A stretch of DNA of 64,000 nt, taken from the NCBI RefSeq assembly GCF_017348835.2, contig NZ_CP071375.1, one strand, 5' to 3'. This document shows positions 1 through 64,000 of the stretch, in pieces. Both the position numbers and the translations under genes were made by a program. This stretch comes from Escherichia coli (GTDB taxonomy: Bacteria > Pseudomonadota > Gammaproteobacteria > Enterobacterales > Enterobacteriaceae). How positions within the stretch are numbered: position 1 is the stretch's first letter; the number at the start of each line of letters is the position of its first letter. The notes under the pieces are model-generated. The model worked only from the letters and a program-made list of their open reading frames with translations, was not told the DNA's origin and did not search any database.

Positions 1-643
1 TATAAATTCGCCCGATTGTGGTATTGGATTTACCCAGCGTTTCCGCCAGTTCGACGGGTAAAGGTTGCGTATCGAGAATATCGCCCCCCAACAACACCGC
101 GCGTACGCCAAGTACGTGATCTGACGTTTTGCCATAGACCAGCGATCCCTGACCGGATGCATCGGTATTGATCATCCCGCCGAGCGTTGCCCGGTTACTG
201 GTCGAAAGTTCTGGTGCAAAAAAGTAGCCGAACGGTTTCAGGTACTGATTGAGTTGGTCTTTTATCACCCCGGCCTCAACGCGCACCCAGCCCTCTTCAG
301 GGTTAATTTCGATGATGCGGTTCATATGGCGGGACATATCAACAATAATCCCCTGGTTGAGCGCCTGACCGTTAGTGCCGGTGCCGCCGCCGCGGGGGGT
401 AAAGATCAGCGATGAATAGCGTTCCTGCGCCGCAAGACGGGCGATCAGCGCCACATCTGCGGTTGAACGCGGAAATACCACCGCATCGGGGAGAAGTTGG
501 TAAATACTATTGTCAGTCGACATTGTCAGACGATCGGCATAACTTGTCGCCGTATCGCCGGTAAAACCTTGTTGCTCCAGCTCTTGCAAAAAATTAAGCA
601 CCAGTTGAACGACGCCGGGTGCCTGGGAAATCTGTGGAATCAT
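1..643 (-). CDS. ydiJ: FAD-linked oxidoreductase YdiJ, N-terminal part (gene runs off the window start)
   Basis: Reverse-complement reading gives ATG at 641-643 and N-terminus MIPQISQAPGVVQLV; open to the window edge, so absent from the ORF track. Confidence 0.6.
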   Translation of the reverse strand, partial: MIPQISQAPGVVQLVLNFLQELEQQGFTGDTATSYADRLTMSTDNSIYQLLPDAVVFPRSTADVALIARLAAQERYSSLIFTPRGGGTGTNGQALNQGIIVDMSRHMNRIIEINPEEGWVRVEAGVIKDQLNQYLKPFGYFFAPELSTSNRATLGGMINTDASGQGSLVYGKTSDHVLGVRAVLLGGDILDTQPLPVELAETLGKSNTTIGRIY

Positions 644-1031
644 TATATTGACCCTTTCCTGCGGTCTGTGATGTAGGTCGATACACTATTCTTTCAGGCG
701 GCTGCAATAGCGCACTAAAAGGTGATGTTTATTTACTCTATGGATTTCGAGTTGCAGGAAGGCGGCAAGCGAGTGAACTCCAGGAGCTTACAATAGTAAG
801 TGACTGGGGTGAACGAACGTAGCCGCAGCACATGCAACTTGAAATACGACGAGTAAATCGTTTGCGTGTTGCCTGAGTTGTTGTACCACATTTTTTTCTA
901 ACACGCCCATCAGAATTAAGGGCAGAATCGGCCTGTTAAAAACCGCTGAAATTGCTCATCATTATGCAGGTGAGTTTCGCGTGTTCACGTCGCGTCGACG
1001 ATTTGACGCACAAAAAAGGTGAAAAGTAGTT

Positions 1032-2144
1032 ATGGTAAATGTTCGTCAGCCCAGGGATGTCGCACAAATTCTGCTTTCGGTGCTGTTTTTAGCCATCATG
1101 ATTGTGGCATGTCTGTGGATTGTTCAACCCTTTATTCTCGGCTTTGCATGGGCCGGTACGGTGGTTATCGCCACCTGGCCGGTATTGTTACGTTTGCAAA
1201 AGATCATGTTTGGCCGCCGCTCTCTCGCCGTTCTGGTGATGACGCTGTTATTAGTGATGGTGTTTATCATCCCTATTGCTTTGCTGGTTAACAGTATCGT
1301 CGACGGCAGCGGCCCGCTAATTAAAGCCATTTCCAGCGGTGACATGACGTTACCCGATCTGGCGTGGCTTAATACCATTCCGGTGATTGGCGCGAAGCTG
1401 TATGCAGGCTGGCACAACTTGCTGGATATGGGGGGGACGGCGATCATGGCGAAAGTCCGCCCTTATATTGGCACCACCACCACCTGGTTCGTTGGGCAAG
1501 CGGCGCATATCGGGCGCTTTATGGTGCATTGTGCGCTGATGCTTCTCTTCAGTGCCCTGCTGTACTGGCGCGGTGAACAGGTGGCACAAGGCATTCGCCA
1601 TTTTGCAACCCGTCTGGCAGGCGTTCGCGGAGATGCCGCCGTGCTGCTGGCGGCACAGGCTATCCGCGCGGTGGCGCTGGGTGTGGTGGTGACGGCGTTA
1701 GTACAGGCAGTGCTTGGCGGTATCGGCCTCGCCGTATCCGGCGTACCTTATGCAACGTTGCTAACGGTGTTAATGATCCTCTCCTGCCTTGTCCAGCTTG
1801 GCCCGTTGCCGGTACTGATTCCGGCGATTATCTGGCTCTACTGGACCGGCGATACCACCTGGGGAACGGTATTGTTAGTGTGGAGCGGTGTGGTTGGCAC
1901 GCTGGATAACGTCATCCGCCCAATGTTAATTCGCATGGGTGCCGATTTACCGCTGATCCTGATCCTCTCTGGCGTTATTGGTGGTTTGATTGCTTTCGGG
2001 ATGATCGGTCTGTTTATTGGTCCGGTTCTGTTAGCCGTTTCCTGGCGTCTGTTTGCCGCGTGGGTGGAAGAAGTCCCGCCGCCGACGGACCAACCGGAAG
2101 AAATTCTCGAAGAACTTGGCGAAATCGAGAAACCGAATAAGTAA
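1032..2144 (+). CDS. ydiK: AI-2E/UPF0118 family inner-membrane transporter
   Basis: 370-aa ORF with multiple hydrophobic helices; position and sequence match YdiK. Confidence 0.85.
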   Translation: MVNVRQPRDVAQILLSVLFLAIMIVACLWIVQPFILGFAWAGTVVIATWPVLLRLQKIMFGRRSLAVLVMTLLLVMVFIIPIALLVNSIVDGSGPLIKAISSGDMTLPDLAWLNTIPVIGAKLYAGWHNLLDMGGTAIMAKVRPYIGTTTTWFVGQAAHIGRFMVHCALMLLFSALLYWRGEQVAQGIRHFATRLAGVRGDAAVLLAAQAIRAVALGVVVTALVQAVLGGIGLAVSGVPYATLLTVLMILSCLVQLGPLPVLIPAIIWLYWTGDTTWGTVLLVWSGVVGTLDNVIRPMLIRMGADLPLILILSGVIGGLIAFGMIGLFIGPVLLAVSWRLFAAWVEEVPPPTDQPEEILEELGEIEKPNK

Positions 2145-2280
2145 TTTCTCATCAGGCGGCTCTGCCGCCTGATTGTTAACCACCGCTAATTGATATTTGC
2201 TTGCTCTTCCCCATATTTTCCTGCGTACCGCCATTCAGCTGGTAGTACCTGTCGCAAATTCTTTACAGTTTTTAAACTAA

Positions 2281-2294
2281 TGAGACGAATCTGA
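2281..2294 (+). promoter_or_regulatory. Putative RcsB box of the rprA promoter
   Basis: TGAGACGAATCTGA lies about 40-50 bp upstream of the RprA 5' end; recalled RcsB-dependent promoter. Confidence 0.4.
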
Positions 2295-2329
2295 TCGACG
2301 CAAAAAGTCCGTATGCCTACTATTAGCTC

Positions 2330-2435
2330 ACGGTTATAAATCAACATATTGATTTATAAGCATGGAAATCCCCTGAGTGAAACAACGAATTGCTGTGTGT
2401 AGTCTTTGCCCATCTCCCACGATGGGCTTTTTTTT
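2330..2435 (+). ncRNA. rprA: RprA small regulatory RNA (RpoS translational activator)
   Basis: ACGGTTATAAATCAACATATTGATTTATAAGCATGGAAATCCCCTGAGTGAAACAACGAATTGCTGTGTGTAGTCTTTGCCCATCTCCCACGATGGGCTTTTTTTT matches RprA as I recall it, ending in a hairpin plus T8 terminator. Confidence 0.85.
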
Positions 2436-2572
2436 AACATTTTTCCGCTTCGCTACCTCGCCCCTCACTCTTTCCAATAATGTTGCACAAGATACTGTGA
2501 CTCTCTTCAAGCCGTCAGCAAGCTGATAATGTTATTTATATTTTATTGTTTATTTCATGCAGCCATTACACG

Positions 2573-2929
2573 ATGAACGCTTATGAACTCCAGGCACTCC
2601 GCCATATTTTTGCCATGACTATTGAAGAATGCGCGACCTGGATTGCCCAGACCGGTGACAGTGAAAGCTGGCGTCAATGGGAAAATGGCAAGTGTGCCAT
2701 TCCTGATTGTGTAGTCGAGCAACTGTTGGCTATGCGTCAGCAAAGAAAAAAACATCTTCATGCCATCATAGAGAAAATAAATAACCGCATCGGCAACAAC
2801 ACCATGCGTTTTTTCCCCGACTTAACCGCATTTCAACGAGTCTACCCTGATGGCAATTTTATTGACTGGAAGATCTATCAATCGGTAGCCGCTGAATTAT
2901 ATGCACACGATCTGGAGCGGCTTTGTTAA
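2573..2929 (+). CDS. ydiL: DUF1870 small protein, putative HTH regulator
   Basis: ORF track 2546..2929; annotated-length start taken at MNAYELQALRHIF (118 aa). Confidence 0.75.
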   Translation: MNAYELQALRHIFAMTIEECATWIAQTGDSESWRQWENGKCAIPDCVVEQLLAMRQQRKKHLHAIIEKINNRIGNNTMRFFPDLTAFQRVYPDGNFIDWKIYQSVAAELYAHDLERLC

Positions 2930-3028
2930 TTTTTCCACAGAAAGGAATTGTCGTTGTTACAACAATAATGAATGGATACTGACACAACATCGCTACACTT
3001 TTTAAAGCACCTTTGCTAAGTAGAACCT

Positions 3029-4243
3029 ATGAAAAATCCCTATTACCCTACCGCACTTGGGTTGTATTTTAATTACCTGGTGCATGGTATGGGCGTCATT
3101 TTGATGAGCCTGAATATGGCCTCGCTGGAGACACTTTGGCAGACTAATGCCGCGGGTGTCTCGATAGTTATCTCATCGCTGGGCATTGGTCGATTAAGTG
3201 TCTTGCTTTTTGCAGGATTATTATCCGATCGCTTTGGTCGCCGCCCTTTTATCATGCTCGGGATGTGCTGCTATATGGCCTTCTTTTTTGGCATCCTGCA
3301 GACCAATAACATCATTATCGCTTATGTTTTTGGCTTTCTGGCGGGAATGGCAAACAGTTTTCTCGATGCAGGCACTTATCCCAGTTTGATGGAAGCTTTT
3401 CCACGCTCACCGGGGACAGCCAATATTTTAATTAAAGCATTTGTTTCCAGCGGACAATTTTTATTACCGCTAATCATTAGCCTGTTAGTGTGGGCTGAAC
3501 TGTGGTTCGGTTGGTCCTTTATGATTGCTGCAGGCATTATGTTTATTAACGCTCTGTTTTTATACCGTTGTACGTTCCCACCCCATCCGGGTCGTCGCTT
3601 ACCTGTCATAAAGAAAACCACCAGCTCTACGGAACATCGCTGTTCAATTATCGATTTAGCCAGTTATACCTTATATGGCTATATCTCAATGGCAACGTTT
3701 TATCTGGTTAGCCAGTGGCTGGCACAGTACGGACAATTTGTTGCAGGCATGTCATACACTATGTCGATCAAACTACTCAGTATCTACACCGTGGGTTCGC
3801 TGCTTTGTGTATTTATTACCGCTCCACTCATTCGTAATACCGTTCGCCCAACAACATTACTGATGCTGTACACCTTTATCTCATTTATTGCTCTGTTTAC
3901 CGTCTGCCTGCATCCCACATTTTATGTGGTGATAATATTTGCTTTTGTCATTGGTTTTACCTCTGCTGGAGGTGTTGTGCAAATTGGCCTGACGTTAATG
4001 GCTGAACGTTTCCCTTACGCTAAAGGTAAAGCTACAGGGATCTATTACAGTGCGGGCAGTATTGCGACCTTTACTATTCCGTTGATTACGGCTCATCTGT
4101 CCCAAAGAAGTATTGCCGATATTATGTGGTTCGATACCGCCATCGCCGCCGTCGGTTTTTTACTGGCACTATTTATTGGCTTACGCAGCCGTAAAGAAGC
4201 ACAACACCCATCATTAAGGGAAAATGTCGCTACTGGTGCGTAA
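3029..4243 (+). CDS. ydiM: MFS transporter
   Basis: 404-aa ORF with 12-TMS character and the MFS motif GRLSDRFGRR. Confidence 0.85.
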   Translation: MKNPYYPTALGLYFNYLVHGMGVILMSLNMASLETLWQTNAAGVSIVISSLGIGRLSVLLFAGLLSDRFGRRPFIMLGMCCYMAFFFGILQTNNIIIAYVFGFLAGMANSFLDAGTYPSLMEAFPRSPGTANILIKAFVSSGQFLLPLIISLLVWAELWFGWSFMIAAGIMFINALFLYRCTFPPHPGRRLPVIKKTTSSTEHRCSIIDLASYTLYGYISMATFYLVSQWLAQYGQFVAGMSYTMSIKLLSIYTVGSLLCVFITAPLIRNTVRPTTLLMLYTFISFIALFTVCLHPTFYVVIIFAFVIGFTSAGGVVQIGLTLMAERFPYAKGKATGIYYSAGSIATFTIPLITAHLSQRSIADIMWFDTAIAAVGFLLALFIGLRSRKEAQHPSLRENVATGA

Positions 4244-4463
4244 TGCAATATTCTTTTCAGCTCATGCAAGATCTTACGGATAAATTGTTCTTTCTGCACT
4301 AATTAAGGAAAATCGCGATCAAAAACAAACTATCACATGCAATATTCCTGGAAATATAAACTTTATATCATGTACCCATAGAAAATCATCTTCAGTATAG
4401 TGATTATGAAAACCGGCGGAGAACAATACGTACGGTAACGAAATTACCTTTCAGCAAGGAGCT

Positions 4464-5723
4464 GTGAAAATGTCTCAAAATAAGGCTTTCAGCACGCCAT
4501 TTATCCTGGCTGTTCTTTGTATTTACCTCAGTTATTTTCTACACGGCATTAGTGTTATTACGCTTGCCCAAAATATGTCATCTCTGGCGGAAAAGTTTTC
4601 CACTGACAACGCGGGCATTGCCTACTTAATTTCCGGTATCGGTTTGGGGCGATTGATCAGTATTTTATTCTTCGGTGTGATCTCCGATAAGTTTGGTCGT
4701 CGGGCGGTGATATTAATGGCAGTAATAATGTATCTGCTATTCTTCTTTGGTATTCCCGCTTGCCCGAATTTAACTCTCGCCTACGGTCTGGCAGTGTGCG
4801 TAGGTATCGCTAACTCAGCGCTGGATACGGGTGGCTACCCCGCGCTCATGGAATGCTTTCCGAAAGCCTCTGGTTCGGCGGTCATACTGGTTAAAGCGAT
4901 GGCGTCATTCGGGCAAATGTTCTACCCAATGCTGGTGAGCTATATGTTGCTCAATAATATCTGGTACGGCTATGGGCTGATTATTCCGGGTATTCTGTTT
5001 GTACTGATCACGCTGATGCTGTTGAAAAGCAAATTCCCCAGCCAGTTGGTGGACGCCAGCGTAGCTAATGAATTACCGCAAATGAACAGCAAACCGTTAG
5101 TCTGGCTGGAAGGTGTTTCATCGGTACTGTTCGGTGTAGCCGCATTCTCGACCTTTTATGTGATTGTGGTGTGGATGCCCAAATATGCGATGGCTTTTGC
5201 TGGTATGTCAGAAGCTGAGGCATTAAAAACCATCTCTTATTACAGTATGGGCTCGTTGGTCTGTGTCTTTATTTTTGCCGCACTACTGAAAAAAATGGTC
5301 CGGCCCATCTGGGCTAATGTATTTAACTCTGCACTGGCAACAATAACAGCAGCCATTATCTACCTGTACCCTTCTCCACTGGTGTGTAATGCCGGCGCCT
5401 TTGTTATCGGTTTCTCAGCAGCTGGCGGCATTTTACAGCTCGGTGTTTCGGTCATGTCAGAGTTTTTCCCCAAAAGCAAAGCCAAAGTCACCAGTATTTA
5501 TATGATGATGGGTGGACTGGCTAACTTTGTTATTCCGCTGATTACCGGTTATCTGTCGAACATCGGCCTGCAATATATCATCGTTCTCGATTTTACATTC
5601 GCGCTTGTGGCCCTGATTACCGCAATTATTGTTTTCATCCGCTATTACCGCGTCTTCATTATTCCTGAGAATGATGTGCGGTTTGGCGAACGCAATTTTA
5701 ACACCCCAGTTAAGCACAATTAA
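4464..5723 (+). CDS. ydiN: MFS transporter, paralog of ydiM
   Basis: 419-aa ORF sharing motifs with YdiM (SDKFGRR, DTGGYPALMECFP, IGFSAAGG). Confidence 0.85.
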   Translation: MKMSQNKAFSTPFILAVLCIYLSYFLHGISVITLAQNMSSLAEKFSTDNAGIAYLISGIGLGRLISILFFGVISDKFGRRAVILMAVIMYLLFFFGIPACPNLTLAYGLAVCVGIANSALDTGGYPALMECFPKASGSAVILVKAMASFGQMFYPMLVSYMLLNNIWYGYGLIIPGILFVLITLMLLKSKFPSQLVDASVANELPQMNSKPLVWLEGVSSVLFGVAAFSTFYVIVVWMPKYAMAFAGMSEAEALKTISYYSMGSLVCVFIFAALLKKMVRPIWANVFNSALATITAAIIYLYPSPLVCNAGAFVIGFSAAGGILQLGVSVMSEFFPKSKAKVTSIYMMMGGLANFVIPLITGYLSNIGLQYIIVLDFTFALVALITAIIVFIRYYRVFIIPENDVRFGERNFNTPVKHN

Positions 5724-5747
5724 GCATAGAGGTTAAAGGAGTTAATT

Positions 5748-6614
5748 ATGGATGTTACAGCTAAATATGAATTGATTGGGCTGATGGCCTATCCTATCCG
5801 CCACAGTTTATCGCCTGAAATGCAGAATAAAGCCTTAGAAAAAGCGGGATTGCCATTTACCTATATGGCCTTTGAAGTGGATAACGATAGCTTTCCCGGA
5901 GCAATTGAAGGATTAAAAGCTTTAAAAATGCGCGGAACCGGTGTTTCGATGCCCAACAAACAACTGGCGTGTGAATATGTCGATGAATTAACGCCAGCAG
6001 CCAAACTGGTTGGCGCTATCAATACCATCGTTAATGATGACGGTTACCTGCGCGGCTATAACACCGACGGCACGGGCCATATTCGCGCCATTAAAGAGAG
6101 CGGTTTTGATATCAAAGGCAAAACGATGGTGCTGTTAGGGGCCGGAGGTGCCTCAACGGCGATTGGCGCGCAGGGGGCAATTGAAGGTTTAAAAGAAATT
6201 AAACTCTTTAACCGTCGGGATGAGTTCTTCGATAAAGCCCTCGCCTTCGCGCAGCGGGTTAACGAAAACACCGATTGTGTCGTCACGGTTACCGATCTCG
6301 CCGATCAGCAAGCCTTTGCTGAAGCCCTGGCTTCCGCCGACATTTTAACCAATGGCACAAAAGTGGGTATGAAACCCCTTGAGAATGAATCATTAGTTAA
6401 TGATATCAGTCTGTTACATCCGGGACTGCTGGTCACTGAATGCGTGTATAACCCGCATATGACGAAGTTATTGCGGCAGGCGCAACAAGCTGGTTGCAAA
6501 ACGATTGATGGATACGGCATGTTGTTGTGGCAAGGGGCTGAACAGTTCACGTTATGGACTGGCAAAGATTTCCCTCTGGAATATGTTAAACAGGTCATGG
6601 GGTTCGGTGCCTGA
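5748..6614 (+). CDS. ydiB: Quinate/shikimate 5-dehydrogenase, NAD(P)-dependent
   Basis: 288-aa ORF of the AroE-like family; RBS GGAG upstream. Confidence 0.9.
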
Positions 6615-6644
6615 CAGGCTGACCGCGTGCAGAAAGGGTAAAAA

Positions 6645-7403
6645 ATGAAAACCGTAACTGTAAAAGATCTCGTCATTGGTACGGGCGCACCTAAAATCAT
6701 CGTCTCGCTGATGGCGAAAGATATCGCCCGCGTGAAATCCGAAGCTCTCGCCTATCGTGAAGCGGACTTTGATATTCTGGAATGGCGTGTGGACCACTTT
6801 GCCGACCTCTCCAATGTGGAGTCTGTCATGGCGGCGGCAAAAATTCTCCGTGAAACCATGCCAGAAAAACCGCTGCTGTTTACCTTCCGCAGTGCCAAAG
6901 AAGGCGGCGAGCAGGCGATTTCCACCGAGGCTTATATTGCACTCAATCGTGCAGCCATCGACAGCGGCCTGGTTGATATGATCGATCTGGAGTTATTTAC
7001 CGGCGATGATCAGGTTAAAGAAACCGTCGCCTACGCCCACGCGCATGATGTGAAAGTTGTCATGTCCAACCATGACTTCCATAAAACGCCGGAAGCCGAA
7101 GAAATCATTGCCCGTCTGCGCAAAATGCAATCCTTCGACGCCGATATTCCTAAGATTGCGCTGATGCCGCAAAGTACCAGCGATGTGCTGACGTTGCTTG
7201 CCGCGACCCTGGAGATGCAGGAGCAGTATGCCGATCGTCCAATCATCACGATGTCGATGGCAAAAACTGGCGTAATTTCTCGTCTGGCTGGTGAAGTATT
7301 TGGCTCGGCGGCAACTTTTGGTGCGGTAAAAAAAGCCTCTGCGCCAGGGCAAATCTCGGTAAATGATTTGCGCACAGTATTAACTATTTTACATCAGGCA
7401 TAA
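6645..7403 (+). CDS. aroD: 3-dehydroquinate dehydratase, type I
   Basis: 252-aa ORF; sequence and position match AroD. Confidence 0.95.
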
Positions 7404-7548
7404 GCAATAATATTTCGGCGGGAATATCCTCCCCCGCCGAACTAAAAAAAATATATTCAACCGTATTTAATAAAAATATTTCGTGAGTCTCTGTGCGCTA
7501 ATTATCCATCTGGCGTAGGGAAAATCACACCTGAATCAGGAATTAACA

Positions 7549-9144
7549 ATGAAACCTGTAAAACCACCTCGTATTAATGGACGAGTGCCGGTCCTGTCGG
7601 CACAGGAAGCGGTGAATTATATTCCCGACGAAGCAACACTTTGTGTTTTAGGCGCTGGCGGCGGTATTCTGGAAGCCACCACGTTAATTACTGCTCTTGC
7701 TGATAAATATAAACAGACTCAAACGCCACGTAATTTATCGATTATTAGTCCAACAGGGCTTGGCGATCGCGCCGACCGTGGTATTAGTCCGCTGGCGCAA
7801 GAAGGTCTGGTGAAATGGGCATTATGTGGTCACTGGGGACAATCGCCGCGTATTTCTGAACTCGCAGAACAAAATAAAATTATTGCTTATAACTACCCAC
7901 AAGGTGTACTTACACAAACCTTACGCGCCGCCGCAGCCCACCAGCCTGGTATTATTAGTGATATTGGCATCGGGACATTTGTCGATCCACGCCAGCAAGG
8001 CGGCAAACTGAATGAAGTCACTAAAGAAGACCTGATTAAACTGGTCGAGTTTGATAACAAAGAATATCTCTATTACAAAGCGATTGCTCCAGATATCGCC
8101 TTCATTCGCGCTACCACCTGCGACAGCGAAGGCTACGCCACTTTTGAAGATGAGGTGATGTATCTCGACGCATTGGTTATTGCCCAGGCGGTGCACAATA
8201 ACGGCGGTATTGTGATGATGCAGGTGCAGAAAATGGTTAAGAAAGCCACGCTGCATCCTAAATCTGTCCGTATTCCGGGTTATCTGGTGGATATTGTGGT
8301 GGTCGATCCGGATCAAAGCCAACTGTATGGCGGTGCGCCGGTTAACCGCTTTATTTCTGGTGACTTCACCCTTGATGACAGCACAAAACTTAGCCTGCTC
8401 CTAAACCAACGTAAATTAGTTGCACGGCGTGCATTATTCGAAATGCGTAAAAGCGCGGTGGGGAATGTCGGCGTCGGTATTGCTGACGGCATTGGCCTGG
8501 TCGCCCGGGAAGAAGGTTGTGCTGATGACTTTATTCTGACGGTAGAAACAGGTCCGATTGGCGGAATTACTTCACAGGGTATCGCCTTTGGCGCGAACGT
8601 GAATACCCGTGCCATTCTGGATATGACGTCCCAGTTTGATTTTTATCACGGTGGCGGTCTGGATGTTTGTTATTTGAGTTTTGCTGAAGTCGACCAGCAC
8701 GGTAACGTCGGCGTGCATAAATTCAATGGCAAAATCATGGGTACCGGTGGATTTATTGATATCAGTGCCACCTCGAAGAAAATTATTTTCTGCGGCACGT
8801 TAACTGCGGGCAGTTTAAAAACAGAAATTGCCGATGGCAAATTGAATATCGTCCAGGAAGGACGGGTAAATAAATTTATTCGGGAACTACCGGAAATTAC
8901 TTTTAGCGGAAAAATCGCTCTCGAGCGAGGGCTGGATGTTCGTTATATCACTGAGCGCGCCGTATTCACGCTGAAAGAAGACGGCCTGCATTTAATCGAA
9001 ATCGCCCCTGGCGTCGATTTACAAAAAGATATTCTCGACAAAATGGATTTCACCCCAGTGATTTCGCCAGAACTCAAACTGATGGACGAAAGATTATTTA
9101 TCGATGCGGCGATGGGTTTTGTCCTGCCTGAAGCGGCTCATTAA
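7549..9144 (+). CDS. ydiF: Acetate/acyl CoA-transferase (fused alpha/beta subunits)
   Basis: 531-aa ORF of CoA-transferase family I. Confidence 0.9.
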   Translation: MKPVKPPRINGRVPVLSAQEAVNYIPDEATLCVLGAGGGILEATTLITALADKYKQTQTPRNLSIISPTGLGDRADRGISPLAQEGLVKWALCGHWGQSPRISELAEQNKIIAYNYPQGVLTQTLRAAAAHQPGIISDIGIGTFVDPRQQGGKLNEVTKEDLIKLVEFDNKEYLYYKAIAPDIAFIRATTCDSEGYATFEDEVMYLDALVIAQAVHNNGGIVMMQVQKMVKKATLHPKSVRIPGYLVDIVVVDPDQSQLYGGAPVNRFISGDFTLDDSTKLSLLLNQRKLVARRALFEMRKSAVGNVGVGIADGIGLVAREEGCADDFILTVETGPIGGITSQGIAFGANVNTRAILDMTSQFDFYHGGGLDVCYLSFAEVDQHGNVGVHKFNGKIMGTGGFIDISATSKKIIFCGTLTAGSLKTEIADGKLNIVQEGRVNKFIRELPEITFSGKIALERGLDVRYITERAVFTLKEDGLHLIEIAPGVDLQKDILDKMDFTPVISPELKLMDERLFIDAAMGFVLPEAAH

Positions 9145-9157
9145 CAGGAGTATCACG

Positions 9158-10309
9158 ATGGATTTTTCTTTAACTGAAGAACAAGAACTGCTGCTGGCCA
9201 GTATTCGCGAACTGATTACGACTAACTTTCCGGAAGAGTATTTCCGCACCTGCGATCAAAACGGGACATACCCGCGTGAATTTATGCGGGCACTGGCGGA
9301 TAACGGTATTTCCATGCTTGGCGTGCCGGAAGAATTTGGTGGTATCCCTGCGGATTACGTCACCCAGATGCTGGCGCTGATGGAAGTGTCAAAATGCGGT
9401 GCTCCGGCATTTTTGATTACCAACGGTCAATGTATTCACAGTATGCGCCGTTTCGGTTCTGCAGAGCAGCTACGTAAAACGGCAGAAAGCACCCTGGAAA
9501 CGGGTGATCCCGCCTATGCCCTGGCGTTGACGGAGCCAGGCGCAGGCTCAGACAACAACAGTGCCACCACCACTTACACGCGTAAAAACGGCAAGGTTTA
9601 CATCAACGGACAGAAAACCTTTATTACCGGTGCGAAAGAGTACCCATATATGCTGGTGCTGGCGCGCGATCCTGAACCGAATGATCCGAAAAAGGCCTTC
9701 ACACTGTGGTGGGTCGACTCCAGTAAGCCCGGCATTAAGATTAACCCGCTGCATAAAATCGGCTGGCATATGCTCAGCACCTGCGAAGTCTATCTCGACA
9801 ACGTAGAAGTTGAAGAGAGCGACATGGTGGGCGAAGAAGGAATGGGTTTCCTCAATGTGATGTACAACTTTGAGATGGAGCGCCTGATCAACGCCGCGCG
9901 CAGCACCGGCTTTGCCGAATGCGCCTTTGAAGATGCCGCCCGCTATGCCAACCAACGTATCGCTTTTGGTAAACCCATTGGTCATAACCAGATGATCCAG
10001 GAAAAACTGGCGCTGATGGCGATTAAGATCGACAACATGCGCAACATGGTGCTGAAAGTGGCATGGCAAGCCGATCAGCATCAGTCACTGCGCACCAGCG
10101 CGGCGCTGGCAAAACTGTATTGCGCACGTACCGCAATGGAAGCCATTGATGATGCGATTCAAATCATGGGCGGTCTGGGCTATACCGATGAAGCGCGCGT
10201 CTCCCGCTTCTGGCGTGATGTCCGTTGTGAACGTATCGGCGGCGGTACAGACGAAATTATGATTTACGTAGCAGGTCGGCAGATCCTGAAAGACTATCAG
10301 AACAAATAA
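9158..10309 (+). CDS. ydiO: Acyl-CoA dehydrogenase (CaiA-like)
   Basis: ORF track 9104..10309; annotated start taken at MDFSLTEEQELL (383 aa); acyl-CoA dehydrogenase family. Confidence 0.9.
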   Translation: MDFSLTEEQELLLASIRELITTNFPEEYFRTCDQNGTYPREFMRALADNGISMLGVPEEFGGIPADYVTQMLALMEVSKCGAPAFLITNGQCIHSMRRFGSAEQLRKTAESTLETGDPAYALALTEPGAGSDNNSATTTYTRKNGKVYINGQKTFITGAKEYPYMLVLARDPEPNDPKKAFTLWWVDSSKPGIKINPLHKIGWHMLSTCEVYLDNVEVEESDMVGEEGMGFLNVMYNFEMERLINAARSTGFAECAFEDAARYANQRIAFGKPIGHNQMIQEKLALMAIKIDNMRNMVLKVAWQADQHQSLRTSAALAKLYCARTAMEAIDDAIQIMGGLGYTDEARVSRFWRDVRCERIGGGTDEIMIYVAGRQILKDYQNK

Positions 10310-10315
10310 TCTGCA

Positions 10316-10347
10316 GGCGGCGCAGCTTCTTAACAAACTGCGCCGCC
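10316..10347. terminator. Hairpin between convergent ydiO and ydiP
   Basis: GGCGGCGCAG / CTGCGCCGCC 10-bp stem with 12-nt loop. Confidence 0.45.
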
Positions 10348-10351
10348 AGAT

Positions 10352-11263
10352 TTATCCAACAAGACTTACCGGTTGAGGAAATTCAGATAGGATTTCTTGT
10401 TCCGCAAAACAGTTTTTAAATTGCCTGCGGTAATCGCTGGGCGAACAGCCGACATGGCGCAAAAACAGTTTGCCAAAGTGATCGACATTTTCATAACCCA
10501 CACGCCAGGAGATCTCTGCCTGTGATAATTCAGTATTAGTGAGTAACCATTTCGCTTCCGTCATACGCCGTTGAATAACATAGTTAATTGGGGAAATACG
10601 ATACTCTTTGGTAAATTCATGGCAAATATAACTGACGCTGGCACGAAATTTTTTCGATAACTGTTCTAAAGTGATTTTTTCGCGATAATTATTATTCAGA
10701 TAGAAAAGAATATCTTTTATCAGAACATCTTTTTTAATATACCCCTGCTCCGAACGATAAGCATTTTTAAAGTTTTCGTAGTAAAGAATTGCTAATGTAT
10801 AGGCAAATGCATCCCATAACGAAGATGTTTGGCTATTTTTACTTTGCGGCAAAATCACACTTAGCTCATTAAATAAGGTTTTAATGACTTCTTTTCCCTG
10901 CCCCGCGGCAATTACCGGACAAGAATGCGGTTGCAGTAGATGATTTTCCTCAGCCCCCTGAAACTGAAAGCCGTACAGCGCACAGGTACACGTCGTTGCC
11001 GGATCGTTAACGTCAGAGGCCACCGCATGCAGCCTGCCGCGTTCTATCACCACTATATCATCTGCATGCGCGACATATAACGAAGAATCGATGGTAAACC
11101 TTGCCACCCCTTTCTTGACGTAAATCAGCTCGGTTTCATTGTCATGAACGTGATGTCCAGACTCCCATTTTGGATCATCGCTAAATGCAAAACGTGAAAG
11201 CCGTGGCGTTTTACCGGCGACAAACAGCGTTTCACTGGCATTATCAAAACAGCGTTGATACAT
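10352..11263 (-). CDS. ydiP: AraC/XylS-family transcriptional regulator
   Basis: 303-aa ORF with C-terminal AraC HTH and N-terminal cupin-like domain. Confidence 0.85.
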   Translation of the reverse strand: MYQRCFDNASETLFVAGKTPRLSRFAFSDDPKWESGHHVHDNETELIYVKKGVARFTIDSSLYVAHADDIVVIERGRLHAVASDVNDPATTCTCALYGFQFQGAEENHLLQPHSCPVIAAGQGKEVIKTLFNELSVILPQSKNSQTSSLWDAFAYTLAILYYENFKNAYRSEQGYIKKDVLIKDILFYLNNNYREKITLEQLSKKFRASVSYICHEFTKEYRISPINYVIQRRMTEAKWLLTNTELSQAEISWRVGYENVDHFGKLFLRHVGCSPSDYRRQFKNCFAEQEILSEFPQPVSLVG

Positions 11264-11578
11264 GACAACCTCCCTATTCCATGAGCAAGCAAAAACAATA
11301 TATGCCGGATAAAATACGGCGTGTATTGCGGTTATACAACCGCGTTTAGCGAGAGCTAAACAAGATTATTTACACTGAATGCAAGATTGTACGGTCATGG
11401 AATAACTATATTGCCGCAAATTGCACTTTTGTTTTAGCGATCGCATTTTTTTTGCAAGATTGTTGGCAAGGAAAACAGCTTGCTCCGTCGAAAACCCCGC
11501 ACCGCTATCGCACACTATTTTCAGGCCATTTTTACCTTCCATCGGAGATGGTTCCGTATGCGACTCACAGGAGAAATC

Positions 11579-12343
11579 ATGAAAATAATAACCTGCTTTA
11601 AGCTGGTGCCTGAAGAACAGGACATTGTTGTCACTCCAGAATACACCCTGAATTTCGACAATGCCGACGCCAAAATCAGCCAGTTCGATCTCAATGCCAT
11701 TGAAGCTGCAAGCCAGCTTGCAACAGATGACGATGAGATAGCCGCGCTGACCGTTGGCGGCTCATTGTTGCAGAACTCGAAAGTGCGCAAAGACGTGCTA
11801 TCCCGCGGGCCGCACAGCCTGTATTTGGTGCAGGATGCGCAACTTGAACATGCACTGCCTCTCGATACCGCAAAAGCGCTGGCGGCAGCAGTTGAAAGGA
11901 TCGGCTTCGATTTACTGATCTTTGGTGAAGGTTCCGGCGACCTTTATGCCCAGCAGGTTGGCTTGCTGGTCGGAGAAATTCTGCAACTTCCGGTGATGAA
12001 TGCAGTGAGTGCTATTCAGCGTCAGGGCAATACACTGGTGATTGAACGCACGCTTGAAGATGACGTTGAAGTTATTGAACTCTCTGTTCCAGCCGTGCTC
12101 TGCGTCACCTCCGATATTAACGTGCCACGCATTCCTTCGATGAAAGCCATTCTCGGCGCGGGTAAAAAACCGGTAAATCAGTGGCAGGCAAGTGATATTG
12201 GCTGGAGCCAGAGCGCACCACTTGCTGAACTGACCGGCATTCGCGTACCGCCGCAAACAGAACGTAAGCACATCATTCTCGATAACGATTCGCCGGAGGC
12301 CATTGCCGAGCTGGCGGAACATCTGAAGAAAGCCCTGAACTGA
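11579..12343 (+). CDS. ydiQ: Electron-transfer flavoprotein beta-subunit homolog (FixA-like)
   Basis: ORF track 11480..12343; start taken at MKIITCFKLVPEEQD (254 aa). Confidence 0.85.
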   Translation: MKIITCFKLVPEEQDIVVTPEYTLNFDNADAKISQFDLNAIEAASQLATDDDEIAALTVGGSLLQNSKVRKDVLSRGPHSLYLVQDAQLEHALPLDTAKALAAAVERIGFDLLIFGEGSGDLYAQQVGLLVGEILQLPVMNAVSAIQRQGNTLVIERTLEDDVEVIELSVPAVLCVTSDINVPRIPSMKAILGAGKKPVNQWQASDIGWSQSAPLAELTGIRVPPQTERKHIILDNDSPEAIAELAEHLKKALN

Positions 12344-12362
12344 AGCCTACGGAGAAGAAACG

Positions 12363-13301
12363 ATGAGTCAATTAAACAGCGTCTGGGTCTTTAGCGATAA
12401 TCCTGAACGTTATGCTGAACTGTTTGGCGGCGCTCAGCAATGGGGCCAACAGGTGTATGCCATTGTACAAAATACCGACCAGGCGCAGGCAGTTATGCCT
12501 TATGGTCCAAAATGTATTTATGTTCTTGAGCAAAACGACGCGCTGCAACGCACTGAAAATTACGCCGAAAGCATTGCTGCTCTGCTGAAAGATAAACACC
12601 CCGCTATGTTGCTACTGGCCGCGACGAAACGTGGTAAAGCTCTGGCAGCACGGTTAAGTGTGCAACTGAATGCGGCGCTGGTGAACGATGCCACGGCGGT
12701 GGATATTGTCGATGGTCACATTTGCGCCGAACACCGGATGTATGGCGGGTTAGCGTTCGCTCAGGAAAAGATCAACAGCTCGCTGGCGATCATTACCCTT
12801 GCACCCGGTGTTCAGGAACCGTGCACCAGTGATACCTCTCATCAGTGCCCGACAGAAACGGTACCTTACGTTGCTCCGCGTCATGAAATTCTCTGTCGCG
12901 AGCGCCGTGCGAAAGCGGCAAGCAGCGTGGACCTGAGCAAAGCAAAACGTGTGGTTGGCGTCGGTCGTGGTCTGGCATCGCAGGATGACCTGAAAATGGT
13001 CCACGAACTGGCGGCGGTTCTGAATGCTGAAGTCGGCTGTTCACGTCCAATTGCCGAAGGCGAGAACTGGATGGAGCGTGAACGTTATATCGGTGTCTCC
13101 GGCGTGTTGCTGAAATCCGATCTCTACCTGACGCTGGGGATCTCCGGGCAGATCCAGCATATGGTTGGCGGCAACGGCGCAAAAGTGATTGTCGCCATCA
13201 ATAAAGATAAAAATGCGCCAATCTTCAATTATGCCGACTACGGTCTGGTGGGCGATATCTACAAAGTCGTCCCTGCCCTGATTAGCCAGTTGAGCCGCTA
13301 A
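12363..13301 (+). CDS. ydiR: Electron-transfer flavoprotein alpha-subunit homolog (FixB-like)
   Basis: 312-aa ORF of the EtfA family. Confidence 0.9.
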   Translation: MSQLNSVWVFSDNPERYAELFGGAQQWGQQVYAIVQNTDQAQAVMPYGPKCIYVLEQNDALQRTENYAESIAALLKDKHPAMLLLAATKRGKALAARLSVQLNAALVNDATAVDIVDGHICAEHRMYGGLAFAQEKINSSLAIITLAPGVQEPCTSDTSHQCPTETVPYVAPRHEILCRERRAKAASSVDLSKAKRVVGVGRGLASQDDLKMVHELAAVLNAEVGCSRPIAEGENWMERERYIGVSGVLLKSDLYLTLGISGQIQHMVGGNGAKVIVAINKDKNAPIFNYADYGLVGDIYKVVPALISQLSR

Positions 13302-13356
13302 TTCCCCTTTCAACCACATCTCCCGCTGTAAACGCAGCGGGAAGGGAGCATAACGC

Positions 13357-14646
13357 ATGTCGGATGACAAATTTGATGCCATTGTGGTCGGTGCGGGCGT
13401 TGCTGGTAGCGTTGCCGCACTGGTCATGGCGCGAGCCGGGCTGGATGTCCTGGTGATAGAACGCGGCGACAGTGCCGGATGTAAAAACATGACCGGCGGG
13501 CGTCTTTATGCCCACACACTTGAAGCGATTATTCCAGGCTTTGCAGCATCAGCGCCGGTAGAACGCAAGGTCACACGCGAGAAAATCTCCTTCTTAACCG
13601 AAGAGAGCGCCGTTACCCTCGATTTTCACCGCGAGCAACCAGATGTTCCACAACACGCATCTTATACCGTATTGCGTAATCGTCTGGACCCGTGGTTGAT
13701 TGAACAAGCCGAGCAGGCGGGCACGCAGTTTATCCCGGGAGTTCGCGTCGATGCGCTGGTTCGTGAAGGAAACAAGGTCACTGGCGTCCAGGCTGGGGAT
13801 GATATTCTCGAAGCGAATGTGGTGATTCTGGCTGATGGCGTTAACTCGATGCTTGGCCGTTCGCTGGGAATGGTTCCCGCTTCCGATCCGCATCATTACG
13901 CTGTTGGTGTTAAAGAGGTTATTGGCCTGACACCAGAACAGATCAACGATCGCTTTAATATTACGGGCGAGGAAGGTGCCGCCTGGCTGTTTGCCGGTTC
14001 CCCTTCTGACGGCCTGATGGGTGGCGGATTCCTCTATACCAATAAGGATTCCATATCGTTGGGGCTGGTTTGTGGATTGGGTGATATCGCCCATGCGCAA
14101 AAAAGCGTGCCGCAAATGCTGGAAGATTTTAAACAACACCCCGCCATTCGCCCGCTGATTAGCGGCGGTAAACTGCTTGAATATTCCGCGCATATGGTGC
14201 CGGAAGGCGGTCTGGCAATGGTGCCGCAGCTGGTTAACGAGGGCGTGATGATCGTTGGTGACGCCGCAGGCTTCTGCCTGAATTTGGGTTTTACGGTCCG
14301 CGGCATGGATTTAGCCATTGCATCGGCTCAGGCTGCCGCCACAACGGTGATCGCCGCCAAAGAACGCGCGGATTTCTCCGCCAGCAGTCTTGCGCAATAC
14401 AAACGTGAGCTGGAACAAAGTTGTGTTATGCGCGATATGCAGCATTTTCGCAAGATCCCGGCGCTGATGGAAAACCCGCGCCTGTTTAGTCAGTATCCGC
14501 GCATGGTCGCCGACATCATGAACGAGATGTTCACCATTGACGGCAAACCAAACCAGCCGGTACGAAAAATGATCATGGGACATGCGAAGAAAATTGGGCT
14601 GATCAACTTGCTGAAAGATGGCATTAAGGGAGCAACCGCGCTATGA
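13357..14646 (+). CDS. ydiS: FAD-dependent ETF-quinone oxidoreductase homolog (FixC-like)
   Basis: 429-aa ORF with N-terminal FAD fold motif VVGAGVAGS. Confidence 0.9.
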   Translation: MSDDKFDAIVVGAGVAGSVAALVMARAGLDVLVIERGDSAGCKNMTGGRLYAHTLEAIIPGFAASAPVERKVTREKISFLTEESAVTLDFHREQPDVPQHASYTVLRNRLDPWLIEQAEQAGTQFIPGVRVDALVREGNKVTGVQAGDDILEANVVILADGVNSMLGRSLGMVPASDPHHYAVGVKEVIGLTPEQINDRFNITGEEGAAWLFAGSPSDGLMGGGFLYTNKDSISLGLVCGLGDIAHAQKSVPQMLEDFKQHPAIRPLISGGKLLEYSAHMVPEGGLAMVPQLVNEGVMIVGDAAGFCLNLGFTVRGMDLAIASAQAAATTVIAAKERADFSASSLAQYKRELEQSCVMRDMQHFRKIPALMENPRLFSQYPRMVADIMNEMFTIDGKPNQPVRKMIMGHAKKIGLINLLKDGIKGATAL

Positions 14647-14936
14647 GCCAGAACGCTACGGTTAACGTCGACATCAAATTAGGCGTCAATAAATTCCATG
14701 TTGATGAGGGCCACCCGCATATCATTTTGGCGGCAAATCCCGATATCAATGAATTCCGTAAATTAATGAAAGCCTGCCCTGCCGGACTTTATAAGCAGGA
14801 TGACGCCGGCAACATTCATTTTGATTCTGCCGGTTGTCTGGAGTGCGGCACCTGTCGGGTGCTGTGCGGTAACACTATTCTCGAACAGTGGCAATATCCC
14901 GCAGGCACCTTCGGTATTGATTTTCGCTACGGCTAA
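14643..14936 (+). CDS. ydiT: Ferredoxin-like protein (FixX-like)
   Basis: 97-aa ORF with Cys cluster CLECGTCRVLC; 4-bp overlap with the ydiS stop. Confidence 0.9.
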   Translation: MSQNATVNVDIKLGVNKFHVDEGHPHIILAANPDINEFRKLMKACPAGLYKQDDAGNIHFDSAGCLECGTCRVLCGNTILEQWQYPAGTFGIDFRYG

Positions 14937-14989
14937 TCATGCATCCCACAGGCCCGCATCTCGGGCCTGATGTTCTGTTTCGAGAGTCC

Positions 14990-16638
14990 AAAATGAAAGT
15001 GACATTAACGTTTAACGAACAACGTCGTGCGGCGTATCGTCAGCAAGGGCTATGGGGCGATGCTTCGCTGGCCGATTACTGGCAGCAGACCGCTCGTGCG
15101 ATGCCAGACAAAATTGCCGTGGTCGATAATCATGGAGCATCGTACACCTATAGCGCGCTCGATCACGCCGCGAGCTGTCTGGCAAACTGGATGTTAGCGA
15201 AGGGTATTGAATCAGGCGATCGCATCGCATTTCAACTGCCAGGCTGGTGTGAATTTACCGTTATCTATCTTGCCTGCCTGAAAATCGGTGCGGTTTCCGT
15301 ACCGCTGTTGCCTTCCTGGCGGGAAGCAGAACTGGTATGGGTGCTCAATAAGTGTCAGGCAAAATGTTCTTTGCACCGACGTTGTTTAAACAAACGCGTC
15401 CGGTAGATTTAATCCTGCCGCTGCAAAATCAGCTTCCACAACTTCAACAAATTGTCGGCGTGGACAAACTGGCTCCCGCCACCTCTTCCCTCTCATTAAG
15501 TCAGATTATCGCCGACAATACCCCACTGACCACGGCGATAACGACCCACGGCGATGAATTAGATGCGGTGCTGTTTACCTCCGGAACCGAGGGTCTGCCA
15601 AAGGGCGTGATGCTTACGCATAACAATATTCTCGCCAGTGAGCGGGCTTATTGCGCGCGGCTGAATCTGACCTGGCAGGATGTCTTTATGATGCCTGCGC
15701 CACTCGGCCACGCAACGGGCTTTCTGCATGGCGTAACGGCACCATTTTTGATTGGTGCTCGCAGCGTGTTGTTAGATATTTTCACTCCTGATGCGTGTCT
15801 CGCGCTGCTTGAGCAGCAGCGTTGCACCTGTATGCTCGGCGCAACGCCGTTTGTCTATGATCTTTTGAATTTAGTAGAGAAACAACCCGCAGACCTTTCA
15901 GCGCTGCGCTTCTTTCTTTGCGGCGGTACCACAATCCCCAAAAAAGTGGCGCGTGAATGCCAGCAGCGCGGCATTAAATTATTAAGTGTTTATGGTTCCA
16001 CAGAAAGTTCGCCGCATGCGGTGGTGAATCTCGATGATCCTTTGTCGCGCTTTATGCACACCGATGGTTACGCTGCCGCAGGTGTAGAGATTAAAGTGGT
16101 CGATGACGCACGCAAGACCTTACCGCCAGGTTGCGAAGGTGAAGAAGCCTCGCGTGGCCCCAATGTGTTTATGGGGTATTTTGATGAACCTGAATTAACC
16201 GCCCGTGCCCTGGATGAAGAAGGCTGGTATTACAGCGGCGATCTCTGCCGCATGGATGAGGCTGGCTATATAAAAATTACCGGACGCAAAAAAGATATTA
16301 TTGTCCGCGGCGGCGAAAATATTAGCAGCCGTGAAGTGGAAGATATTTTATTGCAGCATCCTAAAATTCACGATGCCTGTGTGGTTGCAATGCCCGATGA
16401 ACGTTTAGGTGAACGATCATGCGCTTATGTCGTGCTGAAAGCGCCGCATCATTCATTATCGCTGGAAGAGGTGGTGGCTTTTTTTAGCCGTAAACGGGTC
16501 GCAAAATATAAATATCCTGAACATATCGTGGTAATCGAAAAACTACCGCGCACTGCCTCAGGTAAAATACAAAAGTTTTTGTTAAGGAAAGATATTATGC
16601 GGCGATTAACTCAGGATGTCTGTGAAGAGATTGAATAA
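14990..16638 (+). pseudogene. fadK: Short-chain acyl-CoA synthetase fadK, disrupted by a -1 frameshift
   Basis: N-terminal frame (track 14939..15406) and C-terminal frame (track 15352..16638) are both FadK sequence but in different frames; they join at ..NKCQAK / MFFAPTLFKQ across the run GGCAAAATGTTC at 15359-15370. Confidence 0.7.
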
Positions 16639-16663
16639 GTTTCATCTTCGGGGATCACATAAA

Positions 16664-16700
16664 CCCGGCGACAAAACGCCGCCGGGTATTTATTTTATTT
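16664..16700 (+). terminator. Putative fadK terminator in the fadK/ppsA convergent gap
   Basis: Hairpin CCCGGCG-acaaaa-CGCCGGG followed by TATTTATTTTATTT. Confidence 0.5.
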
Positions 16701-19073
16701 CTTCAGTTCAGCCAGGCTTAACCAGGTTTGCACCACGGTGTCCGGATTCAGAGACAGGCTATCGATCCCCTCTTCCATCAACCATGCGGCAAAGTCTTCG
16801 TGGTCGGACGGACCCTGACCGCAAATCCCGACATATTTGCCCTGTTTCTTCGCGGCACGGATAGCCATCGACAGCAATGCTTTCACCGCATCGTTGCGCT
16901 CATCGAACAATTCAGACACCACGCCGGAGTCACGATCCAGACCGAGCGCTAGCTGCGTCATGTCGTTTGAGCCAATTGAGAAGCCGTCGAAATATTCGAG
17001 GAACTGCTCGGCCAGCAAGGCGTTGGACGGGATTTCACACATCATGATGATTTTCAGCCCGTTCTCACCACGCTTCAGCCCCTGACGCGCCAGTTCCTCA
17101 ACCACCGCTTTCGCCTGATCTACGGTACGCACGAACGGGATCATGATCTCAACGTTGGTCAGCCCCATGTCGTTGCGCACACGTTTCACTGCTTCACACT
17201 CCAGCGCGAAACAGTCGCGGAAGCTGTCGGAAACATAGCGTCCCGCGCCACGGAAGCCGAGCATCGGGTTCTCTTCATCTGGCTCATAACGCTCACCACC
17301 GACCAGGTTGGCATATTCGTTCGATTTAAAATCAGAGAGACGGACAATGACGCGCTTCGGATAAAACGCGGCACCCAGCGTCGCGATCCCTTCAGTCAGA
17401 CGACCAACGTAAAATTCACGCGGAGAATCAAAACCTTTCATCATCTCGCGGATTTCGTTTTGCAACTGCGGTTCCTGATCGTCAAACTCAAGCAGTGCGC
17501 GTGGGTGGACGCCAATCATACGGTTGATGATAAATTCCAGACGCGCAAGTCCCACGCCTTCGTTCGGCAGACAGGCGAAGTCGAAAGCTCGGTCCGGGTT
17601 ACCGACGTTCATCATCACTTTCAACGGCAGATCCGGCATCGTTTCTACGCTGGAGCTTTTCACGCTAAATTCCAGCAACTCCGCATAGACGTAACCGGTA
17701 TCACCTTCGGCACAAGAAACAGTGACGTTCTCACCGTCTTTCATCCGTTCTGTTGCATCACCACAGCCCACTACCGCCGGAATGCCCAGTTCACGAGCGA
17801 TGATCGCCGCGTGACAGGTACGACCGCCACGGTTGGTGACGATGGCAGATGCTTTCTTCATGATCGGTTCCCAGTCCGGGTCGGTCATGTCAGTGACCAG
17901 CACGTCACCAGGTTCGATGCGGTTCATTTCGCTGATATCATGGATGACTTTCACCGGACCCGCACCGATGCGATGACCGATAGCACGGCCTTCGGCGATA
18001 ATCTTACCCTGTGAATGCAGCGTATAACGCTCCATGACCTGACCGCGTGAGCGCACGGTTTCCGGACGCGCCTGCACAATGAACAGTTTACCGGTGTGGC
18101 CATCTTTCGCCCACTCAATATCCATCGGGCGACCGTAGTGTTTCTCAATTTGTACGGCCTGTTTTGCCAGTTCCTGCACTTCTTCGTTGGTCAGCGAGAA
18201 GATGTCACGCTGTTCCTGCGGTACGTCTTCGATTTTAACCTGCTTGCCGTGCTCCTGGGTCGGCGCGTAAACCATGCGGATTTTTTTCGACCCCATGGTG
18301 CGGCGCACGATAGCCGGGCGATTCGCCGCCAGTGTCGGTTTATGCACGTAAAACTCATCCGGGTTAACCGCACCCTGCACGACCATCTCACCAAGGCCCC
18401 ATGCGGATGTGATAAACACCACCTGGTCAAAGCCGGATTCGGTATCAATGGAGAACATCACGCCAGATGATGCGAGGTCAGAGCGCACCATCCGTTGAAC
18501 ACCGGCGGAGAGCGCCACACCACGGTGATCGTAACCCTGGTGCACACGATAAGAGATGGCGCGATCGTTAAACAGAGAAGCAAATACATGTTTCACTGCC
18601 ACGAGAACGGCGTCAAAACCCTGAACGTTGAGGAAGGTTTCCTGCTGACCGGCAAAAGAAGCGTCCGGCATATCTTCTGCGGTGGCGGAGGAGCGCACCG
18701 CAAAAGAGGCATTTTCGTCATCAGCGGAAAGCTGTGCATAGGCTTCTCGGATGGCGTTTTCCAGCTCAGGCTGGAAGGGAGTGTCGATAATCCACTGGCG
18801 GATTTGCGCGCCCGCTTTCGCAAGCTGAGTAACATCGTCAATATCCGTTTTATCCAGCAGTTCATAAATGCGCTGGTTTACGCCGCTTTGGTCCAGAAAC
18901 TGGTTAAACGCGTCGGCGGTTGTGGCGAAACCATTCGGAACGGAAACACCCATTCCGGAAAGGTTAGTAATCATTTCACCCAGGGAGGCATTTTTGCCCC
19001 CAACCCTGTCTACATCATTCATGCCGAGTTGGTTATACCAAAGCACCAGCGGTGACGAGCCATTGTTGGACAT
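16695..19073 (-). CDS. ppsA: Phosphoenolpyruvate synthase
   Basis: 792-aa ORF; sequence matches PpsA. Confidence 0.95.
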
Positions 19074-19158
19074 CGAACAATCCTTTTGTGATAAATGAAC
19101 GGTTTGAGAAACACATTTCTGCGCATTTATCTTTGCATATTTAACCGGATGAAAAAAA

Positions 19159-19174
19159 CGGTGAATCGTTCAAG
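19159..19174. promoter_or_regulatory. Putative Cra (FruR) site in the ppsA promoter region
   Basis: GGTGAATCGTTCAAGC resembles the Cra consensus and lies about 90 bp upstream of ppsA. Confidence 0.35.
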
Positions 19175-19405
19175 CAAATATATTTTTTTACTTTTTAAGA
19201 CTGATCCCAGCGTTGCGCAAATCTGCTCTCTTCGACAATTTCCACATAAACCATCGGTATAAACGAAACCATAAAAATGAAATGCTGTTTTCATAAAAAA
19301 TAAAATTGAAGGTTCATTTTATAAACCAGACATAACGTTCTACGCTTCTGTGCGTTTTTAATTTATGCTTTCATAGAATTATGTCTGCATCACGGGAAGA
19401 ACAAA

Positions 19406-20239
19406 ATGGATAATGCTGTTGATCGCCACGTTTTTTATATTTCTGATGGTACGGCAATAACTGCGGAGGTATTAGGACACGCAGTAATGTCACAATTTCC
19501 CGTCACTATCAGCAGCATCACGCTGCCGTTTGTCGAAAATGAGAGCCGTGCACGGGCAGTGAAGGATCAGATTGACGCAATTTATCACCAGACAGGCGTG
19601 CGCCCGCTGGTCTTCTACTCCATCGTGTTGCCGGAGATTCGCGCCATCATCTTGCAAAGTGAAGGCTTTTGCCAGGATATCGTTCAGGCGCTGGTTGCCC
19701 CGCTACAACAAGAGATGAAACTGGATCCAACGCCGATTGCTCATCGTACCCATGGCCTTAACCCTAATAATCTCAATAAATATGATGCGCGCATTGCGGC
19801 GATTGATTACACCCTCGCCCACGATGACGGCATTTCGTTGCGCAATCTGGATCAGGCTCAGGTGATCCTGCTCGGTGTTTCTCGCTGTGGTAAAACCCCC
19901 ACCAGTCTGTATCTGGCAATGCAATTTGGTATCCGCGCGGCAAACTACCCCTTTATTGCCGACGATATGGATAATCTGGTGCTACCCGCGTCGCTCAAAC
20001 CGCTTCAGCATAAATTGTTCGGCCTGACTATCGACCCGGAACGTCTGGCGGCGATTCGCGAGGAGCGTCGGGAGAACAGTCGCTATGCCTCGCTTCGTCA
20101 GTGCAGGATGGAAGTCGCGGAAGTGGAAGCCTTGTACCGTAAAAATCAGATCCCGTGGATTAACAGTACCAATTATTCGGTAGAAGAGATTGCCACCAAG
20201 ATCCTCGATATCATGGGCCTTAGTCGCCGAATGTACTAG
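19406..20239 (+). CDS. ppsR: PEP synthase regulatory protein (bifunctional kinase/pyrophosphorylase)
   Basis: 277-aa ORF, divergent from ppsA. Confidence 0.9.
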
Positions 20240-20250
20240 AGAACTAGTAC
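20233..20250. promoter_or_regulatory. TrpR operator of aroH
   Basis: Near-palindrome GTACTAGAGAACTAGTAC (trp-operator type) overlapping the ppsR stop codon. Confidence 0.6.
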
Positions 20251-20395
20251 ATTAGCTTATTTTTTTGTTATCATGCTAACCACCCGGCGAGGTGTGACAC
20301 ACCTCGCACTTGAAATCAGCAGCGATTGGTTTATCGTGATGCGCATCACTTCCCGGCAGTCCTGCCGTAGAAGCAACAAATTTCTGAGACTTGTA

Positions 20396-21442
20396 ATGAA
20401 CAGAACTGACGAACTCCGTACTGCGCGTATTGAGAGCCTGGTAACGCCCGCCGAACTCGCGCTACGGTATCCCGTAACGCCTGGCGTCGCCACCCATGTC
20501 ACCGACTCCCGCCGCAGAATTGAAAAAATACTGAATGGTGAAGATAAGCGACTGTTGGTCATTATTGGCCCCTGCTCGATCCACGATCTCACCGCTGCAA
20601 TGGAGTACGCCACCCGTCTGCAGTCGCTGCGCAACCAGTACCAGTCACGGCTGGAAATCGTAATGCGCACCTATTTTGAAAAACCACGAACTGTTGTCGG
20701 CTGGAAAGGACTAATCTCCGATCCAGATTTAAACGGCAGCTATCGGGTAAATCACGGTCTGGAGCTGGCGCGCAAATTACTTTTACAGGTAAATGAGCTG
20801 GGCGTCCCAACCGCGACTGAGTTCCTCGATATGGTGACCGGTCAGTTTATTGCTGATTTAATCAGTTGGGGCGCGATTGGCGCACGTACTACCGAAAGTC
20901 AGATCCACCGTGAAATGGCTTCGGCACTCTCCTGTCCGGTAGGTTTTAAAAATGGTACCGATGGCAACACGCGGATTGCTGTGGATGCTATCCGCGCAGC
21001 CCGCGCCAGCCATATGTTCCTCTCGCCAGACAAAAATGGTCAGATGACCATCTATCAGACCAGCGGCAACCCGTATGGCCACATTATTATGCGTGGCGGC
21101 AAAAAACCGAATTATCATGCCGATGATATCGCCGCAGCCTGCGATACACTGCACGAGTTTGATTTACCTGAACATCTGGTGGTGGATTTCAGCCACGGTA
21201 ACTGCCAGAAGCAGCACCGTCGCCAGTTAGAAGTTTGTGAGGATATTTGTCAGCAAATCCGCAATGGCTCTACGGCGATTGCTGGAATTATGGCGGAAAG
21301 TTTCCTGCGCGAAGGAACGCAAAAAATCGTCGGCAGTCAGCCGCTCACTTACGGTCAATCCATTACCGACCCGTGTCTGGGCTGGGAAGATACCGAACGC
21401 CTGGTCGAAAAACTCGCCTCTGCGGTAGATACCCGCTTCTGA
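20396..21442 (+). CDS. aroH: DAHP synthase, Trp-sensitive
   Basis: ORF track 20273..21442; start taken at MNRTDELRTARIESL (348 aa). Confidence 0.9.
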   Translation: MNRTDELRTARIESLVTPAELALRYPVTPGVATHVTDSRRRIEKILNGEDKRLLVIIGPCSIHDLTAAMEYATRLQSLRNQYQSRLEIVMRTYFEKPRTVVGWKGLISDPDLNGSYRVNHGLELARKLLLQVNELGVPTATEFLDMVTGQFIADLISWGAIGARTTESQIHREMASALSCPVGFKNGTDGNTRIAVDAIRAARASHMFLSPDKNGQMTIYQTSGNPYGHIIMRGGKKPNYHADDIAAACDTLHEFDLPEHLVVDFSHGNCQKQHRRQLEVCEDICQQIRNGSTAIAGIMAESFLREGTQKIVGSQPLTYGQSITDPCLGWEDTERLVEKLASAVDTRF

Positions 21443-21533
21443 ATGCGTGCCCATTCCTGATGGGATGGGCATTTCTGCGCAACTTGTTGTCTTCTCAACA
21501 CATTACTGCTTGCTCTGGTCAGCTATAATACTG

Positions 21534-21552
21534 ATAATAAGAATCATTGTTA
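21534..21552. promoter_or_regulatory. Putative Fur box upstream of ydiE
   Basis: GATAATAAGAATCATTGTT closely matches the Fur consensus GATAATGATAATCATTATC. Confidence 0.5.
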
Positions 21553-21573
21553 TATCAATTATTATTAATTTTT

Positions 21574-39652: not shown

Positions 39653-39757
39653 ATGGTTTTTGGGCAATAATCAGTCTGTGGTGTGCGTTAGCTCGTGTTT
39701 TTACACCGCATTCTTGCGCTAACCTTATGATCTGGCAGACAACATGGGAGAGACATC

Positions 39758-40618
39758 ATGTGGCAGGCAATCAGTCGTCTTTTGAGCGAGCAGTTAGGTG
39801 AAGGCGAAATCGAACTGCGTAATGAACTGCCTGGCGGAGAAGTCCATGCCGCATGGCATTTGCGCTATGCAGGACGTGACTTTTTCGTCAAATGTGATGA
39901 AAGGGAACTGCTTCCCGGTTTTACCGCCGAAGCCGACCAACTGGAGTTACTGTCGCGTAGTAAAACCGTCACCGTGCCTAAGGTTTGGGCAGTTGGCGCT
40001 GACCGTGACTACAGTTTTCTGGTGATGGATTATCTCCCACCTCGTCCGCTGGATGCGCATAGCGCATTTATTCTTGGTCAGCAAATTGCGCGTTTACATC
40101 AATGGAGTGACCAACCACAATTTGGCCTCGATTTTGATAACTCGCTCTCCACAACTCCACAGCCCAACACCTGGCAACGTCGCTGGTCAACGTTTTTTGC
40201 TGAACAACGGATTGGCTGGCAGTTGGAACTGGCAGCAGAGAAAGGGATCGCTTTCGGCAATATCGACGCCATCGTCGAGCATATTCAGCAGCGTCTGGCC
40301 TCGCATCAACCGCAGCCTTCTCTGTTGCACGGCGATTTATGGTCCGGCAACTGTGCGCTGGGTCCGGATGGCCCGTACATTTTCGACCCGGCCTGCTACT
40401 GGGGTGACCGAGAGTGCGACCTGGCGATGTTACCGCTGCATACTGAACAGCCGCCACAAATCTATGACGGCTATCAGTCAGTATCCCCGCTACCTGCCGA
40501 TTTCCTTGAACGTCAACCGGTTTACCAACTCTACACGCTGTTAAATCGTGCAAGGTTATTTGGCGGTCAGCATTTGGTTATTGCTCAGCAGTCATTGGAT
40601 AGATTATTAGCAGCATGA
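39758..40618 (+). CDS. yniA: Fructosamine/ketosamine-3-kinase family protein
   Basis: 286-aa ORF. Confidence 0.85.
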   Translation: MWQAISRLLSEQLGEGEIELRNELPGGEVHAAWHLRYAGRDFFVKCDERELLPGFTAEADQLELLSRSKTVTVPKVWAVGADRDYSFLVMDYLPPRPLDAHSAFILGQQIARLHQWSDQPQFGLDFDNSLSTTPQPNTWQRRWSTFFAEQRIGWQLELAAEKGIAFGNIDAIVEHIQQRLASHQPQPSLLHGDLWSGNCALGPDGPYIFDPACYWGDRECDLAMLPLHTEQPPQIYDGYQSVSPLPADFLERQPVYQLYTLLNRARLFGGQHLVIAQQSLDRLLAA

Positions 40619-40635
40619 TATGGGTTGAGGATAAT

Positions 40636-40657
40636 GGCCGCTCCGTGCGGCCTTTTG
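40636..40657 (+). terminator. yniA terminator
   Basis: GGCCGC-tccgt-GCGGCC hairpin followed by TTTTGATT. Confidence 0.6.
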
Positions 40658-40658
40658 A

Positions 40659-41195
40659 TTAAATAAACCCAAGCAGAGAAAAGAACACATAACCTGCAGC
40701 AATACAAATAACCGGCAGGATATACAGTGAGAAAAACTGCAGGAAAATAGTATGGTGCGGAACAACAATACGGGACTCAATTTGTTCACGCGTTAGCCCC
40801 TCTTCCCCTTTGGCTTTTTCCAGAATGAGTTGATCTTCAACACCTTCCCGCAAGAAGCGCGCCTGGCGACTCATCCGGGCACCGGAATCCTGCAACGCCA
40901 GTCCGACAAAAATCAGGATGAAAATCACCCAGAACATAACGTTCACGCCACCATTAAAATTGGGCGTCGGGGAGTTATACCAGAATAGATTCAAAAAAGG
41001 CGTATTCGCCTGCATCATATCGATCATGACATGAGTAAAGTCGAGCATGACCGCATTAATGCCTTCCTGGTTTTCCTGTCGGGTATTCATAAATTTCAGC
41101 AAAGAAATCAATGTAGAGATCAATGCAGGTATAAAAATCACCCAACCCAAAATCCTTTTCAAAACAGCAATGCGTCCAGCTTGTTGATACGTCAT
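40659..41195 (-). CDS. yniB: Inner-membrane protein
   Basis: 178-aa hydrophobic ORF. Confidence 0.85.
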   Translation of the reverse strand: MTYQQAGRIAVLKRILGWVIFIPALISTLISLLKFMNTRQENQEGINAVMLDFTHVMIDMMQANTPFLNLFWYNSPTPNFNGGVNVMFWVIFILIFVGLALQDSGARMSRQARFLREGVEDQLILEKAKGEEGLTREQIESRIVVPHHTIFLQFFSLYILPVICIAAGYVFFSLLGFI

Positions 41196-41341
41196 GAGTT
41201 CTCCTTGATTAAGACGCGTCGTTTCACTTAGTTTACCTGTAGATATCTGTTTTCGCCCATTCTTTAAAGGCGATATGATAGGCGCTTAATCATAAGCACG
41301 GCTTAATACCTTACACATAATGCTCTAAAGGAGAGGTTGTA

Positions 41342-42010
41342 ATGTCAACCCCGCGTCAGATTCTTGCTGCAATTTTTGATATGGATGGATTACTTATCGA
41401 CTCAGAACCTTTATGGGATCGAGCCGAACTGGATGTGATGGCAAGCCTGGGGGTGGATATCTCCCGTCGTAACGAGCTGCCGGACACCTTAGGTTTACGC
41501 ATCGATATGGTGGTCGATCTTTGGTACGCCCGGCAACCGTGGAATGGGCCAAGCCGTCAGGAAGTAGTAGAACGGGTTATTGCCCGTGCCATTTCACTGG
41601 TTGAAGAGACACGTCCATTATTACCAGGCGTGCGTGAAGCCGTTGCGTTATGCAAAGAACAAGGTTTATTGGTGGGACTGGCCTCCGCGTCACCACTACA
41701 TATGCTGGAAAAAGTGTTGACCATGTTTGACTTACGCGACAGTTTCGATGCCCTCGCCTCGGCTGAAAAACTGCCTTACAGCAAGCCGCATCCGCAAGTA
41801 TATCTCGACTGCGCAGCAAAACTGGGCGTTGACCCTCTGACCTGCGTGGCGCTGGAAGACTCGGTAAATGGCATGATCGCCTCTAAAGCAGCCCGCATGC
41901 GTTCCATCGTCGTTCCTGCGCCAGAAGCGCAAAATGATCCACGTTTTGTATTAGCAGACGTCAAACTCTCATCGCTGACAGAACTCACCGCAAAAGACCT
42001 TCTCGGTTAA
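41342..42010 (+). CDS. hxpB: HAD-family hexitol/sugar phosphatase
   Basis: 222-aa ORF with HAD motif FDMDGLLIDSE. Confidence 0.9.
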   Translation: MSTPRQILAAIFDMDGLLIDSEPLWDRAELDVMASLGVDISRRNELPDTLGLRIDMVVDLWYARQPWNGPSRQEVVERVIARAISLVEETRPLLPGVREAVALCKEQGLLVGLASASPLHMLEKVLTMFDLRDSFDALASAEKLPYSKPHPQVYLDCAAKLGVDPLTCVALEDSVNGMIASKAARMRSIVVPAPEAQNDPRFVLADVKLSSLTELTAKDLLG

Positions 42011-42122
42011 TGACCAGGGGCAGCGATCTCGCTGCCCCTGGTTCTTTATCTGAATTTGCATTCAACTGACGGATTAATCGTCAATTTAAGAGAAAGAGTT
42101 ACACCGTCACCACTTCCGTGCA

Positions 42123-42156
42123 CTGTATAAAAATCCTATACTGTACGTATCGACAG
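42123..42156. promoter_or_regulatory. LexA (SOS) operator(s) of ydjM
   Basis: Perfect CTGT-N8-ACAG box CTGTACGTATCGACAG at 42141-42156, preceded by a second CTGT half-site region. Confidence 0.6.
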
Positions 42157-42172
42157 TTTAGTGAGTTTTATC

Positions 42173-42763
42173 ATGACGGCGGAAGGTCACCTTCTCTTTT
42201 CTATTGCTTGTGCGGTATTTGCCAAAAATGCCGAGCTGACGCCCGTGCTGGCACAGGGTGACTGGTGGCATATTGTCCCTTCCGCAATCCTGACGTGTTT
42301 GTTACCGGACATCGATCACCCAAAGTCGTTTCTTGGGCAGCGATTAAAGTGGATATCAAAACCGATCGCCCGCGCTTTTGGGCATCGTGGTTTTACCCAC
42401 AGTCTGTTGGCGGTATTTGCGCTGCTGGCAACCTTTTACCTTAAGGTTCCTGAAAGCTGGTTCATTCCGGCTGATGCGCTACAAGGAATGGTGCTGGGTT
42501 ATTTAAGCCACATACTTGCCGACATGCTGACACCCGCCGGTGTTCCCCTGCTCTGGCCATGCCGCTGGCGTTTCCGCTTGCCTATCCTGGTTCCCCAAAA
42601 GGGTAACCAACTGGAACGTTTTATCTGCATGGCATTATTTGTCTGGTCGGTATGGATGCCCCATTCATTACCCGAGAACAGCGCTGTTCGTTGGTCATCG
42701 CAAATGATCAATACCTTGCAGATCCAGTTTCATCGGCTTATTAAGCATCAGGTTGAATACTAA
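42173..42763 (+). CDS. ydjM: SOS-inducible inner-membrane protein
   Basis: ORF track 42161..42763 (GTG); start taken at MTAEGHLLF. Confidence 0.85.
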   Translation: MTAEGHLLFSIACAVFAKNAELTPVLAQGDWWHIVPSAILTCLLPDIDHPKSFLGQRLKWISKPIARAFGHRGFTHSLLAVFALLATFYLKVPESWFIPADALQGMVLGYLSHILADMLTPAGVPLLWPCRWRFRLPILVPQKGNQLERFICMALFVWSVWMPHSLPENSAVRWSSQMINTLQIQFHRLIKHQVEY

Positions 42764-42895
42764 AAAGGCAAAAATCACCTTTCTGGAATAAGCAATTCCA
42801 TTTGAATATAAGAGCCAGCTCACAGTTCTGTTAATCTTGCGCCAACACTATGGCTGCTACGCAGTGATAGAAATAATAAGATCAGGAGAACGGGG

Positions 42896-44287
42896 ATGAA
42901 CTTTCCATTAATTGCGAACATCGTGGTGTTCGTTGTACTGCTGTTTGCGCTGGCTCAGACCCGCCATAAACAGTGGAGTCTGGCGAAAAAAGTGCTGGTG
43001 GGTCTGGTGATGGGTGTGGTTTTTGGCCTTGCCCTGCATACCATTTATGGTTCTGACAGCCAGGTACTTAAAGATTCTGTACAGTGGTTTAACATTGTTG
43101 GTAACGGCTATGTTCAACTGCTGCAAATGATCGTTATGCCGTTAGTCTTCGCCTCTATTCTGAGCGCGGTTGCCCGTCTGCATAACGCATCTCAGTTAGG
43201 CAAAATCAGTTTTCTGACCATCGGTACGCTTTTGTTTACCACGCTGATTGCGGCGCTGGTCGGTGTGCTGGTCACCAACCTGTTTGGTTTGACGGCTGAA
43301 GGTCTGGTTCAGGGTGGTGCAGAAACTGCACGTCTGAACGCCATCGAAAGTAACTATGTTGGTAAAGTCTCTGACCTGAGCGTTCCGCAGCTGGTCCTGT
43401 CCTTTATCCCGAAAAACCCGTTTGCCGATCTGACCGGAGCCAATCCGACGTCAATTATCAGCGTGGTAATTTTTGCCGCATTCCTCGGTGTAGCTGCGCT
43501 GAAACTGCTGAAGGATGATGCGCCGAAAGGTGAACGCGTCTTAACCGCTATCGATACCCTGCAAAGCTGGGTGATGAAACTGGTTCGCCTGGTCATGCAG
43601 TTGACCCCTTACGGCGTTCTGGCACTAATGACCAAAGTGGTTGCAGGTTCTAACCTGCAAGACATCATCAAACTGGGAAGTTTCGTTGTCGCGTCCTACC
43701 TCGGTCTGCTGATTATGTTTGCAGTGCATGGCATTCTGCTGGGCATTAATGGCGTGAGTCCGCTGAAGTACTTCCGTAAGGTATGGCCTGTGCTGACGTT
43801 TGCCTTTACCAGCCGTTCCAGTGCTGCGTCTATCCCACTGAATGTGGAAGCACAAACGCGTCGTCTGGGCGTTCCTGAATCCATCGCCAGTTTCGCCGCC
43901 TCTTTCGGTGCGACCATTGGTCAGAACGGCTGCGCCGGTTTGTATCCGGCAATGCTGGCGGTGATGGTTGCGCCTACGGTTGGCATTAACCCGCTGGACC
44001 CGATGTGGATTGCGACGCTGGTCGGTATTGTTACCGTTAGCTCCGCAGGCGTTGCCGGTGTCGGTGGTGGTGCAACTTTCGCCGCACTGATTGTGCTGCC
44101 TGCGATGGGCCTGCCAGTAACCCTGGTGGCGCTGTTAATCTCCGTTGAACCGCTTATAGACATGGGCCGTACGGCGCTAAACGTTAGTGGCTCGATGACA
44201 GCTGGCACGCTGACCAGCCAGTGGCTGAAGCAAACCGATAAAGCCATTCTGGATAGCGAAGACGACGCCGAACTGGCACACCGTTAA
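42896..44287 (+). CDS. tcyP: L-cystine transporter, sodium:dicarboxylate symporter family
   Basis: 463-aa membrane ORF. Confidence 0.9.
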
Positions 44288-44290
44288 TTC

Positions 44291-45094
44291 TTATGCTGGC
44301 AACGGCCCGTTTTGTATAGGGGCCGTTGCCTTACTTTTTAAATGTTCCATCGCGGCGATGCATACTGACTCATATTTAAACAGATCGTCAGCGAAAAAAA
44401 TGTCCAACTTATCAATACATTCCTGGCTCAATAAATGTGCCTGTAGCGAGAAGCTTAAAACCTCATACCCGAGACGTTTTCTAAGTGAAATATCTGAAAT
44501 ACTCATAATATCTTCAAGCACACCACTTCCCATTCCCGGAAGATTTAGTGGATTAAAAAGAAGATTGATATTAAGCATTGATATTATCGAAGGGAACTTC
44601 AGTAGATGCTCATTATTTTGAATCGCAGCAAAAATGCTCCCGGCAGGATGTATATAATTTTTTTCATAGTATATAGTCCTTAAATAATGAATAACCAACC
44701 TGTTTTTTATATTGATCAAATTGGTCATTTTTTCTGGGCGAAATACAGAAGTGACATCCATTCCAATAAAATCTTTATTTATACCTCTTATCCGAATTTC
44801 ACTACCATAAAGATTATTAATTATTACTTTATATTTAGCATTGTCCTGCAGATACGTATCAAAACTAAGTGCTGGCGCTCCTGGCTTTGAGGCATCAAAG
44901 TTAATGTTAGACATATAGGCAATCATATAATTAAAATTTGATTCTGCTATTTCATCGCAGTCACATTGACCCGTTGATATAAAGAAAGTGAGTGCTGTCA
45001 TAGTAGACTGCAGCCTTTCTTTAAAAGAGTCGAAAGCCAGGCTTTTAATATTTAAATCACCATAATTACTCTGTATTAAGTTTGTAGAAAACAT
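44291..45094 (-). CDS. ydjO: Uncharacterized AT-rich protein YdjO
   Basis: ORF track 44291..45106 (271 aa); probable start at the internal Met (MFSTNLIQ) preceded by SD-like AGGTGGGAG. Confidence 0.65.
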   Translation of the reverse strand: MFSTNLIQSNYGDLNIKSLAFDSFKERLQSTMTALTFFISTGQCDCDEIAESNFNYMIAYMSNINFDASKPGAPALSFDTYLQDNAKYKVIINNLYGSEIRIRGINKDFIGMDVTSVFRPEKMTNLINIKNRLVIHYLRTIYYEKNYIHPAGSIFAAIQNNEHLLKFPSIISMLNINLLFNPLNLPGMGSGVLEDIMSISDISLRKRLGYEVLSFSLQAHLLSQECIDKLDIFFADDLFKYESVCIAAMEHLKSKATAPIQNGPLPA

Positions 45095-45162
45095 CTCCCA
45101 CCTCATATTGAACCGCCCCGGAAATCCTGGAGACTAAACTCCCTGAGAAAGAGGTAAACAGG

Positions 45163-45489
45163 ATGACTAAAAATACTCGTTTTTCCCCCGAAGTCCGTCA
45201 GCGGGCGATTCGTATGGTTCTGGAAAGTCAGGATGAATATGACTCACAATGGGCGACAATTTGTTCCATTGCTCCAAAGATTGGCTGTACGCCGGAGACT
45301 CTGCGTGTCTGGGTTCGCCAGCATGAGCGGGATACCGGGGGCGGTGATGGCGGGCTCACCACCGCTGAACGTCAGCGTCTGAAAGAGCTGGAACGTGAAA
45401 ATCGTGAACTGCGCCGCAGTAACGATATCCTTCGCCAGGCTTCCGCTTATTTTGCGAAGGCGGAGTTCGACCGCCTCTGGAAAAAATGA
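45163..45489 (+). CDS. IS3-family transposase OrfA (HTH DNA-binding part)
   Basis: 108-aa [19 protein letters not shown]... with leucine-zipper-like C-terminus; recalled as IS629-type OrfA. Confidence 0.85.
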
Positions 45490-46376
45490 TGCCACTGCTG
45501 GATAAGCTGCGTGAGCAGTACGGGGTCGGACCGCTATGCAGCGAACTGCATATTGCCCCGTCAACGTATTACCATTGTCAGCAACAGCGACATCATCCGG
45601 ATAAACGCAGTGCCCGTGCGCAGCACGATGACTGGCTGAAGAAAGAGATACAGCGCGTATACGATGAAAATCACCAGGTATACGGTGTGCGTAAAGTCTG
45701 GCGTCAGTTGTTACGGGAAGGTATCAGAGTGGCCAGATGCACTGTGGCACGTCTCATGGCAGTTATGGGACTTGCCGGTGTTCTCCGGGGTAAAAAGGTC
45801 CGCACTACCGTCAGCCGGAAAGCCGTTGCCGCATGCGACCGCGTAAACCGTCAGTTCGTGGCAGAACGTCCAGACCAGTTGTGGGTGGCTGATTTTACCT
45901 GGGTAAGCACATGGCAGGGCTTCGTTTATGTGGCGTTCATCATTGATGTGTTCGCCGGATACATCGTGGGATGGCAGGTCTCATCATCCATGGAAACAAC
46001 ATTCGTGCTGGATGCACTGGAGCAGGCGTTGTGGGCCCGTCGGCCGTCCGGCACAATCCATCACAGTGATAAAGGTTCTCAGTATGTATCGCTGGCCTAC
46101 ACGCAGCGGCTTAAGGAAGCCGGATTACTGGCATCAACAGGGAGTACTGGCGACTCGTATGACAACGCGATGGCGGAGAGCATCAATGGTCTTTACAAAG
46201 CGGAGGTAATACACCGTAAGAGCTGGAAAAACCGGACAGAAGTGGAACTGGCCACACTCACGTGGGTGGACTGGTATAACAATCGACGATTGCTGGAAAG
46301 GCTGGGCCATACTCCCCCGGCAGAAGCAGAAAAAGCTTATTATGCTTCCATCGGAAACGATGATCTGGCAGCCTGA
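45486..46376 (+). CDS. IS3-family transposase OrfB (DDE catalytic part)
   Basis: 296-aa frame in -1 relative to orfA; integrase-core motifs; A6 run at 45481-45486 is a candidate slippery site. Confidence 0.85.
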
Positions 46377-46695
46377 GTTCACAGATAAAACACTCTCCAG
46401 GAAACCCGGGGCGGTTCATATTGTTAACAAAATTATTATCTCATTTAAATCTAAGTCATTTACAATATAAGTTTAAGAGCGACGCCACAGGATGAACTAT
46501 CAAAAATAGCTCATCATGATTAGCAAAACTTAACCATTTTAAAATAAATAAACAATTAAAGAAAAAAGATCACTTATTTATAGCAATAGATCGTCAAAGA
46601 CAGCTTTTTGTTACAGGTGGTTTGAATGAATGTAGCAATGAAATACAGAATTTCAGGCCATGTAACTCCCGGCAAAACCGGGAGGTACGTAATCT

Positions 46696-46938
46696 TTACT
46701 CAGTCACTTCCCCTTCCTGGCGGATCTGATTTGCCCAACGCTGGGCGGATTCAGGCACAGTAAACGCCGGTGAGCGCAGAAATGACTCTCCCATCAGTAC
46801 AAACGCAACATATTTGCCACGCAGCATCCAGACATCACGAAACGAATCCATCTTTATCGCATGTTCTGGCGGCGCGGGTTCCGTGCGTGGGACATAGCTA
46901 ATAATCTGGCGGTTTTGCTGGCGGAGCGGTTTCTTCAT
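46696..46938 (-). CDS. cedA: Cell-division modulator CedA
   Basis: 80-aa frame MKKPLRQQNRQIISY inside track ORF 46696..46959. Confidence 0.85.
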   Translation of the reverse strand: MKKPLRQQNRQIISYVPRTEPAPPEHAIKMDSFRDVWMLRGKYVAFVLMGESFLRSPAFTVPESAQRWANQIRQEGEVTE

Positions 46939-47140
46939 TACTGGCTTCACTAAACGCATATTAAAAATCAGAAAACTGTAGTTTAGCCGATTTAGCCCCT
47001 GTACGTCCCGCTTTGCGTGTATTTCATAACACCGTTTCCAGAATAGTCTCCGAAGCGGGGTCTGGCTGGTGGTCTATAGTTAGAGAGTTTTTTGACCAAA
47101 ACAGCGGCCCTTTCAGTAATAAATTAAGGAGACGAGTTCA

Positions 47141-49402
47141 ATGTCGCAACAAAACGAAAAGAACCCACATCAGCACCAGTCACCACTACACGATTCCAGC
47201 GAAGCGAAACCGGGGATGGACTCACTGGCACCTGAGGACGGATCTCATCGTCCAGCGGCTGAACCAACACCGCCAGGTGCACAACCTACCGCCCCAGGGA
47301 GCCTGAAAGCCCCTGATACGCGTAACGAAAAACTTAATTCTCTGGAAGACGTACGCAAAGGCAATGAAAATTATGCGCTGACCACTAATCAGGGCGTGCG
47401 CATCGCCGACGATCAAAACTCACTGCGTGCCGGTAGCCGTGGTCCAACGCTGCTGGAAGATTTTATTCTGCGCGAGAAAATCACCCACTTTGACCATGAG
47501 CGCATCCCGGAACGTATTGTTCATGCACGTGGATCAGCAGCTCACGGTTATTTCCAGCCATATAAAAGCTTAAGCGATATCACCAAAGCGGATTTCCTCT
47601 CAGATCCGAACAAAATCACCCCAGTATTTGTTAGGTTCTCTACCGTTCAGGGTGGTGCTGGCTCTGCCGATACCGTGCGTGATATCCGTGGCTTTGCCAC
47701 CAAATTCTATACCGAAGAGGGTATTTTTGACCTTGTTGGCAATAACACGCCAATCTTCTTTATCCAGGATGCGCATAAATTCCCCGATTTTGTTCATGCG
47801 GTAAAACCAGAACCGCACTGGGCAATCCCACAAGGGCAAAGCGCCCACGATACTTTCTGGGATTATGTTTCTCTGCAACCTGAAACTCTGCACAACGTGA
47901 TGTGGGCGATGTCGGATCGCGGCATCCCCCGCAGTTACCGCACCATGGAAGGCTTCGGTATTCACACCTTCCGCCTGATTAATGCCGAAGGGAAGGCAAC
48001 GTTTGTACGTTTCCACTGGAAACCACTGGCAGGTAAAGCCTCACTCGTTTGGGATGAAGCACAAAAACTAACCGGACGTGACCCGGACTTCCACCGCCGC
48101 GAGTTGTGGGAAGCCATTGAAGCAGGCGATTTTCCGGAATACGAACTGGGCTTCCAGTTGATTCCTGAAGAAGATGAATTCAAGTTCGACTTCGATCTTC
48201 TCGATCCAACCAAACTTATCCCGGAAGAACTGGTGCCCGTTCAGCGTGTCGGCAAAATGGTGCTCAATCGCAACCCGGATAACTTCTTTGCTGAAAACGA
48301 ACAGGCGGCTTTCCATCCTGGGCATATCGTGCCGGGACTGGACTTCACCAACGATCCGCTGTTGCAGGGACGTTTGTTCTCCTATACCGATACACAAATC
48401 AGTCGTCTTGGTGGGCCGAATTTCCATGAGATTCCGATTAACCGTCCGACCTGCCCTTACCACAACTTCCAGCGTGATGGCATGCATCGTATGGGGATCG
48501 ACACTAACCCGGCGAATTACGAACCGAACTCGATCAACGATAACTGGCCGCGCGAAACACCGCCGGGACCGAAACGCGGCGGTTTTGAATCATATCAGGA
48601 ACGCGTGGAAGGAAATAAAGTTCGCGAGCGCAGTCCATCGTTTGGCGAATATTATTCCCATCCGCGTCTGTTCTGGCTAAGTCAGACGCCATTCGAGCAG
48701 CGCCATATTGTCGATGGTTTCAGTTTTGAGTTAAGCAAAGTCGTTCGTCCGTATATTCGTGAGCGCGTTGTTGACCAGCTGGCGCATATTGATCTCACTC
48801 TGGCCCAGGCGGTGGCGAAAAATCTCGGTATCGAACTGACTGACGACCAGCTGAATATCACCCCACCTCCGGACGTCAACGGGCTGAAAAAGGATCCATC
48901 CTTAAGTCTGTACGCCATTCCTGACGGTGATGTGAAAGGCCGCGTGGTAGCGATTTTGCTTAATGATGAGGTGAGATCGGCAGACCTTCTGGCCATTCTC
49001 AAGGCGCTGAAGGCCAAAGGCGTTCATGCCAAACTGCTCTACTCCCGAATGGGTGAAGTGACTGCGGATGACGGTACGGTGTTGCCTATAGCCGCTACCT
49101 TTGCCGGTGCGCCTTCGCTGACGGTCGATGCGGTCATTGTCCCTTGCGGCAATATCGCGGATATCGCTGACAACGGCGATGCCAACTACTACCTGATGGA
49201 AGCCTACAAACACCTTAAACCGATTGCGCTGGCGGGAGACGCGCGCAAGTTTAAAGCAACAATCAAGGTCGCTGACCAGGGTGAAGAAGGGATTGTGGAA
49301 GCTGACAGCGCCGACGGTAGTTTTATGGATGAACTGTTAACGCTGATGGCAGCACACCGCGTGTGGTCACGCATTCCTAAGATTGACAAAATTCCGGCGT
49401 AA
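47141..49402 (+). CDS. katE: Catalase HPII
   Basis: 753-aa ORF. Confidence 0.95.
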
Positions 49403-49410
49403 ATATGGAT

Positions 49411-49438
49411 AAGGTCACGTCCCCTGGGGAGTGACCTT
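49411..49438. terminator. Hairpin in the katE/chbG convergent gap
   Basis: AAGGTCAC / GTGACCTT stem; no strong U-tract. Confidence 0.35.
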
Positions 49439-49448
49439 ACCACCTTAC

Positions 49449-50219
<771 letters not shown>

Positions 50220-64000: not shown

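Follow-up and report, generated by a model that had tools for sequence, protein, structure and literature searches.

What do the two adjacent MFS carriers YdiM and YdiN move, and in which direction, at an Escherichia coli locus that also encodes a quinate/shikimate dehydrogenase and a dehydroquinate dehydratase? We analysed a stretch of 64,000 nucleotides (hereafter the window), which is E. coli chromosome. All but one of 5426 complete E. coli genomes match positions 2400–7500, with 100% identity to strain PE164, and at least 80% of this 5.1-kb query is covered in one place in 5317 of the 5425 genomes with a match; at least one genome (H15) lacks most of the block, with IS1 adjoining the loss. 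With coordinates from the RefSeq annotation of the identical PE164 record and the ORF list, ydiL, ydiM and ydiN-ydiB-aroD, a known E. coli core-genome block, are found where the original prediction had placed them, all on the plus strand, with 2573 as the ydiL start and 7403 as the aroD stop (Table 1).

Table 1. Genes and putative regulatory features of the locus, in window positions
Feature	Position	Strand	Description	Basis
Candidate operator upstream of ydiL	2474..2513	+	conserved 38-nt block CAATAATGTTGCACAAGATACTGTGACTCTCTTCAAGCC	
ydiL promoter	2523..2549	+	−35 CTGATA 2523–2528, 15-nt spacer, −10 TATTGT 2544–2549	
ydiL	2573..2929	+	118-aa Aca2/YdiL-family helix-turn-helix protein	Pfam, PDB matches, synteny
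ydiM	3029..4243	+	404-aa MFS carrier, 'M-type' clade	Pfam MFS_1, 111.5 bits
Operator-like N1 and N2	4244..4279	+	N1 TGCAATATT 4244–4252, N2 TGCAAGATCTTACGG 4265–4279; starts 21 nt apart	
Operator-like N3	4338..4352	+	TGCAATATTCCTGGA; 132 nt before ydiN ATG	
Putative activator-dependent ydiN promoter	4396..4401	+	−10-like TATAGT; −35 weak	
ydiN	4470..5723	+	417-aa MFS carrier, 'N-type' clade	
ydiB	5748..6614	+	NAD(P)-dependent quinate/shikimate dehydrogenase	NCBIfam NF009390
aroD	6645..7403	+	type I 3-dehydroquinate dehydratase	TIGR01093
Hairpin after aroD	7414..7441	.	G+C-rich; A-tract next on + strand	
ydiP	10352..11263	−	AraC-family regulator, AraC-type C-terminal domain; outside the originally predicted block	annotation
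ydiP-ydiQ spacer sites	11361..11467	+	CAAGATT 11361, TGCAAGATTGTACGG 11380–11394, TGCAAGATTGTTGGC 11453–11467	

Enzymes and reading frames

Against NF009390, the model for quinate/shikimate dehydrogenase (cut-off 349), YdiB reaches 667.6 bits, and it matches its K-12 counterpart at 288 of 289 alignment positions, the stop counted. AroD, the biosynthetic dehydroquinase of E. coli, scores 293.2 bits against the type I dehydroquinase model TIGR01093 (cut-off 139.3). In the annotation of the 64-kb window, no dehydroshikimate dehydratase, ring-cleavage or protocatechuate genes are found. The block had been described as an uptake-plus-catabolism module; the hydroaromatic link of the transporters stands, but a catabolic role for the block fails, since it holds no enzyme that acts past dehydroshikimate.

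YdiM is 97.5% identical to K-12 YdiM, and RefSeq flags ydiN here as a 'frameshifted' pseudogene. The 417-aa YdiN product (alternative start, GTG at 4464) has the C-terminal sequence ...TPVKHN, which E. whittamii, E. albertii and further Escherichia species share. The frameshift call looks like an artefact, with ydiN intact, and the 421-aa K-12 YdiN is the derived form, since the 417-aa ending is common to other Escherichia.

Old paralogues in a conserved setting

YdiM and YdiN, which align over 383 residues at 37% identity (E 4e-85), are true paralogues, as originally proposed. Among the sequence blocks on which that proposal drew, two are family-specific, but SD(R/K)FGRR corresponds to 'motif A', common to MFS proteins at large, and is therefore uninformative on paralogy, and the block given as IGFxSAGG is present in YdiM (IGFTSAGG) but reads IGFSAAGG in YdiN. 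YP[SA]LME[AC]F worked as a scan pattern for the YdiM/YdiN sub-family. Across 33 family members, Y19, Y22, D119, E128, K142 and Q323 (YdiN numbering) are invariant or near-invariant. They lie on TM1 (Y19 and Y22), TM4 (D119 and E128), TM5 (K142) and TM10 (Q323), helices that line the MFS cavity in the AlphaFold model of YdiN, which has 12 transmembrane helices (pLDDT 84.6, pTM 0.82). Recent tandem duplication was ruled out, as proteins of the YdiM and YdiN types fall into two distinct old clades with Firmicute and Orbaceae members.

To survey gene neighbourhoods, we scanned loci of YdiM/YdiN relatives in Enterobacterales, Orbaceae, Paenibacillus, Bacillus and Clostridia. A shikimate-pathway gene lies in the retrieved flanks of 52 of the 67 loci, although much of this evidence stems from related genomes and so is not independent; the result upholds the predicted quinate/shikimate linkage and agrees with the published ~75–86% (PMC10588857). 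Of the 67 loci, YdiB occurs in 45, AroD in 43 and shikimate kinase in 9, two MFS paralogues are present in 50, and ydiL keeps synteny with the transporters in 42, among them loci of Orbaceae. The order ydiB-ydiM-aroD is found in Pantoea, Paenibacillus and Fonticella, ydiL-shikimate kinase-ydiM, with a 9-nt gap, in Serratia, and aroE-ydiL-kinase-MFS-MFS, with ydiL between aroE and the shikimate kinase, in Orbaceae. The carrier is therefore inside enzyme operons, and in Serratia and Orbaceae ydiL shares an operon with shikimate kinase. Cargo trapping by such a kinase speaks for import. Furthermore, a FadH-like ene-reductase accompanies the transporter, ydiB and aroD in Firmicutes and Pantoea.

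The hydroaromatic link has been published already, so the finding for this locus holds but is not novel: Johansson & Liden (2006), as the citing passage in PMC4585142 has it, proposed a YdiN–shikimate link, and the phylogenomics of Khalfaoui-Hassani et al. (2023; PMC10588857) showed ydiM/ydiN homologues clustering with shikimate genes. Absent from the published work we read are the ydiL–kinase operons, the ene-reductase linkage, the probable ydiN frameshift artefact, and the LysR pattern and TGCAAKAT sites described below.

Putative regulators and transcription units

YdiL matches Pfam PF08965 (Aca2_YdiL) over its full length with 207.6 bits, and also matches the structures of Salmonella YdiL (PDB 1S4K, E 6e-47) and of Aca2 (E 2e-14). 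The original description as a small putative regulator fits this putative DNA-binding helix-turn-helix protein, which is probably a local regulator. YdiL differs from Aca2, the anti-CRISPR-associated repressor of Pectobacterium phage ZF40, in that it is a putative DNA binder encoded in the chromosomal core genome, where genes for MFS carriers and shikimate enzymes are its conserved neighbours; no acr gene or prophage was found near ydiL. In alignment, the block upstream of ydiL is unchanged across Escherichia, Citrobacter, Kosakonia and Intestinirhabdus, unlike the diverging sequence on either side, and it holds the imperfect palindrome ATgTTG-CA-CAAgAT. The promoter hexamers are those of an RpoD-holoenzyme SELEX promoter reported between rprA and ydiL (PMC3946193).

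Transcription of all five genes as a single operon is unlikely, because ydiL has its own σ70 SELEX promoter and the 226-nt ydiM-ydiN spacer has operator-like repeats and a −10-like hexamer, both of them conserved. The gaps between ydiN and ydiB (24 nt) and between ydiB and aroD (30 nt) are short, and no terminator-like sites were found within them. Probably there are at least two transcription units, ydiL(-ydiM) and ydiN-ydiB-aroD. The hairpin after aroD would be a weak terminator on the plus strand, since an A-tract rather than a U-tract follows it.

In Yersinia, Serratia, Dickeya and Symbiopectobacterium, a LysR gene lies between ydiM and ydiN. This gene is absent from the Escherichia, Citrobacter and Kosakonia loci, which have three TGCAAKAT sites in the spacer in its place. 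Specifically, N1 and N2 are kept in Escherichia, Citrobacter, Kosakonia and Intestinirhabdus in the spacer alignment, in which the columns GTAtAnTnAT of the putative ydiN −10 region are also conserved. Such conservation in four genera implies continued selection on regulation. The ydiP-ydiQ spacer carries two site copies in all genera examined, Yersinia and Serratia included, with start-to-start spacings of 19 and 73 nt against 21 and 73 nt upstream of ydiN, and the match between N3 and the ydiQ-proximal site extends for ~26 nt in C. amalonaticus. YdiP is a candidate binder of the TGCAAKAT sites.

Cargo and direction of transport

We consider it somewhat probable that the block serves hydroaromatic salvage, with YdiM and YdiN as proton-coupled importers of hydroaromatic acids that feed YdiB and AroD, under probable regulation by YdiL. 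As members of a single MFS sub-family that parted long ago, the two carriers would most likely both be importers, with differing specificities among polyhydroxy-cyclohexane/cyclohexene carboxylates (quinate, shikimate, 3-dehydroshikimate). NAD+-linked YdiB and AroD would interconvert quinate, 3-dehydroquinate, 3-dehydroshikimate and shikimate, so that scavenged plant hydroaromatics could enter the common aromatic pathway as salvage rather than carbon breakdown. YdiL, of Aca2 type, is their conserved partner and a probable local regulator; Escherichia, Citrobacter and Kosakonia have lost the LysR regulator, and the repeats of their ydiN promoter region recur in the ydiP-ydiQ promoter.

The carriers had been called uncharacterised, which is only partly true, as deletion phenotypes are published for both. 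The titre of extracellular shikimate rose 1.3-fold when ydiN was deleted and 1.1-fold when the importer gene shiA was deleted (PMC8788726). A rise rather than a fall speaks against the unlikely reading of YdiN and/or YdiM as exporters, that is, overflow valves for shikimate-pathway intermediates, by-products (quinate, dehydroshikimate, gallate) or isoprenol and other solvents. Export has been proposed for both: YdiN as an exporter of aromatic by-products (Johansson & Liden, in the citing passage of PMC4585142), and YdiM as a putative isoprenol exporter in TCDB, from a sensitivity phenotype. YdiM is weakly similar to drug-efflux MFS families in NCBIfam, and the YdiN model has MdfA and NorA among its best fold matches, but every efflux-family HMM score is far under its cut-off, and the co-operonic shikimate kinase and ydiB/aroD arrangements across many taxa suit substrate capture better.

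It is highly improbable that YdiM is instead a copper importer metallating cytochrome bo3 oxidase, with its shikimate neighbours irrelevant to cargo. This reading derives from a ydiM deletion with slower whole-cell 64Cu accumulation and a defect in bo3-dependent growth and activity, and from the motifs M21xxxxM26 and M76xxM79xxxM83 in YdiM (PMC10588857). M21 is, however, the sole one of these five Met residues conserved in the YdiM clade, M26, M76 and M83 vary already among Enterobacterales YdiM orthologues, and YdiN lacks the motifs. Ubiquinone, the substrate of bo3, derives from chorismate, and this route may link ydiM to the oxidase indirectly. The copper effect can be indirect also because a cyoB mutant is likewise low in 64Cu uptake, and the authors state that neither binding nor transport is demonstrated for YdiM (PMC10588857).

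The E. coli module could also be decaying, given the missing LysR regulator, and there is a small chance that it is a largely silent remnant that has lost its LysR activator and partner reductase, with aroD alone physiologically important. Besides the LysR pattern and the H15 loss, Salmonella ydiL showed no expression across 22 conditions (PMC8434428), and quinate figures in EcoCyc as a dead-end metabolite for which the curators accept no transporter, finding the evidence for quinate uptake in K-12 not compelling (PMC3781023). Against decay stand the intact reading frames, the near-universal retention of the block and the conserved sites in place of the LysR gene. In addition, a ydiL promoter fragment is on in the mouse gut and off in culture (PMC6561318), and carbon limitation induces ydiN, ydiB and aroD together (Johansson & Liden 2006, to the extent cited in PMC4585142). 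Since ShiA is the established shikimate importer, laboratory conditions may leave YdiM and YdiN silent or redundant.

On the side of import we counted the 52/67 context, the enzyme-operon placement, the ydiN titre, co-induction, the fold, the cavity residues and the gut promoter. Counted on the other side were the only direct phenotype of the ydiM deletion (copper uptake and bo3 oxidase), the EcoCyc stance on quinate, ShiA as the established importer, the exporter proposals, the relatedness of many of the genomes behind the context count, the missing LysR gene, and a DgoT fold match that is barely the best.

For hydroaromatic import, ShiA, the E. coli MFS carrier of the metabolite:H+ symporter family for shikimate/3-dehydroshikimate, is a close parallel in cargo, demonstrated experimentally for ShiA and putative for YdiM/YdiN. 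However, it belongs to another MFS family and is not an orthologue, and shiA lies away from ydiB/aroD. TCDB places YdiM (2.A.1.15.12) and YdiN (2.A.1.15.13) among the aromatic acid:H+ symporters (PcaK, BenK, MhpT), likewise 12-TM carriers of ring carboxylates whose genes adjoin cargo-using enzymes. The TIGR00895 and MhpT models match YdiM/YdiN weakly (39–44 bits against a cut-off of 418 for TIGR00895), YdiN scores higher to TsgA (69.9 bits), and YP(S/A)LME(A/C)F is a signature particular to the sub-family. A search by sequence alone found no solved relative. The best solved match of the YdiN model is the D-galactonate:H+ symporter DgoT (PDB 6E9N; TM 0.79, E 1e-10), whose cargo is also a polyhydroxy carboxylate but whose sequence is 17% identical to YdiN; this match is silent on specificity, as its score is barely above those of MdfA, GlpT and G6PT, drug exporters among them.

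At the cluster level, quinate/shikimate utilisation genes are under LysR control by QuiR in Listeria and QsuR in Corynebacterium. Likewise, in Yersinia, Serratia, Dickeya, Pantoea, Paenibacillus and Orbaceae the genes for the transporter, YdiB and AroD have a LysR gene in divergent orientation at their side, whereas the E. coli locus is without the LysR gene, dehydroshikimate dehydratase and protocatechuate genes. The ydi genes downstream of aroD, commonly attributed to anaerobic fatty-acid oxidation, are tied to ydiN in this analysis only by synteny and the common TGCAAKAT sites. Together with the carriers, they repeat the caiTABCDE/fixABCX parts list, with the CoA transferase YdiF, the FixABCX paralogues YdiQRST, the CoA ligase FadK and the CaiA-like acyl-CoA dehydrogenase YdiO, which scores 450 bits against the CaiA model.

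Gene map and protein identities

The original prediction read ydiL-ydiM-ydiN-ydiB-aroD (2573-7403, all on the plus strand) as an uptake-plus-catabolism module for a hydroaromatic compound. We mapped the locus from an ORF list and from RefSeq annotation of both K-12-like and PE164 records, and the predicted coordinates proved exact. Of 5426 complete E. coli genomes, 5425 match the stretch 2400-7500, which is 100% identical in the pig strain PE164; the locus is an ordinary part of the E. coli core genome and has already been described. One genome, NZ_CP073949.1, retains just 24% of the 5.1-kb query, adjoining IS1, and has lost ydiL-ydiN and part of ydiB, indicating that the block is dispensable. 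The sRNA gene rprA, the sole match of an Rfam search, carries a strong terminator at 2408-2427 followed by T8. Further downstream, fadK, encoding a medium-chain fatty-acid CoA ligase (14993-16638), is flagged as frameshifted in PE164, the identical strain.

Positions of features in the window, in loci fetched for relatives of YdiM and YdiN (L-numbers), and along the YdiN structure model (residues)
Feature	Position	Strand	Remark
ydiK	1032-2144		
rprA	2330-2437		sRNA between ydiK and ydiL; Rfam 118.5 bits
ydiL	2573-2929	+	
ydiM	3029-4243	+	
ydiN	4470-5723	+	
ydiB	5748-6614	+	
aroD	6645-7403	+	
ydiF	7549-9144		CoA transferase
ydiO	9158-10309		CaiA-like dehydrogenase
ydiP	10352-11263	-	AraC-type
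ydiQRST, fadK	after ydiP		FixABCX paralogues, CoA ligase
LysR gene	L024:11369-12271	-	LysR-family regulator
LysR gene	L026:11292-12191	-	LysR-family regulator
LysR homologues	L031, L034-L036, L038, L039, L043, L044, L047		
FadH/BaiCD-like flavoenzyme	L031:7067-9115; L038:7742-9829; L047:18956-20998		
YdiN model helices, first half	12-42, 47-75, 77-97, 101-129, 131-161, 168-186		then loop
YdiN model helices, second half	211-244, 248-275, 279-299, 303-332, 337-365, 367-395		

In PE164, RefSeq calls ydiN (window 4470-5736) a 'frameshifted' pseudogene. The gene here differs from that of K-12 by one additional C near the 3' end, which alters the last dozen codons only. The C-terminus of the 417-aa YdiN (...TPVKHN) is the same in E. 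whittamii, E. albertii and two further Escherichia species, and the K-12-type protein has 421 aa and a 1-nt deletion. Because the C-terminus is common to other Escherichia species, K-12 YdiN is the derived form and the gene here is intact, and the RefSeq call looks like a miscall, probably an artefact of comparison with the K-12 type. In a near-identity search, a 71-nt stretch at the 3' end of ydiN was matched in only 2 of 5426 genomes.

YdiB matches the equivalog model NF009390 over its full length at 667.6 bits (cut-off 349), identifying it as a quinate/shikimate dehydrogenase, and AroD is a type I 3-dehydroquinate dehydratase (TIGR01093, 293.2 bits, cut-off 139.3; Pfam DHquinase_I, 260.1 bits). 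YdiL belongs to the Aca2/YdiL family (PF08965, 207.6 bits, residues 1-118 of 118) and matches PDB 1S4K with an E value of 6e-47; solved structures are available for the Salmonella orthologue and several Aca2 proteins. Unlike the genes of Aca regulators, which follow an anti-CRISPR gene on a phage or mobile element, ydiL lies between rprA and ydiM on the core chromosome, with the same synteny in 42 loci. Usher et al. (PMC8434428) report no prophage or island at ydiL, which they term 'stand-alone', and a 2023 study of ydiM and ydiN (PMC10588857) leaves ydiL unmentioned. A word-indexed homologue search with YdiL returned only Enterobacterales orthologues among the 120 matches listed, with no new contexts.

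Carrier family and gene neighbourhoods

YdiM and YdiN align with 37% identity over 383 residues (E 4e-85), which bears out their predicted paralogy. Both exceed the gathering cut-off of Pfam MFS_1 (111.5 and 114.3 bits, respectively; cut-off 33.4) and carry motif A, GxxxD(R/K)xGR(R/K), between TM2 and TM3 as SDRFGRR and SDKFGRR, placing them in the major facilitator superfamily. Of the shared blocks first offered as evidence of paralogy, SD(R/K)FGRR is universal in the superfamily and therefore uninformative, whereas YPxLMExFP is specific to the family and served to scan for relatives. A recent tandem duplication is rejected: a neighbour-joining tree of 34 proteins of the family puts the YdiM and YdiN types in separate clades, both of which include Firmicute and Orbaceae representatives.

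The AlphaFold model of YdiN (pLDDT 84.6, pTM 0.82) adopts the standard 12-helix fold with two six-helix halves; helix limits were taken from the model since Kyte-Doolittle hydropathy was too noisy to define them. The top solved match to the model is the D-galactonate:H+ symporter, with a slight lead over drug exporters, and a PDB sequence search with YdiM and YdiN gave no match. Residues Y19, Y22, D119, E128, K142 and Q323, invariant or near-invariant among 33 family members, are positioned on TM1, TM4, TM5 and TM10, as would be expected of a substrate and proton site. Both proteins score far below the cut-off of the aromatic acid:H+ symporter family TIGR00895 (39.1 and 44.2 bits versus 418.55); their TCDB placement in TC 2.A.1.15 comes from PMC10588857 alone.

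To compare gene neighbourhoods, we scanned one genome per species, obtained 67 loci with relatives, and mapped the window proteins and recurrent neighbours onto the flanks. At least one shikimate-pathway gene is present in the fetched flanks of 52 loci; specifically, YdiB at 45% identity or more occurs in 45, AroD in 43, a YdiL homologue in 42 and shikimate kinase in 9, and 50 loci encode two paralogous carriers. The full array ydiL-ydiM-ydiN-ydiB-aroD-ydiF-ydiO is found in Escherichia, Citrobacter, Kosakonia, Intestinirhabdus, Yersinia, Serratia, Symbiopectobacterium and Dickeya; the order ydiB-ydiM-aroD occurs in Pantoea, Paenibacillus and Fonticella, and in the Bacillus pumilus group ydiB is flanked by two paralogues. 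The recurrence of carrier and shikimate genes over three phylum-level groups is far beyond chance, although the 67 loci are phylogenetically non-independent. ydiL is likewise tied to shikimate genes: in Serratia a shikimate kinase gene follows it after 9 nt, and Orbaceae, whose YdiL aligns with that of E. coli along its whole length at 35% identity, have the arrangement LysR-aroE-ydiL-shikimate kinase-MFS-MFS. In the window, ppsA (PEP synthase), ppsR and aroH (Trp-sensitive DAHP synthase) lie at 16695-21442, ~9-14 kb downstream of aroD, so that several aromatic-pathway supply genes are loosely grouped in the region.

Two further genes recur at these loci. In Yersinia, Serratia, Dickeya and Symbiopectobacterium, a LysR-family gene of 300 aa separates ydiM from ydiN and is divergent from the latter; homologues with 37-60% identity stand beside the transporter in Pantoea, Paenibacillus, Fonticella, Turicibacter, Clostridiales and Orbaceae (21 loci). 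An Fe-S flavoenzyme of ~690 aa (Oxidored_FMN plus Pyr_redox_2) lies directly upstream of ydiB or the transporter in Pantoea, Paenibacillus, Fonticella, Turicibacter and Clostridiales, and nearby in Orbaceae (10 loci altogether). Its top solved relative is E. coli 2,4-dienoyl-CoA reductase, and its top NCBIfam match is BaiCD, below the model cut-off. The E. coli cluster is without this FadH-like gene, and Escherichia, Citrobacter, Kosakonia and Intestinirhabdus are without the LysR gene at the locus; in the E. coli spacer and the rest of the window, tblastn detected no LysR remnant, giving chance matches only (E 0.76).

Regulatory DNA and transcription units

Within the 226 nt between ydiM and ydiN, TGCAA(T/G)AT occurs three times, at 4244, 4265 and 4338, together with a -10-like TATAGT. 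Four genera conserve these elements, whereas the remaining spacer diverges, and the sites upstream of ydiN occur only in genera without the LysR gene. The same elements are present in the ydiP-ydiQ spacer at 11361, 11380 and 11453 (within 11361-11467) in nearly the same register, with spacings of 19 and 73 nt versus 21 and 73 nt upstream of ydiN. Every genus examined, Yersinia and Serratia among them, has two copies in its ydiP-ydiQ spacer, with the extended consensus ttttttTGCAAGATnnnTGGtAAnnAAAACAnATTG. The window contains 10 matches to TGCAA(T/G)AT against 3.3 expected, a number reached in 0 of 100 shuffles. When the 125-nt ydiN operator region was compared without gaps with all window positions, the ydiP-ydiQ site ranked first of 127,502 (58/125, z 5.25); because the runner-up scores 57, the overall identity is marginal, and the case for shared sites rests on the motif, its spacing and its cross-genus conservation.

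The simplest reading of these patterns is that, after LysR loss, ydiN-ydiB-aroD came under the regulator of the ydiQ promoter. The adjacent LysR regulator is absent in E. coli; YdiL and YdiP are candidate regulators of the locus, and the AraC-type YdiP is the obvious candidate to bind the TGCAA(T/G)AT sites. A published YdiP study points to cold-shock genes instead, and its ChIP-seq supplements do not mention ydiN, ydiQ, ydiB or aroD. An FNR ChIP site has been reported in the ydiP/ydiQ spacer.

Upstream of ydiL, a 38-nt block at 2474-2513 is invariant in Escherichia, Citrobacter, Kosakonia and Intestinirhabdus. It contains an imperfect palindrome, ATgTTG-CA-CAAgAT, built from the half-site CAAGAT, and lies just upstream of the sigma-70 SELEX promoter of ydiL (PMC3946193). 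A ydiL promoter fragment is on in mouse gut and off in vitro (PMC6561318). Since rprA lies between ydiK and ydiL, the promoter-library 'ydiL' fragments may include the rprA promoter, a point that the authors leave undiscussed.

The spacers from ydiL to aroD measure 99, 226, 24 and 30 nt, and a terminator scan found no terminator-like site between ydiN, ydiB and aroD. The ydiL SELEX promoter and the conserved promoter-like elements preceding ydiN both bear on whether ydiL-aroD is a single operon. A G+C-rich hairpin follows aroD at 7414-7441 and is succeeded by an A-tract on the plus strand, so read-through into ydiF-ydiO is possible. CRP sites were rejected: TGTGA-N6-TCACA with up to 2 mismatches gave 25 matches versus 28 expected, and the two near ydiL/ydiM are indistinguishable from chance. 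A consensus promoter scan gave fewer matches than shuffles and none before ydiM or ydiN, and a search for inverted repeats in the ydiL-ydiM and ydiM-ydiN spacers gave nothing useful at seed 6.

Cargo and physiological role

The hydroaromatic half of the predicted uptake-plus-catabolism module is supported by the gene link in 52 of 67 loci, and the catabolic half is not. Genes for dehydroshikimate dehydratase or protocatechuate ring cleavage, through which qui/qsu/qut-type catabolic clusters bring the carbon into central metabolism, are absent from the 68 annotated features of the 64-kb window, and a xylose-isomerase-like TIM-barrel gene beside ydiB occurs in Orbaceae and Metabacillus only. Because nothing in the window acts beyond dehydroshikimate, the locus points to salvage or interconversion. 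We favour YdiM and YdiN as proton-coupled importers of hydroaromatic acids, paralogues differing in specificity, whose cargo YdiB and AroD would channel into the common aromatic pathway. Import is preferred over export because shikimate kinase genes share operons with the carriers, and because deleting ydiN led to a higher extracellular shikimate titre, not a lower one (1.3-fold, versus 1.1-fold for the importer gene shiA; PMC8788726). The literature searched yielded no assay of proton-coupled ring-carboxylate uptake by either protein. Direct copper transport draws on the slower 64Cu uptake and bo3-oxidase defect of a ydiM deletion (PMC10588857); however, of the five YdiM Met residues suggested to bind copper, most are unconserved, even among Enterobacterales orthologues, which weakens the Met-motif argument and copper transport as a family function. 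An indirect effect via chorismate-derived ubiquinone is a possible alternative.

A wider reading, which we consider unlikely, would make ydiL to fadK (~2470-16640) one gut-induced regulon in which dietary hydroaromatic acids would be used reductively, as a sink for electrons under anaerobic conditions. Downstream of aroD the carnitine Cai/Fix parts list recurs, with YdiF, YdiO, YdiQRST and FadK as counterparts of its CoA transferase, CaiA dehydrogenase, FixABCX and CoA ligase, and from Escherichia to Yersinia the genes from ydiF onward stay attached to ydiN-ydiB-aroD while the upstream flank changes. In such a pathway, YdiM and YdiN would import quinate or shikimate and perhaps release a reduced product; YdiB and AroD would funnel both acids to 3-dehydroshikimate, a cyclic enone/enoate; and YdiF, CaiA-like YdiO and Fix-like YdiQRST would reduce the ring double bond, paralleling carnitine/crotonobetaine reduction. 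The FadH/BaiCD-like flavoenzyme, plausibly an ene-reductase for the ring enone of 3-dehydroshikimate, would perform the same reduction in Pantoea, Paenibacillus, Clostridia and Orbaceae, and both halves would be coordinated through YdiP or YdiL acting at the TGCAAKAT sites that the promoter regions of ydiN and ydiQ share. The Cai/Fix parts list, the shared operator sites and the FadH-like partner elsewhere make this pathway conceivable; its low rating for E. coli reflects the conventional assignment of the ydi CoA/ETF genes to anaerobic fatty-acid oxidation. The literature searched held nothing relevant on a characterised dehydroshikimate or shikimate ene-reductase or a dihydroshikimate pathway. 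Quinate and shikimate are plentiful in plant food, and gut bacteria are thought to turn them into hippurate precursors through poorly defined genes.

The link of the carriers to shikimate metabolism has precedents. As reviewed in PMC4585142, Johansson & Liden (2006) found ydiN, ydiB and aroD co-induced in a carbon-limited shikimate producer and proposed that YdiN transports shikimate or its by-products. In 2023, Khalfaoui-Hassani et al. (PMC10588857) recognised the paralogy of ydiM and ydiN and their position beside ydiB and aroD, placed ~75-86% of homologues near shikimate genes, and reported chorismate-mutase fusions. In EcoCyc, quinate is curated as a dead-end metabolite for which no transporter is accepted (PMC3781023). 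The central idea is thus already published: the gene arrangement was correctly observed, and the reading placed on it is right in part but had appeared before. The label 'uncharacterised' holds only in part for the transporters: their cargo is unproven, but titre, 64Cu and bo3 effects are on record. Our comparative and regulatory observations add modestly to this and make the cargo question directly testable; the lost LysR gene, the operator repeats shared with the ydiQ promoter, the ydiL-shikimate kinase operons and the FadH-like partner give a sharper picture than 'putative transporter'.

Two strain-variable accessory features lie elsewhere in the window: the type III secretion effector gene espL1, between thrS and yniD (35054-36952), and an IS3-family element between ydjO and cedA (45163-46376).

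What the first reader, a model, noticed from the sequence alone, without database searches (positions are those of the whole stretch)
7549..16638. ydiF-ydiO / ydiP / ydiQRST-fadK: an ETF-linked acyl-CoA module of unknown substrate
The cluster combines a CoA-transferase, an acyl-CoA dehydrogenase, a divergent AraC-type regulator, EtfB/EtfA homologs, an ETF-quinone oxidoreductase homolog, a ferredoxin and an acyl-CoA synthetase. This architecture parallels caiTABCDE-fixABCX and suggests an anaerobic electron-bifurcating or reverse beta-oxidation-type pathway whose physiological substrate remains unassigned. The fadK frameshift makes the activating enzyme non-functional here, so the module may be decaying.
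Basis: partly seen in the sequence, partly recalled or inferred. Interest (0 to 1): 0.45.

Follow-up and report, generated by a model that had tools for sequence, protein, structure and literature searches.

The report
E. coli ydi acyl-CoA/ETF locus
This is the well-known but still poorly understood E. coli ydiF-ydiO / ydiP / ydiQRST-fadK gene cluster; comparison with other bacteria suggests it works with the neighbouring quinate/shikimate genes rather than only on fatty acids, which can be tested directly.

Summary
Window 7549-16638 is the core E. coli locus ydiF, ydiO, ydiP (minus strand), ydiQ, ydiR, ydiS, ydiT and fadK. The window matches strain PE164 except for 7 substitutions, and every domain call holds.

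fadK carries a 1-base deletion (A5 to A4, 15361-15364). Among 5031 E. coli genomes this allele is seen only in PE164. All other genes are intact and show dN/dS of 0.03-0.13, so "decaying module" is not supported.

The parallel with cai/fix is real paralogy (45-63% identity for YdiO/Q/R/S/T). "Electron-bifurcating" is not supported. YdiQ has DLYAQQ where bifurcating ETFs have DGDTAQ, and YdiR has Ala in place of the conserved Arg of TVRPG.

New here: in every species where YdiO occurs with a YdiF-type CoA-transferase, a type I dehydroquinase sits beside or inside the operon, as does a YdiN-like transporter and usually a YdiB quinate/shikimate dehydrogenase. This holds in three rearranged low-GC variants.

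In E. coli the same three-repeat operator (TGCAA[G/T]AT at 0, +21, +94) precedes both ydiN and ydiQ and occurs nowhere else in 64 kb.

I propose a YdiP-controlled, quinone-linked CoA-thioester redox module acting on a shikimate-type cyclohexene-carboxylate. Fatty-acid or butyrate oxidation is the main rival.

The locus is already known; the hypothesis is new and testable.

The parts
3029..4243 (+). ydiM, an MFS transporter and the first gene of the conserved block
   Evidence: RefSeq annotation. Orthologs at 68-79% identity head the same block in Citrobacter, Brenneria, Dickeya and Serratia.
4244..4347 (+). Three direct repeats TGCAA(T/G)AT at 4244, 4265 and 4338 (offsets 0, +21, +94) upstream of ydiN; candidate operator
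   Evidence: The geometry is identical to the ydiQ promoter and conserved in K-12 and O145. A 21-bp-spaced pair lies upstream of ydiN in Brenneria, Serratia and an Enterobacterales MAG.
4470..5736 (+). ydiN, an MFS transporter, with a +1 C in a C run near 5701-5704, about 11 codons before the stop
   Evidence: Annotated 'frameshifted'; indel located; the allele is shared with pig strain F2_81. A YdiN-like MFS sits directly upstream of the YdiF homolog in all rearranged variants.
5748..6614 (+). ydiB, quinate/shikimate dehydrogenase
   Evidence: Annotation. Orthologs at 76-98% identity accompany every YdiF-type module except L099/L100, and lie inside the operon in L015 and L097.
6645..7403 (+). 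aroD, type I 3-dehydroquinate dehydratase
   Evidence: Annotation. A DHquinase_I gene (65-96% identity) is present in all YdiF-type loci whose flanks are covered. In L015, L097 and L099 it lies directly after etfA or ydiB inside the operon, ahead of fixC where FixCX is present.
7414..7441 (.). Stable hairpin after aroD, followed on the + strand by an A run rather than a T run
   Evidence: -16.6 kcal/mol, z = -4.1. It is not a canonical + strand terminator, so read-through from aroD into ydiF is possible (inference).
7549..9144 (+). ydiF, family I CoA-transferase
   Evidence: About 99% identical to PDB 2AHU/2AHV/2AHW; Glu333 present.
9158..10309 (+). ydiO, an acyl-CoA dehydrogenase/enoyl-CoA reductase of the CaiA clade
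   Evidence: NCBIfam NF008997 at 783 bits; 48% identical to CaiA. The clade has Glu241 (E-R motif) and GGG in place of the usual YEG catalytic Glu.
10352..11263 (-). ydiP, AraC-family regulator with a cupin ligand-binding domain plus HTH
   Evidence: Orthologs at 44-82% identity sit next to the module in the standard-order loci and in L015.
11359..11462 (+). Three direct repeats (A/T)(A/G)CAAGATT at 11359, 11380 and 11453 (offsets 0, +21, +94) upstream of ydiQ; candidate YdiP operator
   Evidence: The third repeat lies in a roughly 50-bp block conserved from E. coli to Dickeya.
11579..12343 (+). ydiQ, ETF beta subunit (FixA-like)
   Evidence: The nucleotide 'zipper' reads DLYAQQ, unlike both bifurcating and canonical ETFs.
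12363..13301 (+). ydiR, ETF alpha subunit (FixB-like)
   Evidence: Ala replaces the Arg of T-V-R-P-G; the electron-transfer FAD motif S-R (GCSRP) is kept.
13357..14646 (+). ydiS, FixC-type ETF-quinone oxidoreductase
   Evidence: Best solved relative is Thermotoga FixC 7KOE_C at 238 bits, against mitochondrial-type ETF-QO 2GMH at 89 bits.
14643..14936 (+). ydiT, FixX-like ferredoxin; its start overlaps the ydiS stop by 4 nt
   Evidence: Cys at 45, 65, 68, 71, 75.
14949..14969 (+). GC-rich hairpin between ydiT and the 14993 start of fadK, inside the 18-codon extension that K-12 annotates
   Evidence: -17.7 kcal/mol, z = -2.1.
14993..16638 (+). fadK, medium-chain acyl-CoA ligase, a pseudogene in this sequence; the alternative K-12-style start is at 14939
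15361..15364 (+). A4 run, the site of the 1-nt deletion (A5 in other genomes)

Best explanation
The region is the known E. coli ydiF-ydiO / ydiP / ydiQRST-fadK locus. I read it as a CoA-thioester redox module built like the carnitine system Cai/Fix.

Inferred mechanism, by homology:
- An acid is activated to its CoA thioester. FadK primes this with ATP, and the family I CoA-transferase YdiF then recycles the CoA.
- YdiO, a CaiA-clade flavoenzyme, acts on the alpha,beta bond of that thioester.
- A single-FAD, non-bifurcating ETF (YdiQR) and a FixCX-type ETF-quinone oxidoreductase (YdiST) connect YdiO to the membrane quinone pool.
- The AraC-type regulator YdiP controls expression.

Shown here:
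- The module is not a free-standing fatty-acid unit. It is the downstream half of a conserved block ydiM-ydiN-ydiB-aroD-ydiF-ydiO-ydiP-ydiQRST-fadK.
- The ydiN and ydiQ promoters carry the same three-repeat operator.

Inferred from that:
- The native substrate is most likely a quinate/shikimate-derived cyclohexene-carboxylate. Shikimate is itself an alpha,beta-unsaturated acid, so shikimoyl-CoA is an enoyl-CoA.
- YdiO most likely reduces it with electrons from menaquinol, as CaiA reduces crotonobetainyl-CoA.
- Short and medium-chain fatty acids would then be side or secondary substrates.

In this strain fadK carries a private 1-nt deletion. That removes only the priming ligase, not the module.

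My sub-confidences: locus identity and architecture 0.95; non-bifurcating ETF 0.75; functional coupling with ydiN-ydiB-aroD 0.65; hydroaromatic CoA thioester as the YdiO substrate 0.45; reductive direction 0.5.
For: Identity and domains.

Paralogy to cai/fix. YdiO and CaiA also share an unusual active-site layout, E-R at the isovaleryl-CoA-dehydrogenase position and GGG instead of YEG.

Non-bifurcating ETF:
- PMC8958531 gives the EtfB zipper as D-G-D-T-A-Q in 216 bifurcating ETFs and D-D-D-S-N-Q in 449 canonical ones.
- It reports the EtfA Arg-165 as conserved in 447 of 449 canonical ETFs.
- YdiQ has D-L-Y-A-Q-Q, and YdiR has T-L-A-P-G where solved bifurcating ETFs have T-V-R-P-G.
- The whole YdiQR / E. 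coli FixAB clade shares both changes.
- PMC6085437 refers to a 'non-Bf group 5' of ETFs.

Coupling to ydiB-aroD-ydiN:
- About 16 loci carry YdiO at 76% identity or more together with a YdiF-type transferase. They come from Escherichia, Citrobacter, Brenneria, Dickeya, Serratia and MAGs.
- Every such locus with enough flank has a type I dehydroquinase, and all but one layout have YdiB.
- The block keeps its order although its flanks differ between families.
- Three rearranged low-GC layouts place ydiB and/or aroD between etfA and fixC, or directly after etfA.
- None of the 12 loci of the paralogous 'type B' module has them. That module has YdiO-like at 62-70%, a family III transferase, a second ACAD and a desulfoferrodoxin-like gene.

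Shared operator:
- CAA[GTA]AT-N14-16-CAA[GT]AT occurs only twice in 64 kb, at the ydiN and ydiQ promoters. Simulated mean is 0.21, and 1% of simulations reach 2 or more.
- Both sites have a third repeat at +94 and lie about the same distance from the start codon.
- The 21-bp pair recurs in other genera, and beside the YdiP ortholog in L015.

Expression: ydiQ, R, S and T change together by 20-32 fold in a shikimate-accumulating E. coli culture (PMC4015609).

Family-level hints: the second or third best NCBIfam hit for FadK is cyclohexanecarboxylate-CoA ligase, and YdiO hits cyclohexane-1-carbonyl-CoA dehydrogenase models.

Selection: dN/dS is 0.03-0.13.
Against: - No experiment links these genes to quinate or shikimate, and none was found in the held literature.
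- Published genetics point to fatty acids. A fadD fadK double mutant cannot use fatty acids, and FadK prefers C6-C8. Salmonella ydiQRSTD is reported as needed for anaerobic butyrate use.
- aroD is the housekeeping dehydroquinase of E. coli, so its position could partly reflect inherited gene order. All YdiF-type loci found are from Enterobacterales-like genomes, so the counts are not phylogenetically independent.
- No operator repeat lies upstream of ydiF, so how ydiF-ydiO is transcribed is unknown.
- YdiP binding to the repeats is not shown. A 2022 Nat Commun paper (PMC9283627; not readable here) assigns YdiP, as I recall, to cold-shock adaptation.
- The direction of electron flow is inferred from CaiA only.
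- The mapping of Arg-165 to the TVRPG motif rests on my reading of the alignments.
Confidence: 0.5

Rival explanations
1. Anaerobic beta-oxidation of short and medium-chain fatty acids (the literature view). FadK and YdiF make butyryl- to octanoyl-CoA. YdiO oxidises it to the enoyl-CoA. Electrons pass through YdiQR and YdiST to the quinone pool and on to nitrate or other acceptors. FadIJ, encoded elsewhere, finish the cycle.
For: Reviews report that FadK is most active on C6-C8 acids and that a fadD fadK double mutant cannot use fatty acids (PMC9329746). Nuccio and Baumler list ydiFO, ydiQRST and fadHIJK as the anaerobic beta-oxidation pathway. Salmonella ydiQRSTD is described as encoding anaerobic butyrate oxidation. 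The ETF plus ETF-QO architecture is the classical route from acyl-CoA dehydrogenases to quinone.
Against: The same review says evidence for YdiQR in fatty-acid growth is lacking. It adds that fadK induction in anaerobiosis was not reproduced and that there is no FadR or CRP control. The locus has no hydratase, 3-hydroxyacyl-CoA dehydrogenase or thiolase. This model does not explain the invariable presence of a dehydroquinase, and usually YdiB, inside or beside the operon, nor the operator shared with ydiN. The closest characterised homolog of YdiO is a reductase, CaiA.
Confidence: 0.3
2. One reading: an electron-bifurcating ETF complex (like Bcd-EtfAB, CarCDE or diazotroph FixABCX), or a native reverse beta-oxidation pathway, in which NADH reduces an enoyl-CoA and ferredoxin at the same time.
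For: The best solved-structure hits of YdiQ and YdiR are subunits of bifurcating complexes: CarD/CarE 6FAH, LctB/LctC 7QH2, 5OL2 and 7KOE. FixCX partners belong to a bifurcating complex in Azotobacter and Thermotoga. ydiO and ydiQRST were used in models of engineered beta-oxidation reversal.
Against: The motif that binds the bifurcating FAD is not conserved: DLYAQQ instead of DGDTAQ, including loss of the 100%-conserved Thr. The Arg that contacts the flavin and phosphate is Ala. The same changes occur in E. coli FixAB and all clade members. The literature refers to a non-bifurcating ETF group 5.
Confidence: 0.05
3. The module is a decaying, functionless remnant in this strain, with the fadK frameshift as the first visible step.
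For: fadK is frameshifted here and ydiN also carries a frameshift. A different gene of the module, ydiO, is frameshifted in 27 genomes of the O145:H28 lineage. Extraintestinal Salmonella serovars have lost parts of the locus.
Against: Seven of the eight genes are intact and score as full-length matches above the curated cut-offs wherever a dedicated model exists. dN/dS is 0.03-0.13, with repaired fadK at 0.077 and no nonsense or extra indels. The locus is present at 80% coverage or more in 5348 of 5426 E. coli genomes. The ydiN change affects only the last ~11 codons. Related operons work without any ligase gene, and the CoA-transferase can sustain the cycle once primed (inference from the Cai and Car systems).
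Confidence: 0.1
4. The fadK frameshift is not biological but a homopolymer miscall in the assembly.
For: It is a single-base length change in a homopolymer. It is unique to this assembly among 5031 genomes. No other sign of relaxed constraint is seen in fadK.
Against: The assembly is not error-ridden. In 100 kb sampled elsewhere, only one of about 90 CDS, an accessory immunity gene, is flagged as frameshifted. The other frameshift in the window, in ydiN, is shared with an independent genome. The deletion is present both in the window and in the current RefSeq version, although these two differ at 7 other positions.
Confidence: 0.3

Closest known systems
E. coli K-12 ydiF-ydiO / ydiP / ydiQRST-fadK (b1694-b1701)
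   Same: Same genes, order, spacing and promoter repeats. Synonymous divergence is 2-11%, and the intergenic operator repeats are identical.
   Different: fadK has a private 1-nt deletion. RefSeq PGAP starts fadK at 14993 (548 aa), whereas K-12 annotates the upstream ATG (566 aa) that abuts ydiT. There are a few conservative substitutions.
E. coli caiTABCDE-fixABCX (carnitine / crotonobetaine reduction)
   Same: Paralogous reductase (YdiO/CaiA 48%), ETF (55% and 45%), FixC (61%), FixX (63%) and ligase (29%). The logic is the same: a priming ligase, a recycling CoA-transferase, a step that creates the enoyl group, and a reductase fed through ETF/FixCX.
   Different: The CoA-transferase is family I (YdiF), not family III (CaiB). 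There is no crotonase-type CaiD; YdiB and AroD would generate the unsaturated acid before CoA activation (inference). The transporters are MFS, not the BCCT antiporter CaiT. The regulator is AraC-type, not CaiF.
Salmonella Typhimurium ydiQRSTD (butyrate utilisation, Bronner et al. 2018)
   Same: Orthologous operon; Salmonella YdiO is 95% identical, and the gene names and order are as cited.
   Different: The function there is assigned from infection and growth genetics. The primary paper was not available here, so I could not check whether ydiF, ydiO or ydiB were tested.
Acetobacterium woodii CarABCDE (caffeate respiration) and Clostridium propionicum Pct + acryloyl-CoA reductase
   Same: The parts list is the same: a CoA-transferase, a ligase in Car, an ACAD-type enoyl-CoA reductase and EtfBA, all acting on an alpha,beta-unsaturated acid. 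The best solved hit of YdiQ is CarD, and NCBIfam lists the AcrABC models among the hits.
   Different: CarDE is a two-FAD bifurcating ETF, and CarE carries an extra ferredoxin domain. YdiQR lacks the second-FAD residues and instead has FixCX-type quinone coupling. Sequence identity is low.
'Type B' paralogous modules (E. albertii island, Citrobacter youngae second copy, Phytobacter, Budvicia, Pectobacteriaceae CE70, Desulfovibrio desulfuricans)
   Same: YdiO-like reductase at 62-70% identity, with ETF, FixCX and ligase at 44-77% identity and the same ETF clade signatures.
   Different: These carry a family III CoA-transferase, a second canonical ACAD, a different MFS and a desulfoferrodoxin-like gene. 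They have no YdiB or AroD and no TGCAAGAT repeat pair. Presumably they act on another substrate.

Membership tests
E. coli core ydiF-fadK locus | Near-identical sequence and synteny with the annotated locus in reference genomes | tested here: met
   100.0% (rounded) identity to PE164, and 95-99% identity to 5393 records; 5348 of 5426 genomes cover 80% or more of the query. The gene table is identical to K-12.
Cai/Fix-type enoyl-CoA reductase system | CaiA-clade flavoenzyme (ACAD fold with the clade-specific catalytic layout) | tested here: met
   48% identity to CaiA and 450 bits on the CaiA model; shared E-R motif and GGG in place of YEG.
Cai/Fix-type enoyl-CoA reductase system | FixA/FixB-type ETF plus FixC/FixX encoded together | tested here: met
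   45-63% identity to K-12 FixABCX, and shared clade signatures in both ETF subunits.
Cai/Fix-type enoyl-CoA reductase system | Family III CoA-transferase (CaiB), crotonase-type hydratase (CaiD) and BCCT antiporter (CaiT) | tested here: not met
   No BLASTP match of any ydi protein to CaiB, CaiD or CaiT. YdiF is family I.
Cai/Fix-type enoyl-CoA reductase system | Physiological electron flow towards the enoyl-CoA (reduction) | not testable with these tools
   Inferred only, from homology to CaiA and from the literature statement that FixAB is required for carnitine reduction.
Bifurcating (two-FAD, group 2) ETF | EtfB nucleotide 'zipper' D-G-D-T-A-Q that binds the bifurcating FAD | tested here: not met
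   YdiQ has D-L-Y-A-Q-Q at 121-126; the Thr that is 100% conserved in 216 bifurcating ETFs is Ala.
Bifurcating (two-FAD, group 2) ETF | Conserved EtfA Arg contacting the flavin N5 and phosphates (T-V-R-P-G in solved complexes) | tested here: not met
   YdiR has T-L-A-P-G at 145-149, while 5OL2, 6FAH and 7KOE have TVRPG. The equivalence with Arg-165 of the R. palustris enzyme is my reading of the alignment.
Bifurcating (two-FAD, group 2) ETF | NADH oxidation and two FAD per heterodimer | not testable with these tools
   Needs purified protein.
Canonical (group 1) ETF of aerobic beta-oxidation | EtfB motif D-D-D-S-N-Q (AMP site) and the conserved EtfA Arg | tested here: not met
   YdiQ has DLYAQQ and YdiR has Ala. 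Only the electron-transfer FAD Arg (S-R motif, GCSRP at 225-229) is kept.
Anaerobic fatty-acid beta-oxidation pathway (Campbell/Cronan) | Acyl-CoA synthetase active on fatty acids | not tested
   From the literature only: FadK is reported as most active on C6-C8. In this sequence the gene is frameshifted.
Anaerobic fatty-acid beta-oxidation pathway (Campbell/Cronan) | Hydratase, 3-hydroxyacyl-CoA dehydrogenase and thiolase in the same unit, and fad-type regulation (FadR) | tested here: not met
   No such genes lie between 3029 and 16638. The review reports no evidence of FadR or CRP control of fadK.
Family I CoA-transferase | Single-chain alpha/beta fusion with a catalytic Glu forming the glutamyl-CoA thioester | tested here: met
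   1182 bits, about 99% identity, to the solved YdiF 2AHU/2AHV/2AHW. Glu333 lies in the motif T-V-E-T-G. Its role as the thioester site is from my memory of Rangarajan 2005.
AraC/XylS regulator with effector domain | N-terminal cupin/AraC_binding domain plus C-terminal double HTH | tested here: met
   Cupin_2 at 30-89, AraC_binding at 28-143 and HTH_18 at 202-281.

The most novel reading that the evidence does not exclude
The whole 13.6-kb block ydiM-ydiN-ydiB-aroD-ydiF-ydiO-ydiP-ydiQRST-fadK (3029-16638) is one YdiP-controlled regulon for anaerobic 'hydroaromatic respiration'. Quinate and shikimate are imported (YdiN/YdiM) and interconverted by YdiB and AroD to the alpha,beta-unsaturated acid. 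That acid is thioesterified by FadK and YdiF. The ring double bond of shikimoyl-CoA (or 3-dehydroshikimoyl-CoA) is then reduced by YdiO with menaquinol-derived electrons delivered by YdiST and YdiQR, releasing dihydroshikimate. This would be a plant-acid counterpart of carnitine respiration. It would give a function to about ten E. coli y-genes and a mechanism for the long-known reduction of dietary quinate and shikimate by gut microbes.
Probability: 0.3. Interest if true: 0.75.

Novelty: already known. Interest (0 to 1): 0.5.

Why it matters
The locus is present in almost every E. coli genome and is conserved in Salmonella, Citrobacter and several plant-associated Enterobacterales. Even so, reviews still list YdiQR and YdiO as of unknown or poorly supported function. 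It has been used in engineered reverse beta-oxidation and invoked in Salmonella gut colonisation.

If the module really belongs with ydiN-ydiB-aroD, three things follow:
- YdiB, a 'spare' shikimate dehydrogenase with no known role, would acquire one.
- The substrate search for YdiO and YdiF would move from fatty acids to plant hydroaromatic acids that are abundant in the gut.
- The enterobacterial FixAB/YdiQR clade would be recognised as single-FAD ETFs that may feed quinol electrons to reductases.

All of this can be tested with standard knock-outs, LC-MS and reporter fusions. The strain-specific fadK frameshift itself is of minor importance.

Tried and rejected
- FNR control. The site predicted by Grainger et al. 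for the ydiP/ydiQ ChIP peak lies inside the ydiP coding sequence (11110-11133). It has a mismatch in the conserved half-site here (ATCAA to ATCAG), and no consensus FNR box lies in the intergenic region. I did not use it.
- Sigma-54. The K-12 ChIP site is antisense inside fadK (15289-15305) and has two mismatches here. Consensus matches in the window are no more frequent than chance.
- Generic promoter and terminator scans gave no more hits than shuffles.
- Bifurcation. I tested this against published motif statistics and rejected it.
- Programmed frameshifting in fadK. I rejected this because 5030 of 5031 genomes have the in-frame A5 allele.
- Assembly riddled with indel errors. I rejected this after sampling 100 kb elsewhere.
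- The operator repeat upstream of ydiF or in other intergenic regions of the block. None was found.
- Primary papers. Bronner 2018 and Garcia Costas 2017 are not held.
- Taxonomy of the low-GC variant contigs (L015, L097, L099). Not resolved.
- Whether the dehydroquinase in other genera is a second, dedicated copy. This needs whole genomes, which I could not query.

Full report
**What is there**

The window matches the chromosome of E. coli PE164 (NZ_CP114128.1) except for seven substitutions. The finding's coordinates run exactly from the start of ydiF to the stop of fadK.

- ydiF is a family I CoA-transferase, about 99% identical to PDB 2AHU, with Glu333 present.
- ydiO is an acyl-CoA dehydrogenase-family protein.
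- ydiP, on the minus strand, is an AraC-type regulator with a cupin effector domain.
- ydiQ and ydiR are ETF beta and alpha subunits.
- ydiS is a FixC-type ETF-quinone oxidoreductase.
- ydiT is a FixX-like ferredoxin.
- fadK is an AMP-forming acyl-CoA ligase, split into two ORFs.

The locus is core E. coli: 5348 of 5426 complete genomes cover at least 80% of the 7000-17500 query.

**The frameshift**

Aligned to O145 RM9872 and K-12, fadK lacks one A of an A5 run, leaving A4 at 15361-15364. The reading frame then ends at 15406.

A 61-mer centred on the site is exact only in PE164 among 5031 genomes that carry this stretch. All the others align with the extra base. So the allele is private.

I cannot tell a real slip from a residual assembly error, but several points favour a real, recent mutation:
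- 100 kb sampled elsewhere in the assembly has a single frameshifted accessory gene among about 90 CDS.
- The other frameshift in the window, ydiN with +1 C about 11 codons before the stop, is shared with an independent pig isolate.
- Repaired fadK has dN/dS of 0.077 against K-12 and no further lesions.

The remaining genes have dN/dS of 0.03-0.13. The exception is ydiQ at 0.73, which rests on only ten conservative changes split between lineages.

"Decay of the module" is therefore not supported for this strain. Lineage-specific loss does occur elsewhere: 27 genomes of the O145:H28 group share a 1-nt deletion in ydiO, and reviews describe loss of the locus in extraintestinal Salmonella.

**Relation to cai/fix, and the bifurcation question**

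Identities are YdiO/CaiA 48%, YdiQ/FixA 55%, YdiR/FixB 45%, YdiS/FixC 61%, YdiT/FixX 63% and FadK/CaiC 29%. There is no counterpart of CaiB, CaiD or CaiT.

YdiO and CaiA also share an unusual catalytic layout. The usual Y-E-G glutamate is replaced by G-G-G, and a conserved E-R pair sits at the position used by isovaleryl-CoA dehydrogenase-type enzymes (the comparison with isovaleryl-CoA dehydrogenase is from my own knowledge).

For bifurcation I used published statistics (PMC8958531):
- The EtfB peptide that zips onto the second nucleotide reads D-G-D-T-A-Q in 216 bifurcating ETFs and D-D-D-S-N-Q in 449 canonical ones.
- An EtfA arginine is kept in 447 of 449 canonical ETFs and is needed to bind FAD or AMP.

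YdiQ reads D-L-Y-A-Q-Q. YdiR has T-L-A-P-G where the solved bifurcating complexes have T-V-R-P-G. The arginine next to the electron-transfer FAD is retained. E. coli FixAB and all relatives I collected share these changes, and the literature mentions a non-bifurcating "group 5" of ETFs.

I conclude that YdiQR is a single-FAD carrier and not a bifurcating ETF. This remains a sequence inference.

**What the literature says**

- A 2022 review states that YdiQR are of unknown function. It adds that experimental evidence for a role in fatty-acid growth is lacking, that FadK is most active on C6-C8, and that its anaerobic induction and regulation are in doubt.
- The y-ome paper uses ydiO as an example of a poorly annotated gene.
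- For Salmonella, several papers citing Bronner 2018 describe ydiQRSTD as an anaerobic butyrate-oxidation operon. The primary paper was not available.
- ydiQRST-fadK is treated as one transcription unit.
- ydiQ, R, S and T change together by 20-32 fold between growth phases of a shikimate-accumulating strain.

**Comparative genomics**

YdiO homologs closer to YdiO than CaiA is (55-99% identity) exist well beyond E. coli. I mapped neighbourhoods from seven contig look-ups and one scan of species-representative genomes. I used tblastn with all block proteins. Two module types emerge.

*Type A:*
- YdiO is at 76% identity or more, with a YdiF-type family I transferase.
- It occurs in Escherichia, Citrobacter, Brenneria, Dickeya, Serratia and MAGs.
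- The order ydiM-(lysR)-ydiN-ydiB-aroD-ydiF-ydiO-ydiP-ydiQRST-fadK is kept although the flanking genes differ. In E. coli and Citrobacter the downstream neighbour is ppsA. In Brenneria aroL lies upstream, and an amidohydrolase, a methionine aminotransferase and mtnB lie downstream.

*Three rearranged type A layouts*, on low-GC (42-44%) metagenomic contigs:
- L015: MFS-ydiF-ydiO-etfB-etfA-ydiB-aroD-fixC-fixX.
- L097: araC-MFS-MFS-ydiF-ydiO-etfB-etfA-ydiB-aroD-ApbA-MaoC.
- L099: MFS-ydiF-ydiO-etfB-etfA-aroD-fixC-fixX-ligase, with aroD abutting or overlapping etfA.

In these variants YdiF, YdiO, YdiB and AroD are 65-83% identical to the E. coli proteins, while the ETF and FixCX parts are only 44-56% identical.

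*Type B:*
- The YdiO-like protein is at 62-70% identity, with a family III transferase, a second canonical ACAD, another MFS, ETF, FixCX, a ligase and a desulfoferrodoxin-like gene.
- It never has YdiB or a type I dehydroquinase (0 of 12 loci).
- It can coexist with type A in one genome, Citrobacter youngae (L031 and L032).

The dehydroquinase and YdiB association is therefore specific to the YdiF/YdiO pair and survives operon rearrangement.

**A shared operator**

Aligning the ydiP-ydiQ spacer across genera reveals a roughly 50-bp conserved block containing TGCAAGATTGTTGG. Further points:
- The spacer holds three same-strand repeats at 11359, 11380 and 11453.
- The ydiM-ydiN spacer holds TGCAATATTC, TGCAAGATCT and TGCAATATTC at 4244, 4265 and 4338.
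- In both places the offsets are 0, +21 and +94, and the third repeat lies 126-132 bp before the start codon.
- The pattern CAA[GTA]AT-N14-16-CAA[GT]AT occurs only at these two places in 64 kb on both strands. The simulated mean is 0.21, and 1% of simulations reach two. None of 20,000 simulations with the spacers' own composition hit both spacers.
- The 21-bp pair recurs upstream of ydiN and/or ydiQ in Citrobacter, Brenneria, Dickeya, Serratia and two MAGs. It also recurs between the YdiP ortholog and the operon in L015.
- No such pair lies in the regulatory regions of five type B loci examined; the single match, in L008, falls inside a LysR-family coding sequence downstream of the module.

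That YdiP is the binding protein is an inference from co-occurrence. I found no repeat upstream of ydiF. The hairpin after aroD lacks a T tract on the + strand, so read-through is possible.

**Mechanism proposed**

Shown:
- the parts list
- paralogy to Cai/Fix
- loss of the second-FAD signatures
- conserved linkage with ydiN-ydiB-aroD
- the shared operator

Inferred: shikimate is a cyclohex-1-ene-1-carboxylate, so its CoA thioester is an enoyl-CoA.
- YdiB and AroD can convert quinate through 3-dehydroquinate and 3-dehydroshikimate to shikimate.
- FadK would prime the CoA thioester and YdiF would recycle the CoA.
- YdiO would reduce the ring double bond.
- YdiST and YdiQR would deliver electrons from menaquinol.
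- The saturated acid would then leave the cell.

This copies the logic of carnitine respiration, and some weak family-level hits fit it. FadK scores on the cyclohexanecarboxylate-CoA ligase model and YdiO on cyclohexanecarbonyl-CoA dehydrogenase models. From my own knowledge, lactobacilli and gut communities reduce quinate and shikimate to dihydroshikimate and cyclohexanecarboxylate. A paper on gut anaerobic respiration mentions shikimate repeatedly, but I could not read it.

The main rival is the published fatty-acid/butyrate oxidation model. It has genetic support but does not explain the linkage or the operator. I found no paper in the held library that connects ydiF, ydiO or ydiQRST with quinate or shikimate metabolism.

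**Verdict**

The feature is real, correctly delimited as far as it goes, and already known and annotated.

The added value lies in two results. The module is the downstream half of a larger co-regulated block, and its ETF is of a non-bifurcating enterobacterial type. Together these turn a long-standing "function unknown" into specific experiments.

I score interest at 0.5. The locus itself is ordinary, the frameshift is minor, and the substrate hypothesis is unproven but cheap to test.

Noticed in passing
window 4470-5736 (indel near 5701-5704): ydiN carries a +1 C in a C run about 11 codons before its stop. The 3' end of the gene is a divergent allele that megablast finds in only one other complete genome, pig strain F2_81.
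   Followed up: partly
window 12978, 15563, 25965, 45859, 47364, 51092, 56406: The window differs from the current RefSeq record of PE164 at seven single bases. In every case the window has A or T where the record has G or C. Two of them are non-synonymous changes inside the finding: ydiR Ala206Ser, and an Ala-to-Asp change in fadK. Possibly a different assembly version.
   Followed up: partly
L002 about 6019 (window equivalent 10018): The O145:H28 lineage carries a fixed 1-nt deletion in ydiO while its fadK is intact; 27 complete genomes share the exact 61-mer. This is independent, lineage-specific inactivation of another gene of the module.
   Followed up: yes
L010, L029, L028, L032, L030, L008, L006, L016, L017: A paralogous 'type B' module is found in E. 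albertii, Citrobacter youngae (as a second copy), Phytobacter, Budvicia, Pectobacteriaceae CE70 and Desulfovibrio. It comprises a family III CoA-transferase, an MFS, a second ACAD, a YdiO-like reductase, ETF, FixCX, a ligase and a desulfoferrodoxin-like gene. Its substrate is unknown.
   Followed up: partly
window 11110-11133: The FNR site predicted for the K-12 ydiP/ydiQ ChIP peak lies inside the ydiP coding sequence. In this strain it has a change in the conserved half-site (ATCAA to ATCAG).
   Followed up: partly
window 15289-15305 (minus strand): The antisense intragenic sigma-54 site mapped in K-12 fadK is present with two mismatches (GCGGTACGGAAACCGCA).
   Followed up: no
window 14939-14992: K-12 annotates fadK from an upstream ATG two bases after the ydiT stop (566 aa), while PGAP starts it 18 codons later (548 aa). 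The extension contains a stable GC-rich hairpin (14949-14969), and the NCBIfam model starts at the second ATG.
   Followed up: partly
window 45163-46376: An IS3-family transposase with a programmed frameshift lies next to ydjO, between ydjO and cedA.
   Followed up: no
window 35054-36952: The type III secretion effector gene espL1 sits between thrS and yniD.
   Followed up: no
L014 10001-11143: A 74%-identical YdiO homolog on a GC-57% metagenomic contig stands alone with no ETF or CoA-transferase nearby. Its neighbours are an aldo-keto reductase and a cytochrome c / 4Fe-4S / NrfD gene set.
   Followed up: no
L024 794-1357: In Brenneria roseae a shikimate kinase AroL gene lies immediately upstream of ydiM at the edge of the block. 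A LysR-type regulator is inserted between ydiM and ydiN, and the same LysR insertion is seen in Dickeya.
   Followed up: partly

Follow-up and report, generated by a model that had tools for sequence, protein, structure and literature searches.

In the window analysed here (the whole stretch of 64,000 nucleotides of Escherichia coli DNA), the gene for the acyl-CoA synthetase FadK lies in two different reading frames, which raises the question of whether the strain carries a true pseudogene, a gene switched on and off by phase variation, or an intact gene misread in a homopolymer, the three possibilities that a preliminary description had put forward. Comparison with public genomes, assemblies and read sets argues, with a probability that we put at about 0.93, that the allele is a genuine, inherited, lineage-specific fadK pseudogene that resulted from a one-nucleotide deletion in a small, mostly pig-associated clade of E. 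coli.

The break lies in a run of four adenines (A4; 15361-15364, + strand), with C at 15360 and TG at 15365-15366; the window reads directly as GGCAAAATG, and the triplets around the break are AAT AAG TGT CAG GCA AAA TGT TCT TTG. In the six-frame list of open reading frames, one ORF on the + strand (14939..15406, 155 aa) ends in NKCQAK followed by CSLHRRCLNKRVR and a stop, and a second, also on the + strand (15352..16638, 428 aa), begins with MSGK and continues with MFFAPTLFKQ, so that the two halves, their frames and the four adenines are exactly as first described. The coordinates of the 5' ORF are 2 mod 3 and those of the 3' ORF are 1 mod 3, placing the 3' part in the -1 frame, as expected from the loss of one base. 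According to RefSeq/PGAP, fadK starts at the ATG at 14993 (giving a 548-aa protein) rather than at 14939, and the GTG at 15352 is a mechanical ORF start only, native codon 125 (Met) being the ATG at 15364-15366.

The whole pseudogene, a medium/short-chain fatty-acid--CoA ligase delimited by the annotation of strain PE164 and by a family match after repair (see below), spans 14993..16638 (+). Its 5' fragment (14993..15406, +; 137 aa) consists of codons 1-124, ending in NKCQAK, and 13 out-of-frame codons encoding CSLHRRCLNKRVR, and is closed by a premature TAG at 15404-15406; its 3' fragment (15364..16638, +; 424 aa) consists of codons 125-548 in the -1 frame and opens with an internal Met, with AGG 4 nt upstream. 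A single gap in the alignments to strains RM9872 and K-12 marks the A4 run (15361..15364, +) as the site of the one-nucleotide deletion, the ancestral state being five adenines (A5); the reference alleles of both strains read GGCAAAAATG. In the collinear annotation of PE164, fadK closes the ydiQRST-fadK cluster, and the convergent ppsA (16695..19073, - strand) comes next. K-12 has the identical order: its fadK (ydiD, b1701), set within ydiQ-ydiR-ydiS-ydiT-fadK / ppsA, is the counterpart of the gene in the window, which differs from it in lacking one A of the A5 at codons 123-125, with the ORF broken after codon 124.

Insertion of one A in silico restores an uninterrupted fadK ORF of 1647 nt with a 548-aa product. 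The repaired protein shares 542 of 548 residues with K-12 FadK (6 differences) and has 3 differences from the FadK of O145:H28 strain RM9872, and it scores 1087.7 bits over profile positions 1-547 of 548 against NF004758, the NCBIfam equivalog for FadK (medium-chain fatty-acid--CoA ligase), whose curated cut-off of 736 bits is exceeded solely after the A has been added. This match over the full length indicates one lesion in a gene that is intact in all other respects and not a chance juxtaposition of ORFs; the genomic position, 3' of ydiQRST and convergent with ppsA, is also that of FadK. Taken separately, the 137-aa product reaches 234 bits, under the cut-off, and covers profile positions 1-127 only, while the 424-aa product spans positions 125-547. 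In precomputed Pfam matches, both fragments have PF00501 (AMP-binding N-domain) and the 424-aa fragment alone has PF13193; together these are the domains of the ANL (adenylate-forming) superfamily, and the solved structures nearest to FadK are those of aryl-/acyl-adenylating enzymes (e.g. 5wm2, E = 1e-79). The nucleotide-binding motif TSGTEGLPKG occupies residues 197-206 of the repaired protein and is therefore on the 3' fragment; the 5' fragment, which retains the AMP-binding domain only up to about residue 124, has neither this motif nor the C-terminal domain PF13193. Judged from this domain content, the acyl-CoA synthetase activity of FadK is predicted to be lost.

The same lesion is present in a known strain. 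PE164, an O108:H9 hybrid aEPEC/ExPEC of phylogroup E from a diarrhoeic piglet in Nanjing, was sequenced on the Illumina NovaSeq platform and assembled with Unicycler (PMC12233904). It is collinear with the window over 64,000 bases, with 7 substitutions and 0 indels, and its fadK (LZG51_RS13540), at the same coordinates, has the same A4 at the same position and is a PGAP pseudogene with the label 'frameshifted'; the lesion is thus already known from the RefSeq annotation of a sister strain. Relative to PE164, the window adds Ala191Asp within the pseudogene (C>A at 15563, +) and six other SNPs, and these extra SNPs identify it as a member of a sister sub-lineage rather than as the PE164 record itself. 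Further public assemblies share three of the window's variants (12978, 15563 and 25965). The non-synonymous change at 15563 is derived and found in the window's sub-lineage only: the haplotype table has A in the window and in haplotypes L005, L011, L012, L014 and L017, and C in PE164, L008, L009, all A5 haplotypes and the outgroup. We considered Ala191Asp as a change of a conserved motif residue and dropped the idea, the alignments to solved homologues being ambiguous there. All seven differences between the two genomes are A/T in the window and G/C in PE164; a mutator or damage signature behind this bias was also considered and dropped, since of the three sites that were polarised one (25965) is derived in PE164, and the pattern is partly coincidence.

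Beyond these two genomes, the exact 137-aa 5' product, including its out-of-frame tail, occurs on at least 25 public contigs in a public protein collection, where the 3' product, predicted by public gene callers at 424 aa, is found in the Asp191 version of the window on 7 contigs and in the Ala191 version of PE164 on 2. At the nucleotide level, A4 is present in GCA_019365225.1 (identical to the window over 21,275 of 21,275 bases), in Logan SRR15731741 (14,507 of 14,507 bases), in Logan ERR14374684, SRR27418558 and SRR27418881 (each 100% identical to the window, over 2.7-5.8 kb), and in GCA_032490375.1 and ERR10376664, which are PE164-like with 2-3 substitutions. In all, at least nine contigs of different accessions combine A4 with the window/PE164 haplotype and are free of further indels; the independence of these data sets was judged by their differing accession prefixes (ERR or SRR runs, separate GenBank assemblies).

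The deletion also has a perfectly linked marker, a SNP in ydiS (13650, +), which is A in every A4 haplotype of the lineage where the position is covered (9 A4 haplotypes) and G in 5 of 5 A5 haplotypes (L022-L025 and RM9872). Among these 9 A4 and 5 A5 haplotypes, the table of variable sites contains no homoplasy or reversion between A4 and 13650A within the clade. The nearest intact (A5) haplotypes found are just 3 substitutions from PE164 in 7.6 kb, and L022-L025 encode an intact 548-aa FadK of the same type, a protein found in 116 public blocks of the collection. The distribution of these haplotypes indicates a single, recent deletion on an intact haplotype that is itself known, followed by division of the clade into two or more sub-lineages.

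These data bear directly on the concern that A4 is a homopolymer error of sequencing or assembly and that the strain is truly A5, with an intact fadK. Such errors do seem to occur at this site. CP044355.1 (4.64 Mb), whose haplotype is that of K-12 without a single substitution, has A5>A4 plus a second homopolymer deletion, A6>A5, at the window equivalent of ~16288 in fadK, and in a noisy metagenome contig, also of the K-12 haplotype, A4 comes with 20 gap openings over 6.4 kb. In each case A4 resembles a homopolymer error of long-read sequencing, suggesting that this A run is miscalled by some platforms, a probable artefact to which some technologies are prone. A contig of SRR15989561 has A4 alongside extra indels and may be either an error or a real deletion. 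The window shares with CP044355.1 and the metagenome contig the A5>A4 state at the same site, but those two assemblies have nearby homopolymer indels, whereas the window and its relatives have none and their allele follows the phylogeny. Over 27 kb, the window differs from RM9872 by three indels only, one of which is RM9872's own ydiO frameshift, and it is therefore not a noisy assembly (RM9872 is usable as an outgroup to ~27 kb only, a P2-like prophage being inserted between btuC and ihfA). The A4 contigs without other indels include the Illumina-sequenced PE164, and near-identical A5 sister haplotypes with the same local context lack the deletion and the linked 13650A. Neither a random nor a systematic miscall can explain an allele that is reproducible across data sets and tracks the phylogeny while a sister with identical local sequence reads A5, and we consider an error in the window extremely improbable. 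The caution expressed in the preliminary description was nonetheless reasonable, given CP044355.1 and the metagenome contig, and its alternative suggestion of a pseudogene agrees with the A4 of assemblies identical to the window, the annotation of PE164 and the linkage to the flanking SNP.

The frequency of the allele was determined in complete E. coli genomes, 5410 of 5426 of which contain fadK; the 5' part of the gene is nearly invariant across E. coli haplotypes. The allele probe was a 77-mer around the A run, placed so as to avoid the SNPs observed in the retrieved loci; its A5 and A6 versions were queried too. (A common SNP at 15337 makes a 76-mer probe score A4 plus the SNP the same as A5 with a gap, which the 77-mer avoids.) The exact A4 context was found in a single genome, PE164 (NZ_CP114128.1), of the 5374 complete genomes with a 77-mer match, and the exact A5 context in at least 3167; a further 2211 matches to the A5 query were less than 99% identical, and 17 of the 17 such matches listed span all 78 bases, as substitutions rather than indels would. 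The split is consequently rare, and is not the normal state of the gene in reference genomes. The A6 version was exact in 0 of 5378 complete genomes.

This distribution is also pertinent to the proposal that fadK is a phase-variable contingency locus, in which an A tract toggling between 4 and 5 would turn the gene off and on. The mutation does lie within a homopolymer, and A5>A4 has probably arisen independently in nature on at least one further background, that of Logan ERR2135218. This contig is clean, with 93 substitutions and no gap relative to the window, and the complete genomes closest to it (EC2001, A29, CT02 and TUM1881) are set apart essentially by one A; in EC2001 and A29 the run is A5. 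Homopolymeric contingency tracts are, however, usually at least 7 nt long, and the tract in fadK is merely 4-5 nt. It shows neither length variation, with A6 and A4 as scarce among complete genomes as given above, nor revertants, reversion and homoplasy both being absent within the clade; an intact FadK with Asp191, the allele of the window, is absent from a collection of ~15 billion proteins. Two or three independent A4 events across the E. coli data sets of the collection fit the ordinary mutation of a dispensable gene. We accordingly give almost no credence to phase variation at this locus.

If A4 is a real and stable deletion, the gene might still be partly functional, either through a -1 slip of tRNA-Lys on A_AAA (15361-15364), which would give some full-length FadK, or through reassembly of the 137-aa and 424-aa fragments. 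A slip of the P-site tRNA-Lys from AAA at 15362-15364 to AAA at 15361-15363 would put the native ATG in the A site and produce the junction ..QAK-MFF..; the junction peptide of such a slipped full-length FadK is QAKMFFAPTLFK. The RNA at 15366-15445 folds somewhat more stably than its shuffled versions (-18.5 kcal/mol, z = -2.59; 1 of 200 shuffles), with pairing from ~5 nt after the run, a stimulatory structure being expected 5-9 nt beyond a slip site, and the 3' ORF opens with an ATG whose upstream AGG is weakly Shine-Dalgarno-like; a 424-aa fragment may be made from it. The sequence itself, however, is not that of a programmed -1 frameshift. An X_XXY_YYZ heptamer is absent, the site being G_GCA_AAA, at which a P-site GCA would need to re-pair with GGC; the RNA downstream of the A run is the ancestral coding sequence of all A5 genomes, and hence unselected as a frameshift stimulator; and the two-frame arrangement is recent, rare and unconserved, with its one occurrence among the complete genomes searched. 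Moreover, Ala191Asp has since been fixed in the 3' part of the gene in the window's sub-lineage, and a close relative, F2_81, has lost the 5' part of fadK outright. We know of no split AMP-binding N-domains that reassemble, for instance after a cut at residue 124. Residual function by either route is thus very improbable, and any leak through slippage would probably be incidental and small.

The lineage-specific pseudogene is best accounted for by a simple course of events. An ancestor of the clade of the window and PE164 underwent a spontaneous A5>A4 change in the fadK coding sequence, most likely by replication slippage in the short homopolymer. The deletion shifts the frame after codon 124, and translation from 14993 ends 13 codons on, at the TAG at 15404-15406. 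The allele has been inherited clonally through the split of the clade, the sub-lineage of the window gaining one more amino-acid change in a gene that was by then dead. No downstream gene is expected to be affected, as fadK is the last gene before the convergent ppsA, and the fitness cost is presumed small because FadD covers fatty-acid activation; the loss of fadK should be nearly neutral. The activity of FadK is highest on C6-C8 acids (Morgan-Kiss & Cronan 2004, as cited in review PMC9329746). According to the same review, cells mutant in both fadD and fadK can use no fatty acid at all, and what FadK does physiologically has yet to be clarified (PMC9329746).

In keeping with a nearly neutral effect, other losses of fadK were found among the genomes compared. 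F2_81 (NZ_CP043542.1), a pig isolate from Australia, has the same rare ydiN allele and belongs to the same near-identical haplotype group; it has kept A5, and has a deletion of 1,901 bp (window 13430-15330) between ACTGGT microhomologies, which removes ydiT and fuses ydiS at codon ~22 in frame with fadK at codon ~113. A nonsense mutation, S168* (TCA>TAA), marks a STEC lineage (e.g. 2013C-3264), with 10 complete genomes and over 1000 contigs carrying it, and fadK products of Shigella flexneri are on record in truncated form. The ydiO frameshift of O145:H28 RM9872 lies in the same cluster. Like A4, the F2_81 deletion and S168* are losses of function in one dispensable gene; they differ from it in mechanism, by deletion between microhomologies and nonsense mutation, respectively, and in their independent origins.

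It is conceivable, though improbable, that selection, and not neutral decay, is removing the ydiS-ydiT-fadK module from this pig-associated lineage of phylogroup E: A4 and the F2_81 deletion are two independent losses of fadK in a single group of near-identical haplotypes. If so, activating short- and medium-chain fatty acids might carry a cost in the pig gut. In a weaker variant of this idea, the A4 allele may be leaky through tRNA-Lys slippage, keeping a trace of FadK.

For annotation, the locus is correctly described as one frameshifted fadK pseudogene, and neither as two genes nor as an error to be polished away. As some long-read assemblies are miscalled at this A run, a frameshift there should be accepted only with backing from phylogeny or from the reads. 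A4 together with 13650A provides a handy marker for the porcine clade that includes the O108:H9 strain PE164. More broadly, the allele is a further indication that natural E. coli can dispense with fadK, and with the anaerobic fatty-acid genes of the ydi cluster in general, and has lost them repeatedly; this repeated loss fits the question, still open in the literature, of what purpose FadK serves (PMC9329746).

The ydiQRST-fadK neighbourhood (the ydi cluster) carries fadK losses other than the four-A run (A4) of the window, where the ancestral state is five A's (A5). A nonsense mutation at codon 168 (S168*, TCA>TAA; window-equivalent 15494, and 2501..3004 of locus L018) is distinct from the A4 lesion and is fixed in an STEC-type lineage; it is present in 10 complete genomes, from isolates of cattle and human origin, and the public collection lists it in 1187 blocks. 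In F2_81 (L026, NZ_CP043542.1), a near-identical Australian pig isolate, the A5 run is retained in fadK and the lesion is a 1,901-bp deletion (corresponding to window 13430..15330) bounded by ACTGGT microhomologies. This deletion removes ydiT and joins the 5' end of ydiS, with the reading frame preserved, to approximately codon 113 of fadK, and the resulting 456-aa ydiS/fadK fusion (L026 21698..23068) is named "fadK" by the RefSeq annotation (PGAP), without a flag.

The A5>A4 change at the window-equivalent of 15361-15364 also appears in two assemblies of K-12 haplotype, CP044355.1 (L007) and JAIOUI010022228.1 (L006), which share an identical pair of fadK homopolymer deletions, the second being A6>A5 at window-equivalent ~16283-16288. 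One of the two has 0 substitutions relative to K-12 and the other has 20 gap openings; the run deletions in these assemblies are probably a systematic long-read miscall. Just 3' of the A-run, the fadK mRNA is predicted to fold more stably than its dinucleotide shuffles (window 15366..15445; -18.5 kcal/mol, z = -2.59, 1/200), and the folded segment is ancestral coding sequence.

The window and its collinear sister strain PE164, which has the same A4 run, differ at seven positions (12978, 15563, 25965, 45859, 47364, 51092 and 56406), and at all seven the window has A or T where PE164 has G or C. Three of the seven sites could be polarised; the window carries the derived base at two of them and PE164 at the third (25965), and because of this split the bias is at least partly coincidental. 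The difference at 45859 lies inside an IS3-family transposase (window ~45163..46376, between ydjO and cedA, placed from the collinear PE164 annotation), which is annotated in PE164 with a programmed frameshift and an "AL1L pseudoknot". Adjoining thrS is espL1 (35054..36952), a type III secretion effector gene, in keeping with the description of PE164 as having an aEPEC background.

A second gene, ydiN (4470..5736), encoding an MFS transporter, is 1267 nt long, which is not a multiple of three, and is flagged as "frameshifted" by PGAP in both PE164 and F2_81. Approximately 10 codons upstream of its stop, a C-run at 5704-5707 reads CCCC in the window versus CCC in the O145:H28 strain RM9872, and several substitutions between the two flank the run. 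Among complete genomes, the 86-nt 3' end of ydiN is common to PE164 and F2_81 only; the remaining complete genomes that match it are less than 95% identical. The window's ydiN appears to be an allele of this lineage with a diverged C-terminus, rather than a simple error.

RM9872, the A5 outgroup used for polarising, carries a P2-like prophage of ~33 kb between btuC and ihfA (L020/L021; window-equivalent ~27113-27214) that is absent from the window, and this insertion restricted its usefulness as an outgroup. Its acyl-CoA dehydrogenase gene ydiO (L020 9157..10307) is annotated as frameshifted and lacks one nucleotide that is present in the window (window-equivalent ~10018); it adds another ydi-cluster gene in decay, in a lineage other than that of the window.

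Follow-up and report, generated by a model that had tools for sequence, protein, structure and literature searches.

A palindrome overlapping the ppsR stop codon in Escherichia coli very probably serves as the classical TrpR operator of aroH

The closest described systems to the site considered here are the operators of the TrpR regulon in Escherichia coli K-12. Operator and -10 region overlap in the trp promoter, where repression is strong. The aroH operator presumably covers the -35 region of the promoter instead, as the classical papers are reported to place it, and its repression is modest. The primary TrpR-binding studies by Kumamoto in 1987 and by Klig in 1988 reportedly covered the K-12 aroH operator, which is also said to have been studied by Zurawski in 1981. 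A comparative-genomics paper states that TrpR regulates aroH negatively and that the interaction is conserved solely in a few close relatives among the Enterobacteriales; this documentation of TrpR binding and Trp-dependent repression concerns the K-12 allele (PMC5343134). Five members of the TrpR regulon were fetched from K-12, and each has the same 18-bp frame upstream, which was scored out of 12 core positions. All 12 core positions are matched by the trp operator (GTACTAGTTAACTAGTTC) and by the aroH operator (GTACTAGAGAACTAGTGC), 10 by the mtr box (GTACCAGTACACGAGTAC), and nine each by the boxes of trpR (GTACTCTTTAGCGAGTAC) and aroL (GTACTAGTTTGATGGTAT). The trpR gene is present in the K-12 genome at a location outside the window, by which the whole 64-kb stretch of E. 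coli DNA under analysis is meant.

The site lies between two genes of well-supported identity on the plus strand. The upstream gene, ppsR (ydiA; 19406-20239), encodes a PEP synthetase regulatory kinase/phosphorylase and was identified from the list of open reading frames, the RefSeq annotation of identical DNA and the NCBIfam equivalog NF049928 (430.6 bits against a cut-off of 350). The downstream gene, aroH (20396-21442), encodes the Trp-sensitive DAHP synthase according to the RefSeq annotation and NCBIfam NF009396 (701.2 bits against a cut-off of 463), and is thus an aromatic/tryptophan-pathway gene of the kind that TrpR operators serve. A longer open reading frame starting at 20273 is not aroH; the annotated start is at 20396, which leaves a gap of 156 bp between the two genes. 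Of 5,426 complete E. coli genomes, 5,422 had a match to a 401-bp query around the site, and the annotation of the matched DNA names ppsR and aroH. In K-12 and in one 100%-identical strain the gene order is ppsA (minus strand), ppsR, aroH, ydiE/hemP and selO. The cluster of divergent ppsA, ppsR and aroH (window 16695-21442) is also syntenic across the Enterobacterales (loci L003-L051, L053, L055 and L079). It brings together a PEP-forming enzyme, its regulator and a PEP-consuming DAHP synthase, along with a CRP site, and may represent a grouping around PEP supply. Adams et al. (2021) have also reported the 3' end of an antisense RNA within ppsR, at about 19609 on the minus strand (K-12 1787648), where no antisense gene is annotated.

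The palindrome GTACTAGAGAACTAGTAC occupies positions 20233-20250. It reads GTACTAG-AGAA-CTAGTAC, with arms of 7 bases each on either side of a non-symmetric AGAA centre, and agrees with the TrpR operator at 12 of 12 core positions, being an 18-bp pseudo-palindrome of the type GNACTAGnnnnCTAGTNC with two CTAG cores 4 bp apart. An extended form with 10-base arms, AATGTACTAG and CTAGTACATT, spans 20230-20253. The stop codon of ppsR, an amber TAG at 20237-20239, sits within the left arm, and the left half-site is made up of this codon and the last Tyr codon of the gene (TAC, 20234-20236). The three end codons ATG TAC TAG all fall within the extended palindrome. The control region of aroH begins 7 nt inside ppsR, or 10 nt inside it when the extended palindrome is counted. 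A first-pass annotation of this DNA had taken the palindrome for the aroH TrpR operator, placed it across the ppsR stop codon and let the aroH regulatory region start within the upstream gene. The last two claims agree with the sequence and the extent of the ppsR reading frame, and the first is upheld by the perfect core match, the likeness to the boxes of the regulon, conservation, and the published regulation of aroH by TrpR. We put the probability that the palindrome is the classical aroH operator for TrpR, lying over the -35 region of the aroH promoter P1, at roughly 0.9. When tryptophan is plentiful, TrpR-Trp dimers would bind the two CTAG-centred half-sites, and the bound repressor would keep RNA polymerase off P1, so that less of the Trp-sensitive DAHP synthase would be made.

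The site stands apart from the rest of the window. A scan of 63,983 window positions with the TrpR core returned one 12/12 match, which is the operator, and the runners-up were seven positions at 9/12. In 100 shuffles of the window there was no match to the operator at three mismatches or fewer. CTAG occurs nine times against about 250 expected from base composition, a depletion of about 28-fold, and two of the nine belong to the operator, which also carries the sole CTAGnnnnCTAG in the window. A loose form of the motif, GNACTNNNNNNNNAGTNC (GNACTN8AGTNC), was found 12 times with one mismatch allowed against 14.6 expected. Because the loose motif is at chance level, only the perfect operator match is meaningful.

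The operator in this window is a rare allele, as seen from the alignment with K-12 and from allele-specific 37-mers. Over 221 bp, K-12 and the window differ at one position, 20249, where the window has A on the plus strand and K-12 has G, so that 17 of the 18 operator bases are identical. Allele-specific 37-mers place the K-12 form GTACTAGAGAACTAGTGC in no fewer than 4,793 of the 5,426 complete genomes and the window form in three (two pig isolates and one bovine isolate). A spacer variant with AAAA for AGAA is found in about 106 genomes. The 18-bp core is otherwise invariant in the sampled E. coli lineages, and variable positions are concentrated immediately 3' of it, at 20251-20259. The A at 20249 converts the sole GCAC outer half-site among the K-12 operators into the GTAC that most of them have. 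It gives the right half-site CTAGTAC, which most other genera have, so that the window allele resembles a reversion. The 18-mer that the first-pass annotation described as a palindrome is present; its perfect outer symmetry (GTAC...GTAC) is owed to the rare allele and is not usual for E. coli. The same change shifts the putative -35 hexamer from AGTGCA to AGTACA, raising its agreement with consensus from two to three of six positions.

For comparison between genera, 80 AroH loci were fetched. Directly upstream of aroH and on the same strand, ppsR was found in every Enterobacterales locus examined, including those lacking a TrpR box; it is not upstream of aroH in the loci of Vibrio, Photobacterium and Aeromonas. 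A box of the form GTACTA[G/A]nnnnCTAGTAC starts exactly 4 nt 5' of the ppsR stop in about 24 Enterobacteriaceae loci, from Escherichia, Citrobacter, Pseudocitrobacter, Enterobacter, Lelliottia, Pluralibacter, Cedecea, Shimwellia, Siccibacter, Phytobacter and Mangrovibacter, and the intergenic sequence around it diverges among these loci. The stop codon in box-bearing loci is TAG in Escherichia and C. youngae, which gives a perfect CTAG, TAA in most others, which gives an imperfect CTAA left half-site, and TGA in Shimwellia. TAG was also considered as a marker of the operator and rejected, given that it ends ppsR in Rouxiella, Serratia plymuthica and Budvicia, which have no box, and that most box-bearers use TAA. 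Likewise, a 9/12 box at the same offset in Budvicia was rejected, its left half coming free from coding sequence and its right half matching at three of six positions.

The end of PpsR, with the residues R-R-M-Y/F before the stop, is conserved throughout the order, and it is also found in genera that lack the right half-site (Yersinia, Serratia, Rahnella, Erwinia, Pantoea, Proteus and Providencia). On this ground the left half-site is probably ancestral coding sequence, next to which the Enterobacteriaceae would have gained the right half-site (CTAGTAC) and a -10 element on the downstream side. In all 24 loci with the box the final Tyr is encoded by TAC, and the Tyr-ending loci without an overlapping box are divided between TAC (five) and TAT (four). 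These counts, from loci that are not phylogenetically independent, are suggestive of an operator that constrains the synonymous choice of TAC in ppsR. The overlap itself is an outcome of compact gene packing and not a separate regulatory device. It is also not obligatory, since one Enterobacter locus (L015) has a TrpR-like box, GAACTAGTAAGCTAGTAC, about 20 nt past the ppsR stop without overlap, and 10/12 boxes of the type GTACTAGTAAnAAAGTAC lie 60-126 nt past the stop in Hafnia and Edwardsiella (L024, L048 and L051). Going by these boxes, TrpR control of aroH may reach beyond the strict Enterobacteriaceae in a form that does without the overlap.

The predicted promoter P1 lies at 20257-20274 on the plus strand and consists of a T-rich spacer, TTATTTTTTT (20257-20266), and an extended -10 element with TG at 20266-20267, a T, and TATCAT at 20269-20274. 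The extended -10 element begins 16-18 nt 3' of the operator. A 17-bp spacer would put the -35 hexamer, AGTACA, at 20246-20251, within the operator. P1 was not called in a scan with the consensus promoter, which missed it because this hexamer is weak at 3/6. Support for P1 comes from the aligned Enterobacteriaceae, most of which have a -10-like hexamer trailing the box at a similar spacing of about 15-18 nt. Transcription from P1 is predicted to start at about 20281-20282, in keeping with the placement of the operator at the -35 region that is attributed to the classical papers, and the transcribed leader would accordingly measure about 115 nt. The first-pass annotation had given the leader as about 145 bp, a figure that holds as the distance from the end of the operator (20250) to the aroH ATG (20396) and not as the length of the transcribed leader. 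Entries for aroH, ppsR or ydiA were absent from the Cappable-seq, ROSE, SMRT-Cappable-seq and TERMITe tables that were searched. An Rfam scan of 19300-21700 at E <= 1 gave no match, so the leader holds no known RNA element. A structured attenuator spanning the leader was also considered and dropped, the fold of the whole leader being not unusually stable (z = -1.1).

A second promoter-like element, P2, was called by the consensus scan at 20310-20337 on the plus strand, with TTGAAA (20310-20315), a 16-nt spacer and TATCGT (20332-20337). P2 outscores P1 in the scan and is more widely conserved. In 38 Enterobacterales loci, the first hexamer reads TTGAA[AT] in 30, and T1, A2 and T6 of the second are present in all 38. 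It overlaps, and starts directly upstream of, a CRP-type palindrome at 20335-20350, CGTGATGCGCATCACT (cGTGATGCGCATCACt), recognized by motif and conservation. This palindrome has the TGTGA-N6-TCACA symmetry in the form cGTGA-TGCGCA-TCACt, and its core, GTGATnnnnATCAC at 20336-20349, occurs once in the window. Conservation between the two genes peaks not at the operator but at 20309-20356, in which TTGAAA-N16-TATCGT is followed by GTGATGCGCATCAC. The CRP palindrome lies 51-68 nt (mostly 58-61) 5' of the aroH ATG in the 38 loci, which include Yersinia, Serratia, Rahnella, Budvicia, Proteus and Providencia, all without a TrpR box, and also Hafnia and Edwardsiella. Haycocks et al. (2015) have reported a CRP ChIP-seq peak at aroH in ETEC H10407, where the predicted site is the exact sequence of 20335-20350 and a second predicted site under the peak, TGCGAGGTGTGTCACA, is the reverse complement of window 20293-20308 (PMC4287617). 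On the plus strand this weak CRP-like site, TGTGACACACCTCGCA (20293-20308), coincides with a stem-loop at 20287-20307, a few nt into the predicted P1 transcript and near its 5' end, with a folding energy of -15.6 kcal/mol (z = -4.1). Other genera have different sequences at this position, which are also stem-loops or CRP-like sites. Just past the CRP site, at 20354-20367, there is also a small hairpin or palindrome, CGGCA-GTCC-TGCCG, in an Enterobacterales-conserved TTCCCGG..GCCG block.

P2, conserved across the order, may be an ancestral aroH promoter, outside TrpR control. Because this better-scoring and more widely conserved element lies downstream, TrpR perhaps controls only part of aroH transcription. 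We infer that an older, CRP-associated promoter module stood beside aroH throughout the order and that the TrpR-controlled P1 was added upstream of it in the Enterobacteriaceae. Such an addition would make sense of the long P1 leader, and the modest degree of repression by TrpR could have the same cause.

Several further readings concern transcription that arrives from ppsR. The one that survives best, though we consider it unlikely, is an operon-like coupling in which read-through from ppsR supplies a substantial share of aroH mRNA, raising aroH expression or occluding P1, and in which bound TrpR also acts as a roadblock. The two genes are on the same strand across a 156-bp gap, and as no strong terminator lies between them, read-through into aroH is plausible. 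PpsR and AroH are both involved in PEP metabolism, and their adjacency holds in all Enterobacterales loci examined, with or without a TrpR box; conserved adjacency alone, however, is no proof of co-transcription. The published 3'-end and operon datasets that were searched hold no entries for a ppsR-aroH transcript. In addition, aroH has promoter elements of its own, one of them conserved order-wide, so it needs no transcription from upstream.

Somewhat less likely again is a dual use of the palindrome, which in the ppsR mRNA would form a hairpin followed by a U-run and act as the intrinsic terminator of ppsR, with transcripts ending in the aroH promoter spacer. The terminator scan did list a terminator-like hairpin on the plus strand at 20226-20266, with a 10-bp A/U-rich stem and two outer G-C pairs followed by UUAUUUUUUU, and it found no other terminator-like site in the ppsR-aroH interval. 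The RNA hairpin of the operator folds at -13.5 kcal/mol (z = -4.7 against shuffles), and U fills nine of the next ten bases if the two outer G-C pairs are counted. However, the 10-bp stem has three G-C pairs, and UUAUUUUUUU adjoins it only when the two weak outer pairs form across an internal loop; otherwise a 3-nt gap separates them. The background of the scan is also high, chance alone predicting 1.4 sites locally, where one was found, and 21 +/- 4.6 in 19 kb, where there were 28. The combination of hairpin and adjacent U-tract is not conserved, the U-tract being present in E. coli and roughly so in C. youngae and E. albertii and absent from the other genera, which are most of those that keep the operator. 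Polymorphisms within E. coli strike the outer arm of the hairpin. Among the entries listed by Adams et al. (2021), Term-seq gave no plus-strand 3' end for ppsR or aroH, a result that depends on the thresholds used and on the low expression of ppsR, and none at the site itself or elsewhere in K-12 1788280-1788329 and 1788340-1788349. The T-run is equally well explained as the A/T-rich spacer of P1. Under the dual-use reading the structure would be masked by ribosomes completing ppsR, whose stop codon is in the 5' arm, and read-through would then be favoured.

In a further reading, for Escherichia, the 41 bp of 20226-20266 would serve in three ways: as the final codons and stop of ppsR, as the aroH operator with the -35 region and spacer of P1, and, in the ppsR mRNA, as a weak, translation-sensitive intrinsic terminator. 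Ribosome release at the stop codon and occupancy by TrpR would then together set whether ppsR transcription ends in the aroH promoter or passes it, a scheme that we regard as improbable. The weakest reading is that of a chance palindrome from the coding end of ppsR with no regulatory role, for which it can be said that the left half is dictated by the coding sequence Met-Tyr-stop and is conserved even in genera without the right half-site, but which is effectively refuted because the non-coding right half-site is conserved between genera whose flanking sequences have diverged, and against which the uniqueness and motif statistics in the window and the documented TrpR regulation of aroH also stand. 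The classical operator of aroH remains the preferred reading of the palindrome.

TrpR control through this operator is textbook knowledge. That it overlaps the end of ppsR is already known, can be read from any annotated E. coli genome and involves no novel mechanism, so that little is at stake in the identification as such. The overlap does illustrate a repressor half-site built from the last codon and the stop of a neighbouring gene, an arrangement that appears to fix a synonymous TAC across a bacterial family. It also has a practical side. Recoding or tagging of the PpsR C-terminus, or a swap of TAG for TAA in genome-recoding projects, changes the aroH operator.

Overall, the site compares as follows with the systems described at the outset. 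With the trpEDCBA operator it shares the 18-bp architecture, the two CTAG cores 4 bp apart and the 12/12 core; the centre is TTAA there and AGAA here. The K-12 aroH operator occupies the same locus and position, and the window allele differs from it in restoring the full outer symmetry GTAC...GTAC. The trpR, mtr and aroL boxes of K-12 have the outer GTAC...GTAC frame in common with the aroH operator. Unlike it, they are degenerate, with nine or ten of 12 core positions, and lie fully within intergenic DNA, none of them borrowing the stop codon of a neighbour. Regulatory sites within the 3' end of an upstream gene are described from compact bacterial genomes, and the aroH operator likewise begins in the preceding coding sequence. 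It differs from such embedded sites in general in that the stop and the last codon themselves form the half-site, with the synonymous TAC fixed wherever the overlap exists.

Follow-up and report, generated by a model that had tools for sequence, protein, structure and literature searches.

The ydjO-cedA spacer of this Escherichia coli genome raises the question whether an insertion sequence next to the start codon of ydjO has cut the gene off from its promoter, and with what consequence. The window, i.e. the whole stretch of 64,000 nucleotides that was analysed, holds one IS629-type copy (45109..46418), which lies in this spacer. The best overall explanation, in which we have good confidence, is a single, lineage-specific insertion of an intact IS629/IS1203-type element that displaced the ydjO promoter.

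The element is a complete IS629/IS1203-type insertion sequence of the IS3 family (+ strand, 1,310 bp), its boundaries being set by the inverted repeats and by alignment with empty sites. The left terminal inverted repeat (IRL; 45109..45133, + strand), defined by comparison with its right counterpart, starts with 5'-TG, faces ydjO and reads TGAACCGCCCCGGAAATCCTGGAGA. The right repeat (IRR; 46394..46418, + strand) ends with CA-3', is turned towards the displaced ydjO promoter and the 3' end of cedA, and has the reverse complement TGAACCGCCCCGGGTTTCCTGGAGA. The outermost 13 of 13 positions were identical and 22 matched over 25 bp, i.e. the repeats are imperfect, as the initial annotation had described them. 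The element ends of TGAACCGCCCCGG...CCGGGGCGGTTCA with their terminal TG/CA, together with the length, agree with the IS3 family (about 1.2-1.55 kb).

Flank comparison identified a TAT on the left (45106..45108) and on the right (46419..46421), the two copies of a 3-bp target-site duplication. When duplication lengths of 2-7 bp were tested the flanks agreed at 3 bp alone, in line with the 3-4 bp (up to 5 bp) of the IS3 family. Deletion of 45109..46421 gave a gapless alignment to the ydjO-cedA spacer of K-12 MG1655 with one TAT, located in CTCATATTGTTAAC, and the IS-deleted sequence was 100% identical over 600 bp to that of the close relative F2_81/F2_18C, which also has a single TAT. Because the deletion restores the empty sites of both K-12 and F2_18C, the TAT duplication needs no chance argument. 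Read from the DNA, the duplication and the matching empty site prove one ordinary transposition event into the ydjO-cedA spacer, as had been proposed along with the K-12 alignment as a check. The statement that the K-12 reference lacks the element was also borne out: the site is empty in MG1655, and K-12 is without IS629 according to Rump et al. (2011).

The chance that an assembler had placed an IS copy between ydjO and cedA is practically negligible. The genome has many IS copies (32 matching places) and the window hardly departs from the PE164 assembly (7 substitutions in 64 kb), which would give such an error some room. Against it stand exact termini, a perfect 3-bp duplication and a matching empty site; moreover, an independent draft breaks off within the IS, 228 nt past the identical junction. 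This draft, GCA_034296255.1, matched the window with 100% identity along 4,046 bp spanning the left junction, and on the strength of the shared junction we rejected an assembly artefact.

IS629 with its isoforms IS1203, IS1203v and IS3411 is best known in Shigella sonnei and in EHEC O157:H7, O26, O103 and O111. By the convention of ISfinder, isoforms share at least 95% nucleotide identity. The element showed 13 differences in 1,310 nt, i.e. 99.0% identity, to the depositor-named IS629 of phage BP-4795 (AJ556162.1), which was used as the reference in place of the S. sonnei ISfinder type sequence and relative to which it ranks as an IS629 isoform. The corresponding 'OrfA/OrfB protein of IS629' were identical at 106 of 108 and 293 of 296 residues, respectively. 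Identity to the copies in O157 Stx2a phages was 98.2%. The variant is rare, since among the 7,016 matching records from complete E. coli genomes just 18 reached at least 99% identity.

The coding capacity is that of an IS3-family member. orfA (45163..45489, + strand; ORF list) encodes 108 aa with an HTH_Tnp_1 domain (Pfam PF01527), the DNA-binding part of the transposase; the exact OrfA protein recurs in many plasmid and phage contexts. orfB (45486..46376, + strand; ORF list, Pfam, NCBIfam) encodes 296 aa, is shifted to the -1 frame with respect to orfA and contains HTH_21 and an rve core, so that the Pfam domains of the element's proteins are HTH_Tnp_1, HTH_21 and rve. OrfB matched rve with 8.8e-25 and has the DDE triad of the family in the form DD(35)E, with D136, D195 and E231 as catalytic residues, 35 residues between the second D and E, and K238 at +7. 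It scored 311.8 bits with NCBIfam NF033516 (cutoff 160). The orfA stop and orfB start overlap (AAAAAATGATG) next to an A6 slippery run (45481..45486, + strand), from which a programmed -1 frameshift to a 404-aa OrfAB is predicted. The overlap, the frames 0/-1 and the candidate A-rich slip site conform to the ORF arrangement of the IS3 family, and PGAP describes the PE164 copy as a two-piece CDS labelled 'programmed frameshift'. A predicted frameshift-stimulating ALIL pseudoknot (Rfam RF01497; 45444..45560, + strand), also present in the PE164 annotation, matched model positions 1-117 of 117 with 120.2 bits (gathering score 50; E = 5e-32), as is characteristic at the isoform level. Judged by its sequence, the element is an intact IS3-family member of the IS629/IS1203 type, and the initial description as a complete IS629-like element was correct. 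Family membership would imply a copy-out-paste-in mechanism via a circular intermediate with a junction promoter.

How widespread is the insertion? With 500-bp queries both junctions were found in one of 5,426 complete E. coli genomes, that of PE164 (O108:H9, pig), and about 4,258 of these genomes have the uninterrupted empty site. The junction also occurs in at least one independent draft assembly among the matches listed, beyond which there are 15 similar contigs. On the evidence of these assemblies more than one isolate carries the insertion. JGI metagenome contigs gave no match to the exact 37-nt left junction. F2_18C, with its empty site, differed from the window by just 9 substitutions in about 37.7 kb, and ynfC presents the reverse case, being interrupted in F2_18C and intact in PE164. 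PE164 has 32 IS-matching places versus a median of 4 per genome, and 23 IS1203-type copies are given for F2_18C in PMC6985150. We infer that the insertion is recent and lineage-specific within O108:H9 / ST302-related porcine E. coli and that it forms part of an IS629/IS1203 expansion still under way there.

An old insertion, with the empty sites of the relatives arising by precise excision, e.g. through the IS-excision enhancer (IEE), is highly improbable. Precise excision of IS629 promoted by IEE has been described (PMC9330008), and at 1-2% divergence from the siblings examined the ydjO copy is not obviously one newly derived from them. Yet a site occupied in a single complete genome and empty in thousands, together with a nearest complete relative that is empty and has near-identical flanks, makes one gain the more parsimonious account.

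A search for the donor copy found none. The Qin-prophage copy of PE164 (98.9% identical) and the ynfC copy of F2_18C (98.2%) were both rejected as donors. The sibling copies are flanked by AAA and GGT target-site duplications. The exact OrfB, searched as 296-aa and 295-aa forms with either V125 or A125, is on record nowhere else, and because no form is on record the donor copy is not traceable by OrfB look-up. The nearest matches were fragments in a plasmid context, one 99.8% identical over 1,150 bp and one 99.5% identical beside katP; these matches are suggestive only.

ydjO (44291..45094, - strand; ORF list) is an intact orphan gene of 267 aa, the A of its ATG being at 45094 according to the K-12 annotation and PGAP. 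YdjO had no match in Pfam or NCBIfam, and it is described as specific to E. coli/Shigella and without known function (PMC11057252). The upstream neighbour cedA (46696..46959, - strand; ORF list) is on the same strand and uninterrupted; 275 nt separate its 3' end from the right-hand TAT and 277 nt from IRR. The initial annotation had put the IS about 15 bp upstream of the ydjO start and against the ribosome-binding site. The position stands, the measured distance from the ATG to IRL being 14 nt, and the Shine-Dalgarno sequence GAGG (45101..45104, - strand), read directly from the DNA, is retained 4 nt from the IS end.

A consensus scan located the ydjO promoter ATGACT-16-AATAAT at 46432..46459 (- strand), i.e. 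on the far side of the IS, where it now fires into IRR. The same hexamer pair was assigned to ydjO by RpoD genomic SELEX and carries an H-NS flag (Shimada 2014, PMC3946193). This sole published ydjO promoter is defined by binding in SELEX together with predicted hexamers. The spacer is classed as a 'promoter island' (PMC3661553), and a lenient scan gave 11 weak promoter candidates in it. Promoter-like and terminator-like matches in the region were not in excess over shuffled sequence, and among the scan matches we used that coinciding with the published promoter alone. The insertion point is thereby shown to lie between the -10 box of the sigma-70 promoter of ydjO and its Shine-Dalgarno sequence. 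The distance from promoter to gene has grown by 1,313 bp versus the empty site, which supports the earlier view that ydjO is separated from its native promoter.

It had been suggested that ydjO now depends on read-out or on a hybrid promoter formed with the IS end, or is silenced. In IS3 elements the -35 that points outward is part of IRR, and IRL has a -10 that points inward (PMC9330008). The end adjoining ydjO is IRL and not IRR, the end at which an IS-generated fusion promoter would arise. A consensus scan of the ydjO strand from 45420 to 45090, with thresholds of at least 3/6 plus at least 4/6, found no outward promoter-like pair. A hybrid promoter was thus rejected for ydjO, and because IRL faces the gene and no outward promoter was found it is the least likely of the three options.

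A fall in ydjO transcription is what we would rather expect from the insertion. The displaced promoter would read antisense through 1.3 kb of untranslated, C-rich IS before reaching ydjO, and IRL would supply no outward promoter in compensation. The predicted new leader of 1,334 nt contains 28.8% C versus 24.6% G and has no ORF of at least 30 aa behind a Shine-Dalgarno-like motif. By the polarity principle a long untranslated leader with C over G is a classic Rho substrate, and the IS stretch may thus be well suited to Rho-dependent polarity.

Largely preserved expression, with the native promoter or read-through from cedA crossing the IS antisense to give a translatable message with an intact Shine-Dalgarno sequence, is unlikely. 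The intactness of promoter, Shine-Dalgarno sequence and start codon on the same strand speaks for it. So does the antisense strand, which is without a strong intrinsic terminator and has 2 weak terminator-like matches, not above shuffles. RNA folding gave no sign that IRL-derived RNA would occlude the ydjO Shine-Dalgarno sequence (z = +1.5), i.e. the IS-derived leader adds no such structure. However, the Rho-prone leader described above argues against preserved expression, and convergence with transcription of the transposase genes would add interference.

Activation of ydjO, by disruption of a silencing complex that H-NS forms on the AT-rich spacer or by a cryptic outward promoter in IRL, is distinctly improbable. 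The spacer is flagged as H-NS-associated (PMC3946193) and as a promoter island (PMC3661553), and H-NS-silenced loci are generally known to be switched on by IS insertions (reviewed in PMC9330008). Furthermore, IS1A has inserted independently into the same promoter in 2 other genomes. Yet the IS follows the -10 box instead of preceding the promoter, the outward -35 of the IS3 family belongs to the other end, IRR (PMC9330008), and even lenient thresholds gave no outward promoter-like pair. IS1A came to lie between the -35 and the -10 box, which points to inactivation or neutrality and not to selection for activation.

Reduced transcription remains our preferred outcome. ydjO is an orphan with low expression and an association with H-NS, for which reason the insertion is probably nearly neutral and best viewed as a clade marker. 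If H-NS already silences ydjO, the measurable change may be nil. It is improbable that more is at stake: either the host promoter would produce full-length antisense transposase RNA as a brake that locks the IS copy, with ydjO, if expressed at all, depending on a 1.3-kb leader, or an H-NS-bound orphan would be de-silenced and contribute to a phenotype of the lineage.

Intergenic IS629 insertions are routine in EHEC/EPEC-type E. coli. The initial observation is correct, its biology is already known, and the public PE164 record already carries an annotation of the copy. The ydjO site is without mention in the text of the ST302/F2_18C paper that was covered by the terms ydjO and cedA (PMC6985150), in the IS-related passages of the PE164 paper (PMC12233904), and in main-text passages of Rump 2011. 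Mechanistically the insertion is of small importance and biologically unsurprising; its use is that of a strain marker. The junction is amenable to PCR scoring and tells a PE164-like sub-clade apart from the closest ST302 relative. In addition, it is further evidence of active IS629/IS1203 transposition in an emerging porcine aEPEC/ExPEC lineage and provides a natural promoter-uncoupling allele of an E. coli/Shigella-specific orphan gene.

Compared with known systems, the element shares with IS629/IS1203/IS1203v/IS3411 the same 1,310 bp, the TGAACCGCCCCGG termini, a 108-aa orfA, a 296-aa orfB, the -1 frameshift and ALIL, and its 3-bp TAT duplication is within the range of 3-4 bp published for IS629. 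It differs from other IS629 copies as a rare sequence variant with an OrfB unrecorded elsewhere in exact form. The architecture is also that of IS911/IS2/IS3, the paradigm of copy-out-paste-in with junction promoters, by which IRR would be expected to carry the outward -35 and IRL the inward -10; here, however, ydjO abuts IRL and reads away from it, so that the IRR-proximal hybrid-promoter mechanism is inapplicable.

Insertions of IS1 and IS5 activate the H-NS-silenced bglGFB operon, where the IS is outside the core promoter and relieves silencing. The ydjO locus resembles bgl in having an IS in an AT-rich, H-NS-associated regulatory region, but its IS separates the -10 box from the Shine-Dalgarno sequence and uncouples the promoter from the gene. 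A further parallel is IS-printing, for which Ooka in 2009 reportedly exploited IS629 insertion-site polymorphism in O157:H7 strain typing. Such polymorphism was likewise used to type O157:H7 strains in Rump 2011, which lists 47 sites. The lineage here differs from O157:H7 in being porcine O108:H9 / ST302-related aEPEC/ExPEC, yet as in O157:H7 a site that is present or absent among near-identical genomes is usable as a clade marker.

Reading of the window between 44000 and 47400 together with a computation of the element ends placed the IS at 45109..46418 (1,310 bp), with TGAACCGCCCCGG at its 5' end and CCGGGGCGGTTCA at its 3' end. As the initial annotation had it, the terminal inverted repeats are imperfect, 22 of the first 25 positions being identical including all of the first 13, and TAT stands on both flanks (45106-45108 and 46419-46421). 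Among duplication lengths of 2 to 7 bp 3 bp alone agreed. The element carries orfA (45163-45489, 108 aa) and, one frame back, orfB (45486-46376, 296 aa), which overlap at AAAAAATGATG. To its left lies ydjO (44291..45094, minus strand, 267 aa), to its right cedA (46696-46959, minus strand) and katE. The distance from the ydjO ATG to the IS end is 14 nt, close to the 15 bp first estimated, and the GAGG Shine-Dalgarno motif of ydjO is 4 nt from that end.

OrfB matched NCBIfam NF033516 (IS3 family transposase) with 311.8 bits at a cutoff of 160, and the OrfAB fusion contains the Pfam domains HTH_Tnp_1, HTH_21 and rve. OrfB has its catalytic residues at D136, D195 and E231; exactly 35 residues lie between the latter two, and E231 is followed by a K at +7. 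The ALIL frameshift pseudoknot was recognised by Rfam over its full length at 45444-45560 (120.2 bits, gathering score 50). All sequence-readable defining features of the IS3 family were present in the element. The closest copy among deposited phage records was that of BP-4795 (AJ556162.1) with 99.0% identity over 1,310 bp (13 nt differ, and the proteins by 2 aa for OrfA and 3 aa for OrfB); copies of O157 Stx2a phages were 98.2% identical. Identity as IS629 was judged against AJ556162.1, whose depositors named the copy IS629 OrfA/OrfB, rather than against the ISfinder type sequence. Rump et al. (2011) describe IS629 sub-types as 4-5% apart, with isoforms IS1203 and IS3411, and as generating 3-4 bp duplications without a sequence-specific target. 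Because of the family, domain and pseudoknot matches, the catalytic residues, the BP-4795 match and this description we conclude that the element is, by its sequence, a complete and intact IS629-type IS, as had been proposed.

Removal of 45109..46421 and alignment to K-12 MG1655 (NC_000913.3) gave a gapless match through CTCATATTGTTAAC with one TAT, and K-12 has no annotation between ydjO (1812329-1813132) and cedA (1813421-1813663). The site is empty in the reference, and the absence of IS629 from K-12, given in the initial annotation, is stated by Rump et al. (2011). The rebuilt 600-bp empty site was 100% identical in F2_81 (CP043542; published name F2_18C) and was unbroken in about 4,258 of 5,426 complete E. 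coli genomes. Each 500-bp junction query was covered in exactly one of these 5,426, PE164 (NZ_CP114128.1), at 100%. The element thus entered, in one event, a site that is conserved elsewhere. Within the ydjO ribosome-binding region the window has A at 45100 and K-12 has G (GAGGTGGGAG versus GAGGCGGGAG); because two empty-site relatives (L008 and L010) have A too, this base has no connection with the insertion.

PE164 2761049-2825048 aligns collinearly with the window, with seven substitutions (12978, 15563, 25965, 45859, 47364, 51092 and 56406) and no indels; T/C at 45859 changes OrfB residue 125, V in the window and A in PE164. The window may stem from a sister isolate or from a different version of the assembly. 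PE164, a hybrid aEPEC/ExPEC of serotype O108:H9, came from a piglet in Nanjing (PMC12233904). F2_18C, an aEPEC of ST302, came from a pig in Australia, and of its 52 intact ISs its authors counted 23 as IS1203 or IS1203-like (PMC6985150). Between F2_18C and the window there are 9 substitutions over about 37.7 kb. Three of these are among the seven window/PE164 differences; there F2_18C has the PE164 allele, so the window alleles are private. Because a strain with the empty site is this similar, the insertion is, as judged from these alignments, younger than a very recent split from F2_18C. The reverse pattern was seen at ynfC, which is split by an IS1203-type copy with the duplication AAA in F2_18C (L022 1451-2760) and whole in PE164 (L023 18342-19052); hence the IS appears to be still mobile in this lineage. 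Its copies within the lineage diverge by 1-2%, so several sub-types coexist, and PE164 has 32 places matching the IS versus a median of 4 per genome. Draft contigs were chosen by encoding exactly the YdjO allele of the window. At least seven of them have the empty site, and the occupied junction was confirmed in at least one (GCA_034296255.1), which stops 228 nt inside the IS with an identical junction and 100% identity over 4,046 bp; 15 similar places were among the matches. The insertion extends, as these assemblies indicate, beyond a single one. The left junction had no match in JGI metagenome contigs, a search for the exact OrfB as a separate gene record returned none, and a search for a donor copy yielded plasmid-context fragments as the nearest.

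A consensus scan located ATGACT-16-AATAAT at 46459..46432 on the minus strand, the hexamer pair of the constitutive RpoD promoter, flagged for H-NS, that Shimada 2014 (PMC3946193) assigned to ydjO from genomic SELEX; this is a SELEX-plus-prediction assignment rather than a mapped 5' end. Promoter-like matches in the AT-rich spacer region were not above shuffled sequence, and the spacer is on a 'promoter island' list (PMC3661553). At the empty site the -10 box is followed by TAT after 10 nt, and the predicted ydjO start about 7 nt past this box (~46425) is a few bases ahead of the insertion point. The IS puts 1,313 bp between this predicted promoter and ydjO, in agreement with the proposed separation of the gene from its native promoter. 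A 53-codon ORF antisense to the IS (46258-46419, minus strand) begins about 6 nt past the predicted start, with an ATG composed of the last two IS bases (CA) and the first flank base (T); it has no Shine-Dalgarno motif and is probably meaningless. An IS1A lies between -35 and -10 of the same promoter in two unrelated human isolates, 1368KP (NZ_CM173843.1; L007 ~1330-2100) and EC09 (NZ_CM169492.1), at a point near window 46447 that is about 26 bp away from the IS629 insertion point. Because these insertions are independent, the spacer has been struck by ISs more than once; it is disrupted in at most about 1% of genomes.

The initial annotation had considered a hybrid promoter at the IS end as a driver of ydjO. 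IS3-family elements have an outward -35 in IRR and an inward -10 in IRL (PMC9330008). Because ydjO adjoins IRL, from which it is transcribed away, the usual route is closed, and scanning the ydjO strand between 45420 and 45090 at lenient thresholds (3/6 or more plus 4/6 or more) returned no promoter candidate versus 11 in the native spacer. We rejected the hybrid promoter, and activation of ydjO by the insertion is very unlikely. Transcription starting at the displaced promoter would give an RNA with a predicted leader of 1,334 nt, antisense to the transposase gene, with 28.8% C versus 24.6% G; no ORF of at least 30 aa preceded by a Shine-Dalgarno-like motif was found in it. Such an RNA would be of the kind terminated by Rho, and read-through sufficient to keep ydjO expressed is given a small chance. 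RNA folding added no structure over the ydjO Shine-Dalgarno motif, so any block would be transcriptional. We favor the view that the insertion probably lowers ydjO expression. YdjO matched no family in Pfam or NCBIfam and is described as an uncharacterised protein limited to E. coli/Shigella (PMC11057252); a fitness effect would not be expected.

The published YdjO qPCR forward primer TTCTCGCTACAGGCACATTC (PMC11057252) is perfect in K-12 and has a 3'-terminal mismatch (...ATTT) at window 44433-44452 (minus strand); the reverse primer is perfect in the window. The efficiency of this E. coli water-quality assay could drop in this lineage. Elsewhere in the window fadK (14939-16638) is present as two overlapping ORFs (14939-15406 and 15352-16638); the PE164 annotation lists both fadK and ydiN (4470-5736) as frameshifted pseudogenes, which may reflect true gene decay or sequencing errors in homopolymers. 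Between thrS and yniD lies espL1 (35054-36952), an intact gene for a type III effector, consistent with the aEPEC background. The katE-chbG spacer has 46 bp (49403-49448) versus 257 bp in K-12 (L004 11130-11386), where it has REP-type palindromic repeats that the window strain lacks.

The text of the ST302 paper (PMC6985150), searched for ydjO and cedA, has no mention of the ydjO site, nor has that of the PE164 paper (PMC12233904), searched for IS-related terms. RefSeq already lists the PE164 copy as a transposase of the IS3 family, with programmed frameshift and ALIL pseudoknot (spelt 'AL1L'). Taken together the reading of the insertion in the initial annotation is correct, and the event is an ordinary and already known one.

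Follow-up and report, generated by a model that had tools for sequence, protein, structure and literature searches.

The chromosome of E. coli carries, between the convergent core genes tcyP and cedA, an open reading frame whose composition departs from that of its host. Is this frame, ydjO, a genuine gene that arrived from elsewhere, a relic on its way to loss, a gene born in place, or a factor shaped by conflict? We evaluated these readings in a 64,000-nucleotide stretch of E. coli DNA (the window), for which the original prediction, made from the letters alone, had described an AT-rich, horizontally acquired and probably H-NS-silenced orphan. The account that we consider likely is that ydjO is a genuine accessory gene, carried on an acquired, AT-rich Escherichia cassette of ~1.1 kb, presumably held quiet by H-NS as in K-12 and disconnected from its promoter by an insertion sequence (IS) in strain PE164.

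Identity and composition of ydjO

In the RefSeq annotation of E. coli PE164, a strain from pig (NZ_CP114128.1), the ORF at 44291..45094 (minus strand) is named ydjO. It encodes a protein of 267 aa (~30.2 kDa, pI 5.7), and we assigned it as a coding sequence on the basis of the ORF list, the RefSeq annotation, its GC content and its dN/dS. The order of genes along the window is tcyP, ydjO, the IS, cedA and katE. The 267-aa start is favoured over an in-frame ATG at 45106 because a Shine-Dalgarno sequence, GAGGTG (45099..45104, minus strand), can be read from the sequence, with 4 nt between it and the annotated start codon at 45094. At its 3' end ydjO converges with tcyP, with only 3 bp separating the two stop codons (tcyP 44285-44287; ydjO 44291-44293). 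The intrinsic terminator of tcyP (44298..44339, plus strand) falls within the last 16 codons of ydjO. It is composed of an 11-bp GC-rich stem and UUACUUUUU, has a fold energy of -25.1 kcal/mol (z = -4.4 against shuffled sequences) and was detected in part by a terminator scan.

We compared the composition of ydjO with that of the window using the 41 non-overlapping ORFs of at least 200 aa. Its GC content was the lowest of the set, at 34.7% against 49.4% for the window and a mean of 50.8% (sd 4.4) for the other 40 ORFs (z = -3.7), and the same was true of its GC3 (31.7%; z = -3.5). On a leave-one-out codon index relative to the window it scored 0.592 against 0.714 for the others, the second-lowest value of the 41 (z = -2.8), and its combined share of Asn, Ile and Lys was the highest (24.6% versus 13.9%; z = +3.4). 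Base composition and codon usage thus both set ydjO clearly apart from its host, as had been expected from its visible AT-richness and many Asn, Ile and Lys codons. The contrast that had been drawn with tcyP and katE as flanking genes holds in composition, since these have GC contents of 53.1% and 52.2%, but katE is not the immediate neighbour. A second AT-rich island is present at 35054-36952 (plus strand), where the PE164 annotation gives the type III secretion effector EspL1 for a 632-aa ORF of 39% GC; the lowest 800-bp GC value in the window (0.34, at ~36201) lies in this island.

Homologues and predicted structure of YdjO

Sequence homologues of YdjO were found in Escherichia or Shigella only. 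Searches of 5.8 billion clustered proteins, 1.84 billion representatives and 100,044 species-representative genomes gave no homologue outside Escherichia. No relative was encoded by the species-representative genomes, among which the E. coli representative apparently lacks the gene. E. albertii possesses a 257-aa homologue (P0067, 125 member sequences) in the syntenic position between cedA and tcyP. This protein shares 31.6% identity with E. coli YdjO (63% at the DNA level), compared with 93-98% protein and 87-89% DNA identity for the neighbouring CedA, TcyP, YdjM and HxpB. BLASTP (E = 1.6e-40) and phmmer (E = 9e-28, scaled to the database) leave no doubt about the pairing. A blastn search with the E. 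albertii ydjO DNA gave no match in E. coli genomes. The exhaustive search of representatives missed this homologue, and the library was therefore incomplete on that point. On these comparisons, ydjO is restricted to the genus Escherichia and not to the species E. coli. The predicted orphan status stands insofar as no homologue is detectable outside this narrow taxon, but the range extends beyond a single species.

Two apparent relationships were rejected. P0033 (25% identity, E = 4e-34) resembled a remote homologue, but its contig (L005, Logan SRR33321306) proved to be the ydjO locus after an exchange of A for G and G for A, differing from the E. coli tcyP-ydjO locus by 422 A to G and 317 G to A changes; such A/G-swapped public records can mislead remote-homology searches. 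Paralogy of YdjO with YahL and YjfZ was discarded after BLASTP and hhalign comparisons found nothing. Two further records deserve mention. A 121-aa protein from a JGI metagenome (P0092) is a chimera, with its N-terminus from YdjM and its C-terminus from YdjO, which implies that its contig has lost tcyP and the greater part of ydjO by deletion or was misassembled there. In E. albertii GCA_027565375.1 (L082, 2566-3838) cedA directly follows chbG, and katE is missing at that position.

Together with yahL and yjfZ, ydjO has been described as encoding a conserved signature protein of E. coli and Shigella (PMC11057252), and it has served as an E. coli-specific qPCR marker. It resembles the ORFans, or taxonomically restricted genes, of E. 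coli, which include YahL and YjfZ, in its narrow clade, AT-richness and fast evolution. It differs from this class in that YdjO has a clear homologue in E. albertii and is unrelated in sequence to YahL and YjfZ. Nor is the gene conserved: it is missing from 21% of complete E. coli genomes, and roughly one-third of its carriers hold a broken copy. An assay built on ydjO would meet complete E. coli genomes without its target (presumably B2 strains, such as LF82 and Nissle) as well as the distant homologue in E. albertii.

In agreement with the predicted lack of recognisable motifs, domain and remote-homology searches placed YdjO in no curated family, defence system or solved fold. The E. coli protein had no match in Pfam, NCBIfam, PADLOC or PHROGs even at E <= 10, and for the E. 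albertii homologue the only listing was E2_bind, well below the cut-off (E = 0.1-0.2). A profile search of PDB sequences returned only a designed helical repeat (E = 0.02-0.16). A first AlphaFold model was unusable (mean pLDDT 43), which rendered the Foldseek search made with it meaningless. The second, built from 8 sequences with the E. albertii fragment in the alignment, is of moderate confidence (mean pLDDT 66, rising to ~80 over residues 20-130) and shows two helices, a five-stranded sheet and a further helix, followed by a helical C-terminal half. Foldseek searches of the PDB and of viral structures gave nothing at E <= 0.001, and this second model matched nothing specific. The maximum 19-residue hydropathy is 1.12, and YdjO has no membrane segment or signal peptide. 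Together these data predict a soluble cytoplasmic protein of ~30 kDa, with an N-terminal domain of two helices, five strands and one helix and a helical C-terminal domain.

Acquisition of the ydjO cassette

To what extent does the site itself record the arrival of ydjO? Across 54 cedA loci from species-representative genomes, cedA and tcyP are nearly always convergent neighbours, 45-100 bp apart, with a single bidirectional terminator between them. This compact arrangement occurs in ~50 species of Enterobacteriaceae, including members of Citrobacter, Salmonella, Enterobacter, Kluyvera and Leclercia, E. whittamii and three other Escherichia representatives. The same empty site is found in 1128 of the 5426 complete E. 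coli genomes, exactly those without ydjO, and the spacer of ~46 bp, occupied by the terminator, is seen also in B2 E. coli. Among these genomes are LF82, NRG 857C and a Nissle derivative, which we take to belong to phylogroup B2.

Where the site is filled, a segment of ~1.1 kb and 34% GC begins just past the stop codon of tcyP and reaches into the final five codons of cedA. It comprises ydjO, an AT-rich promoter region and a hairpin of its own at each end. The end of cedA co-varies with the cassette. In the window its stop and last five codons (46696..46713, minus strand) read GEVTE*, in place of NEVEE* at empty sites, so that CedA ends in QEGEVTE at filled sites and in QENEVEE, or a variant of this, at empty ones. 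The cedA gene as a whole (46696-46959, minus strand) encodes 87 aa here and in most RefSeq genomes, and 80 aa (243 nt) in K-12 MG1655, a difference in the choice of start codon.

Because the cedA-tcyP site is empty in ~50 species of Enterobacteriaceae and in some Escherichia, the cassette is the derived state. With the syntenic site empty in the outgroup, the comparison indicates that the empty site is ancestral and that the ydjO cassette is an acquisition within Escherichia, as the original prediction of horizontal transfer had proposed. In an Escherichia ancestor, the cassette replaced the short bidirectional terminator together with the last few codons of cedA. We found no donor, and no mobility signature (integrase, repeats or target duplication) at the cassette edges. 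Given that the right edge lies inside cedA, spread of the cassette between lineages probably occurred by homologous recombination. For empty sites in some Escherichia to occur alongside a cassette in E. albertii, either presence and absence must have coexisted as a polymorphism over a long time, or recombination or several gains must have taken place. The locus provides a clean, datable case of a single-gene cassette replacing a bidirectional terminator.

We also considered whether the tcyP terminator within the 3' end of ydjO could be ancestral core DNA into which the ORF had read. This idea came from one genome without ydjO, H55, which had kept those 67 bp. It was rejected because H55 carries an IS1-mediated deletion and true empty sites contain a different terminator. 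In HH97 (L011), and also in HH45, ~100 bp of G-rich sequence (GGGGGTGTCCCGG...) stands in place of ydjO and the region upstream of it, a probable assembly artefact.

Origin of ydjO de novo from AT-rich non-coding DNA within Escherichia, and not by transfer, would account both for the lack of homologues outside the genus in the protein and genome collections searched and for the lack of a mobility signature flanking the cassette. The ancestral site speaks against such an origin, as a spacer of ~46 bp holds no non-coding precursor, and the cassette came with a promoter and terminators already in place. E. albertii already has the gene at full length in a deeply diverged form, the N-terminal domain is modelled with good local confidence as a compact alpha/beta fold, and an open frame of 267 codons in 34%-GC DNA is improbable by chance. 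We regard birth in place as improbable.

Purifying selection and repeated loss

Across ten intact alleles, the dN/dS of ydjO in the annotated frame was 0.24 (0.19-0.26 across our several estimates). Four of the five other frames gave values of 0.92-1.23, and the antisense frame in which third positions coincide gave 0.33, so that the synonymous excess is specific to the annotated frame. Individual pairs of alleles reject neutrality (binomial P = 1e-7 to 1e-10), and dN/dS remained at ~0.2 whichever third of the gene or level of divergence was considered. Constraint is real but several-fold weaker than on tcyP and cedA, which give values of 0.02-0.04. Together these data show that ydjO is a genuine protein-coding gene under moderate purifying selection.

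This constraint coexists with frequent loss. The gene is present in 4298 of the 5426 complete E. coli genomes, leaving 1128 without it. Escherichia sp. MOD1-EC7003 retains only the last 32 codons as the remnant of a deletion, and in strain ES4 an IS1-bounded deletion removes the locus. We took 15 carriers at even steps down the similarity ranking and read their status from the annotations; in five of these ydjO is a pseudogene, with a frameshift or internal stops. Most alleles contain an A7 run (CAA AAA AAT) at codons 159-161, and A8 and A6 variants of this run, which yield products of 165 and 164 aa, occur in thousands of assemblies. In PE164 the run is interrupted and reads CAA AAT AAT (codons 158-161 correspond to 44612-44623 of the window). 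Insertions have also been reported, of IS10 at codon 175 in a heat-evolved K-12 strain (PMC10044804) and of an IS in O104:H4 strains (PMC3486847). ydjO can thus be dispensed with, and loss, truncation or IS insertion is common. So many pseudogenes are hard to square with purifying selection unless YdjO acts only under certain conditions, and the gene presents the case of an orphan still under purifying selection while repeatedly lost.

Such a record could also be left by a decaying relic, acquired once, functionless and drifting to loss, of which the PE164 copy would be one more inactivated allele. Absence from 21% of complete genomes, the broken copies among sampled carriers, the MOD1-EC7003 remnant, the slippage-prone run with its truncated products and IS insertions in several lineages are all consistent with this, as is the silent, H-NS-bound state of the K-12 gene in published tables (PMC3661553, PMC3946193). 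A functionless gene is, however, difficult to reconcile with a frame-specific dN/dS that stays at ~0.2 in every third and at every divergence level. E. coli and E. albertii have moreover both retained the full-length ORF although their proteins differ at 68% of residues, and this counts against a relic because a stop-free sequence of 34% GC is hard to keep without selection. We consider decay rather unlikely on this evidence.

Diversity of ydjO

The nucleotide diversity of ydjO (0.044) is higher than that of tcyP (0.015), cedA (0.009) and the adjacent intergenic DNA (0.024), and at each level compared its synonymous divergence is 3-9x the value for the flanks. A mosaic structure is seen in one E. 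coli allele (P0005, locus L008): codons 1-180, together with the upstream spacer, have diverged strongly (dS 0.66-0.85), and codons 181-267 and the flanks are ordinary (dS ~0.1). As sources of this diversity, recombination may have exchanged old alleles, the mutation rate may be higher locally, or selection on codon bias may be absent from an unexpressed gene.

It could also mean that YdjO takes part in conflict, perhaps as an anti-phage factor or an orphan immunity protein, and that diversifying or balancing selection keeps it variable. A diversity three times that of the neighbouring genes and above that of the adjacent intergenic DNA, the divergent portion of the mosaic allele, the low identity of the E. 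albertii orthologue beside neighbours at 93-98%, and a pattern of presence and absence that cuts across species are all consistent with such a protein. Yet dN/dS is uniformly ~0.2 with no region near 1, PADLOC and PHROGs gave no match, and ydjO stands alone, as neither a toxin nor an effector that might pair with it is encoded nearby. The raised dS, for its part, could reflect either the missing codon-bias selection or the higher local mutation rate. A role in conflict therefore seems to us a poor prospect next to these observations. A broader proposal, which we offer as speculation with little likelihood of being correct, is that YdjO founds a fast-diverging, Escherichia-only family with a fold absent from solved structures, kept by trans-species polymorphism in both presence/absence and alleles, for instance as a conditional conflict or niche factor held off by H-NS.

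Promoter region and H-NS

For K-12 ydjO, a constitutive RpoD promoter of the form ATGACT-16-AATAAT has been listed from genomic SELEX, where the tabulated entry carries an HNS mark (PMC3946193). An exact match, unique in the window and also recovered in a promoter scan, is located at 46432..46459 (minus strand). It lies in the ydjO-cedA intergenic region (46422..46695; 31% GC), which also contains a cedA-proximal hairpin at ~46664-46688 and is equivalent by alignment to a K-12 'promoter island'. The K-12 spacer is one of 78 such islands (Table 1, row 1811053_320 ydjO(-)/cedA(-), H-NS class K); as tabulated in the same source, it is H-NS-bound in the Kahramanoglou and Oshima data sets, and ydjO is predicted to be foreign by Nakamura et al. 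and by Lawrence and Ochman (PMC3661553). The H-NS evidence is thus from K-12 only and comes through secondary tables. Within the window, the H-NS motif TCGATAAATT (up to 2 mismatches) occurs 4 times per 1.1 kb at ydjO against 1.7 times per kb overall, a weak enrichment. By analogy with K-12, H-NS would bind the AT-rich promoter region and ydjO would be transcriptionally quiet, in line with the silencing originally proposed.

These features align ydjO with the xenogeneic-silenced genes of E. coli and Salmonella and with the promoter islands of Shavkunov, Ozoline and colleagues. It shares with them a low GC content (34-35% in a genome of ~50%), a patchy distribution and an AT-rich upstream region with a constitutive sigma-70 promoter. 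In contrast to them, the ydjO cassette spans only ~1.1 kb and one gene, lacks an integrase, a tRNA and repeats, replaced the terminator between two convergent core genes and forms part of no larger island; the H-NS binding assigned to it comes from K-12. The AT-rich, foreign, H-NS-bound and signature-gene character of ydjO is already published for K-12, and as a textbook lineage-restricted orphan of this kind the gene is ordinary for its class, so that the value added here is modest. New are the direction of change, from terminator to cassette, the E. albertii homologue, the combination of purifying selection with frequent loss, and the geometry of the IS insertion.

An insertion sequence upstream of ydjO

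The IS that had been noticed directly upstream of ydjO is an element of 1310 bp (45109..46418, plus strand; 53.7% GC), which begins 14 bp upstream of the ydjO ATG, within the 5' untranslated region. Its ends are imperfect terminal inverted repeats starting TGAACCGCCCCGG. A 3-bp target-site duplication, TAT, borders it on the left (45106..45108) and on the right (46419..46421), as established on both sides by alignment to the uninterrupted K-12 sequence CTCATATTGTTAAC. RefSeq labels its two transposase ORFs (45163-45489 and 45486-46376) 'IS3 family transposase, programmed frameshift', and Rfam RF01497 (120 bits, E = 6e-32) places an ALIL frameshift pseudoknot at 45444..45560 (plus strand). Inverted repeats, a 3-bp duplication and orfA-orfB with a -1 frameshift together place the element in the IS3 family. 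From its length and ends we presume it to be IS629-like, RefSeq giving the IS3 family only.

The element resembles IS629 insertions that separate genes from their promoters in its length of 1310 bp, its TGAACCGCCCCGG termini and its 3-bp duplication. It resembles IS629 also in that a -1 frameshift with an ALIL pseudoknot links its two ORFs, and in being present many times in the genome of its host. It differs from those insertions in that its site, at about +5 of the ydjO leader, is occupied in PE164 alone, 1 of the 5426 complete E. coli genomes, and in that its effect on expression is deduced from its position. Copies of the element in other E. coli are 98.6-98.9% identical.

Without the IS, the -10 element of ydjO would end ~25 bp upstream of the ATG. 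The insertion falls between this published promoter and the ribosome-binding site, only a few bases past the expected transcription start, and for this reason the PE164 copy of ydjO is probably promoterless. In this strain the IS629-like element entered 14 bp upstream of the ATG, and the native promoter would now fire into 1.3 kb of antisense IS sequence; the gene is accordingly judged, from this geometry, to be probably silent in PE164. A consensus scan found no promoter-like site facing ydjO from the IS end; an outward promoter at that end, or read-through across the IS, may lie beyond what such a scan can detect. In the PE164 chromosome, the query containing the IS matched 32 places, which suggests that the IS629-like element has expanded in this strain.

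Follow-up and report, generated by a model that had tools for sequence, protein, structure and literature searches.

At which point in the overlap between orfA and orfB do ribosomes enter the -1 frame to make the fused OrfAB transposase of the insertion sequence carried by this stretch of Escherichia coli DNA (64,000 nt of contig NZ_CP071375.1, hereafter the window)? The sequence-only reading had placed the slip within 14 nt at the end of orfA (45477-45490), where a run of six adenines (A6) directly precedes the stop codon and was taken for the kind of slippery sequence that IS3-family elements use; from the intact site it concluded that the element is probably still able to transpose. Our analysis points to a different assignment. 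The flagged 14 nt very probably constitute the stop/start overlap of orfA and orfB, with OrfAB being made mainly by a -1 shift at a U_UUU motif further upstream, acting together with an apical-loop/internal-loop (ALIL) pseudoknot.

The element is a complete IS629-type insertion sequence of the IS3 family, 1,310 bp in length (45109..46418), and is bounded at both ends by inverted repeats; this and all features below lie on the + strand, except for the target-site duplication, which has no strand. The left terminal repeat (45109..45133) comprises 25 nt, TGAACCGCCCCGGAAATCCTGGAGA, and is 88% complementary to positions 46394-46418, where the 25-nt right repeat (…GGGGCGGTTCA) pairs with it. The repeats are imperfect (TGAACC…GGTTCA) and have the 5'-TG start and CA-3' end of IS3-family elements. 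A direct 3-bp duplication of the target, TAT, lies immediately outside them (45106..45108 on the left, 46419-46421 on the right; flanks …CATAT/TGAACC… and …GGTTCA/TATTGT…, the slash marking the boundary) and falls within the 3-4 bp typical of the family. IS629 itself is 1,310 bp long with 25-bp repeats. DNA comparison shows 99.0% identity, over 1310/1310 nt, to IS629 as annotated in phage BP-4795. A search with the element located 31,370 related copies, spread over 4,260 of the 5,426 complete E. coli genomes, and since an identity of at least 99% is reached by only 7 of the 7,016 matching E. coli records, the window copy is a slightly divergent isoform. The same insertion is present in E. coli PE164, between ydjO and cedA, at 99.9% identity, where PGAP labels it 'IS3 family transposase, programmed frameshift' and adds an 'AL1L pseudoknot' feature. 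Proteins 98% identical to those of the window carry the name 'IS3-like element IS1203 family transposase', and IS629 counts both IS1203 and IS3411 among its isoforms (PMC3271280). A promoter and terminator scan of the element returned nothing above chance.

The first of the two reading frames, orfA (45163..45489 in the open reading frame list), encodes a helix-turn-helix DNA-binding protein of 108 aa, which is identical at 103/108 residues to the 'IS629 orfA' structure (PDB: 2RN7), and ends TGG AAA AAA TGA. The second, orfB (45486..46376), encodes 296 aa from its first ATG and contains the DDE catalytic domain (NCBIfam NF033516, 311.8 bits), with the catalytic residues D136 (45891-45893), D195 (46068-46070) and E231 (46176-46178); in an alignment of OrfB relatives the two aspartates are invariant and the glutamate nearly so. 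Identical proteins bear Pfam PF01527, PF13276 and PF00665, and the combination of a DDE (rve) transposase and an N-terminal helix-turn-helix is the one expected of the IS3 family. These are two consecutive, overlapping frames, orfA starting in frame 1 and orfB in frame 0, a shift of -1. The OrfAB fusion scores 366.4 bits against NF033516 (cut-off 160) and covers profile positions 1-369, although the profile cannot discriminate between fusions made at different points in the overlap because the hinge is not modelled. The copy is intact, with full-length frames, DDE residues, ends and duplication in place, and is therefore plausibly mobile.

At the junction itself (45477..45490, CTGGAAAAAATGAT), the A6 run occupies 45481-45486, the orfA UGA 45487-45489 and the orfB AUG 45486-45488, so that stop and start share an AUGA overlap. 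The anatomy described by the sequence-only reading, with the orfA end, the A6 run and an orfB ATG at 45486 inside the motif and in the -1 frame, is thus confirmed by the sequence and its reading frames. Its identification of an IS3-family (IS629) element with a -1 frameshift fusion transposase also agrees with annotation, NF033516, 2RN7 and the BP-4795 match, and the completeness of frames, DDE residues, ends and duplication is in keeping with its expectation that the element is probably transposition-competent. The orfB frame is open further upstream, however, to 45423, and a productive -1 shift is therefore possible anywhere within 45423-45489, beyond the A run.

Runs of six adenines are common in this DNA: the window holds 121 on both strands (62 on the + strand) versus 90 +/- 14 in shuffled sequences, and from the + strand count the 67-nt overlap should contain about 0.06. 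The run alone therefore carries little statistical weight, and its position and frame are what matter. The orfA frame reads UGG AAA AAA UGA, or G_AAA_AAA, which is out of register for an X_XXZ_ZZN heptamer, and the sole formal slippery tetramer within the run is A_AAA (45483-45486). The only other in-frame tetramer of the overlap is U_UUU (45450-45453), which begins 31 nt upstream of the run.

Were the A6 run the main slippery site, tRNA-Lys would slip back by one base just before the UGA and translation would go on from AUG 45486, to give a fusion reading …DRLWKK/MMPLL… (the slash marking the junction). This proposal, which we consider extremely unlikely, draws on the location of the run inside the orfA/orfB overlap, on the formal Z_ZZN match of A_AAA in the orfA frame, on the slow-to-decode stop codon that comes next and on the fact that A-rich heptamers are the commonest shift motifs of the IS3 family (PMC4066793). 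The run offers no such heptamer in frame, however, and reporter data for tetramers combined with a pseudoknot rank them A_AA.G >> U_UU.C > U_UU.U > C_CC.U = C_CC.C > A_AA.A (Sharma et al., 2014, PMC4066793). A_AA.A is thus the weakest of six active tetramers and one that needs a stimulator, tetramers without a stimulator being barely shifty in E. coli reporters (PMC4066793). The same ranking tempers the assignment that we prefer, since U_UU.U is only a mid-ranking tetramer.

The surroundings of the run contain little that could act as a stimulator. Neither folding nor alignment placed a stimulatory structure about 4-10 nt 3' of it. Positions 45491-45530, directly after the run, fold no better than shuffled sequences (z = +0.5), and a fold started after the run gives a weak predicted helix from 45498, 11 nt past its end (z = -1.8). 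A 15-nt inverted repeat (45486-45500 with 45582-45596), considered as a conserved helix near the run, is 48% paired, the same as its shuffled and slid controls.

A very different picture emerges upstream. Positions 45444..45560 match the Rfam model of the ALIL pseudoknot frameshift element (RF01497) at 120.2 bits (E = 3e-32, gathering score 50), with all model positions, 1-117 of 117, aligned. The first positions of the model fall on CGCUUAUUUUGC, and the 5' end of the match contains the conserved slippery motif U_UUU_G ('T4G', TTTTG; 45450..45454), in which the orfA-frame codon UUU (45451-45453) is preceded by U at 45450, giving the slippery tetramer U_UUU (45450-45453). Exactly 5 nt separate this in-frame tetramer from stem-loop 1 of the pseudoknot (45459..45475, GGCGG-AGUUCGA-CCGCC), which is supported by the Rfam match, by folding and by alignment. 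Stem-loop 2 (45521..45560; Rfam structure line, fold z = -2.95) carries the internal loop UCGGAC (45526-45531), and this loop can form six pairs with the apical loop GUUCGA (45465-45470) of stem-loop 1. The 45-nt linker between the stem-loops holds the A run, the orfA stop and the orfB AUG. The A run accordingly lies 3' of stem-loop 1, with stem-loop 2 beginning 35 nt further downstream. Given the textbook footprint of the ribosome, one that has arrived at the A run would already have unwound stem-loop 1 and hence the pseudoknot, which is a further argument against the run as the main site. With a stimulator in place at U_UUU and none for A_AAA, the former should outperform the latter.

This arrangement is shared by distant relatives of the element. 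We gathered 80 loci from alpha-, beta- and gamma-proteobacteria in which the OrfB relatives are 57-66% identical to that of the window; these gave 58 distinct intact elements which, with the window copy, form a gap-free alignment of 59 sequences. An in-frame U_UUU (31 elements) or U_UUC (27 elements) stands exactly 5 nt before stem-loop 1, GGCGG-AGCUCGA-CCGCC in the relatives, in 58/58 of them. A few relatives extend the U motif to U_UUU_UUY. In several, no more than about 13 nt of open orfB frame precede the U motif, which is therefore the sole slippery motif common to all overlaps. A run of at least four A between stem-loop 1 and the orfA stop was found in 0/58 distant relatives, so that the run on which the sequence-only reading relied is missing from 58/58 elements in which the remainder of the signal is retained.

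The ALIL region is translated in both frames, so protein coding could account for some of its conservation, which weakens to that extent the case for the U_UUU site; what is informative is the set of compensatory changes together with the slid controls. Across the 59 sequences the Rfam structure together with the loop-loop helix is 94.5% paired, versus 31-48% in controls with slid 3' partners. Both members have changed in six pairs, and compensatory changes occur in both ALIL helices. The loop-loop helix stays paired throughout (59/59), and its single double change (C-G to U-A) is that of the window copy itself.

Conservation among close copies was followed in two sets. The first comprises 81 close copies (80 viral-contig loci and the E. 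coli PE164 copy), in which the T run is invariant (81/81) and the A run is polymorphic: A6 in 77, A5 in two, A7 in one and AAGAAA in one. The second, of about 117 IS629-clade copies, came from a search anchored on stem-loop 1 alone; here YTATTTTGC precedes stem-loop 1 in 116 copies, and orfA ends in A6 followed by TGA (86), A6 followed by TAA (21), A5G followed by TGA (8) or A5 (2). An A_AAR codon directly before the stop is therefore kept in about 115 of the 117, which counts to some degree against attributing the fusion to U_UUU and speaks for a model with two sites.

In such a two-site model U_UUU and the ALIL pseudoknot would provide the main fusion, and the A run a minor -1 product with a different 11-residue hinge that could modulate transposase stability or activity. 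Chen and Hu are said to have described, in 2006, two IS629 frameshift products, one from T4G and one from A4G at the orfA end, both functional and one of them stabilising the other. It is because of this reported A4G site that we regard the sequence-only interpretation as partly, rather than not at all, supported. A TGG AAA AAG TGA end is indeed present in one IS629 copy (L083), as in 8 of the roughly 117 clade copies. The window copy, however, has A_AAA and not A_AAG, and A_AA.G is far shiftier than A_AA.A in reporters (PMC4066793); no stimulator is positioned for the A run, and the clade is too shallow (at least 95% identity) for conservation of the A_AAR codon to mean much. We therefore judge the two-site model unlikely for this copy, if with some appreciable chance of being right.

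Public annotation falls largely on the side of the T run. The exact T-run fusion protein is on record at NCBI (WP_435367413.1) versus no NCBI record of the exact A-run fusion. Among annotated fusions with a readable junction, 122/125 join at the T run and 3/125 at the orfA stop, the homologues counted being all at least 97% identical and including no distant relatives; the three GenBank proteins joined on the orfA-stop side count in favour of the A6 run. Odd residues at some junctions (C or G; L) arise from joins drawn one base apart. We considered using public annotation as the decisive arbiter and rejected this, as its joins fall at three positions that differ slightly. Both the Rfam model and those joins at NCBI, moreover, probably stem from one literature and hence are not independent of it.

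The sequence-only reading had named a reference IS629 frameshift site at another position as grounds for refutation. The conserved site does lie elsewhere, at the T run with its ALIL pseudoknot, and on that count the assignment to the A6 run fails; the run is at most a secondary A_AAA shift site.

Two further roles for the run were weighed. The AUGA overlap could couple termination to initiation, with ribosomes that end orfA restarting at the AUG to make OrfB alone, aided by a leader that is rich in A, lacks structure and has a GGA upstream. The overlap is present in 34/59 aligned sequences, and 38/59 have an AUG at the corresponding position of the orfB frame; the A run sits in the unpaired linker between the stem-loops, and IS629 OrfB is reported to lower transposition (PMC5771124). 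On the other hand, 19/59 lack an AUG there, TGA is replaced by TAA in 21 of the roughly 117 IS629 copies, turning the first AUG into AUA, and a strong Shine-Dalgarno sequence is absent. We see coupling as a tentative possibility, on balance improbable.

Alternatively, the run could be a hotspot for slippage or indels, through RNA polymerase stuttering or replication slippage, in which the occasional gain of a seventh adenine fuses orfA to orfB and yields a constitutive transposase. One close copy with A7 (L006) does have an uninterrupted OrfAB of 404 aa, and two have A5 (L008 and L024). These are, however, single observations in draft assemblies and may be homopolymer sequencing errors, and loss of an adenine, as in A5, would inactivate a copy. 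In E. coli, besides, transcriptional slippage is efficient only on runs of at least about 9, and we regard the hotspot as very unlikely. A broader conjecture, that the A run gives the IS629 lineage a second site for recoding or switching, whether by a low-level A_AAA slip or by A6-to-A7 indels such as that of L006, is speculative and seems to us rather unlikely; if true, switching at the A run would tune transposition independently of the U_UUU/ALIL signal.

The anatomy, conservation, covariation and annotation described above are direct observations, and it is on conservation, position and annotation that we place the site at U_UUU; the slip itself and its efficiency we infer. In the proposed mechanism, a ribosome would decode UUU (Phe97, 45451-45453) as its entry channel meets stem-loop 1, 5 nt downstream (45459-45475), which the six loop-loop pairs with stem-loop 2 would lock into the ALIL pseudoknot. 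tRNA-Phe could then re-pair on the UUU at 45450-45452, after which the orfB frame would be read onward, giving a fusion coding sequence that we infer to be join(45163..45453, 45453..46376), with the predicted junction peptide QASAYFCEGGVR. Ribosomes that do not shift would stop at the UGA (45487-45489) and release OrfA. The A6 run is a lineage-specific feature of the linker and would contribute at most a minor -1 event on A_AAA, a restart of OrfB at the AUG, or both.

The underlying biology is already established for IS629 and IS3411, and the signal, T4G with the ALIL pseudoknot, is modelled in Rfam and in PGAP. The significance of the present result beyond annotation is accordingly small, and lies in drawing the fusion coding sequence with its join at the T run, not at the A run. 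IS629 is a driver of genome diversification among pathogenic E. coli. More generally, where an A run is found in an orfA/orfB overlap, its frame, its spacing to structure and its conservation should be checked before it is named as the shift site.

Among known systems the closest are IS629, IS1203 and IS3411, with which the window element shares the length of 1,310 bp, the imperfect 25-nt repeats, the 3-bp duplication and the arrangement of orfA and orfB in frames 0 and -1; some IS629 copies end orfA with AAA AAG TGA whereas the window copy ends it with AAA AAA TGA. The ALIL pseudoknot of IS3411 was reportedly described as a frameshift signal by Mazauric et al. in 2008. In IS3411 a stem lies close 3' of the shift site, and another stem-loop, 44-104 nt downstream, offers an internal loop with which the apical loop of the first pairs, an arrangement common to at least 27 other IS elements (Atkins et al., 2016, PMC5009743); the structure is reported to stimulate -1 frameshifting in vivo (PMC5009743). 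The window copy resembles this signal (RF01497) in its 5-nt spacing and in the pairing of apical and internal loops. Its loop-loop helix is formed by GUUCGA and UCGGAC, versus GCUCGA and UCGAGC in the wider ALIL family, from which it differs by a compensatory change of C-G to U-A and by a change of U-A to U-G.

IS3, IS911 and IS150 likewise make OrfAB by a -1 shift near the orfA end, using A_AAG or A_AAA_AAG together with a pseudoknot or stem-loop; it is this A-rich type of motif that the sequence-only reading had in view. These elements have their A-rich motif in the correct frame, followed by a structure 5-9 nt downstream, whereas the A run at the orfA end here is out of heptamer register, comes after stem-loop 1 and is followed at that distance by no conserved or significant structure that could serve as a stimulator. 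A parallel to the U_UUU site is offered by IS6110 of Mycobacterium tuberculosis, also of the IS3 family, in which a slippery motif directly precedes a hairpin with the loop GAGCUCGAC that forms part of a pseudoknot; a mutated IS6110 sequence printed in PMC5896891 begins cgcggccgagctcgaccggcc. The slippery motif of IS6110 is the heptamer U_UUA_AAG, in contrast to the U_UUU tetramer of the window element.

The IS629 copy (45109-46418) begins approximately 15 bp upstream of the start codon of ydjO (44291-45094, minus strand), within the ydjO-cedA intergenic region (45094-45109 and 46419-46700 in the window). Elsewhere in the window, gathering-level Rfam matches were obtained for the RprA sRNA (2330-2437, plus strand), the STnc540 sRNA (27114-27272, minus strand), the phenylalanine leader in the pheM region (31113-31237, minus strand) and the ES036 sRNA (56437-56479, plus strand), all of which are consistent with ordinary chromosomal DNA of E. 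coli. The identical IS629 insertion (locus L001), with 99.9% identity including the flanks, is carried by E. coli PE164, which was isolated from a pig. On the PE164 chromosome 32 places match the IS629 copy, and a recent expansion in the PE164 lineage is suggested.

Public annotation places the ribosomal slippage of this same element at three different join bases (NCBI proteins P0002, P0005, P0008, P0012, P0019 and others), giving a junction residue of C, G or L, and in a few entries the join falls not on the conserved slippery U_UUU (45450-45453) but on the stop codon of orfA. These differences are annotation inconsistency, not biology. The stop codon itself varies: in 21 of about 117 IS629-clade copies (about 18%; viral contigs, locus L164 onward, for example L003 and L009-L012) it is TAA rather than TGA. 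With the same change the first AUG of orfB becomes AUA and the second AUG alone remains, so that a restart at OrfB, if it occurs, cannot depend on the first AUG.

The A6 run preceding the orfA stop (45481-45486) also differs in length between copies. A single IS629 copy (L006; IMG/VR UViG_2534681674_000028) has A7, which brings orfA into frame with orfB to encode an uninterrupted 404-aa OrfAB (…DRLWKKMMPLL…), and two others (L008 and L024) have A5. These are either genuine homopolymer indel variants or sequencing errors; if real, the A7 form would give a constitutive transposase. The slippery U_UUU can pair with the first four A residues of the A-run, extending stem-loop 1 of the ALIL pseudoknot (45450-45463/45471-45484) with 14-nt arms that are 79% complementary. 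This putative extension would bury the slippery site in the free mRNA. The distant relatives have no A-run.

The loop-loop helix of the pseudoknot (45465-45470/45526-45531) reads GUUCGA/UCGGAC in the IS629 lineage versus GCUCGA/UCGAGC in the distant relatives, a difference from all 58 of these elements that comprises one compensatory change, C-G to U-A, and one change from U-A to U-G. This is a clean natural covariation, and it supports the ALIL pairing.
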